Part shown: piece after piece, positions 1-59,008 of the stretch
How the letters are laid out: every line of letters starts with the position of its first letter
Position numbering within the stretch: position 1 is the first letter of the stretch
IMG/VR virus record: IMGVR_UViG_3300044994_000135
Span: 1 to 59,008 of that record
Length of the DNA stretch: 59,008 bases
Direction: 5' to 3' (one strand)
From: a virus
Taxonomy: Duplodnaviria > Caudoviricetes
Position numbers and translations under genes: made by a program
Notes under the pieces: generated by a model
Database searches by the model: none
Seen by the model: the letters and a program-made list of their open reading frames with translations, nothing else
Told to the model about the DNA's origin: nothing

Positions 1-177
1 CCTTTTCGGGCCCGTACACGTAAACGGCATAGTGCTTGACCATGCGGTTCACCGCGTTCTCGATCTCCTCGATCTTGCCCTGTACCAGCGACAGCAGCTC
101 GTCCTTCATCTCGCGGATGGTGTCGGCCCCGGCCACGGCCTTGCTGTTGGCCGCGAGCGACTGGATGCGGTTGAACC
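1..177. repeat. Terminal direct repeat, copy 1 (circular overlap with 58832-59008)
   Basis: 1-177 matches 58832-59008 except at two positions (29 A/G and 50 C/T). Confidence 0.95.
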
Positions 178-1174
178 CCACCTTGAAGAGCCACTGAATG
201 GTGAGCTCGATGGCCCGCTCGTGCCCGGTCATGTCCGCCGGCTCGATCGTGGTGACCTGGGTCCCCTGCGGGACGATCAGCGCCGCGTTATCGCCCCACG
301 TCTTGACGTCCTCGTCCCCTACCGGGCCGGAGAACACGTGCCGCTGGAACGCCGAGTGGTTGAGCTGGTTGGAGTACGCGGACATGTAGTTGAAGAGCTG
401 GAGCTGCATCTCGGCCACGCCACGCACCCACGTCTCGTCGAAGCACCCGACCACGGGCAAGTGCTCCAGCTGCGGGATCCCCCGCTCCTCGACCAGCTCC
501 CACCTTTTGCCGTCGGTGACGCCCGCGTCTTTTTGCTTGTAAATCCGCAGCGTGATCCCGCCGCCCGGGGACTTCTTGAGCACGACCGAGCGCAGCTCCA
601 GCACCGGCTTCTGGGTCAGGTCCGAGCGGCGCTGCACCTCGTGGTACTCGTACCGGATCATCTCGAACTCCTGCTCGGCGTCCTCGCGCATCTGCCAGTC
701 GCGCAGGGCCAAGGGGCTGATCGAGTAAAAGAACGCCCGGTGCCCAGCCTCGTCGGCCTTGGTGTCGCCGTTAACCTTTGGCGCGAACGTGTACACCACG
801 CACTTGCCGTAGAGGATCAGGTCCAGAAACATGGACTTCTTGACGAACTCGGTCAGGCTGTTCCCCTTGCCGTCGACACTCTTGACGTGCTCGCCGAACA
901 GGTCCTTGACCTTCTGGTCAAGCTGCGGGTCTTCCTTGAAAAAGATCCCGGTCCAAACTCCGGTGACCATCTCCATCAGGTTTAGGTAACGCGAGCGCCG
1001 CGCACGCATCCTGCGGAGTAGGTTGCCGTACTTCGGGTGATTCTCGGCGAAATGTTCGATTAGGTATTCGGGGGAGGTCAGGACCGACTGCTTGCCCTCC
1101 TGCAGGTCGCGGAAGGTTTCCCACTCGCGGCGGTTCTCGACGTATTCGGGGTGGTCGTGAAGAGCTTCCATCAT
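1..1174 (-). CDS. Portal protein, N-terminal part (continues across the circular join into 58831-58455; about 516 aa in total)
   Basis: ATG at 1174 (MMEALHDHPEYVENRREWETFRDL...) is open to position 1 and in frame with the 58455-58967 ORF. It lies between terL and the minor head gene. Confidence 0.8.
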   Translation of the reverse strand, partial: MMEALHDHPEYVENRREWETFRDLQEGKQSVLTSPEYLIEHFAENHPKYGNLLRRMRARRSRYLNLMEMVTGVWTGIFFKEDPQLDQKVKDLFGEHVKSVDGKGNSLTEFVKKSMFLDLILYGKCVVYTFAPKVNGDTKADEAGHRAFFYSISPLALRDWQMREDAEQEFEMIRYEYHEVQRRSDLTQKPVLELRSVVLKKSPGGGITLRIYKQKDAGVTDGKRWELVEERGIPQLEHLPVVGCFDETWVRGVAEMQLQLFNYMSAYSNQLNHSAFQRHVFSGPVGDEDVKTWGDNAALIVPQGTQVTTIEPADMTGHERAIELTIQWLFKVGFNRIQSLAANSKAVAGADTIREMKDELLSLVQGKIEEIENAVNRMVKHYAVYVYGPEK

Positions 1175-1193
1175 GCCGACGTCCAGAGTACCA

Positions 1194-2615
1194 CTAAAGC
1201 ACCGGGCCCGACAAAGATCCACCGCCGCCGTCAGGCTTGGTCAGGTCGAGGTGCTTGGTCATCTCGAAAACGTAGTACCGGGCGCTGTCGCCGTAGTGGG
1301 TCCAGGTGTCCTTGGGCGGCTTGTCGATGTCCCACGTGCCCTCCTTGAGGGCCGTCTTGCGGTAGCTGTCGAGTAGGTTCTTACACCGGTAGTGGACGAC
1401 ATAGAGCCCGTAATCCATGGCCTGCGCCATCTTCTCCAAGCTCTGCCGGACGCCCGGGTTGGCACGCGGGGTCTTCATGGTCACGCTCGTGAACCCCGCC
1501 GACCGCAGGTACTTCACGATCTGGTCGTAGTCGCACCCGGCGTCGGTGTTGTGCACGGGGTTATACCCGGAACGGTCTCCGTGGATCTCGATGGGCGTGT
1601 GCCGCCAAGTGTGCACGGGGAACTTCCGCGCGAACTCCATGACTGCCGCCTCCAGCCCGCGCGCCCTACCGTCGGTCTCGTCGAGCGCCACAAACCGGAA
1701 TAGCCGCTCCTGAGAGAACCTGCCGGCGTAGAACGGCTGGCGCTGGTGAACGGTCCACGCGAGCGGGGCGACATTAAAATCCCAGCAGAGGGCCAGTGGC
1801 AACTCAGGGATCGGGCGCACGTCGTCTCCAACGACGTTGCGGGACTCGTTGAAGTTCCAGTAGGCCGTGGACTTCTGGAACGGGACGAATAGCCCGTAGC
1901 GGTAACTCTGGAGCTTGGACGGGTCGTAGGAGTAGCGCTGGACGAGCGCCTCGATATAGCCGGGGGCGAGGTTATGGGCGTTGTGATCAGTAGGGACAAT
2001 AAACGCCCGGACATTGCGTTTCTCATCGAGACGGTCGTAGCCAGTGCCGGGGATGTCGGCTAGCTCGGCGTAGTGATTGATGCCCTCTGGAACTGAGTCG
2101 CCGAGGCCCTGAAGGCACTTCGCCCTCTTATCCCGAAGCCGGTCCATAATGCGGTCAAACACGTCCGCTCTCGAAGTGGCCACCTCTGACCACCGCCAAT
2201 GCGTCAGGCTGGCAGACACAAAATGCACCGGGTTGTCAGCCGAGAGGAAGCTGATCCGGTGGTTGAGCCCCATCTGCCGAAAATCGATTGAGTTTGGGGA
2301 GCTTAAACGAACGATAAAGTGCTGCTTCTCCTTCCACCCGTAAACATCTTGAGCAACCTTGAGTGTCAACTCCAGGAGGGTTTCACAGATCCGGTAATTA
2401 GGCGCAACGGTCCAAGATCTCGTTGGGTTCGGGTCCGACTTTGGCGCGCCATTATCCAGAACACGTTGGAGGTCCCAGATTTGCCCGCCGTAAGATTTCC
2501 CAGCTCCTACCCCCCCTCGAATGAAAGTCACGCGATTGGGAGTGCGATCATTCATCGCATCCCAACACCACCAAGGGACATTTATTCGACGTGCGGATTT
2601 AACACCGGCTACCAA
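1194..2615 (-). CDS. terL: Terminase large subunit
   Basis: Walker A GGVGAGKS; RNase H-like nuclease motifs (WDFN, HGDRSG, HYGDSARY); directly upstream of the portal. Confidence 0.9.
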   Translation of the reverse strand: MVAGVKSARRINVPWWCWDAMNDRTPNRVTFIRGGVGAGKSYGGQIWDLQRVLDNGAPKSDPNPTRSWTVAPNYRICETLLELTLKVAQDVYGWKEKQHFIVRLSSPNSIDFRQMGLNHRISFLSADNPVHFVSASLTHWRWSEVATSRADVFDRIMDRLRDKRAKCLQGLGDSVPEGINHYAELADIPGTGYDRLDEKRNVRAFIVPTDHNAHNLAPGYIEALVQRYSYDPSKLQSYRYGLFVPFQKSTAYWNFNESRNVVGDDVRPIPELPLALCWDFNVAPLAWTVHQRQPFYAGRFSQERLFRFVALDETDGRARGLEAAVMEFARKFPVHTWRHTPIEIHGDRSGYNPVHNTDAGCDYDQIVKYLRSAGFTSVTMKTPRANPGVRQSLEKMAQAMDYGLYVVHYRCKNLLDSYRKTALKEGTWDIDKPPKDTWTHYGDSARYYVFEMTKHLDLTKPDGGGGSLSGPVL

Positions 2616-2713
2616 ACTGGGGGGTCAACGTAGACGGGCGTGACGTACTGATTCGATGACCTTCTCTCCCGGCGCGGCCACGCGCGGCCCGATTGTCGGC
2701 TCCGCTTTCTTCT

Positions 2714-4579
2714 TCATGGTCTCATCCTCAACCGCATCACGTTACCAATCCGCCGCCGGCCGCGCCGGGGCGGCTCTCCGTCGAGCTTCAGCGGCCCCTT
2801 CGGCGCTAACGGCTCCGGGGGGGCCGGAGAAACCGCACTCACCACTGCCCGCGCCCCCGGCTCCTGAACTACGGGCGGAGTATCGCCCGACCGCTCGCTC
2901 TGCGCAATGGCCCGGCGCACGCGCCCGGCGAGCGCCCACGGCTCGGGGGTGCTGTACCGCTCAAGCCGTACCGGCGCGATGGGCTTCCCCGGCCGCACGT
3001 CCGCCCAGAACAGCCGCGCCTTCTCGATTCGACCGCCGCCCATGTCCACCCACGCCACGCCGCGCTCGTTGGCCAGGCCGTGCGTGAGGTCCTCAGGGTG
3101 CACGATCGACCGGCGGTCCTCGCTCTCCCCGTCCACGCGCGAGCGGCTGGTGAACAGCCCGGCGTTGAGGTCGATGGGCCTCGCGGCGGACATGCCCAGC
3201 CCGCGCATGGTCGCGACGGAGCGGCTGCGGCGGACGGTGTCCCGCTCCCCGAACCACCCGCTCATGTCCCTGGCCGACTGCTCGTCGCCGAGGCGTAGGG
3301 CGATCTTGGTCCCGACGTTGGCCATGACGCGCTCGAAGAACTCCTGGCTCAGGCCGCTCGCCGGGTCCTTCAGGGCCCCGGTGCTCTGAGCGCCGAACAC
3401 GAACGCGAACCGGCCCTTGCGCGAGAGCTCGAATAGGCTCGCCCAGGTCGGCCCGAACGTGCACGCGGCCTCGTCGATGAGCACGAGGTGCGGCGACTCA
3501 AGCCGGTAGCCGGCGGAGATGATCTCGCCGATGGAGACCTCGAGGTCTTCGCGGATCATCCTGACAAGGCGGGCGCTGTTCTCCGCGTCCTCCAGCCGGG
3601 GCGTCACGAGATAAACCAGCTTTCGGGCCTTGATGGCCTCGGTCATCACCAGATCGGAATGCTCCGTGCAGAGCAGTCGCCCGTAGCTGGCCGCGAGCGC
3701 GTAGAACTCCGCCGCCACCCCGCGCAGGTTGTCCTGGATGGCCTGGGTGTCGAACGCCCCACGCGGGCCGCGGTAGGTGTTGGCGAGCGCCTCCAGGTCC
3801 CGCAGGTCCTCATCCCTTTGATGGGCCAGGAGCGTTTGCCGGATGATCGGGTACGCCGTCGGGAAGCTCCCCATGGCCACCGCGAGGTCCTCGACGGTCC
3901 ACGCGAGCGGCACGGCCTCCAGGGCCCGCACCACCCGGGAGACGGCATCGTGCGCGAGGCGGTCGTAATGTTTCGAGCTGACGAAGTCGGTCGTCAGGGG
4001 CAGGGCCGTCCGCAGGGCCTTGCGGGCCTTCACCTCCGGTCGTTGTCGGACACACGGCGCGAACGGGTTGTAGCTGCCGAGCTCTGGCCGGAGCGGGTCG
4101 ATCACGATCAGGTCCTCCGTACGGCCCGTGGCCTCGGCAATGGCCCGCACCTGGGCCAGGATGTCGGCGTCCCGCTTGGCGTCGAAGAACGTGCACCCGC
4201 CGCCCTGCGCCGCCTGCTGCCAGAACAGCCCGAGCATCCACAAGGTCTTGCCGGAACCCGTAGCCCCAAGGGCGGCCAGGTGCGTGCACGCTCGCTCGTG
4301 CGAGAGCCAGAGGGGCTCGCCGGTGTCGTGGTGGTACCCAATGAGGTAATGGTCCGGGCGAAACGAGGTAACAACGGCGCACGGCGCCCCATTCCAGTCT
4401 GGTGGTCGTTCGCGTTCGAGGCGCAGGTGGCACCCGAGCTTGTAGGCCAGTATGCCGAGGAGCAGCGTGACGGGCACGAGCGCCCAGACGGTGAACACGC
4501 CCGCCAGGAATGAGGCGGCGGTCAGGTGCGCGAGGACGGCTAGCTCGCGGCGCTGGGTGTCGGCGTAGCTCGCGCGCAC
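2714..4579 (-). CDS. Type IV coupling protein-like ATPase (TraD/VirD4/DotL family) with N-terminal membrane anchor
   Basis: N-terminal hydrophobic helices; Walker A GATGSGKT; FFDAKRD...GRTEDLIVIDP...SYNPF; Walker B LIDEAA; AQS motif; ANVGTKIALRLGD. Confidence 0.85.
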   Translation of the reverse strand: MRASYADTQRRELAVLAHLTAASFLAGVFTVWALVPVTLLLGILAYKLGCHLRLERERPPDWNGAPCAVVTSFRPDHYLIGYHHDTGEPLWLSHERACTHLAALGATGSGKTLWMLGLFWQQAAQGGGCTFFDAKRDADILAQVRAIAEATGRTEDLIVIDPLRPELGSYNPFAPCVRQRPEVKARKALRTALPLTTDFVSSKHYDRLAHDAVSRVVRALEAVPLAWTVEDLAVAMGSFPTAYPIIRQTLLAHQRDEDLRDLEALANTYRGPRGAFDTQAIQDNLRGVAAEFYALAASYGRLLCTEHSDLVMTEAIKARKLVYLVTPRLEDAENSARLVRMIREDLEVSIGEIISAGYRLESPHLVLIDEAACTFGPTWASLFELSRKGRFAFVFGAQSTGALKDPASGLSQEFFERVMANVGTKIALRLGDEQSARDMSGWFGERDTVRRSRSVATMRGLGMSAARPIDLNAGLFTSRSRVDGESEDRRSIVHPEDLTHGLANERGVAWVDMGGGRIEKARLFWADVRPGKPIAPVRLERYSTPEPWALAGRVRRAIAQSERSGDTPPVVQEPGARAVVSAVSPAPPEPLAPKGPLKLDGEPPRRGRRRIGNVMRLRMRP

Positions 4580-4785
4580 AACCGCATCCCAAACGATTCG
4601 AGTCTGATCGTAAACTCCTCGTGCCCCGCGAGCTCAGCCGCCAGCCGCTCACGGATGCCCTGGTCCGGGGTCGGCAAGAACAGCTCGCTCTGGGGTTGCC
4701 GGTGCCTCCACGCGAGCAGCGCGTAGCGCTTGAAGCTCTGGAAATACGTCTCGCTGTCGGGGAATGGGGCGTTCGCTACCGTCAT
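4540..4785 (-). CDS. Hypothetical protein
   Basis: 81 aa ORF overlapping both neighbours in an operon-like run. Confidence 0.5.
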   Translation of the reverse strand: MTVANAPFPDSETYFQSFKRYALLAWRHRQPQSELFLPTPDQGIRERLAAELAGHEEFTIRLESFGMRLCARATPTPSAAS

Positions 4786-4997
4786 TCGCCCTCTTCACCA
4801 GAACTCGCCGATGCCTCGGAAAATCCCGCCGAAGGCGTGTCCTTTTGGTCGAGACATTGGCCACGCTGGATCGCGGCCACGCAGTCGTTGAGCACGCGCC
4901 CGAGGTCGCCATAGCGGTACATCTGCTCGCTCACCGTGAACGAAACGACGGATTCACCGGTGGCGTTGTTGCGGAGGGTGAGGGTGTAGGTGGTCAT
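4782..4997 (-). CDS. Hypothetical protein
   Basis: 71 aa ORF with ATGA-type overlaps on both sides. Confidence 0.55.
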   Translation of the reverse strand: MTTYTLTLRNNATGESVVSFTVSEQMYRYGDLGRVLNDCVAAIQRGQCLDQKDTPSAGFSEASASSGEEGE

Positions 4998-5230
4998 TCA
5001 ACCTCTCTAAGTTGATCTTCAAGCGGGATCTCGCCATCGACAGGGATCGGACACCACGCATACAGGCCCGTTTTGGCTTCTGCTGGAAGAAACCCGTTTT
5101 CTGTTGTCCATGAGGCTATGGCGATCGTGCTTTTCCCGTCAAAGCTAGTTTGCCGGACAAGGAACAGGCCGAGTCGGCACTGCGGGACAGAATCGGGGAA
5201 CTTGCGCCAGTAGCACTCCGTGGTGGCCAT
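4994..5230 (-). CDS. Hypothetical protein
   Basis: ATG at 5230 (MATTECYWRKFP...) follows the methyltransferase; its stop overlaps the next start. Confidence 0.5.
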   Translation of the reverse strand: MATTECYWRKFPDSVPQCRLGLFLVRQTSFDGKSTIAIASWTTENGFLPAEAKTGLYAWCPIPVDGEIPLEDQLREVE

Positions 5231-5270
5231 GCCCCGCAGATTCTCACGCCCGGCGCGGGGGCGCAAGGGG

Positions 5271-5936
5271 TCAAAAAGGGAGGACGCTTTGTGCCATTCG
5301 GCGGGCTGCGATCTCGCAATAGCGTTCTTCGCGTTCAATCCCAATAGCCTTCCTCCCTAAATCCTTAGCGGCGCGCAATGTTGTTCCTGACCCCATAAAG
5401 GGGTCGATGATCGTGTTCTGTTTTGATTTGAGTTTTATGTCTGCCTGCTGGATACACCACCGCATTACTTCAACTGGTTTCTGCGTTGGGTGATATCGTG
5501 TCTGCTTTATGCGCTGCAACATTCCATTCCACATAAACCGTATCAAGCGAATAGCCCCTGGAAGCGTGGTCCAAGCAATCTCAGCATCTGCGAAGTCTCC
5601 AGAGTTTTCTTTATCCCATATCAGCCAACATTGGTTCTGAGGGAGGATATCCGTGTAATAGTTCCCCCCAAACAGAATACAGTTCCTCCCAGCGCGCAGT
5701 ACCAGGGAAAGTAAATTGTCGTCAATTCGCTCATTGTCCCAAGTAGCCACTGCATAATCTTTTGGAAGAGCCGCGGATCTGCGACTCTTATTCTTTCCAG
5801 CCGCTTCGCCAATGCCATATGGAGGATCAGTAAGTACAAGATCAACGTCCCTGATAGTAGGCAAAATCTCCTGACAATCTCCGTGGTAGATTAAAACTGA
5901 CTCATCTTGAAAGTACGGCCTGGCTACCATGTCCAT
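5271..5936 (-). CDS. N6-adenine/N4-cytosine DNA methyltransferase (beta class)
   Basis: TDPPY catalytic motif, HPTQKP and DPFMGSGTT SAM-binding motif; visibly more AT-rich than its flanks. Confidence 0.92.
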   Translation of the reverse strand: MDMVARPYFQDESVLIYHGDCQEILPTIRDVDLVLTDPPYGIGEAAGKNKSRRSAALPKDYAVATWDNERIDDNLLSLVLRAGRNCILFGGNYYTDILPQNQCWLIWDKENSGDFADAEIAWTTLPGAIRLIRFMWNGMLQRIKQTRYHPTQKPVEVMRWCIQQADIKLKSKQNTIIDPFMGSGTTLRAAKDLGRKAIGIEREERYCEIAARRMAQSVLPF

Positions 5937-6026
5937 GAAAGTGACATCTTGTTGCTAGGGGCGCAAGAACTATTTGCCGAACGCCGTTTAACGCAACAGC
6001 TCTAGATTACTCGTCAGGGCCGCGCG

Positions 6027-6464
6027 TCAGTGCTCCGTCGCCAGGCCGCCCTCGGCGTCCTCGGCGTCCTGCTCGTGCGGCGCGGGCTCGCGGACGAAGT
6101 ACACCTGCGTCGGCTTCGGCGCGTCGGGGTCTTCCATCTCGTTGGACTTGAGCCACTTGAGTTTGGCGATCTGGTCGTCGTACTTCTCGCGGTTGAGAGC
6201 CTTTAGTGAGAAGATGGCCGCCATCAGGTTCTCGGCGTGGGCGTACCCGAGCACCTGCTCGAAGAGGTCCTCCTCGATCTGCTTGTATGCCTCCTCGAAC
6301 GCCTCGGCGAACTTGGCGTCCTTCTCCCGCCAGTCGTAGACCGTGCGGCGGCTGACGCCACACAACTGACAGGCGCGGGACACGTTGCCACGGCGCTCGA
6401 CAAACGCTTTCAAGAACAGTTCTTGCTTGTCTCGGTTTCTAGGATTTGGTAATCTTTTCGGCAC
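6027..6464 (-). CDS. Terminase small subunit-like HTH protein
   Basis: HTH segment FLKAFVERRGNVSRACQLCGVSRRTVYDWREKDAKFAEAFEEA, followed by AAIFSLK...REKY, typical of TerS. Confidence 0.75.
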   Translation of the reverse strand: MPKRLPNPRNRDKQELFLKAFVERRGNVSRACQLCGVSRRTVYDWREKDAKFAEAFEEAYKQIEEDLFEQVLGYAHAENLMAAIFSLKALNREKYDDQIAKLKWLKSNEMEDPDAPKPTQVYFVREPAPHEQDAEDAEGGLATEH

Positions 6465-6500
6465 TTTTTATACGCTGTGCATTTTAGGCGGTTAAGTTCA

Positions 6501-6728
6501 CTACTGCATTTGCGACTTGAGCACCGCCTCTTTGGCGAGCTCGGTGGTGGCGTTGGCCTGCTTGACGGCCTGGTCAGCAAGCCGCTGGATCTGCGCGGCG
6601 GTAATGCCAACGGCGGTGGCCAGGGCCATGATTTGCGTGTCGTGCCTCTGGAGTTTGCGCCAGATGAGCCACTCGAGCACGGCCACGGCCACGACGGCGA
6701 CAACTGCGACAGTCAGCACAATATCCAT
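6501..6728 (-). CDS. Small membrane/coiled-coil protein
   Basis: N-terminal hydrophobic helix followed by a heptad-like tail. Confidence 0.6.
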   Translation of the reverse strand: MDIVLTVAVVAVVAVAVLEWLIWRKLQRHDTQIMALATAVGITAAQIQRLADQAVKQANATTELAKEAVLKSQMQ

Positions 6729-6732
6729 ACTG

Positions 6733-7089
6733 CTAGTCTGCCCGATCCAGCCCTGCCGGGCAACAGCCGAGCCCTGCGAGGATGCGCCAGCGGAGCCACT
6801 TCGGGCGGTGCGGGCTCAAAACGTGGCAGATCCAGAAAAAGCTCATGGGCTCCGAGGCGTCGTCGTACTCGGCGAAGAAGTCCCTGGCCGACTCGTAGTC
6901 CTCGTTCAGCAACGGGGATCCGGGCTTGGGCCCGCGCAGGTAGTCGCGGCACGCCACCCGCAGCACACTGGCCGCGAGCTGCGTGCACGCCGCCGTTTGT
7001 GGGTCGTACTGGTGGTCGGCAGTCTCAAAGAGCTGCGGGGCGTCCCACGCCTCTCCTTGGTGGGCGTCGTCCTCGAACCAGTCATCCAT
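6733..7089 (-). CDS. Hypothetical helical protein (resembles 14457-14828)
   Basis: ORF coupled to the VRR-NUC gene; pattern AASVLRVACRDY...ARDFF...SFFWICHVL. Confidence 0.6.
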   Translation of the reverse strand: MDDWFEDDAHQGEAWDAPQLFETADHQYDPQTAACTQLAASVLRVACRDYLRGPKPGSPLLNEDYESARDFFAEYDDASEPMSFFWICHVLSPHRPKWLRWRILAGLGCCPAGLDRAD

Positions 7090-7525
7090 ACTGCCTCAGG
7101 GCCTCCGGGACGGCGACGCCGAGGTAGTCGCACACCGCCGCCCATGCGGACTCTGCCGAGGTGTGGACCTCGACCCGGTGGCCGCAGGAGCGGGCGAGCT
7201 CCATAAACTCGACTTGGTTGGGCCGAGGCTTTTCGCCTTGGCGCTTGAACTCGATGAAAAAGCCGTGGAACTGTTTGGTGGGGTAGAACATGTGCCAGTC
7301 GCTCGCCCCCCACCGGCACCCCTCAGCGCCGAAACGCACCTGCCGCTGGATGCGCGGCCCGACGGCCTGGTTTGGAATGGCGTAGTGGCACTTCTGGGCG
7401 GCGGGATGGGGGATGTGTTGCAGGCCGGAGATGAACCTCGCCTGGATGCTGTGCTCACTCGGCTGATTCGCCTTGCGATAGGACGGCTTGGCGGAACGTG
7501 CGGCGCGGGCTCTGTGACGGGTCAC
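7082..7525 (-). CDS. VRR-NUC domain nuclease
   Basis: EHSIQ...AIPN...GASD...FIEFK...PRPNQVEF, the PD-(D/E)xK pattern of VRR-NUC. Confidence 0.82.
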   Translation of the reverse strand: MTRHRARAARSAKPSYRKANQPSEHSIQARFISGLQHIPHPAAQKCHYAIPNQAVGPRIQRQVRFGAEGCRWGASDWHMFYPTKQFHGFFIEFKRQGEKPRPNQVEFMELARSCGHRVEVHTSAESAWAAVCDYLGVAVPEALRQYG

Positions 7526-7557
7526 CTACCGGGAGAGTGTGTCACGCCCGGCGGCGT

Positions 7558-7839
7558 TCACGCAAGGGGCCTCCAGTGGGTTATACGGTGCAGATTGACT
7601 GTACAGGCAACCTCGCCGTCTCGGATTACGACCCAATCCCCGTGTTGGGAGAGAACACCCTCGCCGATGGGCCTTACGCATGTAGAAGACCCCTTCATAC
7701 CCTCTGCGATAAAAACCCGGGAGTAAAAACCCGGGAGTCTGTCGTTTACCTGTATCCAGCCGTCAGAGTCATCCGTCTCTGCCGCGACGCTGACGGTCCG
7801 GTCGAGGGGTTTGGGTGGCGTGGGGGTAGTTTGGATCAT
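7558..7839 (-). CDS. DUF551-like phage protein
   Basis: GWIQVNDRLP near the N-terminus and ITHWRPL at the C-terminus. Confidence 0.65.
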   Translation of the reverse strand: MIQTTPTPPKPLDRTVSVAAETDDSDGWIQVNDRLPGFYSRVFIAEGMKGSSTCVRPIGEGVLSQHGDWVVIRDGEVACTVNLHRITHWRPLA

Positions 7840-7881
7840 ACCGCCGATGGTACCAGCCTCAGGTCTGTGGCGCAAGGGCCT

Positions 7882-7967
7882 CACGCCGCCCGCGCGTCCA
7901 GCAACCACGCCGCCCGCGCGTCCAGCAACCACGCCGCCAGGGCGTCCAGCAACCACGCCGCCAGGGC
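7882..7967. repeat. 24-bp tandem repeat, about 3.5 copies
   Basis: CACGCCGCC(C/A)G(C/G)GCGTCCAGCAAC at 7882, 7906 and 7930, partial at 7954. Confidence 0.9.
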
Positions 7968-8114
7968 CGCCTTGCGCTAGTCCGTGGCCGCGTGGGTGGG
8001 TTCAATTGCTTCGTCGGCCAGGCAGTATCGTCGCAGGACGGCGTCGCAGGACGGCGTGTCGGGTGTCGTTCAGGAGTTGGCGGAGGGTGCGGCGGCGGTC
8101 GGGGCGGGCGGTGT

Positions 8115-8170
8115 CCATGGCCTGCAGGACGCCATGGCCTGCAGGACGCCATGGCCTGCAGGACGCCATG
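8115..8170. repeat. 17-bp tandem repeat, about 3.3 copies
   Basis: CCATGGCCTGCAGGACG at 8115, 8132 and 8149. Confidence 0.9.
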
Positions 8171-8240
8171 CTCGGCGGCGGGGCGGTAGTAGCGCAATCG
8201 TATTACCACGAGGATCAAATACCGTTTCTTGAGGAGGAGG

Positions 8241-8642
8241 GGGGGTACAGTACGGTAACTTTTTCTATAAAATTTTTTCTCGGTCAGGATCATGGTAAGG
8301 ATCTGCCTATGGTAAGGATTATCCTTACCATAATCCTTACCAAGCCTTGCGTGAAAAGTGTATAAAATATAATGATATCAACTAGTTATCCCGATCCTTA
8401 CCATAATTCTTGCCTTACCAAGCAAAAAATCAGTAAAAAAAGTTACCGTACTGTACCCCCATTGGTCGAACGCCGTTTGGCTATCTTGGTAAGGATCCGG
8501 GCACAAAATGCCCCTCTGACACACATCTTGGTAAGGATCCGGGCACAAAGCGACCCCACTTGGTAAGGATCCGGGCACAAAGCGACCCCACTTGGTAAGG
8601 ATTTGGGGTTCGATTCTGTCGGTTTTAGAGCGTGGTAAGGAT
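8241..8642. promoter_or_regulatory. Putative replication origin with iterons
   Basis: TGGTAAGGAT direct at 8293, 8310, 8487, 8529, 8561, 8593, 8633 and inverted at 8321, 8333, 8394; AT-rich core; 24-bp inverted repeat; adjacent to the primase-helicase gene. Confidence 0.75.
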
Positions 8643-8670
8643 CCTAGCCCTCCGTCAGTTGGCTCTTTGA

Positions 8671-8759
8671 GAGCCGTTGGCGGCTGTTAAATGTTCGGGA
8701 GCCGTTGGCGGCTGTTAAATGTTCGGGAGCCGTTGGCGGCTGTTAAATGTTCGGGAGCC
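8671..8759. repeat. 28-bp tandem repeat, 3 copies, overlapping the primase stop codon
   Basis: GAGCCGTTGGCGGCTGTTAAATGTTCGG at 8671, 8699 and 8727. Confidence 0.9.
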
Positions 8760-11088
8760 CGTCGTGGCCGTCGCTGTGATCCGCCCGCTCCGCCCGCATG
8801 GAGTCCATGTCGACCACCACGTGCGAGAACCCCACAAGTCTTTGGTCGATTTGCCGGACCTTGCGGTGTGCCCGCCCTTTGAGCTGCGAGCCGAACTCCT
8901 GCACGAAGTCTTGGCGCTTCATGGGTCGTGAGTGCGCGTCTTCGCAATACTTCACGTAGTCCCGGAACAGCTTGTCGATAGTGACGCTCTGCCCGTCGTC
9001 TGGCACGACGCGCACGTGCTCCGAGATGAACCCGCTCACGGTGTTGAGGGACTCTTGGATGTCCTGGATGGCCTCTAGTCCGCGCTTGGCCTGCCGGAAG
9101 CGTTCGCCGCCGATGATGGCCCGCGCCCCCTCCAACGCCCAGTTGAGGACGCCCGACATCTCGGCCAGCAGTGAGCCCAGAAGGTTCGGGTCTTCCTGGC
9201 CCACGAATGACCGTTTGAACGGGAACACCAACATGCGGTTGGTGAGCGCGCTGCGCGAGTTCACCAGCTCCGGGAACTCGTTGCAGATGAACACGATCTT
9301 CAGCGGCAGGAACAGGTTGAGCGCGTCTTGATTCTTTCGGTCGATCTGCTGCGGGTCATTGCCCACGATGGAGATGATGCGCTCGCAGGCCGTTTGAGCC
9401 TCCCTGCTCTTGCTCTGCACGTCGTTGAAGATGGCCAGCCGCTTGCCCAGGACGGGCTCTAGGCCGAATCGTTCGCCGAAGAGGGCCAGGGAGCACGCGG
9501 CGGTGTTATCGTGGCCTATCAGGGCCTCCAGGACCCGCGCAAGGGTACTTTTGCCCGAGCGGGACTCCCCGATGAGCACGGCGAACTTTTGCGCGCGCAT
9601 GTCATTGAGGAGGCAGTACCCGGCCCACAAGCGAAATTGGTGGACAAGCTCCTTGTCCCCTTCCCAGATCTGCTCAAGGAACGCCTCGAACCTCGGGCAG
9701 GTGGCGTTCGGATCGTAGTCGAACGGCAACGTTGTGAAGTTGAAGTAATCCGGCGTATGGTCCAAGAGTTCGCCCGTCGCCAGGTCGAGCAGCCCACTCC
9801 GCAAGCTGACGATTTGGGCGGGCGTGCCGTCGCGCCACATCCCCGGTCGAATGTTGGGCGTCCGCCCTTCGAGCCGGGTGCGGACGAGCTGCACCATGCT
9901 GGTGAGGTGCTGGAGTTTGACCTTGGAGAGCGTGACCCCGGCGTCACTGGCCTCGATGTCCCGCATGATGACGGCCATGAACTCCTTTTCGCGGATTGGT
10001 TGCCAGCATCGAGCGTGGTCGCTGTAGACGTAAAGTTGGCTTTTGTCACAAAGCACTCGCCCGGCCTGGCGCTCGATGAACAGGTCCGTGCACGGCAGCG
10101 GTCTCTTGAGATCGTAGAATTTCTGACGCAATTCGGGCTCGACCACGGCGTCGGCGGCCACTACGGGGAATCCGGCGGCGGCGCTCTTGGAACCGAAATC
10201 ACCCTTCCCGTACCGGTAAGCGTTCTCGACCTTGCGGCGGAGCTCGCTCTCGTGCCACGGCGGCGAGCATCGCGGGTTGTAGACCTCCCTGAGGGCTGTC
10301 ACGGCCTGGTCGAACGAGAGGCCGAAATCGCGGCAGAGGCACGCCGCTCGAAAGGTCGTGGCGTCCCCGCTCTGACCCTGAACGGCTCTGGGGAAGGCGT
10401 TGGAGAGAATTTCACGCACGCGGACTACGTCCACCAAGGGGGCTTCAATCCCTTCTATGAGATTCATACCATCGACGGATGGTGTGGCTAGCGGCGGCGG
10501 GGCCTTGCCCATTAGTTCCTGGACCAGCCACGCCGGGAGCTCGTCGGCTTCACCGGCGAGGACGTCTAGCAGGCTTAATCCATTATCGAATCGGTACTGG
10601 TCGCCGTAGCGGTGTACGCTCGGCCAGGTGACCACCTGGTGCCCGCCGTCGGCCAGGATATCCACACCCTTAACGAACCCCACGCGGGAGGGCAGGTTGT
10701 CCATGTCCTTGGGGTATCGGAACCACAAATGCATACTTTTGTCGCCGCGACGCTCAGTGACGTGGTACCCGAGGCCGTCTTGGTGCTCCTGGTACCAAGC
10801 GAGCCCGCGGTCGCCGTCGAGGTCCACGCACACCACACCCGACGCCCGGCCAGTAATAACGCCGAGGTTGCATTTGTGGTTTTTGGGCTTGCCCATGATC
10901 TCGGCGAACTCTTCGGCTGAGTGGCGGAGTTTCTGCCAGCCCATGATCTTGGGGGCCTTGCCCGCGCCCGGTCCGCCGGATGTGGGTGAGCTGACGACCA
11001 CGACGGCCATACCTGCGGCGATGTACTGGAGGCCAACGGAGAGGGGTGTCGCGTTTTCGATGTGGGCGGCGGGCGATGAGCTATCCAT
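8743..11088 (-). CDS. Primase-polymerase / D5-like SF3 helicase (P4-type primase)
   Basis: N-terminal Prim-Pol motifs (NLGVITG...VDLD, HLWF); primase C-terminal region (CSPPWHESEL); D5_N segment (GLLDLATGELLDHTPDY); Walker A GESRSGKST. Confidence 0.9.
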   Translation of the reverse strand: MDSSSPAAHIENATPLSVGLQYIAAGMAVVVVSSPTSGGPGAGKAPKIMGWQKLRHSAEEFAEIMGKPKNHKCNLGVITGRASGVVCVDLDGDRGLAWYQEHQDGLGYHVTERRGDKSMHLWFRYPKDMDNLPSRVGFVKGVDILADGGHQVVTWPSVHRYGDQYRFDNGLSLLDVLAGEADELPAWLVQELMGKAPPPLATPSVDGMNLIEGIEAPLVDVVRVREILSNAFPRAVQGQSGDATTFRAACLCRDFGLSFDQAVTALREVYNPRCSPPWHESELRRKVENAYRYGKGDFGSKSAAAGFPVVAADAVVEPELRQKFYDLKRPLPCTDLFIERQAGRVLCDKSQLYVYSDHARCWQPIREKEFMAVIMRDIEASDAGVTLSKVKLQHLTSMVQLVRTRLEGRTPNIRPGMWRDGTPAQIVSLRSGLLDLATGELLDHTPDYFNFTTLPFDYDPNATCPRFEAFLEQIWEGDKELVHQFRLWAGYCLLNDMRAQKFAVLIGESRSGKSTLARVLEALIGHDNTAACSLALFGERFGLEPVLGKRLAIFNDVQSKSREAQTACERIISIVGNDPQQIDRKNQDALNLFLPLKIVFICNEFPELVNSRSALTNRMLVFPFKRSFVGQEDPNLLGSLLAEMSGVLNWALEGARAIIGGERFRQAKRGLEAIQDIQESLNTVSGFISEHVRVVPDDGQSVTIDKLFRDYVKYCEDAHSRPMKRQDFVQEFGSQLKGRAHRKVRQIDQRLVGFSHVVVDMDSMRAERADHSDGHDGLPNI

Positions 11089-11278
11089 TCTCTGGCTTAT
11101 CCGCGCTGACGTGTTTGTTGCTAGTGACCGAATTAAACAGCGCGCGGATTGCCTCGGCGATTACGTGGTTCTGAGAAATTTTGAGCATCACCGAGAGAGA
11201 TTTGAGTTTATCCCAGTCTGGCGGGTGGAGGCGAATTGTCGTCCCCTTGCGGCCCCGGGTCCATGGTCTTTGTGGCAT
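11081..11278 (-). CDS. Small ribbon-helix-helix-like regulator
   Basis: GTTIRLHPPDWDKLKSLS...SQNHVIAEAI has a beta-alpha-alpha pattern; first gene of the leftward arm. Confidence 0.6.
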   Translation of the reverse strand: MPQRPWTRGRKGTTIRLHPPDWDKLKSLSVMLKISQNHVIAEAIRALFNSVTSNKHVSADKPENG

Positions 11279-11358
11279 TTCTGATCCTCGCAAAACATTT
11301 ATGGTTGCTAACGACTCCGCATTATGCTACACAACCGTACAGGTAGCAACATTTAATT
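11279..11358. promoter_or_regulatory. Divergent promoter region between the two transcription arms
   Basis: AT-rich intergenic gap where gene orientation switches. Confidence 0.55.
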
Positions 11359-12768
11359 ATGCGGGACGAGCGATTATTACCATTCCAGCAAAACGGCGTA
11401 TCAAAGCTCGTCCAGCTTCTCAGGGCGAACGGCTCCGCGCTGCTGGCCGATCCGCCGGGCGCGGGCAAGAGCGCCCAGGCGGTCCGCGTGCTGCTCGAAC
11501 TCCGGGCGGGGAGCGTGCTGATTCTGTGTCCGGCGTCGCTGCGGATTATGTGGCGGCGCGAGCTGGAGAAGTGGGGCTGGTTCAACGCGACCACCGTTCT
11601 CGCCTCAGCCAGTGGGGTTAATGGGGCGCCGCTCCCCCCGAGCGCGATTTGCTCCTACGACCTGGCGGCCCGCGAACCCGTGCTGTCGGCCCTGTCGGCG
11701 CGGGAGTGGGACGTGCTCGTCCTGGACGAGTCGCACTACTGCCGCAGCCCCGACGCGGCCAGAACTAAGGCCGCCCTGATCACCCTCTGGAGCCGCGCCC
11801 GGTACCGACTGGCCCTCACGGGCACGCCGGTTCCCAACGGGCGCGCGTCGGAGGCCTGGCCGCTCTTCGCCCGCATGGCCCCGGACCTGTTCACGCCGTG
11901 GGCGGCGTTCGCCGAGCGGTACTGCGTGCGCGTCGAGACGGAGTACGGCGTGACCTACCCCCGGAGCCGCAACCTGGAAGAGCTCGGCCGGCTGGCCCGG
12001 GAGCGGTTCATGGTGCGGCGGTCGCGGGAGGAGTGCATGGTCGACCTTCCGCCCTTGCGGCGTGAGATCGTCCCGCTGGCTATCCCGGAGGAGCAGGTTC
12101 GTGAGGTGCAGGCGGGCCTCAACGACATCTCGCCGGAGATGCTGGCCGACGTCGTTCGGGCGGTGGACGCCGGGCTGACCGTCCTCAACTACGGCGGCAT
12201 GTCCTACGTGCGCCGGGTGCTCGGGGAGCTCAAGGCCCCCGCCGCGATCGAGTTTATCCGCACGCTCAGAGAGAGGGACGATGGCGCGCGAAAATCCCTG
12301 GTGGTGTTCGCGCACCACCGGACCGTTGTGTCCGCGCTCGCGGCGGCGCTGGCCGAGGATGCGGCGGTCGTTACGGTCACGGGCGACGACTCGGCGGCGG
12401 ACCGCCAGGCCGCCGTGGACGCCTTTCAGGCCGGAAGCGCCGAGGTGCTGGTGGCGTCGATTACTGCGGCGTCGACCGGCCTGACGCTGACCCGGGCCAG
12501 CACGGTCGTGTTCGTCGAGGCCGACTGGGTTCCGTCGACCAACGAACAGGCCGAGGGCCGCGTGCTGCGGCGGACGCAGAACGCCATGCTCTGCCGGGCG
12601 CTGTACCTGGTGGTGCCGGGCAGTATGGACGACGCGGTCACGTCCGCCGTCGTCAGAAAACAGAGGGATATTTCACGGCTACTCGGCGAACCCGTCGAGG
12701 GGCCACGAGAGAGCTCGCCGGGTAACGCCAGTGAGGGTTTCACGGCGTACCCGGTGAGTAAATTGTAA
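11359..12768 (+). CDS. SNF2-family helicase
   Basis: LLADPPGAGKS, DESH, LTGTP, VVFAHH, GLTLTRA and QAEGRVLR motifs. Confidence 0.92.
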   Translation: MRDERLLPFQQNGVSKLVQLLRANGSALLADPPGAGKSAQAVRVLLELRAGSVLILCPASLRIMWRRELEKWGWFNATTVLASASGVNGAPLPPSAICSYDLAAREPVLSALSAREWDVLVLDESHYCRSPDAARTKAALITLWSRARYRLALTGTPVPNGRASEAWPLFARMAPDLFTPWAAFAERYCVRVETEYGVTYPRSRNLEELGRLARERFMVRRSREECMVDLPPLRREIVPLAIPEEQVREVQAGLNDISPEMLADVVRAVDAGLTVLNYGGMSYVRRVLGELKAPAAIEFIRTLRERDDGARKSLVVFAHHRTVVSALAAALAEDAAVVTVTGDDSAADRQAAVDAFQAGSAEVLVASITAASTGLTLTRASTVVFVEADWVPSTNEQAEGRVLRRTQNAMLCRALYLVVPGSMDDAVTSAVVRKQRDISRLLGEPVEGPRESSPGNASEGFTAYPVSKL

Positions 12769-12786
12769 AACGCAAGGAAACGCAAC

Positions 12787-13368
12787 ATGGCACCAACGGG
12801 AAAACACGAGACTAAGTTCGGTAAATCAATAGTGACGCCAAGGGGGCGGATGAGCTACCCGCACCTGTTCGAGCCCAACACCAAGGGCGAGTATCCGTCG
12901 AACAAATTCGAGTTGACGCTCCTCATCCCCAAAACGGCCAATATCGAGCCGCTCAGGGCGGCGGTGCAGGCGGTGATCCGCGATGCGTTTCCGGGACGGA
13001 ACCTGACCCCGGAGCAACTGGCGTTCCCGCCGATCCGCGACGGCGACGCCGAGCAGAAGGGCGGTGAGTACGCCGGCCACTGGTTTCTGAAGGCGAAAAG
13101 CAGCCGCGCCCCGGCGCTGATCGGCGCGGACACCTCCGCGCTTTCGGGGGCCTCGGCCACGGCGGCGGTCTACGGCGGGGCGCTCTGCCACGTCAAGCTC
13201 AAGCCGTTCAGCTACGTGCAAGCCGGGCGGCCGGGGGTCACGTGGTCGCTGGAGGCGGTACAGTGCTTGCCGGGCGGCGAGCGCTTCGGCGGCGGGGGCG
13301 GGAACCCGGCCGAAGGCTTCGAGGCGTTCGAGGACTCAATGTCGTCGTCGTCGGAGGATAACTTCTAG
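12787..13368 (+). CDS. DUF2815 / gp2.5-like ssDNA-binding protein
   Basis: RMSYPHLFEP, PIRDGD, VYGG and an acidic C-terminal tail ending in F. Confidence 0.85.
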   Translation: MAPTGKHETKFGKSIVTPRGRMSYPHLFEPNTKGEYPSNKFELTLLIPKTANIEPLRAAVQAVIRDAFPGRNLTPEQLAFPPIRDGDAEQKGGEYAGHWFLKAKSSRAPALIGADTSALSGASATAAVYGGALCHVKLKPFSYVQAGRPGVTWSLEAVQCLPGGERFGGGGGNPAEGFEAFEDSMSSSSEDNF

Positions 13369-14261
13369 TGTCCCCCGACGCGCACGAGAGGACTCACGCC
13401 CTGTGCAGCGCCAGCGGCGCGGAGCGATGGATGGCCTGCCCCGGCAGTGTGTACGCCGGGAGGGGCCTCCCGCCCGCGCCGCCCTCGAGGTACGCCGAGG
13501 AGGGCACGCGGGCGCACGGGCTGGCCGAGCGGATGCTGAGCATCCTGAAGAGGACCGGCCAGCCGCCGACGGAGGCCCAATTCCAGGAGTGGGCGGCGGG
13601 GGAGTACGCCGACACCGCGGGGGTTGCCGATAACGGCGACACGTTGACTATGGTCGACTACTGCCGGAGTTACCTCGCGGTCTGTATGGAGGAACTCGGG
13701 AATTTTCGGCCCGACACGCTGCGGTGGCACATAGAGCGCCGCCTGGTTCTGTCGCAAGATTTGGCTATGTTCGGCACGGCCGATCTACTGGCCACCGGGC
13801 GCAACGTACGCACCGAGGGTGGCGACTGGGAGGGGCTCATCGCCGATCTGAAATACGGCAAGGGCAAGCCCGTCTCGGCCGTCAACAACCCGCAGCTTGC
13901 CTATTATGCCGTGGCCCTGAAGCGCATGTCGGATAAGCCGCTCCAGCGGGTTAAGGTGGTGGTGGTGCAGCCGCGAGTGCCCTCGCGGTGGTACACCACG
14001 GTCACCTACACGCTGGAGGAGCTCGCGCAGTGGGAGGACCGGCTCATCTCGGCGGGCGAGGAGGCCATGCGGATGTTCCTGGGCCTGACCCCGCCGCGGT
14101 ACGAGGCCGGGCGGCATTGCTGGTGGTGCCCGGCGCGGCAGAAGTGCGCAACGTACGCCGCGCACGGGGCAACTGAGGGATTTACGGACGTAACCAGCGA
14201 AACGAGTTTAACAACCACAACCAAAACCACGGAGGCCTATGACCCAACAAACACTGACTAA
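13368..14261 (+). CDS. DUF2800 / Cas4-like PD-(D/E)xK nuclease
   Basis: SASGAERWMACPGS, GTRAH, FGTAD, DLKYGKG, NPQLAYYA and C-terminal CWWCPARQKC. Confidence 0.88.
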   Translation: MSPDAHERTHALCSASGAERWMACPGSVYAGRGLPPAPPSRYAEEGTRAHGLAERMLSILKRTGQPPTEAQFQEWAAGEYADTAGVADNGDTLTMVDYCRSYLAVCMEELGNFRPDTLRWHIERRLVLSQDLAMFGTADLLATGRNVRTEGGDWEGLIADLKYGKGKPVSAVNNPQLAYYAVALKRMSDKPLQRVKVVVVQPRVPSRWYTTVTYTLEELAQWEDRLISAGEEAMRMFLGLTPPRYEAGRHCWWCPARQKCATYAAHGATEGFTDVTSETSLTTTTKTTEAYDPTNTD

Positions 14262-14472
14262 CGCCGTCAAGAACGGCCTGAACCTGCGGGCGTACCTCAC
14301 GCTGCCGCCGCACGACGTGAGCATTGAGGAGGAGGTGCGAGGTGTGATCCTGGCAGCGCGAAGGCGCACGTGCAGCCCGCAGGAGGCCGAGCAGGCGATC
14401 TTGCGCATCCTGGGGCGGGAGCTTGACGCGCTCGAGAGCGCCGTGCGGGAGGCGCTGTGCGAGCGGAAGTAG
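14239..14472 (+). CDS. Hypothetical protein
   Basis: 77 aa ORF with GGAGG RBS. Confidence 0.6.
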   Translation: MTQQTLTNAVKNGLNLRAYLTLPPHDVSIEEEVRGVILAARRRTCSPQEAEQAILRILGRELDALESAVREALCERK

Positions 14473-14828
14473 ATCAGGACTTTCCCGGCGGCCTCGCCGC
14501 CGGGCGGCTCCCCGAGCTGCGGCTGCTCATCGGGGTTTTCTGGCGTGCGGTGCAGGACGCGCACGGCGACGCGCGGAGGGGGGTCTCTGCCGACGATCGG
14601 CAGGAGGCCCGGCGGTGGCTGTACGACGAGGAGTACGACCAGTGGTTGCGCGGGCAGGCCTGGCCGTGCTGTGTGTCGCGCCTAGCCGAGGAGCTGGAGA
14701 TTGATGTGAATTTTCTGCGGAAGGCGGTGCGCGCGCGCGGTATGGCCGGGCAGCTCGGGCACATGCAGCTCGGCGGGCGGGGGCTCTCGAAGAGCGTGCG
14801 GGTCGCGGAAACGGCGGTTGACAAATAG
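14457..14828 (+). CDS. Hypothetical helical protein (resembles 6733-7089)
   Basis: LLIGVFWRAVQDA...ARRWL...LAEELEIDVNFLRK. Confidence 0.6.
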   Translation: MRAEVDQDFPGGLAAGRLPELRLLIGVFWRAVQDAHGDARRGVSADDRQEARRWLYDEEYDQWLRGQAWPCCVSRLAEELEIDVNFLRKAVRARGMAGQLGHMQLGGRGLSKSVRVAETAVDK

Positions 14829-14885
14829 TTGATGCGATGTGGCGCGAGGTGCGCTATGGTTGGCGGGTGATGGGTTGGGAGGAAT

Positions 14886-16148
14886 ATGACGACGAAAGAT
14901 AAGAGCGAAGTAGAATTATTGATCGAGGCGATGGCGGATATCTTCAACATCGCCACGGACGGCTTCAGTGAGTTCTCGAAGGACGCGAGAGAAACCGCCT
15001 CGGGAAAATTCAGCAAGGCGGCGTCCTCGGGTGACTACAGCGCGGCGGCGTCCTCGGGTGACTACAGCGCGGCGGCGGTGTCGGGTTACTCCAGCACGGC
15101 CGCGTCCTCGGGTTACTCCAGCAAGGCGGCGGTGTCGGGTGACTACAGCACGGCGGCGGGGGCGGGTGACTCCAGCAAGGCGGCGGCGGCGGGTTACTCC
15201 AGCACGGCGGCGTCCTCGGGTTCCTCCAGCAAGGCGGCGTCGGCGGGTTCCTCCAGCGCGGCGGCGTCCTCGGGTTACTCTAGCGCGGCGGCGTCCTCGG
15301 GTGACTACAGCGCGGCGGCGTCCTCGGGTAACTACAGCAAGGCGGCGGCGACGGGTGACTCCAGCAAGGCCGCGTCCTCGGGTTACTCCAGCAAGGCGGC
15401 GGTGTCGGGGGACTCCAGCACGGCGGCGGTGTCGGGTAACTACAGCACGGCGGCGGCGGCGGGTGACTCCAGCAAGGCGGCGGCGGTGGGTTACTCCAGC
15501 AAGGCGGCGGCGGCGGGTGACTACAGCACGGCGGCGGTGTCGGGTAACTACAGCACGGCGGCGTCCTCGGGGAACTACAGCGCATGTGCCGCCGTTGGTT
15601 ATCGCGCCGCTGTCAAGGGCGACATGGGCAATCTGCTGATGGCGTCGGAATACGTCCGCAAGGACGGTGAATTTGTGCCTGTTGGCGGAAAAGCCGATCT
15701 CGTTGACGGCAAGAAGCTAAAGCCCGACCGCTGGTATATCGTTGAGCAAGGAGAGTGGGTCGAGGTTGATTTCTCTGACGGTATTTTCTCCCGCGTCATA
15801 TCGCACAAGGCCGGAGTGAAGAAGGTACGAACGGATGATGGCCAAGTTCTGTTCGTCGTTCAGGACGACAAAGGGAATACAGCGCACGGGGAAACGATCG
15901 CCAAGGCCCGCAAGGATTTGGTTTACAAGGCCGTCGCGAAGTTCGACGACCCGATCCCGAAAAAGGCCACGGGCAAAGAATGGGTCGCGATCTATCGGGC
16001 GGTCACCGGAGCGTGCGCGGCGGGGGTGAAGCTGTTTGTCGAGCAGACGGGCACGGACCTGGAGCAGGTCTACACCGCCAAAGCGGTTGCGGAGTTGGCG
16101 CGGGGGCAGTACGGGGCGGAGCAGTTTGGGAAGAAGGTTGGGGCATGA
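14886..16148 (+). CDS. Phage protein with Ser/Ala/Gly-rich short tandem repeats
   Basis: About 15010-15590 encodes repeated (S/A)GxxS(K/T/A)AA(S/V/A) units; globular C-terminus with YRAVTGAC. Confidence 0.8.
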   Translation: MTTKDKSEVELLIEAMADIFNIATDGFSEFSKDARETASGKFSKAASSGDYSAAASSGDYSAAAVSGYSSTAASSGYSSKAAVSGDYSTAAGAGDSSKAAAAGYSSTAASSGSSSKAASAGSSSAAASSGYSSAAASSGDYSAAASSGNYSKAAATGDSSKAASSGYSSKAAVSGDSSTAAVSGNYSTAAAAGDSSKAAAVGYSSKAAAAGDYSTAAVSGNYSTAASSGNYSACAAVGYRAAVKGDMGNLLMASEYVRKDGEFVPVGGKADLVDGKKLKPDRWYIVEQGEWVEVDFSDGIFSRVISHKAGVKKVRTDDGQVLFVVQDDKGNTAHGETIAKARKDLVYKAVAKFDDPIPKKATGKEWVAIYRAVTGACAAGVKLFVEQTGTDLEQVYTAKAVAELARGQYGAEQFGKKVGA

Positions 16149-16230
16149 TCGCAGCAATTTTGTGCCACTGGCTCACGCTCGCGGCGGGCTTTCTTTTCGG
16201 GGCGATACTGGGGGCGATATGGGCAGGAAG

Positions 16231-16458
16231 ATGATCACGCAAACGGCCTACGACGATCTGCGGCGGGAGTACGACGAGCTCTGGCGCGAGAACGAGCGGC
16301 GGGGCGAGATCATCGCCCGTCACGTGCTCGGGTGGGAGCGGTACCTGCTGCGGAACAAGGAGCAATGGGCCTACGCGCCCTCGGCGGGGGCGGCGGACAA
16401 GATCTTGATCGGCGAGCGAATCAGCAAGTTTGTGGACGAGGCGATCAAGAAGCTATGA
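16231..16458 (+). CDS. Hypothetical protein
   Basis: ATG at 16231 in a coupled run of small ORFs. Confidence 0.55.
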   Translation: MITQTAYDDLRREYDELWRENERRGEIIARHVLGWERYLLRNKEQWAYAPSAGAADKILIGERISKFVDEAIKKL

Positions 16459-16658
16459 GCGAAGAAGGGCCATTCGTCCGCGAAGCGCTGTCGGCGCTCG
16501 CGGAGCTTGCGGCGCGAGCGGCGCAAGCCCCGGAGGCGGACGCTGAGCGCGTGGGGCGGCTGCGGCAGGTTGTGGAGGAGCGGATCCGGCACTCGGAGCG
16601 CGTGAACTGGCAGGATGTGGTTGAGCGAATGAGGGCCAATGAAGCAGCAGCCGATTAG
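16455..16658 (+). CDS. Hypothetical protein
   Basis: ATGA overlap with the upstream ORF. Confidence 0.5.
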   Translation: MSEEGPFVREALSALAELAARAAQAPEADAERVGRLRQVVEERIRHSERVNWQDVVERMRANEAAAD

Positions 16659-16848
16659 CTGGGACGCGGACGGCAACCCGATGCATTGTCGGCGATACAT
16701 GATCGGCGTGCAGTATGTATGGAACCACCCGGAGCACTACGACGGCGTGAGCGAGTGGCGGTGCGATGTGTGCGGTACGCGGTTCGGCCGGTGGACGCGA
16801 AGGGAGTTGAAGGACGGGGAGGTGGAGAAAAAGTATGGACGCGAATAG
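16639..16848 (+). CDS. Small Zn-ribbon-like phage protein
   Basis: YDGVSEWRCDVCGTRFGRWT contains a CxxC motif. Confidence 0.6.
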   Translation: MKQQPISWDADGNPMHCRRYMIGVQYVWNHPEHYDGVSEWRCDVCGTRFGRWTRRELKDGEVEKKYGRE

Positions 16849-17275
16849 ACCCCTCATCATCCCCCGCGACGCCGAGCCCGGCTGGCGCTGGGTGCTCCCC
16901 AGGGGGGTGACGCTCACGCTCGGCGAGGACCGCCAACTCCGCGATGCCGCTGGAACGATCTATGCGGCGATGGACGAGCGGCTCATGACCGACAACGACA
17001 ACCGCGCCGGGGCCGCGGGCGTGTACCTCCCGGCGGACTCGCCGTTCTCGCAGGTGGCCCGACCGCATGAGTTCCAGACGTCGTCGACGACGTATCAGAA
17101 ATACAACACGAACCTCGACGCCATTGAGTCCTACATCGGGCACCTGCGCGCGGTCATGAAGCCGACGCGCTGGAACCGCTTTCGGATCGCCGTGGCGCGG
17201 TTGGTGTTGTTGCGGTTTCAGGACGGTTTCTGGGACAACCCGCGCACGCTCTGGAAGAAAGAGCCGCTGCCGTAA
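16835..17275 (+). CDS. Hypothetical protein
   Basis: 146 aa ORF with GC-rich third codon positions. Confidence 0.55.
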   Translation: MDANRPLIIPRDAEPGWRWVLPRGVTLTLGEDRQLRDAAGTIYAAMDERLMTDNDNRAGAAGVYLPADSPFSQVARPHEFQTSSTTYQKYNTNLDAIESYIGHLRAVMKPTRWNRFRIAVARLVLLRFQDGFWDNPRTLWKKEPLP

Positions 17276-17337
17276 AGATATTTGTTGACTACTGCTCGCG
17301 CGCTGGTGCACAGTTCACGGCGTAGGAGAACCACATC

Positions 17338-17913
17338 ATGATGATCACACTTGGCCTTTACGTTCTTGAATTGTTCACGCCGGGAGATTCGCCCACACGG
17401 GGCGAGACGCGGCGGCTGATCCGCGAGAGCACGCGGCAGATCCAGCAGGAGCTCGGCGTGAACCTCGTCGTCCGTTGGCACAAGCGCGTCCGCGTGCCCC
17501 GCGACCGCGCCATCGGCCCGTGGCGGTATCTGAACATCAGCCGGGAGCTACCCGAGGACCGCGTCGGGCCGTTCCTGGAGATTCAGCCGCCGGTGTTCCT
17601 TTCTCGCAAGGGCCCGCCGCTGGTGTTCGGCCAGGGCTACATCTGTAGTCCGGCGTATGGGAGCGCGGTGGCGGCCGTCGCTCGGCGATCGGAGACTCGC
17701 GGAAACATGCTGCCGCTGGCCAGGGCCACCATCACGCACGAGCTCGGTCATATCCTGGGCGCGATGCACACCACCGACAACACCGGCATGATGGCCGCTG
17801 CAATCCTGCCGAACATGGTCGAGGCGGGCAAGGCGATCCCGCCGTTCACCGAGGAGAGCCGGGAGCAGGTACGGCGGTGCTTGCGGAGCGAGTTGTTCGA
17901 GTGGACGAGATGA
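17338..17913 (+). CDS. Zincin metalloprotease (metzincin-like)
   Basis: HELGHILGAMH matches HExxHxxGxxH, followed by a Met-turn-like GMM; AGGAG RBS. Confidence 0.8.
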   Translation: MMITLGLYVLELFTPGDSPTRGETRRLIRESTRQIQQELGVNLVVRWHKRVRVPRDRAIGPWRYLNISRELPEDRVGPFLEIQPPVFLSRKGPPLVFGQGYICSPAYGSAVAAVARRSETRGNMLPLARATITHELGHILGAMHTTDNTGMMAAAILPNMVEAGKAIPPFTEESREQVRRCLRSELFEWTR

Positions 17914-18266
17914 CGATCGGGACAGAAGGAGCAGATCTACTTATGAGCGAAACCCGGCGACTGATGAAGTTAACCAAAGAAGAAGAGAAGATTATACGCG
18001 ACATTCGAGCAATGAAGTCGACTCCCCCCGAAGGGCCGTTGCCAGTCGATTGTTTGCGCCACTTACTTAATGGCGGGTGGGTGTCATGGCCGGAGTATTC
18101 GAATTGCGATTTCGTGATCAAGCTCATGGGCGGAGAAGTGTTCTATGGCGATAACAAGGGTTCCGGCACGAAGAATTGGAGAAGGTTTACTCGGTTCAAT
18201 ACCGGGTGGTTTCTCGATCGTGAAACGTCGGTGAGATGCAGATTGATCGATCCGAAGGTCAAGTGA
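17910..18266 (+). CDS. Hypothetical protein
   Basis: ATGA overlap with the protease; lower GC. Confidence 0.5.
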   Translation: MTIGTEGADLLMSETRRLMKLTKEEEKIIRDIRAMKSTPPEGPLPVDCLRHLLNGGWVSWPEYSNCDFVIKLMGGEVFYGDNKGSGTKNWRRFTRFNTGWFLDRETSVRCRLIDPKVK

Positions 18267-18305
18267 GTAGCGAGCAGAAGACGCCGGAGCAGGCGGCGGA
18301 GGAGT

Positions 18306-18563
18306 ATGTCGATAATCTCGAATCTCAGCAACCAGGTTGTTTTAATCAATCGTACGGCGAGGGCGATGAGAGCGGCGCTGAAGCGGTTAGCTGAGCCGGG
18401 AATATACCTAGGCTGGCTTAGAGGAGGAGAGGACTACGAAATCTATGCGGAGAAGGATGGCGAAGTGATCGCCATCTTCGACCTGCGCGACTGCTACAGG
18501 AAACGAAGGCCGCTGAAGGGCATCGGGAAAAAGTTGGCGAAGATGACGCGGACGGGGAAGTAG
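18306..18563 (+). CDS. Hypothetical protein
   Basis: GGAGGAG RBS; 85 aa. Confidence 0.55.
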   Translation: MSIISNLSNQVVLINRTARAMRAALKRLAEPGIYLGWLRGGEDYEIYAEKDGEVIAIFDLRDCYRKRRPLKGIGKKLAKMTRTGK

Positions 18564-18648
18564 GTAACGAGTATCTGAAAACTGTTGATCGACCCCGCAC
18601 AACTCCCCCCGGTTGACTACCCCCCGGCCTCGGGCGCAAGCTTGAGGA

Positions 18649-20082
18649 ATGAGAACAATCATTGTCCTTCTTGCCACTATCACCGCAGTCCACGCCCAGC
18701 CCGTCACCCCAATCCGGGTGAGCAGCCTGGCCGACAGCGGGCCGGGGTCGCTCAGGGCGTGCGTCGAAGCCTCCGGCGGGGCACGGGCGTGCGTGTTCGA
18801 GGTCTCCGGGCGCATCCGCCTGCAGTCGTCTCTCAGGCTGACGCGGCCCGAAACGCACATCCTCGGCCAGACCGCGCCGTCGCCGGGCGTGCTGCTCACT
18901 AATGCCGGAGTGGCCGTTGAGGCCGACGGCTGCTCGGTTGAGCACGTTGCGATCCGGCCAGGGGATGGGCCCAGCGCGCAGAAGCCCGGCGAAAGGGACG
19001 CGCTGAAGGTGCTCGCCGACGACGTGCGGGTGCGGGGCGTGTCGCTATCCTGGGCCACCGACGAGAACCTCTCCGTCTACGGCGAGCGCGTGACCGTCAC
19101 CGACAGTATTATCGCCGAGGGCCTCCACCGCTCGATTCACCCCGAGGGGCAGCACAGCATGGGGGCGCTCGTCGGCGAGCGGTCGCGGCGGGTGGTGTTT
19201 CAGCGGAATGTGCTCATGTCGAACAGGGACCGGCACGTGCGGTGGAAATCCAACACCTCCGGGGCGATGGTCAATAACGTCGTTTATAACTGGGGCGGCG
19301 GCACTTCTGGCTGGAACGTCAACAACGTCACTGCTGCGTCAACGGACCTGCCGATTTTGCAGGATTTTGTCGGTAACGTGTACCTGCCCGGGCCGGATAC
19401 GCTCTCGCGTAACGCGGGCGGCTTTTACGCCGACAAGGGCGTCACCGCGCTTGGCTCGTGGTTTTTTATCCGCGACAATTTGACCCCGACCAGGCCCACG
19501 GGGGCAGAGCCCGAGTGGGCGGTTGCGAACGTCGCGCAGAGCGTTCACGGGGTTCCGGTGCCGCTGTTCGAGGGCCACTACCCGTTGCCGCTAACCCCGG
19601 CGACCGAGGCTCTGAGCGCGGCAGTCAGGCACGCGGGCGCGAGGCCCTGGGACCGCTCACTGGTTGACCTGCGGTTGCTCGGCGAGCTTGTCGGTCGTGC
19701 CGGTCGGATCCCGGACTGCGTTGAGGTCTGTGCCTCGCCAGATTTGCGGCGGGTGCCCGAGGGCGGCTACCCGGCCGTGGCTGAGAACTTCCGGCCACTG
19801 GGGGCGCTGCCGGAGGTGTTCGCCGACGTGGCCGCGATGCGGCAGTGGGCGGCGGGGTTTGAGGGGGGCTTGACGGGGCCGGTGCCCACGCCCACCATTT
19901 TCCTGACGCCAGGAAATAGCCCGACGCCGACCAGGACGCCGACGCCTAGGTCAACGAAAACGCCGACGCCGACCAGGACGCCGACGCCTAGGTCAACGTG
20001 CACGCCGACACCGACCAGGACGCCGACGCCGACGCCGACGCCGACGCTGAGAATGTGCTGGCTGCCGTGTCCGCCGCCCTAG
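18649..20082 (+). CDS. Secreted pectate lyase-like (PL1-type beta-helix) protein with Pro/Thr-rich tail
   Basis: Signal peptide MRTIIVLLATITAVHA; LADSGPGSLR, VFEVSGRI, GQTAPSPG, SLSWATDE and NNVVYNWG; C-terminal PT repeats. Confidence 0.85.
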   Translation: MRTIIVLLATITAVHAQPVTPIRVSSLADSGPGSLRACVEASGGARACVFEVSGRIRLQSSLRLTRPETHILGQTAPSPGVLLTNAGVAVEADGCSVEHVAIRPGDGPSAQKPGERDALKVLADDVRVRGVSLSWATDENLSVYGERVTVTDSIIAEGLHRSIHPEGQHSMGALVGERSRRVVFQRNVLMSNRDRHVRWKSNTSGAMVNNVVYNWGGGTSGWNVNNVTAASTDLPILQDFVGNVYLPGPDTLSRNAGGFYADKGVTALGSWFFIRDNLTPTRPTGAEPEWAVANVAQSVHGVPVPLFEGHYPLPLTPATEALSAAVRHAGARPWDRSLVDLRLLGELVGRAGRIPDCVEVCASPDLRRVPEGGYPAVAENFRPLGALPEVFADVAAMRQWAAGFEGGLTGPVPTPTIFLTPGNSPTPTRTPTPRSTKTPTPTRTPTPRSTCTPTPTRTPTPTPTPTLRMCWLPCPPP

Positions 20083-20336
20083 GCCCTCGGCCCGGTCCGG
20101 TCAAAGAACCGCTCGTGGAGCCGCACAATTGCCGCCCCGCAGGTGGCGCCGCGAACGGAAACTAGCGAGGTGTCAGCGCCGGGTTCGGTGATAGACGCCA
20201 GCCACACGGCGCGGCCCCGGTGGCGGAATTTGTGGAGGGTGAGTTCGAGGTTTTCGCGCTCGGTTACAGCGTAGAGGACAAGCAGCTTGCCGACCGAATC
20301 GGTCGTTAGTTGCGGGAGTGTTGCGCGAGCAATCAT
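20079..20336 (-). CDS. Hypothetical protein
   Basis: 85 aa ORF on the opposite strand to its neighbours. Confidence 0.4.
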   Translation of the reverse strand: MIARATLPQLTTDSVGKLLVLYAVTERENLELTLHKFRHRGRAVWLASITEPGADTSLVSVRGATCGAAIVRLHERFFDRTGPRA

Positions 20337-20609
20337 GTGCTGCGATTATCACACGCGAGGTGCCGATCTGGATAGCGTTCCGCAAAAGTCGCCACTCGAG
20401 CTCGATACGCAGATAGCCGTGGCGGCGGTATTGGCCGCGTGTTACCGCACGCTCGCGCTCCAGCTCGCCGCCCTGGAGGGCCGGAAACACCGCGATGCTG
20501 CGGTCGAGGCTCGCGTAGCCGGCCAACTCACCGGGATCCAGCGCTGCGCCCGTTTGTTAGTTGACGATAAAACGGCGTTTCTGCGGTACGAAAACGCTAA
20601 GTCCTTGTA

Positions 20610-20690
20610 ATCACTAGTAAATAAAAGTTACGAAAATCATTGACATTATGTTAATAATAAGTGCATCATATCTGTATTGATGATGAGCGG
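20610..20690 (+). promoter_or_regulatory. Putative sigma70 promoter
   Basis: TTGACA at 20640 in an AT-rich gap ahead of a run of small ORFs; the -10 element is not clear. Confidence 0.45.
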
Positions 20691-20725
20691 TCGCGATGAT
20701 GCGGCCGCGAAACTGGAGGACAACG

Positions 20726-20974
20726 ATGGGCACCAAACAATACGTAGCAATCTCAACAGTAGATGGCGTGGCCTACGGGCTTGGCGAAACCCCAACCCAC
20801 GCCTGCGAGGACGCGCTCGCGAGTCTCGGTCTGACCGCTGAGAGCGCCGAGGCCGACCAGGTTTGGGAAACCCTGGAGGCACACCTCGCGTCCGCCGAGG
20901 TCGTCGCAAAACTCCGCTGGAGTTCACACGTGCAGCCGGTGATAGTCGACGGTGTGGCGGTGTTGGGAGCGTAG
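20726..20974 (+). CDS. Hypothetical protein
   Basis: GGAGG RBS before the ATG at 20726. Confidence 0.6.
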   Translation: MGTKQYVAISTVDGVAYGLGETPTHACEDALASLGLTAESAEADQVWETLEAHLASAEVVAKLRWSSHVQPVIVDGVAVLGA

Positions 20975-20983
20975 GAGGCGACG

Positions 20984-21256
20984 ATGAGCGATTCAAAAAC
21001 CTACTGGGTTACCGTGACCCGCACGATCGTTGCCGTTGACCACCGCGTGATCACGGCGGCGAGCGAGGCGGAGGCCCGGCGGATAGCCGCCGAGCGCTTT
21101 CTCGTCGTGCCGGAGTCGTGCGTGGTGCAAGAGGAACGTATCGACTGCCAGCCGCAGCCGACGGACCGCGAATTGTGGGAGGATATGCAAGCGTCCGAGG
21201 GCTGCGGGTACGCCGACGAGGTGAACGAGGCTGAGTTCAGCGAGGAGCGAGCATGA
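20984..21256 (+). CDS. Hypothetical protein
   Basis: AGGAGG RBS; ITAASEAEARRIA is a motif common in small phage proteins. Confidence 0.65.
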   Translation: MSDSKTYWVTVTRTIVAVDHRVITAASEAEARRIAAERFLVVPESCVVQEERIDCQPQPTDRELWEDMQASEGCGYADEVNEAEFSEERA

Positions 21257-21525
21257 GCGGATATCGGTGTACCGGGTGCAGTGGGCGGTTTCATTGCGGG
21301 GATATCGCCGGATACAACTCGCTGCGGATTGAGGGGGGATTGCGCGCGGAGTGCTGCGACGATTCTCTCTCGGCGGTCGTCCGCCGAGTCGTCCGGGAGC
21401 TTCCGGAGGGCGTAGTTACCGCGCTCGATTTTAACGGCGGAGTGGCCCACTGGCCGCCACAGCCGGGGGACGACCCGTGGTGGCTGGATTGGGCAAACGA
21501 AATCGTGGAGGAGCACAGAACGTGA
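21253..21525 (+). CDS. Hypothetical Cys-containing protein
   Basis: N-terminal CxxC; coupled to both neighbours. Confidence 0.55.
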   Translation: MSGYRCTGCSGRFHCGDIAGYNSLRIEGGLRAECCDDSLSAVVRRVVRELPEGVVTALDFNGGVAHWPPQPGDDPWWLDWANEIVEEHRT

Positions 21526-21860
21526 ACACGCAAACCGAAACCCCCCAGCCGAGCGGCGGCCCTACCTGCGGCAGGCCGCCGCGCCTTGCCAGTAACTGCC
21601 ACGCCGCCACCCCCGGCGCGATCGGGGTTCTGAGCCTCGCCGGACTCACGCCGGGGCAGTTATTAGACCGGCACTTTTCCGGGGACTGGGGCGATATTTC
21701 CGACGACGACCGGGCGGCAAACGACGCGGCGCTCGCGGGTGGCTCGCGTATTCTGTCGGCCTACCAGACCACGGCGGGGCGGGTCTGGTGCGTCACGGAT
21801 GCGGCCGGCGACGACGGGACGCGAGAACTGACAACGCTGTTGCTACCGGAGGAGTATTGA
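21522..21860 (+). CDS. Conserved plasmid/ICE-type hypothetical protein
   Basis: LLDRHFSGDWGD...ANDAAL...RILSAY...TTLLLPEEY, a signature I recognise from mobile elements. Confidence 0.75.
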   Translation: MNTQTETPQPSGGPTCGRPPRLASNCHAATPGAIGVLSLAGLTPGQLLDRHFSGDWGDISDDDRAANDAALAGGSRILSAYQTTAGRVWCVTDAAGDDGTRELTTLLLPEEY

Positions 21861-22546
21861 GCGCCGCCGAGGGGCTAATCCTGGAGTTCTGGCCGCACTT
21901 CGACACGTACCTCCGCGGCCTCTTCCGGCGCCAGCGCTACCCGGAGCACCTGCGCGACGATGCCCGGTCTCTGGCGATGCTCCGGCTCTGGCAATCGGCG
22001 CTGCGGTACGTGGCCAAAAGCCCCGAGACGACCCCCTGGCCGGTCTACGCCAAGGTGGCTATCAAATACGCCCTCCGCCGCACGCGCCGGCTGGCCCTGC
22101 GCGGCTGGGTGGTCCCGGACTCCGGCGCTGTGCTCGGGGCCTCCGGGGTCCCGTACCAACGCCAGCTGGGCATCCCCGAGTTCGTGACCAGCCACGACCC
22201 GCACCCGCACATTGACGCCCGTTTGGATGTTCGTCGCGCCGTGGCCGAGTTGCCGCCGAGGTACCGGCACGTCGTGAGCCGGTACCACTTCGACGGCTGG
22301 ACGTTCGCCGAAATCGCCGAGGAGCAGAACGGGGTTACCCGGCAGTGTACCCACCAGATGCTCCGCCGGGCCCACGGCTGGATGCGCGAGAGGGTACAAA
22401 AGGAGTGTTGCCACACGCCTGCACTGTCTCTGACGCAACGCGGCAGGCGTGCTAAACTGGACGCACGACACAGGCGCGTCAAGCCGGTGCAGCCGGGTGC
22501 ATCGAGAGGTGCCCGCCTGGTTGCGATGGCGAGCCGATCGGTGTGA
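21857..22546 (+). CDS. Sigma-70 family (ECF-like) sigma factor
   Basis: TTG start after GGAGGAG; region-2-like DDARSLAMLRLWQSALRY; region 4 LPPRYRHVV...GWTFAEIAE...VTRQ. Confidence 0.75.
   Translation: MSAAEGLILEFWPHFDTYLRGLFRRQRYPEHLRDDARSLAMLRLWQSALRYVAKSPETTPWPVYAKVAIKYALRRTRRLALRGWVVPDSGAVLGASGVPYQRQLGIPEFVTSHDPHPHIDARLDVRRAVAELPPRYRHVVSRYHFDGWTFAEIAEEQNGVTRQCTHQMLRRAHGWMRERVQKECCHTPALSLTQRGRRAKLDARHRRVKPVQPGASRGARLVAMASRSV
22430..22458 (+). promoter_or_regulatory. Putative sigma70 promoter for the structured region
   Basis: CTGACG, 17-bp spacer, TAAACT with extended -10 TG. Confidence 0.45.
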
Positions 22547-23160
22547 GAGGTACAGGCGACGCGGGTGCTGAGTGCGTGTTGCCCGTGGGCTACGGCGCGG
22601 GAGTATCGCGACGGAATACACGGCCCGGCGCGGCGGTCGGTGGGGTCATGCCCCCCATCGGTGAGCGAGCCCGACCCGGATAGGTTTCAGAGAGTCGATG
22701 CCGAGCAGCGAACGGTACGGGAGAGATGGCGGTAAGGCCCGATTTGCGCGTTACAAGCCTGAAATCTCGGCGGGGTATTCCCGCCGAGGATAGTGCCCGC
22801 GCGAGGGATCTCGCGGGATACTCCTCCGCCCCCGTGGTCGAGGAAGCCACTAGCGACGAGACTCTGATTCCGTTTGAAGCGCACTCAGTCAAAGCGGGAT
22901 CGTTTCGCGTGCGCGGTTTATCTGGATATACCGCAAGGTTTTTCATGTCGACGACGGCGGCGGCGCGGTTCTGGTCGGGCAACCGACCGGGCATGTTGCA
23001 CGCGGGCGAACGGAGGGGGCGAGTAGGGGACTCGGCGGGCAAGGCAGTCCGTATGGGCGAAAGCCCCCACCGGTTTTGATGCGGCCGATTCGCGGGTGCG
23101 CGCGCTACCGGAAAGGAGCAAATGCGTCGCACCCCGATCGAGCCCCTGGCAGGTGTCCCG
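22465..23160 (+). ncRNA. Candidate large structured non-coding RNA
   Basis: No credible ORF beyond the sigma tail. Hairpins at 22766-22788, ACC-GCAA-GGT (22930), GGTCGG-GCAA-CCGACC (22973), GGGC-GAAA-GCCC (23055) and GGGTGCG/CGCACCC (23094/23128). Confidence 0.5.
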
Positions 23161-23201
23161 GCGTTTCGAGAATATCGTCTAAATAATTCTCACTTTGGTC
23201 T

Positions 23202-23927
23202 ATGCAGGATTACCTCGTCAAGGACACCCACGCGCTCGTCCAGCAACTGGCGATGCGGCTGCTCAACCACGGGTACCACTTCTATTCCACCTCCTGGATC
23301 CCGGAGAGCAAGGACCCGCGCGCCGTCGACGTGAAGTTACTGCTCCGCTACGGCGGCTACCTGAGCAAGTTCGCCGTCCACCGGCGGCACAAGCAGCACG
23401 GTGCCGCGAAGGTGCGTTACTTGCGGTGCGGGCGGCTGGTGGTGCTGGTCGCCACCGCGGGGGGCTCCCCATTTTGGGACTGCGAGGGCAGGAACATCCG
23501 CGACGCCCGCGAGAGCCCGCTGCACGTCGCGGGCTACGCCCTCTCCCCCACGAGGGTGCGGCTCCACCGCGAGGTCTACAACCGCCTGGCGCGGCAGTAC
23601 CTCGACGGGTGGGCCGTCCGCCGGTCGGCGGCGTGGCTCGAAGAGAAGCTCCGCGCGCTGCCGTTCGACCCGGGGTACGCCGGGGTGCGGGCGCAGGTGG
23701 TGACCCTGGCCCGCGCGCTGAACGTCCGCCGCAAGGCCGCCCGCCTGCCCCCGGTCGCCATCGAGAACTGTTTCCGCACCAAGCGGCTCGCGCCACGCAA
23801 GGTCTACCTGCCGATCCCGGACGACGTGCGGCAGGCCGTTGAGCTATACGCGCCGACGCGCTACTCTCGGGATAGCTCCGACGAAACGGAAGCGAGCTCT
23901 GCTGGGAAGCAACTCGCCGAGGGATAG
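23202..23927 (+). CDS. Conserved hypothetical protein of mobile elements (Planctomycete-type from recall)
   Basis: LVQQLA...HGYHFY...IPESKDPRAVDVKLL...VRYLR; Arg-rich, probably DNA-binding. Confidence 0.7.
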   Translation: MQDYLVKDTHALVQQLAMRLLNHGYHFYSTSWIPESKDPRAVDVKLLLRYGGYLSKFAVHRRHKQHGAAKVRYLRCGRLVVLVATAGGSPFWDCEGRNIRDARESPLHVAGYALSPTRVRLHREVYNRLARQYLDGWAVRRSAAWLEEKLRALPFDPGYAGVRAQVVTLARALNVRRKAARLPPVAIENCFRTKRLAPRKVYLPIPDDVRQAVELYAPTRYSRDSSDETEASSAGKQLAEG

Positions 23928-24254
23928 TCGGGGCCGAGTGACGGTGAAGAGCTTTTAGACTTTGAGGAGTTTAAGGAGCCCGCACACTGCAAGGCCGGTC
24001 CTTCCGTGTGCGGGGGCTCACCTCACCAGAACTCTCCGGATGCCTCAAAAAATCCCTCTTGTGTAGTTTCGGTTGCTCTTTACATCCTCGTTGCGAGTAG
24101 AAGAAAAGTTTTTATCGTCGTCCCCGCCTTTCGCCCGTGCCGTGCCTCTCGGTGCGCGTCAGGGCCGAGGGGCGGATGACGCCTGAAAGGTTTTTACAAC
24201 CGGCAGATTGCCGCCCCTCGGTCCCCGTTACCCAACGCGCCGAGGAGGTGCAAA

Positions 24255-25040
24255 ATGTCGGAAGCGAAGTTGATCCTGCACAAGGGTGCGCGACAGGTGT
24301 CGCCGGACGAGCTGCGCGAGGTTCGGCCTCCGCAACCCGTCGGTCGGTGGCACCCGATCTCGCACCACCGCGTGCTGTCCGTCGTGACCCAGACGCTCAT
24401 TGAAGCGGGGTACGCGACGGAGAAGTCCCAGCTCGGGCTGTCCCCGGACGGCCACCGGTTCTTCGGCGTTCTGCGGCTGACGCACCAGATCGCTCACGGC
24501 GTGACGCTGGCCGTCGGGGTGCGAAACAGCAGCGACAAGACGTTCCCGCTGGGGTTCGTCGCCGGGTCCTCGGTTCTCGTTTGCGACAACTTGGCGTTCC
24601 GCTCGGAACTCCTCGTCCGCAAGAAGCACACCCGGTTCGGCGAGCAGCGGTTCGTGACGGCCATCGCCGGGGCGGTCGGGGCGCTGAAGTCGTTCCAGGA
24701 GGCGGAAGCCGAACGGATCGAGCGCTTCACCCGCGCGGAACTCACCGACGACCAAGCCGACGCGCTCATCCTCCGGGCGTACGAGCGCGGCATCATCGGG
24801 GCGCGCGACCTGCCGCGGCTCATCCGCGAGTGGCGCACCCCGGCGCACGCCGACTTCAAGCCGCGCACCGTGTGGTCCCTGTTCAACGCCTTCACCGAGG
24901 CGCTGAAGGAGCGCGTGACGGCGCGCCCGAGCGAGTACGCGCTCCAGACGATGCGGCTGAACGGCCTGATCGACGCGCACCTGCCCGCGCGGCCCGCCGT
25001 GCTGTCCCTCCCGGAGGCCCCGCCCACCGTGGCGGTGTGA
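24255..25040 (+). CDS. DUF932 domain protein
   Basis: WHPISH, GVRNSSDK, VLVCDNLAF, KKHTRF and TVWSLFNAFTE. Confidence 0.85.
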   Translation: MSEAKLILHKGARQVSPDELREVRPPQPVGRWHPISHHRVLSVVTQTLIEAGYATEKSQLGLSPDGHRFFGVLRLTHQIAHGVTLAVGVRNSSDKTFPLGFVAGSSVLVCDNLAFRSELLVRKKHTRFGEQRFVTAIAGAVGALKSFQEAEAERIERFTRAELTDDQADALILRAYERGIIGARDLPRLIREWRTPAHADFKPRTVWSLFNAFTEALKERVTARPSEYALQTMRLNGLIDAHLPARPAVLSLPEAPPTVAV

Positions 25041-25134
25041 TCTCCGGGGCGGCGTGATCTCCGGGGCGGCGTGATCTCCGGGGCGGCGTGATCTCCGGGG
25101 CGGCGTGATCTCCGGGGCGGCGTGATCTCCGGGG
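25037..25134. repeat. 17-bp tandem repeat, 5 full copies plus a partial
   Basis: GTGATCTCCGGGGCGGC starts at the DUF932 stop codon; no spacers. Confidence 0.95.
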
Positions 25135-25243
25135 GCGGGCACGGACGCCCGCCCCTCTCTTCGCCCAGGTTCTCTCACAACCCCCAACCCCCACGCGGAC
25201 ACCACCACATGTCCCATCCCCTCAGAAACGGAGTGCGTGCCAC

Positions 25244-25630
25244 ATGGCTGGTAAAAAACGCGGTGACGTCGGCCAACCGGCCGAAGCGGAAGCCCAAGGC
25301 CAGCAGGCCGCCCAGCAGCAAACCGGCGAACGCCGACCGCCCGCGCACGAGGTCCAGTTGGGCCGCGTGAAGGCCGTGGTCTGGGAAAACCACTCTGACG
25401 CCCACGGGCGGTGGTTCTCGATCACGTGCGGTCGCAGCTACAAGGACAACTCCGGGAACTGGCGCACCGCGCAGAGCTTCGGTCGGGATGACCTGCTGGT
25501 CCTCGCCGAGTGCCTGCGGCAGTGCTACCTGTGGGTCGCCGACGCCATGCTTGACGCCGGGAACGGCACAAACAGCAACGGCAACGGCGGCACGCGGGGG
25601 CAACAAGGCAGCGCGGACATTCCCTTCTGA
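25244..25630 (+). CDS. Small ssDNA-binding-like protein
   Basis: VKAVVWEN...RSYKD...GNWRTAQSFGRDDL and an SSB-like C-terminal DIPF tail. Confidence 0.7.
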   Translation: MAGKKRGDVGQPAEAEAQGQQAAQQQTGERRPPAHEVQLGRVKAVVWENHSDAHGRWFSITCGRSYKDNSGNWRTAQSFGRDDLLVLAECLRQCYLWVADAMLDAGNGTNSNGNGGTRGQQGSADIPF

Positions 25631-25653
25631 CGACTTCTGACGACTTCTGACGA
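25624..25653. repeat. 10-bp tandem repeat, 3 copies, over a stop codon
   Basis: CTTCTGACGA at 25624, 25634 and 25644. Confidence 0.85.
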
Positions 25654-26145
25654 CGATGCGAAGCGCGAGCAGCAGTGGAGCCGCTTTGCGGCGGGGAGGG
25701 GTTGCGTTTTCGGGTACCCAATCGGGTTTTCCGTTTTCACAACCCAAGGCGTCATCCGGACCCCTCCCTGTTGTCTCCGAGCAGTAAGTTTGTACAATGG
25801 GCGCGCCTAGGCGGCGCAAAGGGCCAGGATCAGATCTTTGTCAACTCACGTAACGCCAGCTGACGCGACTGGACACTTAGTTTTTGCGACACTCACTTTG
25901 GCCTTCTTTTGAATAAGATTCAAAGCTCTCAGCATCATTTGAAACTCAAAGACGCCATCAAATTTTTTTAAGTTATTTTCTAATTATAATTTGAATATGT
26001 AAGTATATTTCCTTATATTGTTCTCAAATCGCGCTACTCTCCAGTAACTCGAAAACGCGGAAGGTGCGCATTCCCCCAATAATCTCCTGCCGCCGAGGGA
26101 AGGCCCCGACAGCGGCCTTCAGACTTTCAAGTAGGACCACACCCC

Positions 26146-26924
<779 letters not shown>

Positions 26925-26928
<4 letters not shown>

Positions 26929-28097
26929 GCACCACCTTTACGGGCATCGACGGCGTGACCACCTACCGCGTGGACCTGGACGACCCGCCGTTGGTTCAGG
27001 GCGGCGAGAAGGCGATCCACCCGGTGAAGAACCATGCGGGCGAGGGCCTCTGCGCGGCGGTGTTCCACGCGCGCCCGGTGGACAAGCGGGTGGCGCTGAA
27101 ACTGGAGACGCTGCTCTGTCTGCGCCTCGACCCCCGGAAGTTCGTGGCCATCGAGGACCTGCTGATCGACTCGACCGACGGTCGGTGCCACGGGTACGTG
27201 ATGCACTGGCGACCGGACGCCATCCCGCTCTCGTTGTGCCGCCCGGAGACGCTGTGGGCGCGCGTGGAGCTCATGCGACAGGTGGCGGAGATCTTCGCCG
27301 CGTGCGACCGCATGGCCGCGCCGTCGGTGGTGATGACGGACCCGAAGGCCGACGGGTTCATCGAGCTCCCCGACGGCACCGTGCTGATGGTGGACGTGGA
27401 CAGCCTGGCGCTCTGCGGGACCGGCGTGCGAGACCCCGACGACCCGAGCGAGCTGATCGAGGTGCTGCCCGGCGGGCCGGGGACGGACGGCTACCGCAGC
27501 CCTGAGCGGCTGCTGTTCCCGGAGTCGACGCCGGTGCGCGGGGACGCCCACTTCGCGCTCGCCGTGATCATGTTCGAGCTGGTGGCGGGCTTTCACCCGT
27601 CGGCCATGGTCGGCGCTCCGTGCAAGCTGCGAACGCTCGACGAGCGGGTAGCCTCCGGGCTGTTCGTGCCGTTCCTAGACGACCCCGAAGCCGCCATGGG
27701 CGGGGGCAAGGTGCCGCGCTATGACCCGGCGTGGAAGGAGCTCCCGGCGGAGTTCCGGGAGTTCTTCAGGAACGCCCTCTTGTGCGCCCCGGGGGACCGG
27801 CCCACCGCCGAGAAGTGGTGCTCGTACCTGACCAACCTGCCCCGGCGGCACTGTCCGCCCCCGCCCCCGCCCCCGCCCCCGCCGCCGTCCCTCCCTCTGC
27901 CTGCGCCGCCACCAGTCGACACACCGCCGCACCCCCCGCGGGCGCGTGTCTGGCCCCCCGCGGCGCTGGCTCTCGCGGTCGCCTTGGCCGGCGCGCTCGC
28001 GGCCTGGTGGGTTTTGGTGCGTACGCCGGCGACCATCGAGCAGATCCCCGATCCCGTAGTGCCCGCTGTTTTCCCGGCTACCCCCCTCAAGGAGTAA
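26925..28097 (+). CDS. Ser/Thr protein kinase-like (YegI-type) membrane protein, possibly a pseudokinase
   Basis: QGGE, GYVM, MTDPKADG, VDVDS, GTDGYRSPE, DAHFALAVIMFEL...HP and RPTAEKW; poly-Pro linker and C-terminal TM helix; ATGA-coupled to the vWA gene. Confidence 0.78.
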
Positions 28098-28103
28098 CCC
28101 GCC

Positions 28104-28370
28104 ATGGTCGCTCGCGTCCCTAGCCCCAAGACCAAGCGCACCAACAACGTGATGGTCCGCCTCAGCTCCCCCGAGCTGGAGGCCGTTCTCGCCGCCAAGC
28201 CCGACGACGTGCCGCTGGCCGTGTACCTGCGGGAGCGCATCACCCGCTCGGCGGACCTGCGCCTGGTGGCGGCGTTCATCGTCGCCGCGCTGTCGCCCGA
28301 CCTGACGCTCGAGGCGACGCTCAAGCTGTTCGACGAAACCATGGGGGGGCTCGGCCATGAGTGTGACTAA
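28104..28370 (+). CDS. RHH / MobC-like relaxosome accessory protein
   Basis: KRTNNVMVRLSSPELEAV...LAVYLRE; overlaps the relaxase start. Confidence 0.6.
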   Translation: MVARVPSPKTKRTNNVMVRLSSPELEAVLAAKPDDVPLAVYLRERITRSADLRLVAAFIVAALSPDLTLEATLKLFDETMGGLGHECD

Positions 28371-30039
28371 GGCCACCGCGCGTTACGGCTACGCCCCGGA
28401 CATGAACCGCGAGGGGGAGCTGACCGGCGAGCCCGTCGGGGTGTACACGGCGCAGACCAAGAGGTTCGAGCCGACGGGGCTCACGTTCGCCGAGGCCCTG
28501 GCGGCGCACGGCATCCAGCGGGACGACAGGGTGACGCACTTGTGCAGCACGCTCGATAAGCCCGCGTCGCTGCTCTGCGCCGGCGTGTTCTTCCCGCCGG
28601 ACAAGGCGATGGAGCTGCGGCAGGTGGCGCGGGAGAAGGTGCACGAGCTGCTCGAAATCTGCGCCGCGAACGGCGAGATCCGCAAGGGGGCCGACGGCAA
28701 GGTGCGCCTCGACGCCGTGCCCGTGGCCATCGTCACGGTGGTCCACGACCGCACCTACACGGAGCGCAAGGACGGCACGGTCGAGGACCTCCCGCACTGG
28801 CACGTGCACGCGTTCAAGGCCACCACGTGCGTCACCGAGGACGGTCGCACGGGGCAGGACGCCAGCTTGCGGGACAACTACTACCGCACGCAGACGGCCC
28901 GCGCCGCCGAGCTCAGCAAGGCCGTGCAGGACGCCGCGGTGGCGATGGGCGTTGAGACCAGGGTGACCCGCGACGGCCGCGGCTGGGGCGTGGTCGGCTA
29001 CCCGGACGCGTTCGTCAAGGCGATGTGCTCGGGCAAGGACCGCATCGACCGCGCGATCCTGGAGCGGGGGCTCGAAGGGACGAAGTTTGCCCGCGAGCGC
29101 GACCAGGCGGCGCGGGACCGGCCTGACCGGGCGCGCCCGCCGATGGACCAGATCCCGCCGCTGGAGGAGTCGCGGGCGCGGTGGGAGCAGAAGGGCCGCG
29201 AGTTCGGCTGCGAGCCGCTGAAGCTCCGCCCCCCGGAGAAACTGCCGGACGCGCGCGCCTCGCAATATCTGGCGGCCGAGATCGTGCACAAGGCCGTGGT
29301 GAGGGCCGCCGCCGAGACGGCCAGTGCCGGGGCCGGGTTCTCGGACGTGCAACTGCGGCAGGCGGCGTTCGAGGTGTCGTTCGCCTACCCGCAGGTGACT
29401 GCCCCGCAGGTGGCCGAGGCCGTGCGGCGGGTGCTCGACAAGCCCAAGATTCACGGCCTGGAGCGCGTGGACGGTGCGGCGCAGTTCAAGCTCGTGCAGC
29501 CGGAGCTGAAGAAGGAGGCCGCCGCCGTTGCCGTTGCCGCCGGGCCGCCGCCGAAGCTGCCCAAAGCGCCGCCGCCGCAACCGCCGGAGGCTCTGCGCCC
29601 GCCGCGCCCCGGGGACGCGATCAAGGAGCGCAAGAGCACCCCCGACCGCAAGCCCGCGCCGCCGCCGGTCATCAAGCTCGACGCCGACCGCCCGGACCAG
29701 CTCGGCCGGTTCCTCAAAGAGCAGCGGCGGTACTCGCTGATTCGCCGTCACGCCGAGGCCATCTTTCGCGGCGTCATCACCGAGTACGGCGACATGCACG
29801 CCATGCTCGACAGAGCCCAGCGGAACTTCCGCGAGTACACCCGCGAGAACGCCCCGCGCCTGCCCAAGCGGACCGAGATCGTGGTGAGTAACGCGCAGAA
29901 ACTGGACCTCACGCAACTGCGGGCGCTCGTGCGCCTGGAGCGCGAGCACGGCCGCGGCGTGACGGTGCGGCTGACGTACCCCGAGCAGCGGCGCAAGGAG
30001 CCCGAAAAGCCCCAACGGAAGCAGGAGCCCCAACGATGA
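28357..30039 (+). CDS. TrwC/MobF-type HUH relaxase without a recognisable helicase domain
   Basis: N-terminal YGY; STLDKPASL; VHDRT...DLPHWHVH (three-His motif); PDAFVKAMCSGKDRI. Confidence 0.78.
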   Translation: MSVTKATARYGYAPDMNREGELTGEPVGVYTAQTKRFEPTGLTFAEALAAHGIQRDDRVTHLCSTLDKPASLLCAGVFFPPDKAMELRQVAREKVHELLEICAANGEIRKGADGKVRLDAVPVAIVTVVHDRTYTERKDGTVEDLPHWHVHAFKATTCVTEDGRTGQDASLRDNYYRTQTARAAELSKAVQDAAVAMGVETRVTRDGRGWGVVGYPDAFVKAMCSGKDRIDRAILERGLEGTKFARERDQAARDRPDRARPPMDQIPPLEESRARWEQKGREFGCEPLKLRPPEKLPDARASQYLAAEIVHKAVVRAAAETASAGAGFSDVQLRQAAFEVSFAYPQVTAPQVAEAVRRVLDKPKIHGLERVDGAAQFKLVQPELKKEAAAVAVAAGPPPKLPKAPPPQPPEALRPPRPGDAIKERKSTPDRKPAPPPVIKLDADRPDQLGRFLKEQRRYSLIRRHAEAIFRGVITEYGDMHAMLDRAQRNFREYTRENAPRLPKRTEIVVSNAQKLDLTQLRALVRLEREHGRGVTVRLTYPEQRRKEPEKPQRKQEPQR

Positions 30040-31736
30040 CGCCGACGAATCCGTACGCGCCCGAGTTCCAGCAACTCCGCGGCCCGCAGTTGCTCCACCG
30101 GCTAATGGTGGACGGGGGCCACCCGACCATCCTGATCGCGGGAAGCGTGCCGTGGCCGTTCGGGTGGACGAACAAGGGCATCATCTATCTCGGCGTCCCC
30201 GGCTGCGGGAAGTCGGTCGCCATCAAAGCGCAGCGGGCCTCGCTCTCGCCGTACTACCGGCAGCGCGGGGCGCTGTTCCGCGAGTTCGTGATCGACCCGA
30301 CCGGCACGTACTGGGACCACGCCGCGCGGACGCTCCCGCCGGGCGTGCCGATGCTCAACCTCTCGCCGCACTTTGAGGGGTCGCGGTTCTGGGACGTGGC
30401 CCGCGAGACGAACAACGAGCCCGTGATGCTGATGAACCTCGTCGACGGCCTCATGGGCGTTCACGAGCAGAGCGGGGGCATGACCAGCTCCGACCCGTTC
30501 TGGCCCCGGAAGGCCCGCGTGGTGGTGCAGCATCTGATGACCGTGTTCGCCGAGCGCGCCGGCCCGCGCTGGCGGCTGGCCGACGTGGTGCGGGCGCTGT
30601 GGTACCCGGAGTTCCTCGCGCCCATCCTCGCGCAGTCCGCGAGCACGCGCGGCAGCGCGGCGCACGAGATCACCGGCAAGATGGGCAAGGGCATCACGGC
30701 CACGGCCTCGGCGGAGCTGAACCAGCTGGGGATGGTGGCGGCGTTCAGCGACTCGTGCGGGAAGGGGTTCACGTTCCGCGAGCAGTTCGACCGGAGCGTG
30801 TTCATGCACCTGGCGTTCGACCCGAACATCGCCGAGGGGTACAGCCGGTACTCGGCGGCCATGGCCCACATGCTGTACCTGGTCGCGTGCAGGCACGGCA
30901 GCGAGCTCAACCGCACGTTCGTCTTCGCCGACGAGGCCCGCGAGATGCGGAACTTCCGCATCCCGGAGATGCTGGCACGGGGTCGGCAGTTCGGGCTCTC
31001 GCTCACCCTGGCGGCGCAGGGCATCGAGGGCCTTGTTTCGCAATGGGGGGAGAAGGCGACCAAGGAGATGATGGGCCTTATGCAGACCATCGTGGCGTTC
31101 GCCAGCACGCCCGACACCGCCGAGTACCTGTGCAAGATGCTCGGCAAGCGCGATGGCATCGAGACCAACCACACGACCGGGACCTCCGAGGCGCGAGGCC
31201 GCACCGAGGGCCAGTCCTTCAGTGACTCGAGCTCGCAGACGCACAGCTTCACGTGGAACGGCGCACGGCACCTCACACCAGACCACTTCCCGCCGCGCAT
31301 CGTGCCGTCGCCCGCGGCGAACGCCCACCCGTGGGCGCCAAACGTGCGCTGGATTCACACCGGGTCGAACGTCTCGAACTCGCGCAGCTACACAAGCAGT
31401 GGCAGCATCAGCACGACCACGACCACCAGCGCCTCGTGGACGGCCAAGCTCTCCACGCGCGACACGCTCGTGCCGTGGGACCTCGTCGGCCAGCGGATGC
31501 CCGACCCCCACATCGACGAGCTGGACTGCTACGTGATCAGCCGCGAACTCGGCGGCGTTGGCAAGGCTCGCTCCCGCTGGCTGCACGTCCTGGCCGCCGA
31601 CCGTCTGCGTGCGCACGCCCCGTCGCTCGTGCCCAAGCCCCCCGCGCACGGCACGCTCCGACGGTTCACCCGAGACGACCTTCAGCGGCTGGGTCTGGAC
31701 CTGACCGACGAGCTGCTCGCGGCCTTTAATTCTTAA
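30036..31736 (+). CDS. Type IV coupling protein-like ATPase (TrwB/TraD DNA-binding domain), no membrane anchor
   Basis: Walker A GVPGCGKS; VIDPTG; DPFWPRKAR; Walker B FADEA; GRQFGLSLTLAAQ; TAEYLCKMLG. Confidence 0.82.
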   Translation: MTPTNPYAPEFQQLRGPQLLHRLMVDGGHPTILIAGSVPWPFGWTNKGIIYLGVPGCGKSVAIKAQRASLSPYYRQRGALFREFVIDPTGTYWDHAARTLPPGVPMLNLSPHFEGSRFWDVARETNNEPVMLMNLVDGLMGVHEQSGGMTSSDPFWPRKARVVVQHLMTVFAERAGPRWRLADVVRALWYPEFLAPILAQSASTRGSAAHEITGKMGKGITATASAELNQLGMVAAFSDSCGKGFTFREQFDRSVFMHLAFDPNIAEGYSRYSAAMAHMLYLVACRHGSELNRTFVFADEAREMRNFRIPEMLARGRQFGLSLTLAAQGIEGLVSQWGEKATKEMMGLMQTIVAFASTPDTAEYLCKMLGKRDGIETNHTTGTSEARGRTEGQSFSDSSSQTHSFTWNGARHLTPDHFPPRIVPSPAANAHPWAPNVRWIHTGSNVSNSRSYTSSGSISTTTTTSASWTAKLSTRDTLVPWDLVGQRMPDPHIDELDCYVISRELGGVGKARSRWLHVLAADRLRAHAPSLVPKPPAHGTLRRFTRDDLQRLGLDLTDELLAAFNS

Positions 31737-31753
31737 CCCGGAGTTGGCACCCC

Positions 31754-32488
31754 ATGAAGACCTTTTTCTCCATCATCTTCGGGGTTGCGCTCGCCTGCTG
31801 CGCGAGCGCCCTGGGGATGCTCGGCGGCTGCGTCAAAAAGCCCGAACCGCCGCCGCCGGAGAACGTCGGGGACCCGAACGCCTCCGTCAAGAAGACGAAC
31901 GAGGTGATCCGCGGCAACCTGCGCGCCATCCGCGAGCGGCTCTCCGCCGCGCGGAGCGAGTACAAGCTCAACGCCGACATCGGGAGTGACCTCCTGGGCG
32001 CGACCGAGGAGTTGCTCAAGCTCTCCGGCACCGCCCGCGACGACTGCGACCGCATGATCCGGGCCGCCGACGACATCCGCTGGGACCTGCCGCGAGCGGC
32101 CATCGGGTACAAGGCCAACGCCGACCGCTGCCGCCTGGACGCCGAGCGCACCAACGACGAGCGCATGCGGGGCATCCACCTGCAAACGGCGGCGATGATG
32201 GACCGGTACGCCGCCGAGGTCCCACGCCGGATGAAGGTGACCGAGGAGTTCCTGGCGTCGGCCAAGCAGACCCGCGCGCTGCTGGCCGAGAGCGAGCGCA
32301 CCTTGCGCGTGCAGTGGGAGGCCATGGTCATCGGCACGACAGGGGCGGAAAAGCCCGCCGTGCGGATCGAGACCAAGGTTTACATGGCGCAGTTCGAGCA
32401 GTTCTTGAGCGTGGTCGAGCGGTTCTACCGGGAGTTCGGCGAGCCGCCCCCGGTGGTAGCGTCCCCGGCGGCCCCGCCGCAGGGCTGA
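31754..32488 (+). CDS. Putative helical lipoprotein
   Basis: Signal peptide with lipobox LGGC; coiled-coil-like body. Confidence 0.7.
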   Translation: MKTFFSIIFGVALACCASALGMLGGCVKKPEPPPPENVGDPNASVKKTNEVIRGNLRAIRERLSAARSEYKLNADIGSDLLGATEELLKLSGTARDDCDRMIRAADDIRWDLPRAAIGYKANADRCRLDAERTNDERMRGIHLQTAAMMDRYAAEVPRRMKVTEEFLASAKQTRALLAESERTLRVQWEAMVIGTTGAEKPAVRIETKVYMAQFEQFLSVVERFYREFGEPPPVVASPAAPPQG

Positions 32489-32503
32489 GGGCATCAGGGC
32501 AAG

Positions 32504-32550
32504 AAAAAGCCCCGGCCGCCGATCCCTGGGGTAGGACCGGAGGCCGGGGC
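32504..32550 (-). terminator. Intrinsic terminator downstream of the integrase
   Basis: GCCCCGGCC...GGCCGGGGC stem with an A-run on the plus strand (U-tail on minus). Confidence 0.55.
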
Positions 32551-32619
32551 GGGTTTGGAGAGAACCCATGAACAACTTGGACAACCCGGCGCTGATGAGA
32601 CGCCGTGCGGGGGAGAGTA

Positions 32620-33639
32620 TCAGCTCACCACCTGCTGCGCAACATCTCGCATGTGTTTTACCCGCTCTTGCAACTGCGAATAGTGCCTCATAACCATGTC
32701 CGTGCTGGTGTGCCCGACCAGCTCGGCCACCTTAACCGCGTCCACGCCCCGTTCCAGGGCGTCGGTGACGTAGGCCCGGCGGTAGCTCGTGGCGGTGAAG
32801 TGGCCGAGCTCCGGGAACTTCTTGCGGAGGTTGCGGAACCGGATGCGGATGGAGTTGCGGTTCCAGGGGCTCCCGCGACTGTTGAGGAACAGCGGCCCGT
32901 CGGGGTGAGCGCGGACCAGCTCGCGGGTGATCTCCAGCATCCCGGCGGTGAGGTACACCACGCGGGGCTTGCCGGTCTTGTTGGCGGTCTTGTGCTTCGG
33001 GAGCGTCCACGTCCCTTGCGTGAGATCGACGTGCTCAGCGGTGAGGACACACAACTCCCCGGGCCGACACCCGGTCTGTTCGAGCGCCGTCAGGACGAGC
33101 TGAAAAGCCGTGTCCTTGATGGCCTTGAAGATCTTGCCCCGCTCATCCACCGTCAAGTATGCGAGCACACGGTTAGGAGCGGGGACGTCGATCCCGTGAA
33201 TGGGGTTACGCTGGAGTTTCCGTCGCTTAACCGCCCAGTTGAACATTCGCAGGAGAGAGCGGAGGGCGTGCCGCCGGGAGCGCTTCCAGGAGGGGTTCTC
33301 TTCCACCCACGATTCGACCAGTTCGATCGTGATGCGATGGGGCGGTGTTTCGCGGACTCGCTTGTATCCGAGGAACGACCGCAGAAAGTGCCGGACTTGA
33401 TCGTAGGTTTGAGCTTCGCGGTGTTTCTTGAGCCAGGCCAGGTACTCCGCCGCGAGGCAGCCGGTAGTGCCCTTCGACTCTTCGTCTGGAACGTGCCGCT
33501 CGGCCATGAGCCGGTGGTACTCTCTCTCGGCAGCGGGCTTGTTGTCGCGTCCCCGAGCGAGCGGCGTCTGCACGCCGTCGATCCAAACGCACCAGGTGTC
33601 CCGAGCCGTCCAGAACCAGGGCTTGCGAGGTCGGGCCAT
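32620..33639 (-). CDS. int: Tyrosine recombinase / integrase
   Basis: TGCRPGE, HKT, SYRR (HxxR-like), LVGHT and RHY; N-terminal arm-binding-like MARPRKPWFW. Confidence 0.92.
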   Translation of the reverse strand: MARPRKPWFWTARDTWCVWIDGVQTPLARGRDNKPAAEREYHRLMAERHVPDEESKGTTGCLAAEYLAWLKKHREAQTYDQVRHFLRSFLGYKRVRETPPHRITIELVESWVEENPSWKRSRRHALRSLLRMFNWAVKRRKLQRNPIHGIDVPAPNRVLAYLTVDERGKIFKAIKDTAFQLVLTALEQTGCRPGELCVLTAEHVDLTQGTWTLPKHKTANKTGKPRVVYLTAGMLEITRELVRAHPDGPLFLNSRGSPWNRNSIRIRFRNLRKKFPELGHFTATSYRRAYVTDALERGVDAVKVAELVGHTSTDMVMRHYSQLQERVKHMRDVAQQVVS

Positions 33640-33677
33640 ATGCGGATCTCCTCCGTAGAAGGGAATCCGCCGTCGAG

Positions 33678-34042
33678 TTCCGTGACAAGATTCCGTGACA
33701 TATGCTACGTCGGCACAATCGCGAAACGTTGAAAAGTGCTTGTTTTCTAGGGCTTTTCTGCGTTACTGTCGAGTTACTTCGGGGAGACTTCTTTTGGTCC
33801 CGAACCAAGCGCTCTACCAAGCTGAGCTACAGCCCGCGATCTCAAGCACCCACGTTTTCGGCGGCGTTCCCAAGGGTTTGGTTACTCGGACGCCGATATC
33901 TTACCGCCCGACGGGCACGAAACCAGCCCAAAAATTCCCCGGGGAGAAACTCGGCGGTTCCGGGCGGTTTCGCGCGGTCTTCTGGCGGTTACGTGTCAGT
34001 TTCTCGGCGGTTCCGTGCGGGTTCCGTGTCACTTCCGTGACG
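33678..34042. mobile_element. attP-like site with arm-type repeats flanking a tRNA fragment
   Basis: TTCCGTGACA at 33678 and 33691; TTACGTGTCA, TTCCGTGCGG, TTCCGTGTCA and TTCCGTGACG at 33989, 34011, 34022 and 34033. Confidence 0.7.
33794..33836 (-). pseudogene. 5' half of tRNA-Pro(CGG)
   Basis: CGGGCTGTAGCTCAGCTTGGTAGAGCGCTTGGTTCGGGACCAA gives the 5' acceptor strand, D arm and anticodon arm; no T arm or 3' acceptor strand follows. Confidence 0.88.
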
Positions 34043-34219
34043 CCGGTGCCCATCCGCCGCGTCGAGCTCCGGGTCAGGCGGCTCGCACCTCGGCGGGCAC
34101 GCGCAGTGTTTGCGACACCGGAAACACACGTAGCACGGCGACCACACGCACGAGCAAACGCCGTGGAGCCCCCGGAGCATGCAGCAGGCGCAGCGATAGG
34201 TCCTCATCCCCCCATTCAA
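33989..34219 (-). CDS. Possible Cys-rich small protein
   Basis: 11 Cys within about 35 residues; the 3' end overlaps the att arm repeats. Confidence 0.35.
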   Translation of the reverse strand: MNGGMRTYRCACCMLRGLHGVCSCVWSPCYVCFRCRKHCACPPRCEPPDPELDAADGHRRHGSDTEPARNRRETDT

Positions 34220-34397
34220 GCGCCCGATCCGCCGTCGCGCAAGGCCAGTCTGAACGCCGTTTTACATTTTCCTCCACGAGCGCTCAACCAGTTAGCGTCT
34301 CTCAAACGCTGTTTATCGTAAAAACATGTGGCCTTCGCGCCGGACGATCGATCTTAATCACTGAGGGGCCGACGGATGGCCCGAAGGAGGAAAACGC

Positions 34398-34658
34398 ATG
34401 AAAACAATACCTGAGAAACTGCTGGAAACAATCCTGCACCACACCCGCAGCTATGAGGCGGCCAAGCGCGAGCGTGACATGGAGCGGATGCGGAGCATCG
34501 GCGACTACCTGCACGGTCTGCAAGACGGGCTGGCGCTCTGCATCGACCCGGGCCTCGTGAGAGCGGTGTTTCGCGGGGCGCGGCAGATCGTCGAGACGGA
34601 AACGCCCGACGGCGCGTTCGTCCCGGCGGCCAACGGCGGCCTGCACCGGGTAGCGTAG
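34398..34658 (+). CDS. Hypothetical protein
   Basis: AAGGAGG RBS; 86 aa. Confidence 0.65.
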   Translation: MKTIPEKLLETILHHTRSYEAAKRERDMERMRSIGDYLHGLQDGLALCIDPGLVRAVFRGARQIVETETPDGAFVPAANGGLHRVA

Positions 34659-34659
34659 T

Positions 34660-34688
34660 AAAAAATTGGGATCGAGGCTTGATCCCAA
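34660..34688 (-). terminator. Hairpin with U-tail on the minus strand
   Basis: AAAAAA-TTGGGATC-GAGGCTT-GATCCCAA. Confidence 0.45.
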
Positions 34689-34701
34689 AATTGAAATATA
34701 A

Positions 34702-34989
34702 ATGACTGATTGGATGGAGAACAACATGAACAACTTAATCCCAGAAAATATCGACGAGAACCTGAAGCGCTGGACCGTGATCGGCTCGGTCGCCGGAGCG
34801 GTGATCGTCAACCTGGCGGCGTGCAGCGGGTTCGAGGTCGGCGGGAAGCTTGGCGTTTACCGCGTTGATACACGCTCGGAAGTACAACAGACGTTCCGCA
34901 GCAACCTCCCGCTCAAGTGCTACCTGTGGGCCGATTGCACCGGGCAGGCACAAGCGGCAGACGAGGCCGAATTCCCGAGAACGAAATAA
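34702..34989 (+). CDS. Putative small lipoprotein
   Basis: Hydrophobic stretch ending in lipobox LAAC. Confidence 0.6.
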   Translation: MTDWMENNMNNLIPENIDENLKRWTVIGSVAGAVIVNLAACSGFEVGGKLGVYRVDTRSEVQQTFRSNLPLKCYLWADCTGQAQAADEAEFPRTK

Positions 34990-35001
34990 TAGGGGGCAGC
35001 C

Positions 35002-35184
35002 ATGTTTGATGAAATCAAGAAGAACATTTTCACCGTCCACGGCGTGCTGACCACGATGATCCACGTGTTCCTGGCGGTCGGGTTTGTGACCACCTGGGTG
35101 ATCGTGCAGGTCCACGTTTTCGGCAACGACCCAACGGCGGTGCTGCAAGGGCCCACGGCCTCAGCGCCGAAGGGCAAGAAATGA
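35002..35184 (+). CDS. Small membrane protein
   Basis: One long hydrophobic helix; ATGA-coupled to the SLT gene. Confidence 0.6.
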   Translation: MFDEIKKNIFTVHGVLTTMIHVFLAVGFVTTWVIVQVHVFGNDPTAVLQGPTASAPKGKK

Positions 35185-35759
35185 AGGCCGGGAAGCCCGG
35201 CAACAACGGCGGGGGCCTCTTGGCCCTCGCCGCCATCGGGGCGGTGTTCTGCTCCCCGCCGAAGTTCAGCGGCGGCTGGGCCGGCCCCCTCGATGGGGGC
35301 TTTGCCCACACGCGCTGGCACATCCTGCGATTTTACGGCGCGAAGGCCGAGCCGAGCAGGGCGACGATCAAAACCGAGGTGGTGCGGGCGGCTAGGAAAT
35401 ACGCCATCAGCCCGAAGCTGCTCGACGCCGTCGTACGGACCGAGAGCGCGTACAAGACCCGCGCCGTCTCGAGGGCTGGGGCGATCGGGCTAGGTCAGGT
35501 CATGTCGTCGAACTCGCTGGCGTGCGGCTTGTCGTCGGCGGACCAGTTGTTTGACCCGGTGCGCAACCTCGACTGCTCCGCGCGGATACTGTCCGAGAAT
35601 CTGCGACTGTTCGGCGGCAACGTGGACCACGCGCTCATGGCCTATAATTGGGGGGCGGGCAGGGTTAGGGCCTGGCTCAAGTCCGGGCAGTCGAGGAGCC
35701 GCGTACCCGCCGAGACACGGGCGTACGTCCCGCAGGTGCGAGCTCACATGGGTTCGTGA
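35181..35759 (+). CDS. Lytic transglycosylase (SLT domain)
   Basis: AVVRTES, AVSRAGAIGLGQVM, ALMAYNWG and ETRAYV; N-terminal hydrophobic segment. Confidence 0.9.
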   Translation: MKAGKPGNNGGGLLALAAIGAVFCSPPKFSGGWAGPLDGGFAHTRWHILRFYGAKAEPSRATIKTEVVRAARKYAISPKLLDAVVRTESAYKTRAVSRAGAIGLGQVMSSNSLACGLSSADQLFDPVRNLDCSARILSENLRLFGGNVDHALMAYNWGAGRVRAWLKSGQSRSRVPAETRAYVPQVRAHMGS

Positions 35760-35772
35760 TATACTGCCCGCC

Positions 35773-36207
35773 GTGCCCCGGCGGGTTTTCGACCCCTCCG
35801 CACCTCTACGAAAATGCCGTGACTGCTCAAGGCAGTTCAACCCCTACTATTTCCCGTACGACGGCTGCCGGTGTCGGCGATGCCACAGCAACCACCGCCA
35901 CCGCGAGTACACGCGCTCGGGGCGGCGCAAGTACGACGCCGACAGCAAGCGCCGGAGTAACTACCGGCTGCGGTACGGCGTCGAGCTGGAGTGGGTCGAG
36001 CGGCGCACCGAGGAGCTCGGCGGGTTGTGTTCGATCTGCCGCGAAGAGCCCACGAGCCGGAAGTTGATGGTGGACCACTGCCACGCCACCGGGGCGGTGC
36101 GGGACCTCCTGTGCGTCCGGTGCAACAACACCCTCGGCTGGGTCGGCGACTCCGTGGACGTACTGCAACGGATGATCGAGTACCTTGAACGCTACAGGCC
36201 CAAATAG
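35773..36207 (+). CDS. Endonuclease VII-like HNH nuclease (start uncertain)
   Basis: CSIC...VDHCHATGAVRDLLCVRCNNTLG. Confidence 0.85.
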   Translation: MPRRVFDPSAPLRKCRDCSRQFNPYYFPYDGCRCRRCHSNHRHREYTRSGRRKYDADSKRRSNYRLRYGVELEWVERRTEELGGLCSICREEPTSRKLMVDHCHATGAVRDLLCVRCNNTLGWVGDSVDVLQRMIEYLERYRPK

Positions 36208-36419
36208 CCCGCGGCGTCATTCAGGTACGCGATGGCCTGCAGGAGCAGGGCGTGCGCGTCGGCGAGCCACGCGGCCTCGGGGAACAACGGGCGCAAGCCC
36301 TCCACCATGGCGATTAGCGCGGCAAGGACAACGGACAGGGCGACGATCCAGTGCTTGCGACTCTTGAGCCGCTTGACGACGGGGAACCGAGCGAGGACGA
36401 AGGCGAGGATCTTTTTCAT
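36192..36419 (-). CDS. Putative holin
   Basis: 75 aa with a basic N-terminus and hydrophobic helices; last gene of the lysis cluster. Confidence 0.6.
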   Translation of the reverse strand: MKKILAFVLARFPVVKRLKSRKHWIVALSVVLAALIAMVEGLRPLFPEAAWLADAHALLLQAIAYLNDAAGYLGL

Positions 36420-36460
36420 GGCTCCATTATCTGAGGATCTTTTTCATGGCTCCATTATCT
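36405..36460. repeat. 28-bp perfect tandem duplication of the holin RBS and start
   Basis: GAGGATCTTTTTCATGGCTCCATTATCT at 36405 and 36433. Confidence 0.9.
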
Positions 36461-36465
36461 CACGA

Positions 36466-37773
36466 CTAGCCCTCGATGCGATAACCCGGCTCGGGCAGCA
36501 CCCGGCAGCCCGCCGAGGACTTGAGCACGGCGTTGCTCACCGGCACCAACGCGGCCTGCTGCGTGCTGGAGCGGTAAATCCCCCGCCCTTGTGGGTCGCC
36601 GCGCATCTCGGCGGCGTAGGTCAGTCGGGCTAGTACCTTGCCATCCCTGATCAGCGTGTACCCCCCGGCGGGGCGCTCGCCCCTGGGCACGACCAGGGCG
36701 ATCCCCAAGTGGGAGTCGCTCTGTTTCCACACGAACCCGCCGCCGAAGCCCAATCGGGCCGTGCAGCCCGTCAGGTCTCCGGGGTTGACCGCCTGCGGTG
36801 CTGGCGACGCCAGACCGCCAGGGCGAAGATACCGCGCGAACTGCTCGAAGTACGCGGCGTTCGGCGCGGTCGTACGCGCACGCGGGTCTTGGAAAACGGG
36901 AGAATGGTGATCGAGTAAGTTGAACTTGAAGTCCCACAGGTGGGCGGCCTCGCAGGCGCGGTACCGCTTGGCGTAGGCCCGGACGTCGATCTTCGCGGCG
37001 GGTTCGCCGTCAGTGTCCGCAATGCACGGGCGGCGCAGAGTCGCCTTCGAGCCGTGCCGCTCGCAGACGACCCCCCGCAGACAGCGCGGGCGGAAGACCG
37101 AATCCACCAGCTTACACTGCGGGAAGTGCTCGCCAGCCATCGCCAGCAGGGCCTTGCGCGCCGGATCGCTGAGGTCACACTCCAGACAGGGCGAGACGTA
37201 ACATTCGACCGGACCACCGCGAGCCCTTTTGAGTTGTGCAGCCGTTCGCTTCATTATCTCACGAAACTTTCCCATGAGCACGGGGTCTCTCTGCTCCACC
37301 TTGCGGGACGCCGAGGAGACGGTCTCGCCCGCGAACGGCTCGTACGGGCCGCAGCGGCGGTTCCGCAAACACGGCCCGTTGGCGATGTGAACACGCACCT
37401 GCTTGGGGCGGCTGTCCTGGAGTAGGCGCTCGGCGCACGGGCAGCGCTCGCCGAAGGTGTGCGCCAACCACCCGAAGCGCAGAACCTCCACGCCGCGAAA
37501 GGCGCGGACGGTTTCCTCGCAGGGCCACTTGGGGTGACAGATGCCGAGCAGGCTTAGCCCAAGCTTGTTCACTTCCGGCGTCGGCTGCGGGGGCGCCGTG
37601 GTCACGGCTTCCGCGATTGGATTCACGCCGAAGTTAGCTAGGGCCACCACCACCGGCGGGTCGCGGTGGAACTCCCAGTTGCGGTACCGCATGGGCCCGA
37701 TGGTTGTGGTGGGCTGTTCGCGGTTCGAGCAGGCTGCTAAAAGTGCCAAAGCTGCCAAAAAGAAAACCGGCAT
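36466..37773 (-). CDS. Large Cys-rich lipoprotein in the lysis cluster
   Basis: ATG at 37773, MPVFFLAALALLAAC lipobox; 435 aa. Confidence 0.7.
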   Translation of the reverse strand: MPVFFLAALALLAACSNREQPTTTIGPMRYRNWEFHRDPPVVVALANFGVNPIAEAVTTAPPQPTPEVNKLGLSLLGICHPKWPCEETVRAFRGVEVLRFGWLAHTFGERCPCAERLLQDSRPKQVRVHIANGPCLRNRRCGPYEPFAGETVSSASRKVEQRDPVLMGKFREIMKRTAAQLKRARGGPVECYVSPCLECDLSDPARKALLAMAGEHFPQCKLVDSVFRPRCLRGVVCERHGSKATLRRPCIADTDGEPAAKIDVRAYAKRYRACEAAHLWDFKFNLLDHHSPVFQDPRARTTAPNAAYFEQFARYLRPGGLASPAPQAVNPGDLTGCTARLGFGGGFVWKQSDSHLGIALVVPRGERPAGGYTLIRDGKVLARLTYAAEMRGDPQGRGIYRSSTQQAALVPVSNAVLKSSAGCRVLPEPGYRIEG

Positions 37774-37778
37774 ACCTT

Positions 37779-38309
37779 TCACCCCCTCCGAAACAGGCTC
37801 GCGATCCGCTCCGAGCGCTTGCCGACCTGCCTGGCCCAGAGGCTTTTGAGGACGTTCGCGGCCACGGCCTCCCACTCCTCGCGCATCATCAAGCGGATCG
37901 AGTTGCGAAAGCCCTTGAAGCGGTTCGGCCCGAGGTTGAACAGCATGTTCAGGACGGCCCGCTGTCGCCCGCCGCTCCAGTTGCGCCACCGCTCGCCGAA
38001 TATGGCGTCGGCGTGCCTGCACACGGCGGCGATGTCGTTGTCGAGTAGGTGTTGGATCTCGTCCCGGTTCAGCGGAACGGCCTTGAGCGCCGTCACCTGC
38101 TCGGCGAGCGACCGCCCGATCGCTCGGCGCTTGTTGAGCATGACCATCTCCTCGACGGTGAAGCGGTTGTCCTCGAAGTTGCGGCCCGCGCCGATTGACC
38201 ACTTGCCCGCCGAGCACTTGTACGGGTGCGGGACAACGCCCTCGTCGCGCTCTAGGTCACGGACGAGCGCCGCGCGGGTGGCCGGTGCGAGACCATCGGC
38301 GGGACTCAT
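37779..38309 (-). CDS. Endolysin, T4-like lysozyme (GH24)
   Basis: LERDEG...YKCSAGKWSIGAGRN, NMLFNLG...F and SLWARQV..RSERIA. Confidence 0.88.
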   Translation of the reverse strand: MSPADGLAPATRAALVRDLERDEGVVPHPYKCSAGKWSIGAGRNFEDNRFTVEEMVMLNKRRAIGRSLAEQVTALKAVPLNRDEIQHLLDNDIAAVCRHADAIFGERWRNWSGGRQRAVLNMLFNLGPNRFKGFRNSIRLMMREEWEAVAANVLKSLWARQVGKRSERIASLFRRG

Positions 38310-38677
38310 GGGCCATCCGCCGCGCGGGTCTTTGCGCCGATCTGCAAGCTGCTCGGGGTCAGGTGCAGCTCGCTCTTGAGGATGGCCACGGCGTACAGGC
38401 CGAACATAACGGCCATGGTCACCACCACCACCAGGAACGCCGGGAGCGGGACTTTCCACCTGTCGGTGGCCTTGTCGATCAGCCCTTCGAGGCTCTCGGC
38501 GATGCGGGCGGTGTTGTCTGCGGTCCTGTTCATCGGGCTCTCTAGCTCCTGGATCTCGCGGCGGATCTCCCCCAGCTGTTCTCGGACCTCATAAATCCCA
38601 TCCATAAGATCCTCGTTCGTCACACCCGGGCCGTTCAGGTACCTGGGCCGGTTCAGCCTCCCGGGCTCGTCGCTCAT
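38306..38677 (-). CDS. Coiled-coil plus TM protein (holin/XhlA-like)
   Basis: Heptad region followed by a hydrophobic helix; immediately upstream of the lysozyme. Confidence 0.55.
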   Translation of the reverse strand: MSDEPGRLNRPRYLNGPGVTNEDLMDGIYEVREQLGEIRREIQELESPMNRTADNTARIAESLEGLIDKATDRWKVPLPAFLVVVVTMAVMFGLYAVAILKSELHLTPSSLQIGAKTRAADGP

Positions 38678-38985
38678 AGGGCGTCGACTTCCAACAAAAA
38701 GTCGTCCTCCAGTATCGAGCCGTCGGAGAGCGTGGTGGTGATGGTCACCTTGTAATCGACGCCGGAGGTTCCGGAGCGCACGCCCACGCGGACCTGCGTC
38801 CCGCGGACGGTGCATGAGGTGTTCGAGATGACGGTGGCCGTGGCGTCCACGCCCCCGGGGTAGGTGGCCGCCGACGCCGTGGCCGAGGATATGGTGGGGT
38901 TGCCGGGCGGGAGCTTGCCGTAAAAGTCCAGCGCGACCGTGAATTCTTCCGAGGGCTGTTTCGTGACGCTCTGTAGTGCTGCCAT
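38674..38985 (-). CDS. Small virion/tail-fibre adaptor-like protein
   Basis: KQPSEE...LDF...GTSGVDYKVTITTT, a beta-rich pattern. Confidence 0.6.
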   Translation of the reverse strand: MAALQSVTKQPSEEFTVALDFYGKLPPGNPTISSATASAATYPGGVDATATVISNTSCTVRGTQVRVGVRSGTSGVDYKVTITTTLSDGSILEDDFLLEVDAL

Positions 38986-38989
38986 GGTG

Positions 38990-39640
38990 CTACTCTGCCA
39001 ATTTTACCACATGCCGGGGGGTGGCCGTTAATGCCCTGGAGCGCGTCCGGGCCGACACCCACACCACACGCTCGGGCTGGTCGGGCTCGGTCGGGCGGCT
39101 GCGGCCCTTGGGGCTCACGAACCAGCGGCGGGCAGCGGGAGAGAGGACGTGCCGGGGGTCGCCGAGCACGGCGTGGATAAGGTCGTCATCGAGCGCCTCG
39201 GCAGCCGTCACGCTCTCCGAGGCGGTGGCAGCCATCGCGAGCGCTGCGGCCAGGCTCTCGGCAGCCGTCACGCTCTCCGAGGCGGTGGCAGCCATCGCGA
39301 GCGCTGCGGCCAGGCTGTCCGTGCCGGTCACGCTCTCGCTGACCGTCTCGGCGAGGGCCAGGCCGCCGGTCACCGCGTCGGCGGCGGTGACGCCATCGGA
39401 TGTCGTCGTGACGAAGGCCGCGACGGCGGCGGCGGACTCGGCGGCGGTGGCGGCGTCGGAGGTGGTCGTAACAGCCGTGAGGACCGCCGCCACGCTCTCG
39501 GCACTGGCGACCGATTCTGAGATCGTGTCGTTGTAGTTGGTGCCGGTCGGAACGGCCTCGACCGGCACGAGCCCGACCTCGACCGCCGCGCCGTCGAACA
39601 AGATCCCGCGAGTGCTGAAGCCCGCGTTAAAAAGCGCCAT
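38990..39640 (-). CDS. Ala/Thr/Ser-rich repeat virion protein
   Basis: 20-aa repeats (SESVTAAESLAAALAMAATA) including a 60-bp DNA duplication. Confidence 0.65.
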   Translation of the reverse strand: MALFNAGFSTRGILFDGAAVEVGLVPVEAVPTGTNYNDTISESVASAESVAAVLTAVTTTSDAATAAESAAAVAAFVTTTSDGVTAADAVTGGLALAETVSESVTGTDSLAAALAMAATASESVTAAESLAAALAMAATASESVTAAEALDDDLIHAVLGDPRHVLSPAARRWFVSPKGRSRPTEPDQPERVVWVSARTRSRALTATPRHVVKLAE

Positions 39641-39643
39641 GGG

Positions 39644-40450
39644 CTAATCCTCCGAGAAGGAGAACGTGCCGTTCAGGATGCCCGTGGAGGTGGTGGCGGA
39701 GAGCGTCACCCAGAACAGGCAGGCGTCGTCAACGACCTCGGCGAACTGCCCGTGCAGGGTCAGCAGCGCGTCGTGCACGTGCGGGTACATGTGCTCGACG
39801 ATGGGGATCGCCACCAAGGGCTTGAAGAGCGTGACGCCGAAGTCCCCGGCGGTCCCGGTGCTTGCCAGCACGGTGACCGAGGCGACCGCACGGACGCCGG
39901 TGTCGCCCTGCTGGAGCGGGAGCACGATCAGCCGGTAGATCTCGCGGTTGTTGGTGCCACCAAAGACCGTGGCAACGCTCGTTTGTCCTGACGTGTTAGC
40001 CTGATTCGTGTAACTGGCGGTGACCGTCGTCGCCGTTGTGCCGATCTGGGTGTAAATCTCAAGGCCCATCATGACGCCGACCCCGTCGGTGTACCGGGTG
40101 AGCGCTGCCGTCGGCAGGTTGGTCGTCTGCGCGGTCGTGACCGTGGCCGAGAGCCCCCCCTGGTGGCTCAGGCGGTCGCAGAGGACGAGCAGCCCGCCGC
40201 GCTGCCGGACGAGTTCCGCGCCGAGCATCCGCAGGGCCGTGCCACCTCCGTTGATCATGTCCGGTAACGCCCCCGTGGTGGTGCGAGTGGGGGCTTCCGC
40301 CGTGGTCGGGGTGTTCGCGGCAAACGGCGTCTGGGTCCACAGCGAGTACATGCGCCCGGCGACGGTGCTGAGCGAGTTCTTGGTGACGAACGAGCGGAAG
40401 AGCGGGGCGTTCAGCTCGGTGACGTAGGTGGCGTAGTCCGTGATCGCCAT
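39644..40450 (-). CDS. Tail/virion structural protein (paralog of 40458-41297)
   Basis: Thr/Gly-rich; shares DRL...GLS.T.TTAQT and GVRAVASVT...STGTAG.FGV with its neighbour. Confidence 0.7.
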   Translation of the reverse strand: MAITDYATYVTELNAPLFRSFVTKNSLSTVAGRMYSLWTQTPFAANTPTTAEAPTRTTTGALPDMINGGGTALRMLGAELVRQRGGLLVLCDRLSHQGGLSATVTTAQTTNLPTAALTRYTDGVGVMMGLEIYTQIGTTATTVTASYTNQANTSGQTSVATVFGGTNNREIYRLIVLPLQQGDTGVRAVASVTVLASTGTAGDFGVTLFKPLVAIPIVEHMYPHVHDALLTLHGQFAEVVDDACLFWVTLSATTSTGILNGTFSFSED

Positions 40451-40457
40451 CGCCCCG

Positions 40458-41297
40458 CTACGCCTCGATCATCGAGAGGGTGCCGAACACCTGCGGGGCC
40501 GTGGTGCCGTTCGCCAAGAACATGAACGAGAGGCAAGCGCCGGTCTGGATCTCGATCGGGCCGGGGTTTTCCGCGATAAGGTTGCGGGATACCCCGGCGC
40601 CACTGATCGGGACCGGGATGACCAAGAGCGGGCGAATGATATTCACGCCGAAGTTCCCGGCGGTGCCGGTGCTGGCTGCAAGGGTGACGCTTGCCACGGC
40701 GCGGACGCCCGTGCCCCCGGTGGCGAGTGGGAGTACGATGGCCCGCTGGGCCTCGCTGAGACCGGTGCCGCCGATCCCCGTGGCGGTCGACGTGGCGCTG
40801 TTGTTGTCCTGGTCGGTATAGGCTGCGGTGATCGTCGTGGCCGTCCCCCCGATGGCGGTATACACCTCGATCATGATCATGTTGCCGACGGACGCCGCCC
40901 CGGTGTATCGGGTGAGTGAGCCGCCGACCGTCTGGGCGGTGGTCGTGGTGCCGGATAGGCCCGAGATACTCAGCAGCCGGTCGTAGAGGATGAGAGTGCC
41001 CGACGCCGAGGCCACGGCTGTGGCCCCGATGAGCCACTTCTGCCGCCCGCCGCCGGGGTTGGCCTGCTTGAGCCCGCCGTCGGTGGTGTTGTTCGGGTTC
41101 ATGACCCCCCCGGGGGCCGCGCCGCCCGCCGGGCTGCCCTCGTACCGCCAGAGGCTCGTCATCCGCCCGGCGACCGTCGCCGCCGCCGCCCCCGCGCCGA
41201 CCCGCGAGTCGCGATAAAAGAACAGCAGCTCCGGGGTCCCGGAGGACCCCCCGGTGCAGCGGTTCACGATATCACTGAGGTCGGCGAGGGCTGTCAT
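40458..41297 (-). CDS. Tail/virion structural protein (paralog of 39644-40450)
   Basis: ATG at 41297 (MTALADLSD...); same motifs as its neighbour. Confidence 0.7.
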   Translation of the reverse strand: MTALADLSDIVNRCTGGSSGTPELLFFYRDSRVGAGAAAATVAGRMTSLWRYEGSPAGGAAPGGVMNPNNTTDGGLKQANPGGGRQKWLIGATAVASASGTLILYDRLLSISGLSGTTTTAQTVGGSLTRYTGAASVGNMIMIEVYTAIGGTATTITAAYTDQDNNSATSTATGIGGTGLSEAQRAIVLPLATGGTGVRAVASVTLAASTGTAGNFGVNIIRPLLVIPVPISGAGVSRNLIAENPGPIEIQTGACLSFMFLANGTTAPQVFGTLSMIEA

Positions 41298-41872
41298 TAT
41301 AAAACGTTGAGGGTTGGAGTCACCGACAACGTATCGCCGTTTGCCACGGAGCGGCTCGCGTCGAAGTCGCCCGCCGAGTAAAGAACGCCCGAAGTGCCGG
41401 TGCTGACCGTGCACACGAACGCGCCCGCGACGGTCGCTGAACCAGTGATGCTGTACGATACGGCGGTGGCGGTGTTGGAGCCGGATGACGTGGTGCCCCA
41501 GGTGATCGCCGGGCGGTTGCCCGCGTACGGGGTGACCTCCGACCACCCGGAGTGGGAGGCGAGGGTGTCGCTCGCGGCGGCGGAGCCCGCGCCCTTGAGC
41601 CCCAAGTACCACGCGGCGGTGTACGAAGAGCCTTTCAGGTACTTGTCCAAGATGTCGGTCTTGCCTTGCGTGGTGACCAGGTTCTCGAAGGTCTCGCTCC
41701 ACTTCTCGACGCCATCGGGGCCGATGCACCGCATGCGGTAGGTAATGTGCGGAGCTTTGATGTCTCCGAGACTGACAGCCGGGCGCATGATAGCCCCGGT
41801 CTTTAGTTGCATGTCCGATGAAACTCGATCGTTCATATCCCTCTTGGTGAAAACTTTAACACTCGTACTCAA
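41297..41872 (-). CDS. Tail-fibre-associated structural protein
   Basis: ENLVTTQG, WYLGL and SRSVANGDTLSVT pattern of tail proteins. Confidence 0.7.
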   Translation of the reverse strand: MSTSVKVFTKRDMNDRVSSDMQLKTGAIMRPAVSLGDIKAPHITYRMRCIGPDGVEKWSETFENLVTTQGKTDILDKYLKGSSYTAAWYLGLKGAGSAAASDTLASHSGWSEVTPYAGNRPAITWGTTSSGSNTATAVSYSITGSATVAGAFVCTVSTGTSGVLYSAGDFDASRSVANGDTLSVTPTLNVL

Positions 41873-42581
41873 ACTGCCCCGACAGCGCCCGCCCGGCGGC
41901 CAGGCTGATGTTGGCCTGGTCGTACCGCTCGCAGATGGCGACCGTCGTAGACGACCAGCGCATGAAGCCCGCGACCGTCCCGGCCTCGCCGATGACGCAG
42001 TGGCCCAAGGCCCCGCCGGAGTCGGTGTTTGCGGCGGTGACCGGAAGGGTGAACGTGAGCCCGGTGCTGGCCGTGCCGCCGGTGGTGCCGTTGGCGTTGA
42101 TGATGCCCCGGACGCGTTTTCCGTGCCGCTGATACTTGGCGTAGACGGTCGTAACCGAGGTGAAGGTCATCGAGCCCGTCGCCCCGTACGTCGGCGTCCA
42201 CGTGGCCCACCCCCCGCCGTGGTTGAGCAGGATCATGTCGGTGTTGTTGTAAAACAAATATGCGTAGACGTTGGTGACCAGCTCCCCGCCGACCAGGTTA
42301 TGCCCGAGGTATTTGATGGTCTTTGGGCCGAGACTGTTGACGTTCAGCGTCGCGCTGCCGGTGTTGGTGTGGTTCGGGAACAGGATGAACACCTGCCCGC
42401 CCTCGTACGCCGTGGGGGCCGGCGATACCGTGGCGGTGTAGTTGTTGGACGAGCCGGAGGTGCCCCCGGCGAAGCGGCGGGTGAGAAGGCCGTCGATGGC
42501 CGCCGCGACGTTCGTCGCGCTGTAGAGCGTTGGGTTCCTGAGTGAGAAGTCGTCGGCGTACGTCATGTCATGTCGGGTCAA
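41856..42581 (-). CDS. Tail fibre / receptor-binding protein
   Basis: NTGSATLNVNSLGPKTI, WTPT, YQRHGK and FTLPV fibre motifs. Confidence 0.72.
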   Translation of the reverse strand: MTRHDMTYADDFSLRNPTLYSATNVAAAIDGLLTRRFAGGTSGSSNNYTATVSPAPTAYEGGQVFILFPNHTNTGSATLNVNSLGPKTIKYLGHNLVGGELVTNVYAYLFYNNTDMILLNHGGGWATWTPTYGATGSMTFTSVTTVYAKYQRHGKRVRGIINANGTTGGTASTGLTFTLPVTAANTDSGGALGHCVIGEAGTVAGFMRWSSTTVAICERYDQANISLAAGRALSGQFEYEC

Positions 42582-44958
42582 ACTGCTGGTTCCTGAGCAC
42601 CAGCACGGTCAATCTTATCATGGGCGAGTGCCCGAGCGGTAATTGGTAGGTGACCGACTCGACCAGCCCGCGGTAGGTGTGGGACACCACCAGCTCGTAC
42701 CCCTGGGCGCTGGTCGCCCGGCCCACGGTGCCGTCGGTGACCACGGCGTCCGTGCCGTCGGGGTTGGTGCCGTAGAACGCCGGGAACTCCGTGCTCGTGA
42801 ACTCGATCACGTCGAACAGCTTGATCGCCGAGTACTTGCTCCACGGCACCCGGAACTCGGCGTAGGTGAGCGGCCTGCCGTACCTGGCCAGCAGGTATTC
42901 AGCGACCAAGGACATCCGCGCCGACGAGCTGCCGTTACCCAGGTAGCCGTTGTCGAGCGCGTAGACGTCCGCCGGGAAGGGCGAGATCGTGTAGTTGGTT
43001 TCAGCGGGCGGGAGGTCGCCGTAGAGCGCGCGGGCCTCGGCGGTCATCGCGGCCACCGGCGGGTACAGGCCGTCGGTCCCGTTGAAGTCTTCGGAGAACT
43101 GGTACCCGAAGCCGTCCTGGTTGTCGGCGCGACCGTTCTCGAAGTCCCGACCGGTGAACCGGTAGCCGCGGAAGCCGTTCGCCGTCACGCGGGACATGAC
43201 GGTCTCGACGCCCTCCTGCCGCCAGCCGAGCGGGATGAGGTCGGCGTTGGGGATCTTCGCGGTCACGGTGTGCGAGATGCCCCACGGATACATGAACATC
43301 TTGCCGTTAGGGAGCGTGCCGACCCGCGAGGCCGTGCCGCGACACACCTCGGTCAGAAAGTCCGTGTAGGTGATGCGGGAGTCGAACACCCCCCGCGGCG
43401 TGCGGGCGCGGGCGTTGACGCTGTTGATGTCGTAGAGATGCCAGTAGTGCGTCGAGAGCGTCGTGGTGTCCCACTCCGTGGGGTCGGTCCACGCCGTGCC
43501 GTTCCAGTTGTAGCCCAGGACCTTCACGAGGTCGGCGGTGCTGGTGTACAGCGCGCCGCCGGAGTACGTGCACTGCCCGCGTATCAACGCGACCAGGATC
43601 GGGAAGTTGTCGAAGTGCGGGTTCTGTTGGCCACTGTCGGGGGTGAACTGCGTGAGGTCCAGCCGCGAGTAGGTCAGCCCCGCCGGGGTGTAAGCTTCGA
43701 CGTGCTCGGTGAAGGAGTAGGTGGTCTCGTGAAGCTTGTAGAGGATCCGCGTGCTCGGGAAGACCACCTTGTACTGAGCGTAGGAGTCGTTACCGTTGGT
43801 GCCGGCGTCCGTGCCGTCCTTGCGGTATTCGATGGTATTGCCCGACCCGTAGTGGATGGTGAGGTCGTCGGCGGTAACGCCCGTGGCCTCGTAGCCCAGA
43901 AAATACTCGTAGTTTGCGTCGAGATACAGGGGACGATCAAAGGAAACATTGATCGGGAAGTTTGTTGTCCCCGCGTTGTTCTGGGTGTCGTATATCGAAA
44001 GGTCGAGTGTCGCCACCGCCGCTCGCTCGTCGATCACCGTCCCGCCACCCGGCATGGTGACCATAATGAATACCGTAAGTTTCGCCGTCGAGACTGTGCC
44101 CGTACCATTCCCCTTTGCGCGAAGCTGTACCCCCGTGATGATTCTGACGCTGTTGATGTTTAGCTTCCAAGCCCGCGAATTGTACTGATTGAGCGAATAC
44201 GACCCTGCTGGTGTAGTGCCGCTGTAATCGGTGTTGGCGGTCGTGTCCACCAACGCCCACTTGTTATCGTTGTCCTTTGTGTACACCCTGGCCCAGGTTA
44301 ATCTGTTCTTCGTGAGCTGGTACAGGCACGTCCCCACGGCGTACCTGGGCTCGGTCGCGCCGTCGGCGGTGATGCGGATGGGGATCACCTCCTGATTGTC
44401 CCCGATGATCAGCGGCACCGCACGCCCGAGCGAGCTGTCGGGCGCGTTCGCCATGCCGCTCACGGTGCGGTTGACCTCCAGCGTGAGCACCTTCTCCCGG
44501 TAGCGGACCGGCCGCACCTCGAACGTGAGCGAGTGCGCCCCGTCCTCGATCGACGACGACCAGCGCGTACAGATGCCTTGAAAAACTTGCGTCCACGAGC
44601 TCACGGTGTCGCTGTCGGTCGCGAGCTTGGCCGTGTACACCGCCACCGACTGTTCGACGGGCGAGTAGCGTTCCAGGATGTCCGAAAACTTGCGGTTGAG
44701 CCCGAACGTGCCGGGGCGGTTGTCGATCGAGAACGAGGAGAACGAGCTGCTCGGCAGAAACTCCCCGGCGTTGAACGATACCTCGCCCAGATCGGTCAGG
44801 AGCGGCCAGAACGAGTTTTGCGTGCTTGAGTTCTTCAGGGACTTCTGGACGAACGAGTAGGTCTTGCTGGTGGTGCTCGCCGTGGCCGGGGTGTAGAGCT
44901 TCACCGTCAGGTCGACGCGGACGTGGTAGTTGTACGGGACGTTCAGCGTGGTCGGCAC
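42568..44958 (-). CDS. Tail tip / baseplate hub-like protein
   Basis: 796 aa, downstream of the tape measure and distal-tail genes; GRAVPLIIG. Confidence 0.65.
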   Translation of the reverse strand: MPTTLNVPYNYHVRVDLTVKLYTPATASTTSKTYSFVQKSLKNSSTQNSFWPLLTDLGEVSFNAGEFLPSSSFSSFSIDNRPGTFGLNRKFSDILERYSPVEQSVAVYTAKLATDSDTVSSWTQVFQGICTRWSSSIEDGAHSLTFEVRPVRYREKVLTLEVNRTVSGMANAPDSSLGRAVPLIIGDNQEVIPIRITADGATEPRYAVGTCLYQLTKNRLTWARVYTKDNDNKWALVDTTANTDYSGTTPAGSYSLNQYNSRAWKLNINSVRIITGVQLRAKGNGTGTVSTAKLTVFIMVTMPGGGTVIDERAAVATLDLSIYDTQNNAGTTNFPINVSFDRPLYLDANYEYFLGYEATGVTADDLTIHYGSGNTIEYRKDGTDAGTNGNDSYAQYKVVFPSTRILYKLHETTYSFTEHVEAYTPAGLTYSRLDLTQFTPDSGQQNPHFDNFPILVALIRGQCTYSGGALYTSTADLVKVLGYNWNGTAWTDPTEWDTTTLSTHYWHLYDINSVNARARTPRGVFDSRITYTDFLTEVCRGTASRVGTLPNGKMFMYPWGISHTVTAKIPNADLIPLGWRQEGVETVMSRVTANGFRGYRFTGRDFENGRADNQDGFGYQFSEDFNGTDGLYPPVAAMTAEARALYGDLPPAETNYTISPFPADVYALDNGYLGNGSSSARMSLVAEYLLARYGRPLTYAEFRVPWSKYSAIKLFDVIEFTSTEFPAFYGTNPDGTDAVVTDGTVGRATSAQGYELVVSHTYRGLVESVTYQLPLGHSPMIRLTVLVLRNQQFDPT

Positions 44959-44959
44959 C

Positions 44960-45736
44960 CTACGGCATCTCCTGGAAAGTCATGGCGGCGTCGAACACGT
45001 TGTTAGCCGTGATGGCGGTCGAGAACGCCTCGACGCGGCCGAACAGCACGCGGTGGTTGAACAGCAGCTCGTGATAGTCCTTGGTGAAGAGTATCACGGG
45101 GGCCCACTGCCGCCGAGCGCCGATGGTGTTCGCCATGTTGCGGGCGTTGGCCTCGGTCAGCCCTCGCCACTGCAGCTCGACGGTGTAGAGCGCGCGCCGC
45201 CGCCCGTGTGACGGCTTGGTGCGGGTGACGGTGACCGCCGTCGGGTCCAGGCCGGGGTCGATGGCCTTGCCGAGGAACGCTTTCGCGTGCGGGTAGAAAG
45301 ACTGCCCGGTGGCGCTGTAGGCGATGTACCACCACCGCCGCGCCGGGGTCTCCGCGAACGTCGCCAGGTAGTCGTCGAGGCCGGGACCCATGAGGTTGCC
45401 CGTGACGAACGTGGCCGAGTCGATGACGAGCGCCTCGGTCGCCGCCGCGTAGTCGTCGCTCGTGTGGTGCCGCACGCGGATGGTGTTCACGAGTGCCCTC
45501 ATGAGCATGGAGGCTTTGCCCAGGTACAGGAAGTCGGCGGCCCTGGTGACCGCCGCCCCCAGGTCGAAAGTCAGTTGCACCAGGCCGGAGTTGGTCGACA
45601 CCTTGCGGAAAAAATCGGCCTTGTGCGAGCCGAACAGGTTGAGCAGCGGGTACCCGCTCTCCGCCCCGTGGCCGGCGATCGTGTACGTCACGGCCTCTGC
45701 CGGGATGCCCGCCGTGCCGATCAGAAGATTCGTCAT
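44960..45736 (-). CDS. Distal tail-like protein
   Basis: ATG at 45736; resembles 45733-46563 (YP..N.F, FDLG, final F.EM). Confidence 0.6.
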   Translation of the reverse strand: MTNLLIGTAGIPAEAVTYTIAGHGAESGYPLLNLFGSHKADFFRKVSTNSGLVQLTFDLGAAVTRAADFLYLGKASMLMRALVNTIRVRHHTSDDYAAATEALVIDSATFVTGNLMGPGLDDYLATFAETPARRWWYIAYSATGQSFYPHAKAFLGKAIDPGLDPTAVTVTRTKPSHGRRRALYTVELQWRGLTEANARNMANTIGARRQWAPVILFTKDYHELLFNHRVLFGRVEAFSTAITANNVFDAAMTFQEMP

Positions 45737-46563
45737 ATCATCTCCTCGAACACCAGCCGCACGTTGTTCCAGTCGTTGTAAACGCGGTTGATGCTGCACT
45801 CGTCGGCGATAATCCGCACGTGCAGCAGGGAGTTGCCGAACAGGACTTCGGTGTAGGTGGCGGCGTGCAGAAAGAACGTGTGCCGGTAGGGGTCCTTGAG
45901 CAGCTTCTCGGACACGTCCACCACCTGCGCGTCGGTCAGCCCGTCGTACTCCACCGCCACCCGGTGGACCTCGTGCGTCAGGCGGTCCATGGTCCGCTGC
46001 CCGCGCGGGAACTGCCACGTGCTCAAGCCAGGGTCTATGACCGAGTGCTCGTACGAGTCGGGCTCTTTGCCGAAGTCGAGCCAGTTGCCGAGGTGGAATT
46101 TGGAGCACGCCGCCTTGCTGTTCGCGCCCTCGAAGTAGATCGTCCAGTATCGGTAAGTGCCCGACGCGGGGCCGACGTCGGAGTTGAACGAAGAGGTGAA
46201 CAGGATGTCGTGGCCGTGGGGACCGGCGAAGGTCTTGTTCTGAAACTGGTTGAGCGTGCCCAGATGATTGATCGAGCTGCTGGCGAGCGTCACGCGGGCG
46301 CGGGCGCGGACGCTGTATAGCCCTTCGGCCTTCAGAATGTTGCAGCCGCCGATGATGAGGTGGTCGTAGGTCTTGGTCACGCCGGGGCCGAGGTCGAAGA
46401 AGAAGTTGATGCCGATCGAAGTCTGACTCGCGAGCTGCCCGTACGCGCTGCGCTCGCCGGTGAAATAATTCTCCACCGGGTAGTCCGGGTCCATGGGCAG
46501 CCCGGTCCAGTAGTGCAGGGCGCTCACCGGCATGTCGGGGTAGCTGATGAGGAAGCTGGTCAT
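45733..46563 (-). CDS. Distal tail-like protein
   Basis: Directly follows the tape measure gene. Confidence 0.6.
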   Translation of the reverse strand: MTSFLISYPDMPVSALHYWTGLPMDPDYPVENYFTGERSAYGQLASQTSIGINFFFDLGPGVTKTYDHLIIGGCNILKAEGLYSVRARARVTLASSSINHLGTLNQFQNKTFAGPHGHDILFTSSFNSDVGPASGTYRYWTIYFEGANSKAACSKFHLGNWLDFGKEPDSYEHSVIDPGLSTWQFPRGQRTMDRLTHEVHRVAVEYDGLTDAQVVDVSEKLLKDPYRHTFFLHAATYTEVLFGNSLLHVRIIADECSINRVYNDWNNVRLVFEEMI

Positions 46564-49500
46564 TAGGCGGCCGCCCCCGCCGTGTTAGCGATGCGCCGGA
46601 GTTGCTCGAACCGCCTGCGGTCCGCCGGCGAGAGGCGGCCCTTCTTGCGGAGGTTGGACAGGCGGGTGAACTCCCGTTGTTCCGCGCTCGACAGGCCCGG
46701 ACTTCCGCCGGTCGGCGGCGTTACCGTCGGGGTGGTCTCGGCGACGTTCACTTTGTCACCGAACCCGAACTTGTCGATGATGGCCTGGACGAGAGCGTCG
46801 AACGTCGAGGAGGTGAACCGCAACTCGATGTCCACCCCCTTCCTAAGCTCATTAAGCTGCTGGTTGATTATTGCGATGTCGTCTGCTGTCTGCTTGAGCG
46901 CGTCGGACGTACTGTCGAAATTTGCGAGGATATTGATCTTGGTGTCGTCGCTCGCGTTCTCCAGGTCGGTCAGCGAGGCGATGCCCGCCGAGTCCAGCGC
47001 GCCGAAAAAGCTGTTCACGATGCGCGGGTCGAACGCGCTCAGCAAGGACGCCCGAAGGTCCTGGATGCCCGCCTGCGGGACGGTGGCCGAGAAGTCCTGG
47101 AGCGCCTTGCGGGCGAAATCGAAGTTACCCTTGAGGGCCTGGACCTCCTCGTTGGTGGCCCCGCTGTTCACCGCGCTATCGAACGCGGCGCGGGCCTTGT
47201 CGAACTCCTTGGTGAGCCGCTGGAACTCGGCCAGGCGGTCGGGGGCGCTCTTCTCCAAGAACTGTTCTTGCGCCTCGATGGCCAGGTCGCGCAGGGCGTC
47301 GAGCGAGAACGCCCCGCCGTTCTCGCCACCGCGCAGGATGTTGCGGAACGCCCCGGTTACGTCGCCGGTCACTCCGGGGATACCGCCCTCGGCGATGTCC
47401 TTCAATTTCCTCAGCTCGGCGGCCGCTTCGTTGACGCCGAGCTTCCCGGCCTTGAACGAGTTGATGATGCTCTTCCCGGCGTCCTCGGCGCTGATGCCGA
47501 GCTCGCGCATGGCGATCCCGAGGGCGTTGGCGTCGTTCAGGAACGGTTGGAGGAGTTCCGGGTTAAACGGCTTCTTGCCCTCGGTGCCGCCGCTCTTGCC
47601 GTTTAAGGCCGCTTGTAGCCTCTCGATCTCCTGCGCCAGGTTGCCGAGCACGCCGAAGTTCGGCTTGGCCTTGGCGAGTTCCTTGTTGTAGGCGTTCTGG
47701 GCCCGCTTGAGCTCTTCCACCTTGCGGCGGGTGTCGTCGTAGAGGTTCGAGAGCTGCCGCCCGGCCTCGCGGTTGTCCAGTTGCCCCGAGTTGAGTTGGT
47801 CCAGGATGCGCTTGTAATCGGCGGACGCTACGGTGAGCCGCCGCACCTCTTGCAGCAGTTGCTCGCGCTCGCGTTTGCGCCGATCACGCTCCTGCTCGGC
47901 CTTGCTCTGCGCGGCCGATCTGCCGGACGAGGCGCTGCTGCCCCGGCTTATTGGCACGGGGCTGGCAAAGTTCTTCTGCGTGCCGACCTCATTCTCGGGC
48001 GGTGTCACTGCGGCGTTGGTCGGGGCCCCGCCGGCTAGAATTTGCTGAACGTTCGCCGCAAACGAAATCAGCTTCTCCTCTCCGGCGTTGATCAGCTCCT
48101 CGATCGAGTTAATCCCCGACTGCTTGAGCGCCTGGAAGAACAGCGTGATCTTGTCCGCGCCCAGGCCGAACGCCCTCACTAGACGCTGCACCAACTCCTC
48201 GTAGGTGATCCCGAGCTCTTTCGCCTCCCCCCCCACGCCGCGCAGGGAGTTGAACAAGATCTGGCCCGGGTTGTCGGCCTTCAGCGCCGTTCGGAATTTG
48301 TCGATCGCCTGGTCCACGGCGCCGACCGCGCCGGGGATGCCGACCTCAAGAACGTCCCGAAGGCCGACGAGCGCGTTCTGCGTCTCCTGGATGGACAGCT
48401 CACCCTTCTTGAACGCCTGGAGGATCGCGTTGCCAAGCTCTTCGAAGCTCTTGCCGGTCTGTTCAACCAGCGCTTGCAAGTTCAGCAGCTCGCCGCCGAT
48501 GTTGTTGGCGAACACCGCCGCGAGCTGCCCGCCGATGTCCTCGGACACCCCGAGCAGTTGCTCGAACGCCGCGCCGACGCCCGCGAACGCGACTTGGGCC
48601 TCTCCGGGCAAGGTGCTCAGAAAGCTGAACGGGTTGTTCGCGCCCTTTGCGCCGAACTCCAGGTTCTCGCCGCCGAAGAGCGTGTCCCCCTGGAACACCA
48701 GGTCCTTGATCTGCTTGACCTCGTTGCCGACGATGATCGACAGGCGGTTGGCGTCGAAGATGTCGGCAAAGAACTTGTCGGCGGCCTTACGGGCTTTGGT
48801 GGCCGCGGAGTCTTCGAGGGCGCTTGAAATGGTTTTTTCCAGGACCGCGCCAAGGATCGGGCCTGTTATCGAGCCGAACAAGCTCTGAGAGATTTGATTG
48901 ACCGCCGGGCCTACATCGCTACTATCAAAACCATCCAAGATTGCCTTCGCGATCTGCTGAGAGATTATCTCGCCAACTCGCGCCAGTGCGGCGATCAACC
49001 CGCCCTCAAGGCCGCTCGCGAAGATCGCGGCAAAGTCGGCGCCAGCGGCTTGAGCAGAAAAGCCATTGGGATTGTCGCTAAAAAGTTGTCCGAGTATATC
49101 CTCCTGCGAAACCCCGGCGCGGAGCTTCCTGATCAGCGAGTCCGCCAAGGAATCGCCAGTACCCCCGCTCTGCGCCTTATCCAGCTCCTTGCGGAAGGTC
49201 TCGACCAGGAATTGCGCCGCCTTGCGGGCGTCCTCGGGGTCGCTGATGCCCTCAAGGATCTTATCCTTGAGGGCGAGCACGGACTGGATGACGTCCGAGC
49301 CGTTATTCCCCGCGTCCTCGAACGCCTTCCTCACCTCGTCGATGATAGTAAACTGCGTCGGAGTGAATCGCCCGAATAGCTCGTTGATCTGTACGTCGGC
49401 GTCGTTGCTGATTTTGCGGAGCTCCTCGGCCAATTTCTCGGCGGCGTCACCCGCTTTGTTGATTTTACTCGCGCTACTCTCGCCGTCCTGGCCGAGCTTG

Positions 49501-50615
49501 ATCAGCACATTCCCGGCCTTCGCGCCCTCCGTCTGCAACTTGGCGAGCTTCTGCCGCGAGACTTCTTCGACGGCCTTACCGAAGCTTGGCATCTCGCGGT
49601 TCTTAAGTTGTCTCAAGATCTGCCCGAGGATGGCGAAGCCGTCCGAGAGTTGCTCCAGCTCGGCGCGCGCGACGCGAATCGCCTTGTTCGTGAACTCGAT
49701 GAACGCCGTAATCGCCCCGACGATGGCCCCCTTCACCGCGAGGATCGCACCCTTCACGGCCTCGGTGACAATGCGAAGCAATTCGCTTTCGTCCAGGGCT
49801 CGCTTCAGTTCGAGCGAAAGGTTAGCCGAGGCGGCGGCGTACCTTTTAGCCGCTTCGGTGACGTTTTTTGCCGCGTCCGCCGCTCGCTGCTCGGCGTCGG
49901 TGAACTCCCGCAAAACAAGGTTCCCGCCCTGGATGGTGCCGAACTTCTTGGCCAGGTTTTCGTTCCCGGTGAGGAGCGCCCGCGCCAGTTGCTCGGTCGC
50001 CTGCACGGCATCGCCACCGGTTGCGTTGGCGTACCGCTTGGCCGCCGCCGCGATCTCGTCGAACGTGCCCGGGTCAAAACCTTGTGCGAAGAGTTTGTTC
50101 GCCGTGGCGAGTAGTTGCGCGTTGTCGAGCGCTTGGCCGTAAGCGGCGCTCAGGCGGTTCTGCAAAACATCGGCGAGCACCCCCGCCTGGTCGGCGTTAT
50201 CGCGGAACGCATCGGCGATATCGCCGAAATCGTTCCCTTCGGCGGCCAGCGATATGAGCTTGTTGAGCGCGAGATTCGCGCCGCCGAGTGCGAGTGTAAC
50301 CCCCCCGATGGCGATCGCGACGGGGCCGGCCTTACTGGCAATTGAGCTGAGAGATCCTGCGACTAACGTCGCGCGGGCGTTGGTTTCGACGAACTTCTTC
50401 GAGAGGTCCGACACCGCCCCGATGGGGTTGCGAATTGACTCGGCGAGTTTGGAGATGGAGCCGTCGAGGATCTTCCCGCTCTTGGCGGCTTGGTCAGCTA
50501 TCCCGCTGAATTGTTTGGATAGGTCGGTAATCGCGCGCTTGGCCTGCTCGGCCTCAACCGTGACCTTTATCTGAACATCATTCCCCGACGTGCCGCCCGA
50601 CCCGAACGCGCCCAA
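46563..50615 (-). CDS. Tail tape measure protein
   Basis: 1350 aa, Ala/Gly/Leu-rich and helical; follows the tail chaperones. Confidence 0.88.
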   Translation of the reverse strand: MGAFGSGGTSGNDVQIKVTVEAEQAKRAITDLSKQFSGIADQAAKSGKILDGSISKLAESIRNPIGAVSDLSKKFVETNARATLVAGSLSSIASKAGPVAIAIGGVTLALGGANLALNKLISLAAEGNDFGDIADAFRDNADQAGVLADVLQNRLSAAYGQALDNAQLLATANKLFAQGFDPGTFDEIAAAAKRYANATGGDAVQATEQLARALLTGNENLAKKFGTIQGGNLVLREFTDAEQRAADAAKNVTEAAKRYAAASANLSLELKRALDESELLRIVTEAVKGAILAVKGAIVGAITAFIEFTNKAIRVARAELEQLSDGFAILGQILRQLKNREMPSFGKAVEEVSRQKLAKLQTEGAKAGNVLIKLGQDGESSASKINKAGDAAEKLAEELRKISNDADVQINELFGRFTPTQFTIIDEVRKAFEDAGNNGSDVIQSVLALKDKILEGISDPEDARKAAQFLVETFRKELDKAQSGGTGDSLADSLIRKLRAGVSQEDILGQLFSDNPNGFSAQAAGADFAAIFASGLEGGLIAALARVGEIISQQIAKAILDGFDSSDVGPAVNQISQSLFGSITGPILGAVLEKTISSALEDSAATKARKAADKFFADIFDANRLSIIVGNEVKQIKDLVFQGDTLFGGENLEFGAKGANNPFSFLSTLPGEAQVAFAGVGAAFEQLLGVSEDIGGQLAAVFANNIGGELLNLQALVEQTGKSFEELGNAILQAFKKGELSIQETQNALVGLRDVLEVGIPGAVGAVDQAIDKFRTALKADNPGQILFNSLRGVGGEAKELGITYEELVQRLVRAFGLGADKITLFFQALKQSGINSIEELINAGEEKLISFAANVQQILAGGAPTNAAVTPPENEVGTQKNFASPVPISRGSSASSGRSAAQSKAEQERDRRKREREQLLQEVRRLTVASADYKRILDQLNSGQLDNREAGRQLSNLYDDTRRKVEELKRAQNAYNKELAKAKPNFGVLGNLAQEIERLQAALNGKSGGTEGKKPFNPELLQPFLNDANALGIAMRELGISAEDAGKSIINSFKAGKLGVNEAAAELRKLKDIAEGGIPGVTGDVTGAFRNILRGGENGGAFSLDALRDLAIEAQEQFLEKSAPDRLAEFQRLTKEFDKARAAFDSAVNSGATNEEVQALKGNFDFARKALQDFSATVPQAGIQDLRASLLSAFDPRIVNSFFGALDSAGIASLTDLENASDDTKINILANFDSTSDALKQTADDIAIINQQLNELRKGVDIELRFTSSTFDALVQAIIDKFGFGDKVNVAETTPTVTPPTGGSPGLSSAEQREFTRLSNLRKKGRLSPADRRRFEQLRRIANTAGAAA

Positions 50616-50999
50616 CTACCGCCCGCCGCTCCGCGCCTTCTGCCTGGTCTTCTCGCTCTTGGCCTTCCAGTCTTGGTAGTTCTGCAGCACTCGTTTCGCC
50701 TCCAGGATGGTCGCCGCCGACTCCTGTTCGAGCCCGGAGTCGGCGATCAGTCGCTCGGTCAGTTTACCATAACCGCCGCCGAACATGAGCATCTCCGCCT
50801 GCAGGAACGCGTGGACGCGCTCGCCCAACTTGCGGTCGGGCGCCACGTCGGCATACGGGCACCCCTTGCGCGTGAGGCACAAAGGGCGCACCGGCTTTTT
50901 CTTGTCGAGCATCCGCGCGGTACACGCGCCGCACTCCAGGTCGGGGTCGTACAACCGCCCTTCGAGCAGCTTGATGAAGCGGCGGTTTACCCGTTTTTT
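50616..50999 (-). CDS. Tail assembly chaperone GT extension (-1 frameshift product)
   Basis: The -1 frame is open from slippery site A AAA AAC (50999-50993) into KRVNRRFIKLLEGRLYDPDLEC... Confidence 0.7.
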   Translation of the reverse strand, partial: KKRVNRRFIKLLEGRLYDPDLECGACTARMLDKKKPVRPLCLTRKGCPYADVAPDRKLGERVHAFLQAEMLMFGGGYGKLTERLIADSGLEQESAATILEAKRVLQNYQDWKAKSEKTRQKARSGGR

Positions 51000-51322
51000 G
51001 CGTCAGCGCCATTATTTTCGAGCACGTTGCGGCACGCCTCCACCCAGGCGTTCAGCACCCGGCGGAAGAAGAGCGGCGAGTGGTCCCCGGCCTTGAGCGA
51101 CTCCACCGTGACGGGCGTGCCGTCCTTCTTCGAGAGCCCCTCGACGCCGATGAGGTAGCGGTCCCAGAGCTTTGCGGCTTGCTTATCCGAGGGCAGGTCC
51201 TTGCCGTCCTCGTCCTTGTTCAAGCCCTCCAGGAACACCAGGATGTCGGCCTCGGGGTGCTTGAACGTGAGCTTCCCGTCCGCGCCGAACTTGACCACGA
51301 TGTCTTCGTCTATAATCGCCAT
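50987..51322 (-). CDS. Tail assembly chaperone G
   Basis: Between the tail tube and tape measure genes; ends at the slippery heptamer. Confidence 0.75.
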   Translation of the reverse strand: MAIIDEDIVVKFGADGKLTFKHPEADILVFLEGLNKDEDGKDLPSDKQAAKLWDRYLIGVEGLSKKDGTPVTVESLKAGDHSPLFFRRVLNAWVEACRNVLENNGADAKNG

Positions 51323-51353
51323 ACTTTAACCTACCTACACAACTGGCCGCGCC

Positions 51354-51389
51354 GTGGGTGCCGGGAGAGAATCCCCCGGGGCACCCCAC
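51354..51389. terminator. GC-rich hairpin after the tail tube gene
   Basis: GTGGGTGCCGGG...CCCGGGGCACCCCAC; U-tail is weak. Confidence 0.4.
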
Positions 51390-51410
51390 AGCGTAGCACC
51401 CGAAAAACTA

Positions 51411-52463
51411 CTACGGCAACAGCGTCGTCGAGAGGGTGTTGACGATCTCGACGTACGGTCGCGTGGAGGTCATGCCCGTCGGGTTGGCCGCCGCCTGGAG
51501 CACCTGGAACGACACCGACACGGGGTTACGGCCCTCGCTCGTGAGCGCGAAGTTGGGCGCGTCCACCATCACCATGCGGGGGACGAGGACCGTGAACCGC
51601 TTGTTCACGCCGGTGCCGATCTGCGTGCCCTCGACGGAGAACCGCGCCTTGCGGGCCGTCTCCGCCGTCCAGAGCGTGTACAGCGAGTGGTCGTTGAGCT
51701 GCTTGAACTCCATGGAGAGTGAGCCGGTGATGAGCCCCGAGGAGACCGGGGCGCTAAAGCCCGCCGCCTCTTTGATCTCGGGCACCAGCTCGAACGGTCG
51801 CTCCATGTTGAACTGCAGGCTGGTGATGGCCAGCTTGTCGGCGCCTGCCAGCGCCGCGCCAGACTGCGCGTTCTCGCGGTAGCTGTCGTCCTGGTCCACG
51901 ATGACCAGCTCGGGCGTGCCCTCGGTGAACGTGGTGGCGTCAAGCACGGCGTTGGTGTTCACCGTCGTGGAGAGCTCCAGGGTGTTGGCCAGGAGGGACG
52001 CGGTGAAGTCGATGTAGCCGCGGACGCCCGTGGTCGAAACCCCCCACGCCGTGACGTAACACGTCGGCAGCTCGTGGACGAGGGCGCTGGTCGATTCATA
52101 GGCCAGGGTGACGAACTTCGAGAGGGTGTCGGCCACGGTGATCGTGTGCCGGTAGTCGCCCTGGCCCCCCGTGACCTCCGTCGGGGCGCCCGAGGTGCCC
52201 ATAAACACGGCGATGAGCGTGTCGCACCCGTTGCGGTATCCGAGGTCGGACGTGACCGACGCCGTGTAGAGGGTGTTCCCCCGCGCCACGTTGGCGTTCA
52301 TCACCCGGCCCGAGCCGATCGAGCGGTCGGTCAGTGTGTCCGTTGCGGCCTCGATGCTGATCTCGCCCGCGAACCGGTTCCCCGCCCCGGCGGCAACCGC
52401 CGTGCCCCACGTGCTCGCCGCCCGGACTGCGCCGGTTGCGAAAGCTCCTTGAATTGCTGCCAT
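51411..52463 (-). CDS. Major tail tube protein
   Basis: 350 aa, beta-rich; canonical position. Confidence 0.75.
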   Translation of the reverse strand: MAAIQGAFATGAVRAASTWGTAVAAGAGNRFAGEISIEAATDTLTDRSIGSGRVMNANVARGNTLYTASVTSDLGYRNGCDTLIAVFMGTSGAPTEVTGGQGDYRHTITVADTLSKFVTLAYESTSALVHELPTCYVTAWGVSTTGVRGYIDFTASLLANTLELSTTVNTNAVLDATTFTEGTPELVIVDQDDSYRENAQSGAALAGADKLAITSLQFNMERPFELVPEIKEAAGFSAPVSSGLITGSLSMEFKQLNDHSLYTLWTAETARKARFSVEGTQIGTGVNKRFTVLVPRMVMVDAPNFALTSEGRNPVSVSFQVLQAAANPTGMTSTRPYVEIVNTLSTTLLP

Positions 52464-52475
52464 AACTTGAAATCC

Positions 52476-52955
52476 TTAAACGAAAATAGCCTTAAATCCG
52501 AGATATGTGACCGCCCCGCGCCAGCACTGGCGACCGTCCACGGTGGTCACGTCGATCCGCTCGGGCTCTCCGCCCGAGTAGTAGTCTACCGTATTGTCCC
52601 AGTTGGCCGTTAGCGCCGTGCGGACCAGGTCGTCGATGCTCTCCAGGCGGTCGGCGAGCGTGTTGTACGTGCTCTCGGCCACGTCGGTCTGCTGCAGGTA
52701 GTAGGTGAGCCGGACCTCGAACGTCTGGTCGATGTTGGCCATGGGGTCGAACGCCTGTTTGCGGCGGACGAGGCACACCATGAAGTTCACGAGCGGCATC
52801 GAGCCGTCGCCGGGGTTGTGGATGAGCCGCGAGGCGTCGAGCTGGGTGTCGGCCAGCACGTCGTACAGGTAGACGCGGGAGGTCATGGCCGCGACCGTCG
52901 CCGAGTCGAAGATGTTCTCCTGCCACGCCGTGCGCACCGCCAGACCGGTCGTCAT
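52476..52955 (-). CDS. Tail terminator/completion protein
   Basis: Size and position upstream of the tail tube gene. Confidence 0.6.
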   Translation of the reverse strand: MTTGLAVRTAWQENIFDSATVAAMTSRVYLYDVLADTQLDASRLIHNPGDGSMPLVNFMVCLVRRKQAFDPMANIDQTFEVRLTYYLQQTDVAESTYNTLADRLESIDDLVRTALTANWDNTVDYYSGGEPERIDVTTVDGRQCWRGAVTYLGFKAIFV

Positions 52956-53683
52956 CGGAGCATGATCAGCGTCCCGCCGCCAGCCGTGGTGGTGTCGGGC
53001 AGGCCGTCGCCGTCGGAGTCGTACCCGAGCTTGATGCCCTCGAACACCAGCGCGAACTCCCGCTCAAGGGCCTCGTGCTTCACCCAGTGCTTGTCCCCGT
53101 TCTCTTGCGAGGCGACGAACAGCAGCATCGAGAGGGCCTTGAGCGTCACCGCGAGCTTTAGCTCGTCGGGCCGGTTGACGCGCGCCCACTTATACCCGGC
53201 GCGATCCAGCTTGTTCTTCACGTGCAGGATGGCCTGCGCGATGTAGCGCTCCCGCTGGGTGTCGGTGGAGTAGCTGTCGATGTGCGGGTAGTGGTCGCGG
53301 AGGTCGTTCTGCGTCACGTTCAGCGGCCTGTCCTGCGACAGCACCCGCTCAAGAGTTAGGGGCTTCAGAACCGTTTGGATCTGCTCGGTCGCCTGCAGCC
53401 GGAAGTTGATCGCGATGTAGTAGTCTTCGACGCCCGCCGAGCCCGTCGGGTCCGGGTCGTCAATGGCCGGGATGGTGAAGTGGAACGACTGCCGCTCGGC
53501 GTCCCACGCCCACGAGCTGATCGTGACCACCGCGCCAGTCCCCGCCGCCGCCTGGTTGCGGGTCGGCTGGGTGTCGAACACGTAGATCGCCGGGGTCTGG
53601 ACGGTCAGCAGCGTGCTCGGGACCTCGTTGTCCACGAGCGGTTGGAACCAGTAGGTGATGTTCTTGCCGAACGGGTAGCCCAC
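52952..53683 (-). CDS. Head-tail connector-like protein
   Basis: Position; C-terminal YDSDGDGLPD motif. Confidence 0.6.
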   Translation of the reverse strand: MGYPFGKNITYWFQPLVDNEVPSTLLTVQTPAIYVFDTQPTRNQAAAGTGAVVTISSWAWDAERQSFHFTIPAIDDPDPTGSAGVEDYYIAINFRLQATEQIQTVLKPLTLERVLSQDRPLNVTQNDLRDHYPHIDSYSTDTQRERYIAQAILHVKNKLDRAGYKWARVNRPDELKLAVTLKALSMLLFVASQENGDKHWVKHEALEREFALVFEGIKLGYDSDGDGLPDTTTAGGGTLIMLR

Positions 53684-53690
53684 TGGTCAG

Positions 53691-53898
53691 TTACTCCTCG
53701 CCCTCGCCCTCGTCCTCGCCGGTCTCCAGCGCGGGCGCGTCCTCGCCGGTCTCCAGCGCGGGCGCGTCGAGCGCTCGGTCGACGGCCTGCCGCCTCACCA
53801 GCGCCTCGACGTCGGCGAGTAACTCGGCGGGGATCTCGCCCTCCCTGCCGTCCTTAAACGCGTCAATGTGCTCGCTTCGGATCTTGCCCTTGCTCATA
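53691..53898 (-). CDS. Small acidic protein
   Basis: MSKGKIRSE... with duplicated DAPALETGE (27-bp repeat). Confidence 0.55.
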
Positions 53899-54091
53899 TC
53901 TTGTTGTCCCTCTTGTCTCTCTCCGCGCACTCCTCGGCCTGCTTGCGGAACTGCTCGGTGCTTTTGACGCCCTCGCCCCGCTGCTCGGCAGCCCGCCGGG
54001 CATGGGCCATGGTCCTGTCGATGGCCTCGCGCACCTCGCGCTCGCTCATCCGCTCCTTGGCGACCTCGACCGCGGTGATTCTCATGTTCAT
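53894..54091 (-). CDS. Small charged helical protein
   Basis: 65 aa ORF coupled to its neighbours. Confidence 0.55.
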   Translation of the reverse strand: MNMRITAVEVAKERMSEREVREAIDRTMAHARRAAEQRGEGVKSTEQFRKQAEECAERDKRDNKI

Positions 54092-54444
54092 AACTCATCG
54101 ACCCTCGATAAAAGCTCCGGGTGCGCGTACACGCACTTCTCGGCCACCTCGGGCCGCACGTGCCCGCCCTGGAGCAACCGCTCGATGTGCCCGCAGAAAA
54201 AGGGCCGGAGCGTCGGCGTGCCCGTCAGGTCCTTGAACACCTTGCTGCGGAAGGTGCCAATCGAAACGACCGGCACATCGGCCATCGGCCCGGAGTACCG
54301 CTCGCGATACACCGAGCACGAGTTGTCCGAGTTGAGCCGCGGGCACCTGACCGGGGCGGGCTCGTAGGGGTCGTGGCAGTAGCAACAAGACGCCTTGCAG
54401 ATCTCTTTGCAGTACCGAACGACCTTCGGATCGCTGTCGTCCAC
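54088..54444 (-). CDS. YkgJ-like cysteine-cluster protein
   Basis: CKEICKASCC...CPRL...CSVYRER...C pattern. Confidence 0.65.
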   Translation of the reverse strand: MDDSDPKVVRYCKEICKASCCYCHDPYEPAPVRCPRLNSDNSCSVYRERYSGPMADVPVVSIGTFRSKVFKDLTGTPTLRPFFCGHIERLLQGGHVRPEVAEKCVYAHPELLSRVDEL

Positions 54445-54465
54445 AACCCCTACCGGAACGGCTCA

Positions 54466-54888
54466 TCAGATTATGATGCTCTCGACTTTCGCTTCCCACT
54501 TCCACGACTCGGCCGCGATGCCGGTCACCCGGAGCTCGACCGTCTGATCGGTGGTGTTCGCCGCGAAGACGATCGCCGGAGTCCCGGCAGAGTCCTCGGC
54601 GATGGTGCCCTGCGGCGACCCGACCGCCGTCACGTTACCCGCCGACTGTCTGCGGAAGGCGGCGCTCACGTGGATGTACGCCGCTGAGGTCGCCGCATCG
54701 ATCTTGCCGATCACGAACCCGCGAACGGCGATGGCCTCTCCCACGGCGATCGGGCGACTGCGCCAGATGACCGTCACGGTCGCGTCGCTCGTGGCGACCT
54801 TCCGCTGGTCCTCAACGCACCCCTCCTTGTAGGAGCCGCCTTCGGCTACAACTGCCCGGCTGTCGTTCTGGTTGAATGGAGTTCCCAT
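54466..54888 (-). CDS. Virion structural protein (decoration-like)
   Basis: Beta-rich, 140 aa, downstream of the capsid gene. Confidence 0.5.
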   Translation of the reverse strand: MGTPFNQNDSRAVVAEGGSYKEGCVEDQRKVATSDATVTVIWRSRPIAVGEAIAVRGFVIGKIDAATSAAYIHVSAAFRRQSAGNVTAVGSPQGTIAEDSAGTPAIVFAANTTDQTVELRVTGIAAESWKWEAKVESIII

Positions 54889-54910
54889 AAAGATCCCTTA
54901 TTAAATGGCG

Positions 54911-55114
54911 CTACCCGCGCCGTGAGTCCAAATCCTTGTCCGCCCTGTCCGCGATACGATCCACCTGTTGCCGGATCTCGCGCTCGGTCACGTGGGTGTT
55001 GCCCATGCGCACGGCGGTCTCCTTGCAGTCGCGGTAGAGTGTCTCGCGGGCCGCCTTCCGCATGTCATCGGTGCTGTACCCCGTGGGCCTCTCGCCCTCT
55101 GGTCGCCTAAGCAT
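54911..55114 (-). CDS. Small charged helical protein
   Basis: 67 aa ORF overlapping the upstream gene. Confidence 0.5.
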   Translation of the reverse strand: MLRRPEGERPTGYSTDDMRKAARETLYRDCKETAVRMGNTHVTEREIRQQVDRIADRADKDLDSRRG

Positions 55115-55532
55115 CGGCTGCCTTCTTTTCTGCCGCCTTTGCGCTGCGCTGCAAACGCTCCTCCAAGCTCGCTGGCCTCGTACGCTCGGCGGCCTCCATT
55201 TCCCGCTTTAGATCCTCGCGGGCCATCTTCCGCATGGCCAGTTGGTTGTCGATGTGGTTTCGGATCTGCGTGTGCTCGTCAACCATGTTCTCGGCGGTCG
55301 AGATGCCCCCGATGCCGTCGTTCCTGAGGAGGTTGCCGTAGCCCAGAATCGGCCAGCCCTTCATCTCGTACTTCTGCACGTTGGCGTAAGTGCCGGCGGA
55401 GGATTCAAGGTTGAAAAAGAACACGTCTTTGAACTCCTTCCCCTTGACCCCTTTATTGCGGGTGGCAAGAAAGGCCACGAACGGGTACCGCGGCTTTTCC
55501 ATATTCTCGTAATCGATCAATTCTGAAGACAT
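55107..55532 (-). CDS. Hypothetical protein
   Basis: ATG at 55532 after GAGG (MSSELIDYEN...). Confidence 0.6.
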   Translation of the reverse strand: MSSELIDYENMEKPRYPFVAFLATRNKGVKGKEFKDVFFFNLESSAGTYANVQKYEMKGWPILGYGNLLRNDGIGGISTAENMVDEHTQIRNHIDNQLAMRKMAREDLKREMEAAERTRPASLEERLQRSAKAAEKKAADA

Positions 55533-55547
55533 AACCTCTGACTCACA

Positions 55548-55588
55548 CAAAACGGGCGGGGCGCTCACGCACAGGCAGCGCCCCGCCG
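55548..55588 (-). terminator. Intrinsic terminator after the major capsid gene
   Basis: GGCGGGGCGCT...AGCGCCCCGCC stem followed by GTTTTG on the minus strand. Confidence 0.65.
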
Positions 55589-55608
55589 GGTTAACAACTA
55601 ACTACCGA

Positions 55609-56490
55609 TTAGGCCACGTCGCTCTTCAGGCAGACGCCCGCAGAGTCGACGTACTCCCCGACCTGGTACCACATCATCGTCTTGATGTTCAGGATGCTGT
55701 TGGCGAACTCGGTCTGTTCGGCGATCGAAGTCTCGAACGCCGGCTCGTCCCCGCTCGGGTAGAGGGCCGCGATGGCAAACTGCGGAGCCCACACCCCCCC
55801 GACGTGGTTGGTGTTGGAGTCGGCGAGCGCCGTGTTCCCGGACTCGTACAGCTCGATCCCGAGCATCGTGCCGAGGAAGCCCGGGACGGCTTGAGCGCCG
55901 TTCAGAGCTCGCTCGGGGTTGAACTGCGGGTTGGCGTAGAACGACCCGCTGGAGTTGCGGATATCATTGCCGATCTCGTAGGACTGCTTGTAGTTGAGCA
56001 CCCCGACAAGCCGCTGCGACGGGATGTTCCCGGCGCGGACCAGGTAGGCCGCTTCGAGGATCTTCGCCACCGTCATTGTCGCGCCCGCGTCGACGACTTG
56101 CGAGAAGCCGGCTGCCAGGGCGAGGACGTCCTGGTCGAACTTCTTCGCGCACGCCTGGGCGCTGAGGGACGCCAACCGGTTCGGGTCAGCCCCCGCCGCG
56201 AACCGCACGCTCTCGATGGAGGGGCGGAGCAGCACAACGGCCTTTTGCAGAGTCAGCGTCACCTTAGTGTCGGTGAGCGTCTGGCTCGTCGCCGCGCCGA
56301 TCTCGGCCACCACCGAGGCGGTGATGCTGCCGGACTTCGGCAGGTCCTTGACGCGGGTGTTGGGGGCTCCGACGTTGAACGGAGCGACCAGCCGTGGCGC
56401 GATTACCTGGCTGGTGAACATTGGCACGATGGCGGCGTCCACTGCCGCCGCCAACGTGATCATGTTGGAATACTGGGTTTCGTTAGCCAT
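55609..56490 (-). CDS. Major capsid protein (HK97 fold)
   Basis: 293 aa after the scaffold gene; AKKFDQDVL and GTMLGIELYES; strong RBS. Confidence 0.85.
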   Translation of the reverse strand: MANETQYSNMITLAAAVDAAIVPMFTSQVIAPRLVAPFNVGAPNTRVKDLPKSGSITASVVAEIGAATSQTLTDTKVTLTLQKAVVLLRPSIESVRFAAGADPNRLASLSAQACAKKFDQDVLALAAGFSQVVDAGATMTVAKILEAAYLVRAGNIPSQRLVGVLNYKQSYEIGNDIRNSSGSFYANPQFNPERALNGAQAVPGFLGTMLGIELYESGNTALADSNTNHVGGVWAPQFAIAALYPSGDEPAFETSIAEQTEFANSILNIKTMMWYQVGEYVDSAGVCLKSDVA

Positions 56491-56512
56491 AAAATCTCCT
56501 TAAAAGGCCCCT

Positions 56513-57325
56513 TTAGACCTTTGGTGAAAAATTGTTCATAAAGTTTTCGAGCGCCTTCGGGTTCGAGCGGAAGAACTCCGTCTGCCTGTCCTTCGGCCAG
56601 AGCGCGAAGTCCGCCGGCGTGCTCGTCTGCCCGTTGGTGACGGCGGGCTTGGTCCCGGAGGCCGGCTTGGTGCCGCCCACGGCCTCGCTCACGAACATGC
56701 GGGGCGCGACCTTGGCCAGCTCCTCGGCCCACTCCTCGGGCTGCATGTACTCCCCAGGGTTGACGCGGGAATAGCGGATCGTCCCCTTCTCGTCGCGGAT
56801 GACGATCTCGCCGTCCTGCATATCCATGAACCGCTCGACGTCCGCCTGGACGAACCGGTGGAACTCGGGGTGCAGTTTCGGCCCGATGCGGCCCATCACG
56901 TTCTTGGTGACGCGCTCAGTCTTGAGCTCCGACTTCAGCCTGGCGTTCTCCTCCTCGAGTGCCGCCTTCTCGGCGCCCAGGTCCTTGCGGAGCTTGGCCT
57001 CGCGCGCGGCGTACTGCCGTTCCATCTCCTCGGGGTTGTTCTTGGCCCTTTCGGCCATGAGCTGCTCGCGCTCGGCCTTGAGCGCCTTGTACTCCTCGAA
57101 ATCGATGCCGTTGAGCTGCGCCTTGATGGCGTCGAGCTGCTTTTTCGTGTCGACCAGCTCGCCCTCGAATCGCCGGGCGCGCTCTAACGCCTTCTCGTAC
57201 TTGGCAGCGTCAACGGTCTGAGTGGCGGATGTTCCTTCTCCGCTCGCGCTCGCGCTCGCGCTCGCGTCGCCTTGTGCCTGGGGGGTGGTGGGTGAACTTG
57301 CTGATGATGCCGTATCGCCGGACAT
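56513..57325 (-). CDS. Capsid scaffolding protein
   Basis: Low-complexity N-terminus and long coiled coil; upstream of the capsid gene. Confidence 0.78.
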   Translation of the reverse strand: MSGDTASSASSPTTPQAQGDASASASASGEGTSATQTVDAAKYEKALERARRFEGELVDTKKQLDAIKAQLNGIDFEEYKALKAEREQLMAERAKNNPEEMERQYAAREAKLRKDLGAEKAALEEENARLKSELKTERVTKNVMGRIGPKLHPEFHRFVQADVERFMDMQDGEIVIRDEKGTIRYSRVNPGEYMQPEEWAEELAKVAPRMFVSEAVGGTKPASGTKPAVTNGQTSTPADFALWPKDRQTEFFRSNPKALENFMNNFSPKV

Positions 57326-57332
57326 AAACCTT

Positions 57333-57752
57333 CTACTTCGCTTCCCGCATTGCCTTCACTATCCGCCGTACCTGCTCATCGGCCAACCCGAAGAACCTGC
57401 GGCGCACTTGGTTCCCGGCCGCCTTCAACGCCTCGCGGGCGGAGTTGAAGAAAATGCGGCCCTCGCTCCCGTTGGAGGTGCGCTTGACCTCGTGGGTGAT
57501 GGCCGACAACATGTTGCCGGAAAACTCTAAATTGGGCGGGCTGACCTGGCGGCCCGCGCTCTGCCGAAACCTGGCGTACGCCGGGGAGTACGGCGCGAAC
57601 GGGCCGCCGTCGACGTCCTTCCCGCTCCTCGTGCGGCGGATGATGCGGGTAGCCTCGTCGGCGAGCTGCTGCTCGAACGCCCCGAGGCACCTCTCGATCT
57701 GAGCTTGGGGGAGAGAGACGAAAACGTGCTGGTTCTTGATGTCGATCCCCAT
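57333..57752 (-). CDS. Virion morphogenesis protein (Mu gpG-like)
   Basis: FAPYSPAY, NLEFSGNML and RRFFGL motifs. Confidence 0.7.
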   Translation of the reverse strand: MGIDIKNQHVFVSLPQAQIERCLGAFEQQLADEATRIIRRTRSGKDVDGGPFAPYSPAYARFRQSAGRQVSPPNLEFSGNMLSAITHEVKRTSNGSEGRIFFNSAREALKAAGNQVRRRFFGLADEQVRRIVKAMREAK

Positions 57753-58558
57753 CAGGATGGATCGGCCTCCGCGTTTCGCTCTGTCATGATCTCGTCTGCC
57801 AACTCGTCCGAAATGGGCCGCCAGTGGTGGCGGCAGTTGTACCCGCCGCCGTAGACCTCGACCGGTAGGCCCTGGCCGTTGTCCATCGCGCGGATCTCTT
57901 CGAGTGAGTATACCCGATCCACGTGCTCGGCGCAAAACGGGCGGGTCCGCTCGTCGTCCGGGCCGACGTACAGGAACTTGGTGATCCCGGCTTTCTCGGC
58001 CTTCTTGATGTGCGTGAGCCGCTGGAACGCCATCCCGGCTGTGTTGAGCTCGGTCTTCACGTGCCGGAACGCGGCGTCGCCCAGGTTGTCGATGATGGCG
58101 TCCGGGTCCGGGCGCTTTCCGAGCACTACCGAATCCAGCACCGCCGACCGCACGTCGCCGAGGTAGTTCCGAATGGTGCGGGAGGCCATATCCAGGCGGT
58201 CATCGGCCAGCGCCTCGAGGCTCCTCCTGGCGAACCCGCCGAGCGGGGCTTTCAGCCCGGTGGTGTCGGTGAACTCGCCGGCGGCGATGAGGAACCTCCC
58301 GGCGAGCACCTCGCGGATGCCCCCAAGCCGCTCCGCCGCTGCGGTCGACGAGAGCGCCTCGTCCAGGTCCGCCAGTGCGCGCGCGGCCTCACGCACGGTG
58401 GCCTCCGTGGGGATGTCCCGCACGCTGCGTCGCACGTACCGTTCAACGAACCGCCTAAGCGCCTCGACCAGCCGGTCCACCTGGCCCTCGGCCAGCGCGA
58501 GCTGGTCTTTCGCCCTGCGGTTCAGCCGACTGACTATCCTGCTGCCCCTGTCCGCCAT
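57752..58558 (-). CDS. Minor head protein (MuF/SPP1 gp7-like)
   Basis: DERTRPFC and GGYNCRH motifs; downstream of the portal. Confidence 0.78.
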   Translation of the reverse strand: MADRGSRIVSRLNRRAKDQLALAEGQVDRLVEALRRFVERYVRRSVRDIPTEATVREAARALADLDEALSSTAAAERLGGIREVLAGRFLIAAGEFTDTTGLKAPLGGFARRSLEALADDRLDMASRTIRNYLGDVRSAVLDSVVLGKRPDPDAIIDNLGDAAFRHVKTELNTAGMAFQRLTHIKKAEKAGITKFLYVGPDDERTRPFCAEHVDRVYSLEEIRAMDNGQGLPVEVYGGGYNCRHHWRPISDELADEIMTERNAEADPS

Positions 58559-59008
58559 CTTCCTCTAGTGCCGACATCAGCGCGCCGTTTGGCCCGACCG
58601 TGACCTCCGGACGAGCCGGCTCGTCCGGAAGAGCTTCGATGTCTTTCAGGATCCGCTCCTCGTCCTTGTCCGGGAGGTCCATCTTCTGGGCGAACTTCTT
58701 GAGGACGGCCTTGCGCCAGCTCGGGATCTCGTCAATGTCCCGCCGAACAAGGGTAACCATCTCGATGAGCTGCTCCACGTCCTCGATCGACACATCGCGG
58801 GAGAACGTCACCCTGCCGTCGAACTTCGCGCCCTTTTCGGGCCCGTACACGTAAACGGCGTAGTGCTTGACCATGCGGTTTACCGCGTTCTCGATCTCCT
58901 CGATCTTGCCCTGTACCAGCGACAGCAGCTCGTCCTTCATCTCGCGGATGGTGTCGGCCCCGGCCACGGCCTTGCTGTTGGCCGCGAGCGACTGGATGCG
59001 GTTGAACC
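58455..59008 (-). CDS. Portal protein, C-terminal part
   Basis: In frame with 1174-1 across the terminal repeat. Confidence 0.78.
   Translation of the reverse strand, partial: FNRIQSLAANSKAVAGADTIREMKDELLSLVQGKIEEIENAVNRMVKHYAVYVYGPEKGAKFDGRVTFSRDVSIEDVEQLIEMVTLVRRDIDEIPSWRKAVLKKFAQKMDLPDKDEERILKDIEALPDEPARPEVTVGPNGALMSALEEDGGQGQQDSQSAEPQGERPARAGRGPGGPAGRGA
58832..59008. repeat. Terminal direct repeat, copy 2
   Basis: Matches 1-177 with two substitutions. Confidence 0.95.

Follow-up and report, generated by a model that had tools for sequence, protein, structure and literature searches.

What would a tailed phage do with a type IV coupling protein (T4CP), the kind of protein that decides export through a conjugation channel, encoded among its packaging genes? 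The question arose from a sequence-only reading of the window, by which we mean the whole 59,008-nt stretch of DNA analysed here (Caudoviricetes; IMG/VR virus record IMGVR_UViG_3300044994_000135). That reading reported an intact 621-aa ORF at positions 2714-4579, and this ORF, here called P0001, was found there on the minus strand. Its coding signal was strong (GC3 0.89 vs GC2 0.51), and its start codon was GTG, which gave an N-terminus matching the conserved family start in the alignment. Among 8000 scored candidates, 248 proteins were homologous to P0001 at E<=1e-3, and the closest non-self match had an E value of 5e-187. All columns that are invariant in an alignment of 21 family sequences (A1) were conserved in P0001, suggesting that the gene is under selection.

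P0001 is almost certainly a genuine T4CP, in which a membrane anchor precedes a RecA-like nucleotide-binding domain with an inserted all-alpha region, followed by a tail that is basic and predicted to be disordered. The N-terminal transmembrane segment and the Walker A and B motifs described earlier were both located. The hydrophobic anchor spanned residues ~13-52 (4424-4543, minus strand); Kyte-Doolittle scores exceeded 1.6 in the 19-residue windows that begin at residues 13-34, and the AF2 model placed two N-terminal helices at residues 2-26 and 31-57. Walker A (GATGSGKT) was found at residues 105-112 (4244-4267, minus strand) and Walker B (LVLIDE) at residues 365-370 (3470-3487, minus strand) by motif search and in the alignment; T107, G108, G110, K111 and T112 of the former and V366, D369 and E370 of the latter were invariant in A1. 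Between the two motifs AF2 modelled six helices, with an all-alpha domain at residues ~181-302 (3674-4039, minus strand) interrupting the nucleotide-binding domain. The C-terminal tail (residues 568-621; 2717-2878, minus strand) was proline-rich and basic, with 11 K+R, 4 D+E and 12 P in 54 residues, and was predicted to be disordered (pLDDT < 50); it ended with a family-conserved basic motif, in which G612 was invariant and V614 nearly invariant in A1.

Assignment to the TraD/VirD4/DotL type was supported by profile, sequence and fold searches, and in the comparison of T4CPs with HerA/FtsK and VirB4, P0001 grouped with the T4CPs. Two Pfam families were matched above their cut-offs, each only marginally: TrwB_AAD_bind (25.8 bits, cut-off 20.5) and TraG-D_C (26.1 bits, cut-off 22). 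No match to Pfam FtsK or HerA was obtained. The whole-protein NCBIfam models scored below their cut-offs (TrbC_conju 57.8 vs 800; SXT_TraD 52.2 vs 366; conj_TOL_TraD 26.3 vs 647.55). A Foldseek search with the P0001 model, which is of moderate confidence (pLDDT 67, pTM 0.63), returned DotL at the top (4.9e-11), then TrwB (2e-8 to 1.5e-6) and Cag-beta (2.6e-7); HerA (1.9e-6) ranked below more than 25 T4CP chains, and VirB4 scored 1.3e-3.

Both DotL and TrwB are T4CPs: the former is anchored in the membrane and recruits adaptors through a C-terminal extension, and the gene of the latter adjoins that of its relaxase, TrwC. DotL/IcmO of the Legionella Dot/Icm system (PDB 6sz9, 7ovb) was both the top fold hit and the only significant PDB sequence match of P0001 (5.4e-14; 7.7e-18 with the family profile), although identity in the structural alignment was 16%. 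DotL has a long adaptor-binding region, whereas P0001 has only the short 54-residue tail, and no DotM-like partner of P0001 was found. TrwB of plasmid R388 (PDB 1e9s, 1gki), the archetypal conjugative T4CP, had its fold and Pfam TrwB_AAD_bind in common with P0001 (whole-model TM 0.62-0.68, normalised by target), but no sequence match between them was detectable by phmmer or with the family profile.

The closest relatives placed P0001 in a distinct, unnamed DotL/TraD-like family whose other members come mostly from Bdellovibrionota genomes. Identity to this nearest family, mostly from Bdellovibrionota MAGs, was about 45%; proteins annotated as 'TraM recognition domain-containing protein' were 40-52% identical to P0001 over 72-99%, among the matches listed, and a homolog on the Leptolyngbya boryana plasmid pLBX (WP_017291638.1) was 48% identical. 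A closer T4CP relative, P0008, shared 58% identity. In the phylogenetic tree, P0001 and P0008 formed a clade (SH-aLRT 100) that was basal within a 26-row clade (100) containing all 20 Bdellovibrionota-type rows and four rows picked as distant. The Walker motifs, the all-alpha region and the C-terminal basic motif are common to P0001 and the Bdellovibrionota-type family; the members of that family, at ~700 aa, have in addition a longer N-terminal linker with a conserved motif, which is missing in P0001 and P0008.

The surroundings of these relatives differed from those of P0001. In 75 of 80 genome loci, the gene directly upstream of the T4CP encoded a membrane partner of ~690 aa, and many Bdellovibrionota-type loci lay beside F-like type IV secretion system (T4SS) genes (TraE, TraK_C, TrbI/TraB, TraC/VirB4), each neighbour family being annotated from one example. 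TraC was encoded elsewhere in the genome in two of the three genomes of this type that were checked. A tblastn search of the window did not find the partner (best E 0.004), and the 677-aa ORF of the window at 26064-28097 was unrelated to it by profile comparison. DotM-like and relaxase-like identities were considered for this partner and rejected: it matched no Pfam or NCBIfam family and no PDB sequence, and Foldseek gave no PDB fold match at E<=0.001. P0001 is thus an orphan, a state also seen in pLBX and in one cyanobacterial locus. The pLBX orphan, on a linear plasmid, adjoins the gene of another DNA-end enzyme, a protelomerase.

We then considered the position of P0001 in the phage. As the sequence-only reading stated, P0001 lies on the same strand as terS and terL (minus), and the portal gene lies on this strand too. 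The large terminase subunit (1194-2615) has a TTG start at 2615 and was identified by phrog_10250 (1.2e-9) and by tblastn to annotated large subunits; its 51 homologs were mostly ~436-475 aa long, and those of at least 40% identity mostly covered 90-99% of the query. The small subunit (6027-6464), of HTH type, matched phrog_4044 (5.2e-15) and Pfam Sf6_terminase (4.6e-5, under its cut-off), and terS homologs immediately precede terL in three related loci (L081, L082 and L096). The portal protein was split between the window ends, its C-terminal part at 1-1222 (phrog_145, 1.9e-34) and its N-terminal part at 58455-59008, pieces that are adjacent in relatives. Joined, they gave one reading frame of 1776 nt, interrupted by no stop before its end, and since this ORF runs in frame across the ends, the window, which is the whole record, is circular or circularly permuted.

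The overlap coupling between terS and terL that had been proposed for P0001 was not found: the gene lies ~1.45 kb from terS, and a 98-nt gap separates it from terL. The 1.45-kb stretch codes for a DNA methylase and also contains three small ORFs, all on the minus strand. ORF C (81 aa, 4540-4785, GC3 0.84) alone overlaps P0001, by 40 nt at its start. ORF B (71 aa, 4782-4997) has 4-nt overlaps on both sides, and ORF A (4994-5230; 78 aa from an ATG at 5230) is polymorphic. ORFs B and C had no Pfam or PADLOC family. The predicted model of ORF C resembles R3H folds at a score below the threshold of the tool, and is a lead only. The methylase (5271-5936), an N6/N4 DNA methyltransferase by Pfam N6_N4_Mtase (1.6e-24) and phrog_67 (1.2e-46), forms a low-GC polymorphic cassette (GC 0.48 vs 0.65 for the whole genome). 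Downstream of P0001, a putative 30-codon micro-ORF read from the sequence (2625-2717, minus strand), with an ATG overlapping the P0001 stop codon and an end 9 nt before the terL start, could bridge the gap to terL. No promoter was predicted within 1000-9000; three terminator-like sites were found there, all of them weak, and shuffled sequence gave more. A scan for tRNA genes was negative.

Comparison with related phages indicated that this arrangement is exceptional. A T4CP-like gene was present in 0 of 18 metagenome loci with related terL-portal-head-tail modules and in 0 of 51 IMG/VR loci with a related terL and the same portal-head-tail order, some contigs being common to both sets; the IMG/VR loci were found with a TerL alignment (TerL alone as query matched none). 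These relatives are distant, with terL identity of at most 49%; the closer TerL relatives P0277 (65%), P0278 (56%) and P0283 (56%), as well as the context of P0008, lie outside this comparison. The order terS-T4CP-terL was therefore not recovered in any of these loci, and the view that P0001 belongs to the phage backbone rather than being a passenger is unsupported, because none of them carries such a gene. A recognisable terS in related loci usually ends within ~35 nt of terL. The junction is nevertheless variable, since 7 of the 51 loci have a methylase homolog shortly before terL, and other inserts, of unassigned function, occur in L101 and L102. P0001 had no PHROG family and, by a scan with the T4CP alignment, no relatives in IMG/VR (17 pattern matches, none related); a single hit, at 12% coverage, was obtained among 50,697 phage records. 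A keyword search of a limited literature collection found no account of a T4CP within a phage packaging operon. An accessory island of ~3.4 kb, which holds P0001, interrupts the terS-terL junction, normally a tight one; P0001 is therefore very probably cargo, not a packaging component or part of the phage backbone.

Read depth showed that the contents of the island vary in the population. A variant joint (4993->5226) deletes ORF A in the minor haplotype and leaves ORF B on its constant side, and a second joint (5257->5958) skips the methylase, with depths of 10.7 and 13.5 vs 21.8 and 33.6 for the methylase-bearing contig. The cassette of methylase and ORF A was absent from about 30% of the sampled population. 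In contrast to this polymorphism, the T4CP, terL and portal genes were together on a 10,086-base contig at full depth in two runs, both of one sample that is possibly the source of the record itself.

The phage has a second set of transfer-like genes at 28-32 kb. A TrwC-type relaxase (P0328; 28357-30039, plus strand; Pfam TrwC 5.4e-10) is followed by a second T4CP-like ATPase (P0327; 30036-31736, plus strand; TrwB_AAD_bind 8e-19, TraG-D_C 8.1e-14, T4SS-DNA_transf 8e-6), in which an N-terminal hydrophobic segment was not obvious by eye, and a tyrosine integrase is encoded at 32620-33639 (minus strand; Pfam Phage_integrase 3.4e-19). Neither the relaxase nor P0327 had a PHROG family. P0327 showed no detectable pairwise similarity to P0001 (BLASTP E 0.63), and it is P0327 that takes the TrwB-like place beside the relaxase. 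The relaxase is ~24 kb from P0001, whose Bdellovibrionota-type relatives adjoin TraE/TraK/TraB/TraC. With a T4CP of its own beside it, the relaxase has no obvious need of P0001, and no link between P0001 and the relaxase was found. No T4SS genes and no oriT were identified in the phage genome. A common compositional origin of P0001 (GC 0.70) and the relaxase block (0.69-0.72) was considered and dropped because the GC3 of P0001 is inside the range of the phage structural genes.

Our best reading, held tentatively and with not quite even confidence, is that P0001 is an accessory orphan T4CP, carried as cargo, that hitches onto a host T4SS. P0001 would be co-transcribed with the packaging genes, assemble as a membrane ATPase and dock on a resident host T4SS, assuming a matching one; phage DNA processed by the phage TrwC relaxase, or phage proteins, would then exit via the host conjugation channel. 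The analogy is with mobilizable plasmids and IMEs, which broaden their choice of helpers by bringing coupling proteins of their own; this phage, too, has a TrwC relaxase and, besides P0001, a second T4CP. The hitching function itself is possible, if somewhat doubtful, and the routing of phage DNA to a host T4SS is plausible. Mobilizable elements such as CloDF13, cited in PMC11389934, are non-conjugative and combine their own relaxase and coupling protein with a helper's T4SS; their carriers are plasmids or IMEs, whereas here the carrier is a tailed phage, with the gene in a packaging operon. A counterpoint is that a late packaging operon, with no promoter or terminator predicted around P0001, would be unusual for a transfer function expressed in lysogeny. 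An extended version, in which P0001, produced with the packaging genes, and the TrwC relaxase feed replicated phage DNA to a resident F-like T4SS, the second T4CP serves a second helper type, and the phage spreads in a mat via both virions and conjugation, is decidedly unlikely.

Other roles for P0001 were weighed against the same evidence. It might be interference or defence cargo, that is, a partnerless T4CP acting as a decoy or poison subunit that blocks the resident T4SS, for example against rival conjugative elements or a pilus receptor, or else a defence-type ATPase. A variable island of cargo, here shared with the polymorphic methylase gene, is a typical defence/counter-defence site, P0001 lacks the partner that 75 of the 80 loci of its relatives have, and PADLOC matched residues 86-442 of P0001 to mad8 (PDLC04140; E 7e-10, 36.9 bits). 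According to PMC13662399, MAD7/MAD8 is an ATPase-nuclease module on which defence depends, and MADS is an eight-gene operon; the match in P0001 is weak and to mad8 only. However, a T4SS-linked Bdellovibrionota homolog matched mad8 equally well (4e-11), so the match of P0001 reflects shared ATPase ancestry, and that homolog's own match was the sole hit among the other nine of the ten window and locus proteins scanned with PADLOC, none of which matched any other mad gene. The methylase cassette is gained and lost independently of the T4CP, and the retained Walker A, Walker B and C-terminal motifs would be superfluous for a simple decoy. We consider such a role unlikely.

A packaging-linked translocase, an idea from the sequence-only reading in which a late membrane ATPase tethers or assists terminase packaging, or else acts at the membrane on concatemer ends, would fit the shared strand with terS and terL, the lack of predicted promoters or terminators other than weak terminator-like sites within 1000-9000, the putative micro-ORF that overlaps the P0001 stop and ends 9 nt before terL, and the protelomerase gene beside the 48%-identical pLBX orphan. 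This is highly improbable, as the related phages, in which the packaging and head genes are the same, do without a T4CP (0/18 and 0/51) and have terS abutting terL, phage databases hold virtually no relative of P0001, and homologs with viewed context, cyanobacterial orphans aside, follow the partner, often beside T4SS genes. P0001 could also be a functionless passenger, taken from a host T4SS locus and merely carried, which would agree with an orphan that has neither partner nor T4SS and is unique among the related phages examined. Against this, the frame is intact with high GC3, the family-invariant residues are all kept at only about 45% identity, and P0001 is at full population depth while the adjoining cargo is polymorphic; its divergence with P0008 as a separate clade further argues for long-term maintenance. 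A passenger of this kind is thus very unlikely.

P0001 exposes a well-conserved and little-studied T4CP family with a ~690-aa partner in Bdellovibrionota. If P0001 is cargo with an interference role only, it would be a modest addition to the phage morons. If instead it hitches onto a host T4SS, a phage with a relaxase and two T4CPs would blur viral and conjugative spread, and this phage would provide a defined case in which to study whether phage genomes exploit host T4SSs.

P0001, encoded at 2714-4579 on the minus strand, is an intact type IV coupling protein (T4CP). The coding signal of its 621-aa ORF is strong (GC3 0.89 versus GC2 0.51); in the family alignment, the GTG start aligned the N-terminus with the conserved family start, and every family-invariant position was retained. 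Two Pfam models passed marginally, TrwB_AAD_bind with 25.8 bits against a cut-off of 20.5 and TraG-D_C with 26.1 bits against one of 22, and the NCBIfam models for SXT TraD, TOL TraD and IncI TrbC, the last a DotL homolog, matched partially and far under their cut-offs. DotL/IcmO was the sole significant match among PDB sequences, both with the single sequence (5.4e-14) and with a 21-sequence family profile (7.7e-18). We built an AlphaFold2 model on the 21-sequence family alignment, which reached moderate confidence (pLDDT 67.4, pTM 0.63). Two N-terminal helices in the model cover the hydrophobic stretch at about residues 13-52; Walker A (105-112) and Walker B (365-370) lie in a RecA-like core, six helices are inserted at 181-302, and the basic tail is disordered. 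Foldseek ranked DotL first (4.9e-11), followed by more than 25 TrwB chains (2e-8 to 1.5e-6; TM 0.62-0.68 by target), Cag-beta (2.6e-7), then HerA (1.9e-6) and VirB4 (1.3e-3). P0001 thus did not group with HerA/FtsK or VirB4, and the T4CP assignment made by the sequence-only reading was confirmed.

Of 8000 candidates scored in a word-indexed search, 248 were homologs of P0001 at E≤1e-3. Among the matches listed, one was identical, P0008 (605 aa) was 58% identical, and the rest were 40-52% identical and mostly about 650-750 aa long. An exhaustive search of cluster representatives gave 1097 matches at E≤1e-3, 38 of them reaching E≤1e-30. Ten more distant representatives all matched SXT TraD and TrbC below threshold, and most of them did the same with the TOL TraD or CD1115-type coupling-protein models. 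In a 47-row tree, made by quick search and carrying composition and long-branch warnings, P0001 and P0008 formed a clade (SH-aLRT 100), which was basal in a 26-row clade (100) containing all 20 Bdellovibrionota-type rows and four rows picked as distant.

We kept 80 (L001-L080) of the 89 relatives obtained by scanning one genome per species, most of them from Bdellovibrionota, Bdellovibrionales or 'Deltaproteobacteria' MAGs. A conserved membrane protein of 560-690 aa, the partner, was encoded directly upstream of the homolog at 75 of the 80 loci; four of the other five end without upstream DNA, and the fifth, the cyanobacterial L050, has 4 kb upstream in which the partner is absent. Clustering of the flanking ORFs identified other conserved neighbour families at 36-52 of the 80 loci, including TraE, TraK_C, TrbI/F-type TraB and F-type TraC/VirB4 (one example of each was annotated). 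The partner and these neighbours indicate a genuine family of coupling proteins associated with T4SSs; as far as literature searches show, it is unstudied. In two genomes whose T4CP/partner pair does not adjoin T4SS genes, a TraC homolog was found elsewhere in the genome. The Bdellovibrionota cluster combines a divergent F-like T4SS (TraE, TraK, TraB, TraC) with a membrane protein of about 690 aa and the T4CP (e.g. L004:576-6267, L008:7578-11779), and the T4CP of these MAGs shows unusually high conservation (65% mean column identity). The partner had no match in Pfam, NCBIfam, PDB sequences or Foldseek. None of the 80 loci had relatives of the phage terL, portal, terS or methylase.

Neither the partner nor a T4SS was found in the phage genome, and P0001 had no PHROG family. 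Against 50,697 phage records it gave one match, covering 12% of the protein, and no relatives were found in IMG/VR. In PLSDB, the sole close matches (48% identity) were four Leptolyngbya boryana megaplasmid records; the next, with 26% identity, carry TraG or T4SS DNA-binding annotations. The homolog on pLBX, a 505-kb linear plasmid of L. boryana (L150:11658-15725), is an orphan divergent to a protelomerase gene; its identity is 48% with P0001 and 63-68% with the Bdellovibrionota-type loci that it matches best, and no TraC was found on pLBX. The rarity described here is that of P0001 and its relatives, and carries no claim on coupling proteins as a class in phages.

The window is a complete virus record of 59,008 bases. 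Its portal frame is continuous across both ends (1776 nt, one terminal stop), indicating a circular or circularly permuted genome. The minus-strand gene order is terS (6027-6464), a DNA methyltransferase (5271-5936), the small ORFs A (4994-5230), B (4782-4997) and C (4540-4785; 81 aa), P0001, terL (1194-2615, TTG start) and portal, and the portal, head and tail genes extend around the circle as far as about 38 kb. In its ESM Atlas model, ORF C resembled R3H folds, which bind single-stranded nucleic acid (by-query TM 0.62-0.76), below the bar for naming a family. The record calls terL as 359 aa (P0276), versus a 473-aa frame from the TTG at 2615; most terL homologs of at least 40% identity are about 436-475 aa and cover 90-99% of the longer frame. 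P0001 is separated from terL by 98 nt. A micro-ORF of 30 codons (2625-2717, minus strand) shares an ATGA overlap with the stop codon of P0001, and its end lies 9 nt short of the terL TTG; it could have restored translational coupling to terL after insertion. No promoter or convincing terminator was predicted around P0001, from which we infer that it is co-transcribed with the late genes.

To fetch related loci, we used the alignment of 51 terL homologs (E≤1e-10), obtaining 18 metagenome and 51 IMG/VR loci; at least seven contigs occur in both sets, which are therefore not independent. The terL-portal-head-tail order of the window was common to them. No relative of P0001 or P0327, the second T4CP-like ATPase of the phage, was detected at E≤1e-4 in any of the 18 or the 51, all of them distant relatives with terL identity of at most 49%. 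Where detected, a terS homolog usually abuts terL (L081, L082 and L096 from metagenomes; L099, L101, L125 and L145 from IMG/VR), and reading of the ORFs in L082, L088, L089, L093, L094, L096, L097 and L098 showed a small HTH-type ORF whose end is no more than about 35 nt from the terL match. The exceptions were one ORF between terS and terL in L090, two small opposite-strand ORFs at the junction in L091, and, upstream of terL, 1.6 kb of unknown ORFs in L102 and a methylase-like piece in L144, indicating that the terS-terL junction tolerates inserts. In 7 of the 51 IMG/VR loci, a methylase homolog preceded terL by 0.06-0.5 kb. In several related contigs (L083-L087, L103-L106), terL begins 350-620 bases from a contig end; this may reflect a terminus of the genome, or an assembly that repeatedly breaks a short way upstream of the gene. 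P0001 is cargo in the packaging operon: the sequence-only reading was largely right in what it observed, and its placing of P0001 in the phage backbone is not supported.

Two sequencing runs of one sample, which may be the source of the record, were compared with the window. A 10,086-base contig in both runs (depths 31.9 and 54) spans 1-4993 and carries P0001, terL and portal together. At 4993 the assembly branches: one contig carries the methylase (depths 21.8 and 33.6), and the other form lacks 4994-5225 and 5258-5957 (depths 10.7 and 13.5). The joints 4993->5226 and 5257->5958 remove the methylase and ORF A cassette (4994-5957) from a minor haplotype at about 30% of depth and, by our reading, create an in-frame fusion of the start codon of ORF A with the 5' end of ORF B, leaving ORF B, ORF C and P0001 as the constant part of the island. 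P0001 is at full depth, and the packaging locus is still changing within the sampled population. A further minor variant (depths 9.5 and 17.2) replaces 239 bases at 7211-7451 with 236 others, in or next to a VRR-NUC-like ORF (7082-7525).

Elsewhere, the genome encodes replication proteins at 8.7-14.3 kb (primase-polymerase/D5 helicase, SNF2 helicase, Enc34-type SSB and DUF2800 nuclease), a 477-aa protein in the early region matching a PHROG annotated as pectate lyase (18649-20082, plus strand; 1.6e-26), and a sigma-factor-like protein (21.8-22.5 kb). The 24-36 kb block (about 23200-36000) contains DUF932, the TrwC relaxase P0328 (28357-30039, plus strand), P0327 (30036-31736, plus strand; TrwB_AAD_bind 8e-19), a tyrosine integrase and an SLT transglycosylase, and looks like an integrative mobilizable element inside the phage. 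The relaxase and P0327 genes have a GC content of 0.69-0.72. No PHROG family was found for either protein, and P0327 had no match in the phage collection. By eye, P0327 has no obvious hydrophobic N-terminus, and no pairwise similarity to P0001 was detectable.

We tentatively propose that P0001 couples phage substrates to a host T4SS, a function we consider possible while leaving it somewhat short of even chances. P0001 would be inserted in the membrane and dock onto a matching F-like T4SS of the host, where it could couple relaxase-bound phage DNA or phage proteins to the channel; the two unrelated T4CPs, P0001 and P0327, could serve two helper types. A role in interference or defence is unlikely. 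P0001 does match PADLOC mad8, but the match is weak and common to T4SS-linked homologs, and is thus not diagnostic. That P0001 is a passenger without function is quite improbable, as its sequence conservation counts against this. Least credit goes to a packaging tether, suggested by the sequence-only reading, against which the comparative data on related phages count.

P0001 is an orphan member, lacking both partner and T4SS, of a distinct T4CP family, and the tailed phage that carries it as cargo also has a relaxase module. This finding is moderately interesting; a demonstration that the phage genome leaves by conjugation would make it highly so.

Follow-up and report, generated by a model that had tools for sequence, protein, structure and literature searches.

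A shrunken relative of circularly permuted group II ribozymes probably precedes an acpG-like gene in a phage genome

Results

[quoted passage not shown] The element spans positions 22472 to 23190 (+ strand) of the window, by which we mean the whole stretch of DNA analyzed (59,008 nt; positions 1 to 59,008 of IMG/VR virus record IMGVR_UViG_3300044994_000135). This region, whose boundaries are approximate, is a conserved structured RNA of ~620 to 720 nt. Judged by its homology and a common covarying structure, it is group II derived and related to CP group II RNAs. Read 5' to 3', it consists of a domain IV-like leader strand, domain V, a very short domain VI or junction, the domain I core, a variable region, a domain III-like block, the domain IV-like partner strand, and two 3' hairpins. 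Domain V, the domain I core, and the domain III-like block are collinear with CP group II RNAs and follow the order of that class. Among the RNAs compared, the window copy is the most reduced. The features of the region are as follows.

22430-22458, + strand: promoter-like CTGACG-17-TAAACT, weak (8 of 12 consensus positions)
22472-22490, + strand: 5' leader strand of the domain IV-like closing helix; adjoins domain V and pairs with 23067-23087
22490-22523, + strand: domain V, with AGC triad (22491-22493), GAGA tetraloop (22504-22507), and bulge (22513-22515)
22524-22563, + strand: shortened domain VI or junction, from a weak Rfam alignment
22564-22576, + strand: candidate region for the 5' splice site; relatives have GGGCG or GGGAC at the place of GGGUG (22564-22568)
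22638-22660, + strand: window-specific 8-bp hairpin in place of the AUAGCUCAA-type motif found in all relatives
22690-22905, + strand: domain I core, from covariance model, HMM, and covariation in relatives
22906-23020, + strand: variable region at a domain II-like position, holding two GCAA-capped hairpins read from the sequence
23021-23066, + strand: purine-rich junction and domain III-like block, with AGUA (23022-23025), GCAAGGCAGU (23039-23048), and CGAAAGC (23058-23064)
23067-23087, + strand: partner strand of the domain IV-like closing helix; pairs with 22472-22490
23094-23134, + strand: 3' hairpin GGGUGCG/CGCACCC with an internal GGAA-type loop, present in all four phage-type sequences
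23168-23191, + strand: hairpin GAGAAU/AUUCUC, ending 10 nt 5' of the start codon
23202-23927, + strand: acpG-like gene encoding P0002 (241 aa), aligned to AcpG by hhalign; predicted RT palm/thumb-like fold, no YxDD motif

An earlier note on this DNA had offered two readings, a new large noncoding RNA or an intron-derived ribozyme. Since domain V comes first, as in the CP group II class known since 2021, a new class of large noncoding RNA is excluded; the homology is to CP group II RNAs, and Rfam gave no match to GOLLD or ROOL. The second reading was right about the group II derivation but wrong about the anatomy, which it took to be that of a canonical intron.

Domain V gave the clearest link to a known family. 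The RF00029 model aligned over its full length at 22488 to 22566 with 29.2 bits, below its gathering score of 40 (E = 4.5e-4 to 1.8e-3), and all helix pairs of domain V were standard in that alignment. A hidden Markov model (HMM) built from bacterial CP RNAs only matched 22491 to 22527 (E = 2e-5). Across the four phage-type sequences (the window, L006, L007, and L032), 14 of 14 pairs were kept, with compensatory changes on both sides. The Rfam search suggested in the earlier note was thus productive for group II domains, in the form of the RF00029 match, but not for GOLLD or ROOL: at gathering score no family, these two included, matched anywhere in the window, and at E ≤ 10 over 22200 to 23400 only RF00029 and a chance match to Rothia-sucC appeared.

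These results bear on the canonical ORF-less group II intron that the earlier note had drawn, with GUGCG at 22572 as its 5' end, a degenerate domain V near 23050, and a 3' end at ~23138. GUGCG does fit the canonical 5' consensus, and several GNRA-capped stems exist. However, domain V precedes domain I: the Rfam search at E ≤ 10 showed no domain V near 23050 and placed one at 22490 to 22523, 5' of GUGCG and inside the interval that the note had assigned to the RNA. The domain V-like GCGAAAGC belongs instead to the domain III block, where, in the alignment, it faces ACGAAAG, a conserved block in CP RNAs. GUGCG (22572-22576) is present as described, but L006, L007, and L032 do not share it, and it is not the 5' end of a canonical intron. 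Moreover, the element lies between genes and thus offers such an intron no exons to join. A canonical intron is therefore very improbable.

The segment between domain V and domain I is unusually short. Rfam's domain VI alignment was weak, contained one nonstandard pair, and would place the branch-point A at 22559; we found no convincing domain VI helix or branch-point A common to the window, L006, L007, and L032. Domain VI plus linker amounts to ~31 to 40 nt in the phage type versus ~70 to 120 nt in bacterial relatives. From the end of domain V to GGGUG there are only ~40 nt, which must also hold domain VI, and a linker of at least 15 nt does not fit. The GGGCG expected at the start of domain I is absent from the window, which has GGGUG at the aligned place; L007 and L032 carry GGGCG and L006 carries GGGAC. 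GGGCGA was found in 13 of 13 bacterial loci examined and in the experimentally tested pPNAP05 ribozyme. The bacterial RNAs read ...UUCUAUCCRAU, followed by a linker of 12 to 41 nt and then GGGCGA. Applied to pPNAP05, this layout yields a linker of exactly 32 nt, the value that Roth et al. (PMC8637638) give for the Polaromonas naphthalenivorans circle. In the 13 bacterial loci, no consistent EBS1 site complementary to the 5 to 7 nt before GGGCGA was found.

Further reduction is evident on either side. Approximately 120 nt of conserved stems lie upstream of domain V in bacterial relatives versus ~35 conserved nt in the phage-type alignment, and no P1/P2 elements were seen 5' of domain V in the window. 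The motif replaced by the window-specific hairpin has the bacterial consensus GAA.AGCUCAAC. With its short domain VI and linker, its GGGUG, and no AUAGCUCAA, the reduced copy makes catalysis and RNA-circle formation doubtful.

The domain I core was the best supported part of the structure. Its outer helix pairs 22690-22701 with 22853-22864, its inner hairpins lie at 22766-22788, 22796-22817 (GGGA loop), and 22834-22850, and it carries the conserved CACUAGCGACG. The first of these hairpins is the perfect 9-bp hairpin CUCGGCGGG/CCCGCCGAG of the earlier note, which is read directly from the sequence. The long-range pairing proposed there is also real and covaries in relatives, but in a different register, namely GAG..UCG..GC (22690-22701) with GC..CGA..CUC (22853-22864). 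A covariance model (R1) built from the four phage-type sequences matched 11 of 13 bacterial CP RNAs at E ≤ 0.01. Across 15 sequences, 89.1% of cells in the core were paired, versus 36 to 44% in slid controls. Both sides had changed in 36 of 43 pairs, and none of 500 shuffles reached the observed values; covariation was counted here on alignments that had yielded the structure or were fitted to it. Covariation among homologs, which the earlier note had proposed as a test, was seen in this count.

HMMs gave the same picture. The bacterial-only model (13 RNAs) made three collinear matches in the window, to domain V, to the domain I core (22689-22864, E = 9.6e-5), and to GCAAGGCAGU. A leave-one-out model built without the window recovered the domain I core with 43.9 bits (E = 7e-16), the match being limited to 22663 to 22861. 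Apart from domain V and the domain I core, the window showed weak homology to its relatives. R1 and the HMMs found nothing significant in pPNAP05 and pTT8, which carry the experimentally tested RNAs, and the tie to those RNAs is therefore made through motifs, domain order, and AcpG.

The remaining elements lie 3' of the core. All three GNRA-capped stems listed in the earlier note are present as read from the sequence: ACC-GCAA-GGU (22930-22939) and GGUCGG-GCAA-CCGACC (22973-22988) in the variable region, the latter within a window-specific insertion where the alignment is unreliable, and GGGC-GAAA-GCCC (23055-23066) beyond it. The bacterial consensus contains blocks matching the next segment (caAGuAGgAgc, GCaaGGCAGU, and ACgAAAG). 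The nhmmer match there (23038-23051, E = 0.33) was not significant alone but was collinear with the other matches, and from the description by Roth et al. we would assign 23021 to 23066 to J2/3 and domain III.

The closing helix was examined by a duplex search restricted to homologous positions. In the window it comprises 17 bp with -27.5 kcal/mol, versus -15.7 ± 2.8 kcal/mol for shuffled leaders, none of which did as well (0 of 500). At the homologous place, shuffles were as good in 18 of 500 cases for L006, 207 of 500 for L007, and 163 of 500 for L032; the helix is strongest in the window, and in L007 and L032 it is no better than shuffles. An unrestricted duplex search of the whole tail gave a different partner in each sequence. 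The GGGUGCG/CGCACCC helix of the earlier note was likewise read from the sequence (23094-23100 with 23128-23134). By eye, its letters vary among the phage-type sequences (CGUGC/GCACG, GGGUG/CACCC, GAUGC/GCAUC). At the place of the last hairpin (23168-23191), L006, L007, and L032 have a hairpin with other letters, and in bacterial loci a comparable hairpin precedes the ORF. For the 3' third, the RNAalifold alignment was unreliable for the window.

Folding energy did not single out the region in the way the earlier note had envisaged. The + strand was not clearly better than chance (minimum free energy [MFE] of -341.9 kcal/mol, z = -1.27, 1 of 20 shuffles as good), with similar values for the - strand (-290.8 kcal/mol, z = -1.03, 3 of 20). 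The earlier note's description of the region as ORF-poor holds in a relative sense for DNA with 66% G+C: the region contains a 180-aa ORF (- strand, 22590-23132) and a 117-aa ORF (+ strand). We therefore considered whether it might be an unrelated new large noncoding RNA of the GOLLD/ROOL kind or a coding region on the - strand at 22590 to 23132. The lack of any Rfam family at gathering score in the window and the existence of the 180-aa ORF would agree with this. Against it stand the direct homology to CP group II RNAs, the 51 kcal/mol by which the + strand folds better than the - strand, and the ORF itself, which has no Pfam match and whose frame is broken in comparison with relatives by 1-nt indels in the conserved core. 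Neither version is at all credible. The promoter described upstream was not confirmed: a scan of 22300 to 24100 returned no promoter-like and no terminator-like sites. The gap between the RNA and the ORF likewise has no terminator-like site, and the CP-type RNA and the acpG-like gene probably share one transcript.

The pairing of this RNA with a downstream acpG-like gene recurs in three contigs that look phage-like and at many bacterial loci. The window copy can be aligned from one end to the other with L006, L007, and L032, and its core shares 46 to 52% nucleotide identity with relatives, compared with 44 to 47% for the protein. With nhmmer, the RNA was detected upstream on the + strand in 22 of the 25 family loci that have at least 1,000 nt of upstream sequence, a count that includes L018, identical to L032 in the RNA region, and near-duplicates (L019 and L020 with identical results; L011, L013, and L014 nearly identical). 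RF00029 matched on the same strand upstream at 49.4 bits (L002) and 47.6 bits (L003), both above gathering score, in two of three loci scanned. It also matched upstream in 9 of 10 loci of another set (7 at 40 bits or more) and, at 48.6 to 52.3 bits, in L029, L034, L019, and L028 (4 of 15 sources, 7 of the 15 having less than 600 nt upstream). Within the clade, the RNA is always directly upstream of the gene and on the same strand. The genome that carries the window copy is that of a phage and encodes a terminase, a primase, a helicase, and an exonuclease.

Wider searches added little. There was no blastn match for 22400 to 23250 in phage records or for the bacterial CP RNA of L016 in plasmids, and scanning IMG/VR with P0002 alone confirmed no relative. 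A pattern scan of IMG/VR returned 105 stretches, of which nhmmer bore out only two already known contigs. A BLAST-type DNA search in three records found only a 77-nt piece in the record of L006, and R1 over 151 Planctomycetota genomes gave three matches, none of the phage type.

Given how reduced the window copy is, it could be a decaying relic, that is, a CP group II RNA without catalysis or function that remains only as an untranslated 5' leader of acpG. It is the shortest copy and the only one lacking both GGGCG and the AUAGCUCAA-type motif, and in three family loci (L024, L026, and L033) the gene occurs without the RNA upstream. Yet the window copy retains, with compensatory changes, the AGC triad, the domain V helices, and the domain I core in its entirety. 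The divergence of the RNA does not exceed that of the protein, and the domain IV-like helix of the window is stronger than those of the three relatives. We consider a relic unlikely and retain the reading of a reduced but conserved CP group II relative.

The gene downstream encodes P0002, which by profile comparison is a remote AcpG homolog: hhalign of the P0002 family against a Thermus AcpG profile gave a probability of 95.2% (E = 2.6e-8) over 164 columns. P0002 had no match in Pfam, NCBIfam, PHROGs, PADLOC, or PDB sequences. Its AF2 model (pLDDT 92.7) was most similar to reverse transcriptases (RTs). With VIA-align, the top 6 of 48,161 chains were all RTs, comprising G2L4 (Z = 8.1, rmsd 4.0, 163 aligned), DRT9 (7.9), group II intron-encoded proteins (IEPs; 7.8 and 7.6), DGR (7.6), and DRT2 (6.9). 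RTs were also the top-ranked rows in Foldseek (best E = 3.9e-4), and in ESM Atlas the next-nearest structures were RVT_1 clusters (TM 0.55 to 0.58). For the Thermus AcpG model, the best full-length match was the group II IEP 6me0_C (Z = 7.9, 192 aligned), and the top two Foldseek matches were group II IEPs. Across three structure searches, and with two separate models, RTs thus took the top ranks, with middling Z scores of at most 8.1 and TM values of 0.28 to 0.58. For the two models together, the best matches to RT palm and thumb, group II IEPs among them, had Z scores of 7.4 to 8.1.

At the sequence level the likeness disappears. None of the 76 family members matched RVT_1 or GIIM at E ≤ 10, and hhalign of the AcpG-like profile against seven group II IEPs was not significant (E = 0.26). 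In that nonsignificant alignment, the hairpin of P0002 that would align with YADD reads Y73-L-R75. We therefore predict an RT palm/thumb-like architecture for AcpG-like proteins at the level of fold only. The earlier note had stated that the genome has no reverse transcriptase; this agrees with the absence of PF00078 matches from the window, but the gene adjoining the RNA has a predicted RT-like fold.

Discussion

We propose that pairing of the leader with the segment 3' of domain III would place domain V on the scaffold formed by domain I. As for the AcpG-like protein, it may be a catalytically dead RT/maturase descendant that binds the RNA as a folding or stabilizing cofactor; the structure predictions suggest that AcpG could be the missing maturase-like cofactor. 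An RNA that has kept its activity would be cut at the junction of domain VI and domain I (~22564) by branching or hydrolysis, giving the acpG message a branched or newly made 5' end. The usual circle of 15 to 86 nt is unlikely because domain VI and the linker together span only ~40 nt. Whether the window copy still self-processes at all is doubtful, though it is possible. In the broader reading, which we put forward tentatively, AcpG comes from the group II intron RT/maturase and is itself catalytically dead, and CP RNA and AcpG form a domesticated, nonmobile ribonucleoprotein (RNP) on plasmids and phages. In the phage lineage, the RNA would have given up the exon circle. Its role might then be that of a leader that cleaves itself or caps by branching with help from the protein, or purely that of an RNP scaffold; either way, it would control the acpG message or some other process of the phage.

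A phage-borne reduced form would mark P1/P2, a long domain VI, and the linker as dispensable, and domain V, the domain I core, the domain III block, and the domain IV-like helix as the parts that are kept. Because the RNA in this clade always lies 5' of acpG on the same strand, a cis effect through a branched or processed 5' end of the acpG mRNA becomes a testable hypothesis. An RT palm/thumb-like AcpG, if true, would tie a little-understood "orphan" partner to ordinary group II intron-encoded proteins. In the main texts searched, we found no paper linking AcpG to RTs; the name occurred only in Roth 2021 and was absent from the structural papers (PMC13717195 and bioRxiv 10.64898/2025.12.30.696962).

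CP group II ribozymes were described by Roth, Weinberg, Vanderschuren, Murdock, and Breaker in 2021 (PMC8637638), with structural work in the two papers just cited. They are ~900 nt long, with P1/P2 stems 5' of domain V, pseudoknots, a domain VI with a bulged branch-point adenosine, an NU 3' splice site, and GGGCG opening domain I; self-processing gives branched and circular products, the 15- to 86-nt linker between the splice sites being freed as a circle (PMC8637638). In CP introns, the leader forms a helix with a segment after domain III (NAR 2026, PMC13717195). The window RNA resembles them in having domain V 5' of domains I and III, the AGC triad and tetraloop, the leader/post-domain III helix, the purine-rich junction, the AGUA...GAAAG of domain III, and an adjoining acpG gene on a mobile replicon, as well as in its sample habitat (a hot spring or mat, according to the run records). 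It differs in its shorter length and lack of visible P1/P2, in having domain VI and linker together in ~40 nt, in GGGUG in place of GGGCG, in the missing AUAGCUCAA-type motif, and in being phage borne; the word "phage" is absent from the main texts of the three papers. Furthermore, the RNA in the window's clade is always on the same strand and 5' of the gene, whereas orientations were mixed in Roth et al. (PMC8637638).

The protein invites a parallel comparison. P0002 and the AcpG of Thermus thermophilus pTT8 (TTHC007) share GY.(F/Y) and LP.F.GV..Q motifs over 164 collinear columns, are of similar length (241 versus 259 aa), adjoin a CP group II RNA, and both best match RT palm and thumb in their models. 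Pairwise BLASTP between them found nothing, and tblastn with TTHC007 returned Thermus plasmids only (20 of 20 records). The gene is co-oriented and 3' of the RNA in the window but divergent in pTT8. With group II IEPs and their relatives (G2L4, retron, DRT, and DGR RTs, and the Prp8 RT-like domain), P0002 shares a palm and thumb, predicted in its case. Like group II IEPs it is genetically paired with a group II-type RNA, and as in Prp8 the polymerase catalytic residues are apparently missing. P0002 differs from group II IEPs in its size (~240 aa), in having no N-terminal fingers part and no sequence-level match, and in being encoded outside the RNA, whereas the IEP gene lies in domain IV.

Lariat-capping GIR1 offers a third parallel. 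It is a group I intron-derived branching ribozyme located 5' of a homing-endonuclease mRNA, and its branching could give the mRNA a protective 2'-5' branched 5' end. The likeness lies in the position of a branching ribozyme in front of a message that encodes a protein, branching of the window RNA being our proposal. Roth et al. raise the same idea of a branched 5' end and mRNA protection for CP RNAs (PMC8637638).

Gene neighborhood of the RNA

The window, a complete 59-kb virus record (CheckV 100%), encodes terminase, primase, helicase, Gp2.5-like SSB, and exonuclease genes. The RNA is flanked by the gene for an ECF-type sigma factor and by P0002, an acpG-like open reading frame.

Features around the RNA in the window
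21788-22546, +: ECF-type sigma-70 family gene (Sigma70_r4_2, E 6e-8; TIGR02937, E 1.9e-8; phrog_1740)
22472-22490 (just 5' of domain V) with 23067-23087 (just 3' of the domain III block): leader/tail helix, 17 bp
22690-22905: domain I core, six helices
23202-23927, +: P0002, 241 aa
24255-25040, +: DUF932 gene (E 2.8e-9), about 330 nt 3' of the acpG-like gene

A DUF932 gene occupies a comparable position in the IMG/VR contig L007 (3775-4713, E 5.9e-6), suggesting that the RNA-acpG-DUF932 neighborhood is kept in part of the phage clade. The gene upstream of the RNA varies among relatives, being an SLT transglycosylase gene in L006 and the sigma gene in the window. The frame of the sigma gene extends about 45 codons beyond region 4, overlapping the RNA leader, domain V, and the domain VI-like part, and its TGA stop (22544-22546) falls inside the RNA. 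Elsewhere in the window, a 477-aa ORF (18649-20082, +) matches phrog_27797 (E 1.6e-26), for which the annotation is pectate lyase; its product could act on the host surface or in the tail, as an enzyme of the depolymerase type.

Relatives of the RNA in bacteria

The likeness to group II introns loosely drawn in the earlier note was borne out in part. No Rfam family reached its gathering score in the window, and the only meaningful match at relaxed thresholds was to group II intron domains V-VI (RF00029; 22488-22566, full model, E 4.5e-4 to 1.8e-3, 29.2 bits with the gathering score at 40). This match contains a regular domain V with AGC triad, bulge, and GAGA loop. It puts domain V first in the region, 5' of the GTGCG that had been noted, and the stretch previously called domain V-like, GCGAAAGC, is a conserved ACGAAAG block instead. 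Circularly permuted (CP) group II ribozymes have the domain order D5-D6-linker-D1-D2-D3-D4, splice sites NU and GGGCG, and a linker freed as a circle of 15 to 86 nt, and they are often encoded near AcpG, a 260-aa protein of unknown function (Roth et al. 2021, PMC8637638).

Homologs of P0002 were found on plasmids of a planctomycete, Leptolyngbya, Calothrix, and Bacillus, as well as on two IMG/VR contigs (L006 and L007), ten MAG contigs, and 18 metagenome contigs. The planctomycete and Leptolyngbya plasmids carry an unannotated gap of 1.4 to 1.7 kb upstream of the gene, where RF00029 scored above its gathering score (49.4 and 47.6 bits). RF00029 was also present upstream of the gene in 9 of 10 further scanned loci, with at least 40 bits in 7 of them, and likewise in L019, L028, L029, and L034. 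An HMM built from the bacterial RNAs and run with nhmmer located the RNA upstream and on the same strand in 22 of the 25 loci with at least 1,000 nt of upstream sequence, a few of these loci being duplicates or near-duplicates. The same search found none in L024, L026, and L033 (1.5 to 2.5 kb upstream), nor was there a match to R1, our covariance model of the domain I core (run on L024 and L026 only), or to RF00029 (L024 and L033 only). Thus, the protein can occur without an adjoining RNA.

In all 13 bacterial RNAs examined, domain VI ends in ...UUCUAUCCRAU, followed by a linker of 12 to 41 nt and then GGGCGA. On pPNAP05 of Polaromonas naphthalenivorans, domain V is followed by ...CUCAAU, a linker of exactly 32 nt, and GGGCGA. 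The pPNAP05 ribozyme was tested by Roth et al. (PMC8637638), and the linker that we read from sequence equals their stated circle length of 32 nt. Domain order and splice-site motifs thus identify the bacterial RNAs as CP group II ribozymes. Exon-binding pairings were not found in the bacterial loci, and the RNAs of pPNAP05 and of pTT8 from Thermus thermophilus were out of reach of the sequence and structure models built here.

Three side observations concern these loci. On pTT8, a match to Actinomyces-1 RNA (RF02928; 5199-5332, −; 30.5 bits, gathering score 39.1) falls in the gap expected to hold the Thermus CP group II RNA, where RF00029 had no match; Actinomyces-1 RNA might represent part of an RNA of the CP group II type. 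In the planctomycete record (CP036351.1, pK2D_1), locus tag K2D_46590 is missing exactly at the 1.7-kb gap with the CP group II RNA (1780-3488), and the PLSDB-distributed record may have lost a non-protein feature there. Within about 60 nt upstream of the acpG-like start codon, the bacterial loci (L002 to L034) share a hairpin of the type UUUGGGAGACUGUGCCGCAAACAGUCUCC, with covarying stem letters and a conserved GUGCC..AAAC loop, which could serve in regulation of the module or in protein binding.

Structure shared by phage-type and bacterial RNAs

We aligned the window's RNA end to end with those of L006, L007, and L032 (alignment A2). The phage-type sequences number four in all, their 3' third is poorly aligned, and domain names other than domain V and the domain I core were assigned by position and motif. 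The window is the outgroup for RNA and protein alike: its identity to the other three is 46 to 52% (RNA) and 44 to 47% (protein), compared with 62 to 66% and 57 to 63% among themselves. An HMM made without the window recovered only its domain I core.

In that core, 92.4% of cells were paired across the four sequences (37 to 49% in slid controls), 15 pairs had changed on both sides (1 to 5 in controls), and none of 500 shuffles was as good. The long-range pairing and the 9-bp hairpin pointed out previously proved to be its outer helix and one of its inner hairpins. R1 found 11 of the 13 bacterial CP RNAs in the expected position, with scores from 67.3 bits in L010 down to 16.2 bits in L002; L029 had E 0.12, and L003 gave no match. 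In the resulting 15-sequence alignment, which is biased toward the structure through its fit to R1, 89.1% of cells were paired (36 to 44% in slid controls), 36 of 43 pairs showed compensatory changes, and the covariation score was 0.69 versus about 0.1. With an HMM made from the 13 bacterial RNAs alone, three collinear segments of the window were matched. Domain V reached E 2e-5 and the domain I core E 9.6e-5; the third segment, GCAAGGCAGU, had E 0.33 and was not significant by itself. The ACGAAAG block with AGUA is probably the loop-E-like base of domain III, following the description by Roth et al. (PMC8637638). For the leader/tail helix, none of 500 shuffles equaled the window's pairing, which is strong; 18 of 500 did so in L006, where the helix is present, and in L007 and L032 it was no better than chance. 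This helix is the counterpart of the reconstituted domain IV stem in CP introns (PMC13717195).

The hairpins, GTGCG, and GGGUGCG/CGCACCC helix listed earlier are all in the sequence. The proposed promoter was weak, with 8 of 12 consensus positions, and a promoter scan found nothing. Folding was not clearly better than in shuffles (z −1.27, 1 of 20 as good; minus strand, z −1.03). By the earlier note's criterion this would count against an RNA, but it is overridden by the comparative evidence. A canonical ORF-less group II intron, an unrelated new RNA, and a coding region at the locus were each contradicted.

The AcpG-like protein

P0002 matched no family in Pfam, NCBIfam, PHROG, or PADLOC. Its own family is large: a profile search gave 1,294 cluster representatives with E ≤ 1e-3, of which 809 had E ≤ 1e-10. 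Pairwise BLASTP of P0002 against TTHC007, the AcpG of pTT8, gave nothing; profile-profile comparison of the two families (76 versus 25 sequences) gave a probability of 95.2% and E 2.6e-8 over 164 collinear columns.

The AlphaFold2 model of P0002 was confident (pLDDT 92.7, pTM 0.85). Its top-ranked Foldseek matches were reverse transcriptases (RTs) of the retron, G2L4, group II intron-encoded protein (IEP), DRT, DGR, and MMLV types, with a best E of 3.9e-4 and TM of only 0.2 to 0.39. In VIA-align, which is independent of Foldseek, the six best-ranked of 48,161 chains were RTs (Z 6.9 to 8.1, 157 to 179 residues aligned to palm and thumb), with Prp8, telomerase, and LINE-1 RT at lower ranks. In the ESM Atlas, which uses its own model, the nearest non-family structures were RVT_1 clusters, including group II RT/maturases (TM 0.55 to 0.58). 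For the Thermus AcpG model (pLDDT 88.6), the best full-length match was the group II IEP 6me0_C (Z 7.9, 192 residues aligned), then G2L4, DRT9, 7uim_D, and DGR, and its two best Foldseek matches were group II IEPs (E 0.018 and 0.19). None of 76 family members matched RVT_1 or GIIM, PF00078 had no match in the window, and hhalign against seven group II IEPs was not significant (E 0.26), its sole local alignment placing Y73-L-R75 on the YADD hairpin. From fold predictions with middling scores and consistent ranks, we read AcpG as a palm/thumb protein that derives from RTs but lacks polymerase residues, and thus as a candidate maturase-like partner. Roth et al. (PMC8637638) give no known homology for AcpG, and a literature search, supplements aside, found no later work on it.

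A reduced variant of the class

Together, these comparisons show a conserved module of RNA followed by gene, the RNA having a catalytic domain and a scaffold of the group II type. RNA and acpG would share one transcript, given that no terminator-like site lies between them and that a conserved hairpin just precedes the start codon. Pairing of leader and tail would close domain IV, domain V would dock onto domain I, and AcpG would bind the RNA. If the RNA is active, a cut at the domain VI/domain I junction would give the acpG message a 5' end that is either new or branched; Roth et al. (PMC8637638) raise the idea of such a stabilizing effect in their discussion.

A domain VI helix with a bulged A common to the four phage-type sequences was not found, and P1/P2 were not seen in the window. 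A hairpin (22638-22660) stands in place of the GAAUAGCUCAA-type motif that all other members have. That the RNA still cuts or branches is conceivable but somewhat doubtful, and that it is a functionless relic seems improbable. The splice-site motif is GGGUG in the window, GGGCG in L007 and L032, and GGGAC in L006. From domain V to the aligned 5' splice site, the window has about 40 nt and its three relatives 31 to 39 nt, whereas bacterial CP RNAs have about 70 to 120 nt. The window's RNA therefore does not count here as a regular class member; we call it a reduced variant of the CP group II class.

Follow-up and report, generated by a model that had tools for sequence, protein, structure and literature searches.

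The 59,008-nt virus record analysed here, referred to as the window, carries at 24.2–34.1 kb a block of genes encoding a DUF932 protein, a kinase-like protein, a small RHH-like protein, a TrwC-fold relaxase, a type IV coupling protein (T4CP), a lipoprotein and an integrase, ending in an attP site. Matches above Pfam cut-offs were obtained for DUF932 (2.8e-9), TrwC (5.4e-10), TrwB_AAD_bind (8e-19) and Phage_integrase (3.4e-19). The same block lies, in collinear order, in tRNA-integrated elements of a Fimbriiglobus MAG (Planctomycetota; locus L002) and of a metagenome contig.

The left edge of the block is marked by an ORF of 241 aa (23202–23927, plus strand, GC3 0.91) that matched no family in Pfam, PHROGs or NCBIfam and has no homologue in L002, L003 or G001:C2; a structural lead in the ESM Atlas is reverse-transcriptase-like and falls under the Atlas naming bar. 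The DUF932 protein (24255–25040, plus strand, PF06067) is 73% identical in amino acids and 72% in nucleotides to that of L002. It is not diagnostic, since ordinary phages carry DUF932 too. At 25030–25134 there is an iteron-like tandem array of about six copies of a 17-bp unit (repeat family D1), the copy number of which is uncertain because Logan contigs break there and a 47-nt piece has about threefold depth. The next gene (25244–25630, plus strand) encodes a conserved hypothetical protein of 128 aa that matches L002 with 68% identity across 71 aa; its neighbours in the Atlas, from Planctomycetota and Verrucomicrobiota, are likewise hypothetical proteins. It had been called SSB-like from the sequence. 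That name did not hold, as no family was found in Pfam, PHROGs or NCBIfam; the recognisable phage SSB, of the Enc34 type, is at 12787–13368, outside the block.

The intergenic region that follows (25631–26145) contains three TTCTGACGAC repeats and an AT-rich stretch at about 25880–26040, with local GC dropping to 0.37–0.56, and may be an oriT or a promoter. It has no motif in common with the equivalent intergenic regions of L002 and L003, and no 11-mer is common to all three. The candidate region for oriT is 25.0–26.15 kb, in which no oriT was identified and no motif is kept in these relatives. Downstream are an ORF of 260 aa (26146–26928, plus strand, GC3 0.90, supported by a frame plot) with no family in Pfam or NCBIfam, and a gene for a kinase-like protein (26979–28097, plus strand, start codon not fixed). 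The latter is 27–29% identical to the proteins at the same position in L002 and L003, which match Pkinase (2.4e-14 and 3.6e-9); the window copy has no Pfam match. A product of 88 aa encoded at 28104–28370 (plus strand) is a candidate relaxosome accessory protein, with 40–44% identity to the ORFs that immediately precede the relaxase gene in both L002 and L003 and a marginal PDB profile match (E 0.011). The sequence-only reading had called it an RHH protein outright, which has to be softened to RHH-like: it matched no family, and the fold is suggested by the conserved location of the gene and by a strand-helix pattern recognised on visual inspection.

The relaxase gene (28357–30039, plus strand) encodes 560 aa and is MOBF-like, with an HUH relaxase of TrwC fold (PF08751; 39.8 bits against a Pfam cut-off of 25). 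An AlphaFold2 model (pLDDT 79) found TrwC/TraI relaxase domains in all 23 of the Foldseek matches listed with E≤0.001, the best being 1omh (8.8e-11, TM 0.71). The HxH metal site (H149, H151) is invariant in seven of seven sequences and the KxxS motif is conserved. An N-terminal tyrosine is aligned in six of the seven, the seventh being N-terminally shorter; this residue, Y10, the predicted catalytic tyrosine, and the upstream histidine H130 are both invariant in the three closest sequences. Fold, N-terminal Tyr, KxxS and HxH are shared with the MOBF relaxases TrwC (R388) and TraI (F, pKM101). The window protein differs from these in having only 15–20% identity to them, in scoring 36.7 bits against the NCBIfam MobF equivalog, under its cut-off of 100, in having no C-terminal helicase family detectable with Pfam, and in belonging to a very small family, with only six relatives among 1.84 billion representatives. 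The canonical TrwC of planctomycete G001 does carry AAA_30 and UvrD_C_2. The earlier reading had been made to depend on this gene encoding a relaxase, and its motifs, together with the TrwC fold of the model, indicate that it does.

The T4CP gene overlaps the end of the relaxase gene (30036–31736, plus strand). The TrwB_AAD_bind match spans profile positions 3–346 of 387, and TraG-D_C was also matched (8.1e-14); the nucleotide-binding and all-alpha domains of a coupling protein are thus present, with GVPGCGKS as Walker A motif and FVFADEA as Walker B. Canonical coupling proteins such as VirD4 and TrwB have an N-terminal membrane domain, whereas that of the block does not: no hydrophobic 19-mer exceeded the threshold in the window protein or in the N-termini of its L002 and L003 homologues, which are 29–32% identical to it. 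The L002 homologue has one internal hydrophobic segment, at residues 198–217. The adjacent lipoprotein (31754–32488, plus strand) was recognised by eye from a signal peptide and an LGGC lipobox; it has a hydrophobic segment at residues 1–27 and 31–35% identity to the proteins at the same position in L002 and L003.

The tyrosine integrase (32620–33639, minus strand; PF00589 3.4e-19, phrog_1 2.4e-44) gave the single six-frame PF00589 match in the window, and a resolvase search was empty. As it is the only recombinase found there, it would act on the whole 58.8-kb circle, as had been proposed from the sequence. The attP (33678–34041) is unsplit, with arm-type repeats on both sides and the 5′ half of a tRNA-Pro(CGG) between the arms (46 nt, 33836–33791, minus strand), of which 45 of 46 nt are identical to a tRNA-Pro(CGG) of Fimbriiglobus. 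The exact sequence TTCCGTGAC occurs three times in the window, always inside 33678–34041, with degenerate copies nearby. Because the attP is unsplit and no second copy of the att core was found elsewhere in the window, entry of the block by its own integrase is unlikely, which agrees with the earlier view of the site as unrecombined. The lysogeny module, the sole integration module, is atypical for a phage, in that its integrase and attP form one end of a mobilisable-element block.

Outside the block the genes are those of a tailed phage. The portal gene (2–1222, minus strand, phrog_145 1.9e-34) crosses the record ends and continues at 58455–58831; with the large terminase, TerL (1194–2615, minus strand, phrog_10250 1.2e-9), and the major head protein (55609–56490, minus strand, phrog_267 3.8e-6), the hallmark set of Caudoviricetes is present. 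There are also a scaffold gene (2.8e-17), a protease-like gene, a tail protein, an endolysin and a Phage_lysozyme match, and the SLT lytic transglycosylase noted earlier near the block was found at 35181–35759 (plus strand, PF01464 1.9e-24). The phage has its own replication set, consisting of a PrimPol-D5 helicase, an SNF2 helicase, the Enc34-type SSB and a PD-(D/E)XK nuclease. Between a TerS candidate and TerL, beside a methylase, lies a gene (2714–4579, minus strand) that had been read as a second coupling protein. This assignment was not sustained. Its product has Walker A and B motifs, two N-terminal TM segments (a TM segment at residues 13–52) and weak Pfam matches barely above cut-off; it belongs to a large, unrelated family of T4CP-superfamily ATPases (40–58% identity) and has no pairwise similarity to the T4CP of the block.

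The ends of the record overlap by 177 nt, with 175 of 177 positions identical (two mismatches), which closes the record into a circle of about 58.8 kb (about 58,831 bp). IMG/VR classifies the record as linear, and its CheckV completeness is 100%. The window is a temperate tailed phage in its excised or virion form, probably one of a Gemmataceae-like planctomycete. The sequencing runs containing the circle are labelled as hot-spring and microbial-mat metagenomes, and the host is probably a planctomycete of a hot-spring mat; the earlier guess of a planctomycete origin gains support from the synteny of the block with the Fimbriiglobus MAG and from the tRNA-Pro match. One could suppose that the phage is inactive, an integrative element that has taken up a defective prophage or a remnant able to make particles and that has no infectious route, as no family could be assigned to many proteins of the tail region and the runs containing the circle are labelled metagenomes rather than viromes. 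This is very improbable given the CheckV completeness, the intact head, packaging, tail and lysis genes in a collinear operon, and an unintegrated circle at about 50x depth.

The continuity of phage and block was examined in contigs, not long reads, that were unbranched and assembled separately by another pipeline from runs X1 and X3. The left junction is bridged with no differences by X1 record 3 (19969–25066) and X3 record 11 (19969–24652), and the right junction, again with no differences, by X3 record 16 (27896–37500), although these runs may be the data from which the record was assembled. Across phage and block, depth is about 46–58 in X1 and about 24–41 in X3 and shows no step where the two meet; the exact pieces listed for X5 have a depth of 2–4 in phage and block alike. 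Local depth rises at 19.8–20.4 kb and at 33.7–35.0 kb, and about 33947–34983 is shared with another replicon, as seen in extra depth and loose ends. The block has a GC content of 0.682 and a mean GC3 of 0.90; the corresponding values outside it are 0.642 and 0.81. The shared segment, the higher GC inside the block and the metagenomic origin of the record could all be taken to mean that assembly joined a phage to an unrelated IME present in the same sample. Since contigs from the two runs bridge both junctions and depth is even, such a chimera is extremely unlikely; depth co-varies in three runs, and all eight of the listed joints have sides of 20–22 nt and are flagged as unreliable. The sequence-only reading had asked for long reads spanning the junctions and for even coverage; contigs span both junctions, and a depth step is absent.

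No homologues of the window's phage genes lie beside either related element, including 100 kb of the MAG contig, and the scanned ORFs flanking these elements contain no phage-structural Pfam family. The MAG element adjoins a tRNA-Arg, and the related elements carry an MT-A70 methylase that the window lacks. Because the same block of about 10–11 kb is found elsewhere as a small tRNA-integrated element of the iMOB (IME) type, the window is a phage-IME fusion. The combination of phage and mobilisation block has been seen so far in this single record, and no second phage carrying the relaxase/T4CP module was found in the searches for relatives.

The single instance, the GC and GC3 differences, the lack of homologues of the phage genes and of phage-structural families beside the relatives in these scans, and the failure of the VirB4 searches of the related MAG, the window and the planctomycete sample to reveal a helper T4SS would also suit a module that is a passenger. 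The IME would then have been acquired by illegitimate or homologous recombination, with the integrase and attP in use and the rest cargo that does nothing for the phage's spread and is possibly decaying. We consider this unlikely, although it deserves weight. The module ORFs are all intact, with very high GC3 and conserved catalytic motifs, and the tetranucleotide usage of the block correlates with that of the phage parts at 0.95–0.97, at least as well as the phage parts do among themselves. On general grounds, a useless load of 10–11 kb would be costly in a size-limited capsid.

A single molecule combines the full virion gene set with attP and the genes for integrase, relaxase and T4CP, and an ATPase of a mating pore was not found in it, as the sequence-only reading had it: six-frame searches of the window for VirB4 with PF03135 and PF12846 were empty. 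PF03135 also found no VirB4-type ATPase in the related MAG, and found the domain in only one of 401 Planctomycetota genomes sampled. A helper pore is hypothetical because the ATPase is missing from the window, the related MAG and 400 of the 401 sampled genomes. Judged by gene content, the circle may be able to spread by two routes. In the account that we favor, to which we give a probability of roughly 0.55, the phage-IME fusion integrates as one unit and leaves by particles or by mobilisation. Recombination by the one integrase between the one attP and the tRNA-Pro(CGG) gene of the host would make the 58.8-kb circle integrate and excise whole. Once it is excised, an oriT would be nicked in cis by the relaxase together with the RHH-like protein; the likeliest place for it is the repeat-rich, AT-rich 25.0–26.15 kb upstream of their operon. 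Nicking would support replication of the free circle by the rolling-circle mode. The T4CP would pass the relaxase-bound strand to a compatible mating pore, if the cell has one, and the genome could exit through either route. Counting against this account are the lack of an identified oriT, the VirB4 results, the T4CP without a membrane domain, the low MobF score and few relatives of the relaxase, and the single instance of the combination.

Relaxases are known to drive replication of excised integrative elements, including integrative conjugative elements. The relaxase and T4CP might accordingly serve the phage's own DNA metabolism, for example relaxase-primed rolling-circle replication or DNA handling at the membrane. 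The iteron-like array and AT-rich region in the block, the soluble T4CP with a lipoprotein next to it, and the near absence of detectable VirB4 in the phylum sample are consistent with such a role, which we regard as improbable: the phage already has a replication set, and the module also occurs in elements without neighboring homologues of the window's phage genes. More speculative still is the proposal that planctomycete elements with a relaxase, a TM-less T4CP and a lipoprotein use no VirB4-type pore and are exported by phage particles or by an unrecognised envelope-crossing route. If that long shot were true, the window would be helper and hitcher fused in one genome, and the relaxase-T4CP pair, possibly with the membrane-anchored second ATPase, would process DNA for a transfer route distinct from both classical conjugation and classical packaging.

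Among known systems, the lytic jumbo phage 0305phi8-36 reportedly has TraG/VirD4- and FtsK-like DNA-translocation genes. It resembles the window as a tailed phage encoding a T4CP-superfamily ATPase (in the window, 2714–4579) and differs in being a lytic jumbo phage, for which no relaxase is mentioned. IMEs of the iMOB type are described, in the part of the source available, as integrative mobilisable elements with their own relaxase (PMC11389934). The window has in common with them the tyrosine integrase, tRNA att site, relaxase, T4CP and lack of detected mating-pore genes; unlike them, it holds this module in a 58.8-kb circle that encodes a full virion. Phage-ICE tandems form when two elements, both bringing an integrase of their own, are joined by site-specific accretion; the ICE part is 40–76 kb with virB4, virD4 and relaxase, and in the available part of their report the authors call them tandems, not hybrids (Sci Adv 2026, PMC13651849). 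As in these tandems, phage and conjugation-related element would excise, and could be transferred, together. By the same partial account, the window differs in its phage-typical size and in having a single integrase and a single attP, with neither an att copy inside it nor a VirB4 found. Phage-plasmids, as far as the accessible portions of two reports go, are maintained as plasmids and carry genes for replication and partition (NAR 2021, PMC7969092; NAR 2025, PMC12282955), and the corresponding portion of the 2025 review knows neither phage-plasmids nor integrated prophages that are conjugative (NAR 2025, PMC12282955). No Par or Rep family was found among the ORFs scanned in the window. Like phage-plasmids so described, the window joins virion genes and plasmid or conjugative-element functions in one replicon; unlike them, it is integrative, with an integrase and an attP, and what it carries in addition are MOB genes. 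The window is a variant of the known phage/conjugative-element composites.

CheckV gives the 59,008-bp record a completeness of 100%, and IMG/VR lists it as 'linear'. Its ends (1-177 and 58832-59008, within the portal gene) are identical at 175 of 177 positions, with mismatches at positions 29 and 50. Closing the 177-nt overlap of the ends gives a circle of about 58,831 bp; the record was classed as linear because of the two mismatches, which indicate strain variation in the assembled population. The source molecule is circular or permuted, with some population variation. The phage structural genes occupy two minus-strand stretches, one running from about 59 kb round to about 2.6 kb, the other from 58.5 kb down to 36.4 kb. 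They encode a portal (phrog_145, 1.9e-34), large terminase (1.2e-9), scaffold protein (2.8e-17), major head protein (3.8e-6), a protease-like protein, tail protein (7.2e-9), lysozyme (PHROG 2.1e-9; Pfam 6.3e-7) and a 1350-aa protein that has no family match and occupies the usual tape-measure position. A terminase small subunit (TerS) candidate is found at 6027-6464. The replication genes of the phage encode a PrimPol-D5 helicase, an SNF2 helicase, a DUF2800/PD-(D/E)XK nuclease and an Enc34-type SSB, and the final gene of the rightward early operon, ending at 22,546, is sigma-factor-like. A tRNA scan and Rfam revealed no complete tRNA gene and no RNA family in the window. A perfect 28-bp tandem duplication (family D14) at 36405-36460 overlaps the start of the minus-strand ORF 36192-36419.

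The same circle carries a mobilisation block, for which a gene model was derived from frame-specific GC3. The plus-strand ORFs are 23202-23927, 24255-25040, 25244-25630, 26146-26928, about 26979-28097, 28104-28370, 28357-30039, 30036-31736 and 31754-32488, followed by the integrase on the minus strand (32620-33639). The sequence-only reading had placed a single long ORF at 26064-28097, where the GC3 frames favour two genes; its account of the gene content is otherwise confirmed, except for the labels 'SSB-like' and 'RHH'. Four block genes pass curated Pfam cut-offs: DUF932, TrwC relaxase, the coupling protein (T4CP; TrwB_AAD_bind, TraG-D_C and T4SS-DNA_transf) and Phage_integrase. Walker A and Walker B motifs were found in the T4CP, a membrane anchor was not, and the product of the next gene combines a signal peptide with an LGGC lipobox. 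For the 241-aa product of 23202-23927, the leftmost block gene, structural neighbours in the ESM Atlas include reverse-transcriptase (RVT_1) clusters, below the naming bar; its nearest clusters are unnamed proteins from Pseudomonadota and Planctomycetota.

The identity of 28357-30039 as a relaxase, on which the hybrid interpretation depended, is borne out by its TrwC/TraI fold and conserved motifs. In the alignment with its relatives the HxH pair is invariant, and the N-terminal Tyr and the KxxS motif typical of TrwC/TraI are conserved. At E<=0.001 all 23 matches listed for the AlphaFold2 model (pLDDT 79) are TrwC/TraI relaxase domains, the best being 1omh (8.8e-11, TM 0.71). Unlike TrwC, the window protein has no helicase domain, and it scores 36.7 bits against the NCBIfam MobF model, for which the cut-off is 100. 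The family is rare, with just 6 relatives among 1.84 billion representatives in a full HMMER pass. A word-index protein search returned only the query itself, a PDB sequence search gave nothing meaningful for the relaxase or the T4CP, and relaxase profile A2 had no match in genome contigs or metagenome contigs. There were no relaxase matches among 72,556 plasmid records, and neither relaxase nor T4CP matched any of 50,697 reference phage records. The canonical planctomycete TrwC domain matched one of these phage records, an unannotated 16-kb 'Bacteriophage sp.' No close relatives were found in IMG/VR with the relaxase, large terminase (TerL) or T4CP, or with the profile of a second ATPase (A5).

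A locus collinear with the block surrounds one relaxase relative (P0006) on a 101-kb contig of 'MAG: Fimbriiglobus sp.'. The order there is DUF932 (73% identity to the window protein), a 128-aa protein (68%), a Pkinase-domain protein (29% to window 26979-28097), an 88-aa protein (40%), relaxase (25%), T4CP (29%), a protein in the lipoprotein position (35%), two extra genes, one of them an MT-A70 methylase, and then, on the opposite strand, an integrase (25%) directly adjoining tRNA-Arg(ACG). A metagenome contig with a GC content of 0.50 has the identical order from kinase to integrase. Homologues of the phage structural and replication proteins are absent from both loci and from 100 kb of the MAG contig. 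Conservation of the block order in loci lacking homologues of these phage proteins argues that the block belongs to a conserved family of small relaxase-plus-T4CP elements integrated at tRNA genes, predicted to be of the iMOB type of integrative mobilisable element (IME). The MAG synteny, the 72% nucleotide identity of the DUF932 genes and a tRNA-Pro match point to a probable host in the Gemmataceae/Planctomycetota. When prophage relatives were sought with the portal in 401 Planctomycetota genomes, matches of 23-27% alone were obtained, in 8 of the 401.

A search for the far end of the MAG element gave no direct repeats of the tRNA-Arg region above 16 nt. The same contig (G001:C2) encodes a canonical 912-aa TrwC-plus-helicase relaxase 30 kb upstream (27351-30089) and, just left of the syntenic module (49344-53521), a second integrase, which adjoins a tRNA-Ser/Ser/Ile cluster and precedes another DUF932 gene; this part of the contig may hold a stack of several elements. 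In all three loci a kinase-domain protein preceded by a protein of ~255-275 aa lies directly upstream of the RHH-like and relaxase genes (window 26146-28097; MAG locus 7741-9754; metagenome contig locus 7735-9687). The 260-aa protein of the window contains a DDASGSM stretch that by eye is like a vWA MIDAS. A kinase within a mobilisation operon is unusual.

The association of block and phage could in principle have arisen by chimeric assembly. Four sequencing runs, labelled as hot-spring and microbial-mat metagenomes, contain 99% of sampled words of 19.0-29.0 kb. Their equal sizes suggest that two data sets were each deposited twice, and the record may itself derive from them. Separately assembled Logan contigs of individual runs were compared with window 18.5-37.5 kb. 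The left junction is spanned with 0 differences by contigs from runs X1 (record 3, 19969-25066) and X3 (record 11, 19969-24652), and the right junction, likewise with 0 differences, by X3 record 16 (27896-37500). In X1 two contigs meet within the tRNA fragment at the right junction; the remaining contig breaks fall at internal repeats alone (25.07-25.13, 26.18-26.23 and 27.85-27.90 kb). Contig depth in X1 is about 46-58, and in X3 about 24-41, in phage and block alike; it rises locally at 19.8-20.4 kb and at 33.7-35.0 kb and does not step at either junction. For a third run, X5, the exact pieces listed have depth 2-4 in both parts. With both junctions bridged and no coverage step, which the sequence-only reading had named as a sign of a chimera, an assembly chimera is unlikely, a judgement based on contigs, rather than long reads, from the same sample. 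Eight contig 'joints' with sides of just 20-22 nt were discarded. The GC content of the block is 0.682 vs. 0.642 for the rest, and GC3 is 0.90 vs. 0.81. Tetranucleotide correlations between block and phage parts (0.95-0.97) are no lower than those among the phage parts themselves (0.93-0.94), so composition gives no sign of a recent foreign insert.

At window 33716-34983 summed contig depth in X1 is ~2x the baseline (116 and 99 vs. about 50), with a larger relative excess in X3 and X5, and contigs continue into unlike sequence before 33947 and before 34614. The extra depth and loose ends indicate that another replicon in the sample shares about 1 kb (about 33947-34983), comprising the P' arm and the first rightward genes. 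Searches of the window, of the retrieved loci and of the MAG did not recover the loose-end sequences, and the 33.9-35.2 kb stretch is likewise absent from the MAG.

The attachment site lies beside the integrase gene. The arm repeat TTCCGTGAC occurs in three exact copies, at 33678, 33691 and 34033, with degenerate GGTTCCG-type copies at 33950-34030. Between the two sets is a 46-nt stretch (33836-33791, minus strand) that is identical at 45 of 46 positions to positions 1 to about 46 of tRNA-Pro(CGG) of the Fimbriiglobus MAG and divergent beyond. Because arm sites flank one core on both sides, attP has not undergone recombination. The core occurs just once in the window, and the one tyrosine recombinase is the only recombinase encoded, with no serine recombinase. 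An unsplit attP, a single core and a sole recombinase suggest, in line with the sequence-only reading, that the integrase would act on the whole circle, and that the block probably did not enter by its own site-specific recombination. An origin of the hybrid by tandem accretion of two elements is rejected, since the window has no second att core. tRNA-targeting elements usually carry the 3' part of the tRNA. The attP at 33791-33836 (minus strand) carries the 5' half of tRNA-Pro(CGG), 1 to about 46, and no 3' part; in the Fimbriiglobus element a complete tRNA-Arg adjoins int.

A second coupling protein had been proposed in the packaging operon, where ORF 2714-4579 (minus strand) and a DNA methylase gene are situated between the TerS candidate and TerL. 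The ORF encodes two N-terminal TM segments and Walker motifs. Its Pfam matches to TrwB_AAD_bind (25.8 bits) and TraG-D_C (26.1 bits) are weak, barely past the cut-off. It has no detectable similarity to the block T4CP, and it looks like a separate insertion outside the MOB block. This membrane-anchored ATPase has a large family: of 8000 proteins scored, 248 reach E<=0.001, and identity is 40-58% for the best 120. Members are ~620-830 aa long and come from many phyla. The few that have a source name are labelled 'TraM recognition domain-containing protein' and derive from MAGs of Deltaproteobacteria and Bdellovibrionales; a Dadabacteria MAG is the source of one unnamed member. A 48%-identical homologue adjoins the protelomerase gene of a linear Leptolyngbya plasmid (pLBX, 14656-16725). 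None of 401 Planctomycetota genomes has a homologue at 1e-20, nor does the Fimbriiglobus MAG; a pattern scan of IMG/VR did not find the family, and the 50,697 phage records gave one match, at 12% coverage.

Mobilisation would require a mating pore. Six-frame searches for the VirB4 N-terminal domain (PF03135) and AAA_10 (PF12846) gave no match in the window and none above cut-off in the Fimbriiglobus MAG; the search was limited to these two Pfam families, and other pore types could escape it. PF03135 was found in 1 of 401 Planctomycetota genomes, and a relaxase profile in 14 of the same 401, mostly in TrwC-plus-helicase proteins of 800-960 aa. The premise that a T4SS is available for borrowing has no support yet. 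Directly after the DUF932 stop codon is a tandem 17-bp unit of about 6 copies (25030-25134), and three TTCTGACGAC repeats (25626-25656) are followed by a ~160-bp AT-rich stretch in a genome of 65% GC. Iterons with an unwinding element are one possible reading of this region and an oriT another; the homologous intergenic regions of the three loci have no 11-mer in common that would support an oriT by conservation.

In the proposed mechanism the integrase would insert the entire genome at tRNA-Pro(CGG). Since the 5' half of the tRNA is in attP, integration would restore the gene, at the end distant from int, with a 5' half and an upstream region supplied by the phage. Once the genome has excised, the relaxase and the 88-aa protein may nick an oriT, for which the best candidate, though without conservation support, is the repeat-rich, AT-rich region at 25.0-26.15 kb upstream of the operon. 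The nicked strand could enter rolling-circle replication and, if a pore is present, be mobilised via the T4CP. The hybrid structure itself is real, with its gene content, intact motifs, unsplit attP, single integrase and physical linkage of block to phage. The second transfer route that had been read from it is a reasonable inference from the sequence, weakened because no pore is detectable in the likely host lineage and there is a single instance.

Phages are usually regarded as one vehicle of gene transfer and conjugative elements as another. A phage encoding a relaxase, coupling protein and integrase would be one replicon able in principle to use both routes; if both were used, expectations of host range would change and hitcher-helper merging would have a direct test case. 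The record also points to a conserved, so far undescribed mobilisable-element family in Planctomycetota. Few mobile elements of this phylum were found in searches, and a VirB4-type pore was almost never detected there. According to a 2025 review, conjugative ability is known for neither phage-plasmids nor integrated prophages, and conjugative transfer of prophages is known just via separate helper ICEs (PMC12282955). Phage-ICE tandems number 612 across seven phyla and consist of two complete accreted elements that have an integrase apiece; virB4, virD4 and a relaxase are encoded in the ICE part, and the authors explicitly state that the tandems are not hybrids (PMC13651849). Phage-plasmid screens used CONJscan to seek relaxases in phages, and Table S4 of that work, a list of phages with plasmid or conjugation matches, may name phages with relaxase matches (PMC7969092). 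No paper on a tailed phage that encodes both a relaxase and a T4CP turned up in literature searches. By this comparison, the closest description of the record among known composites of phages and conjugative elements is a phage-IME fusion.
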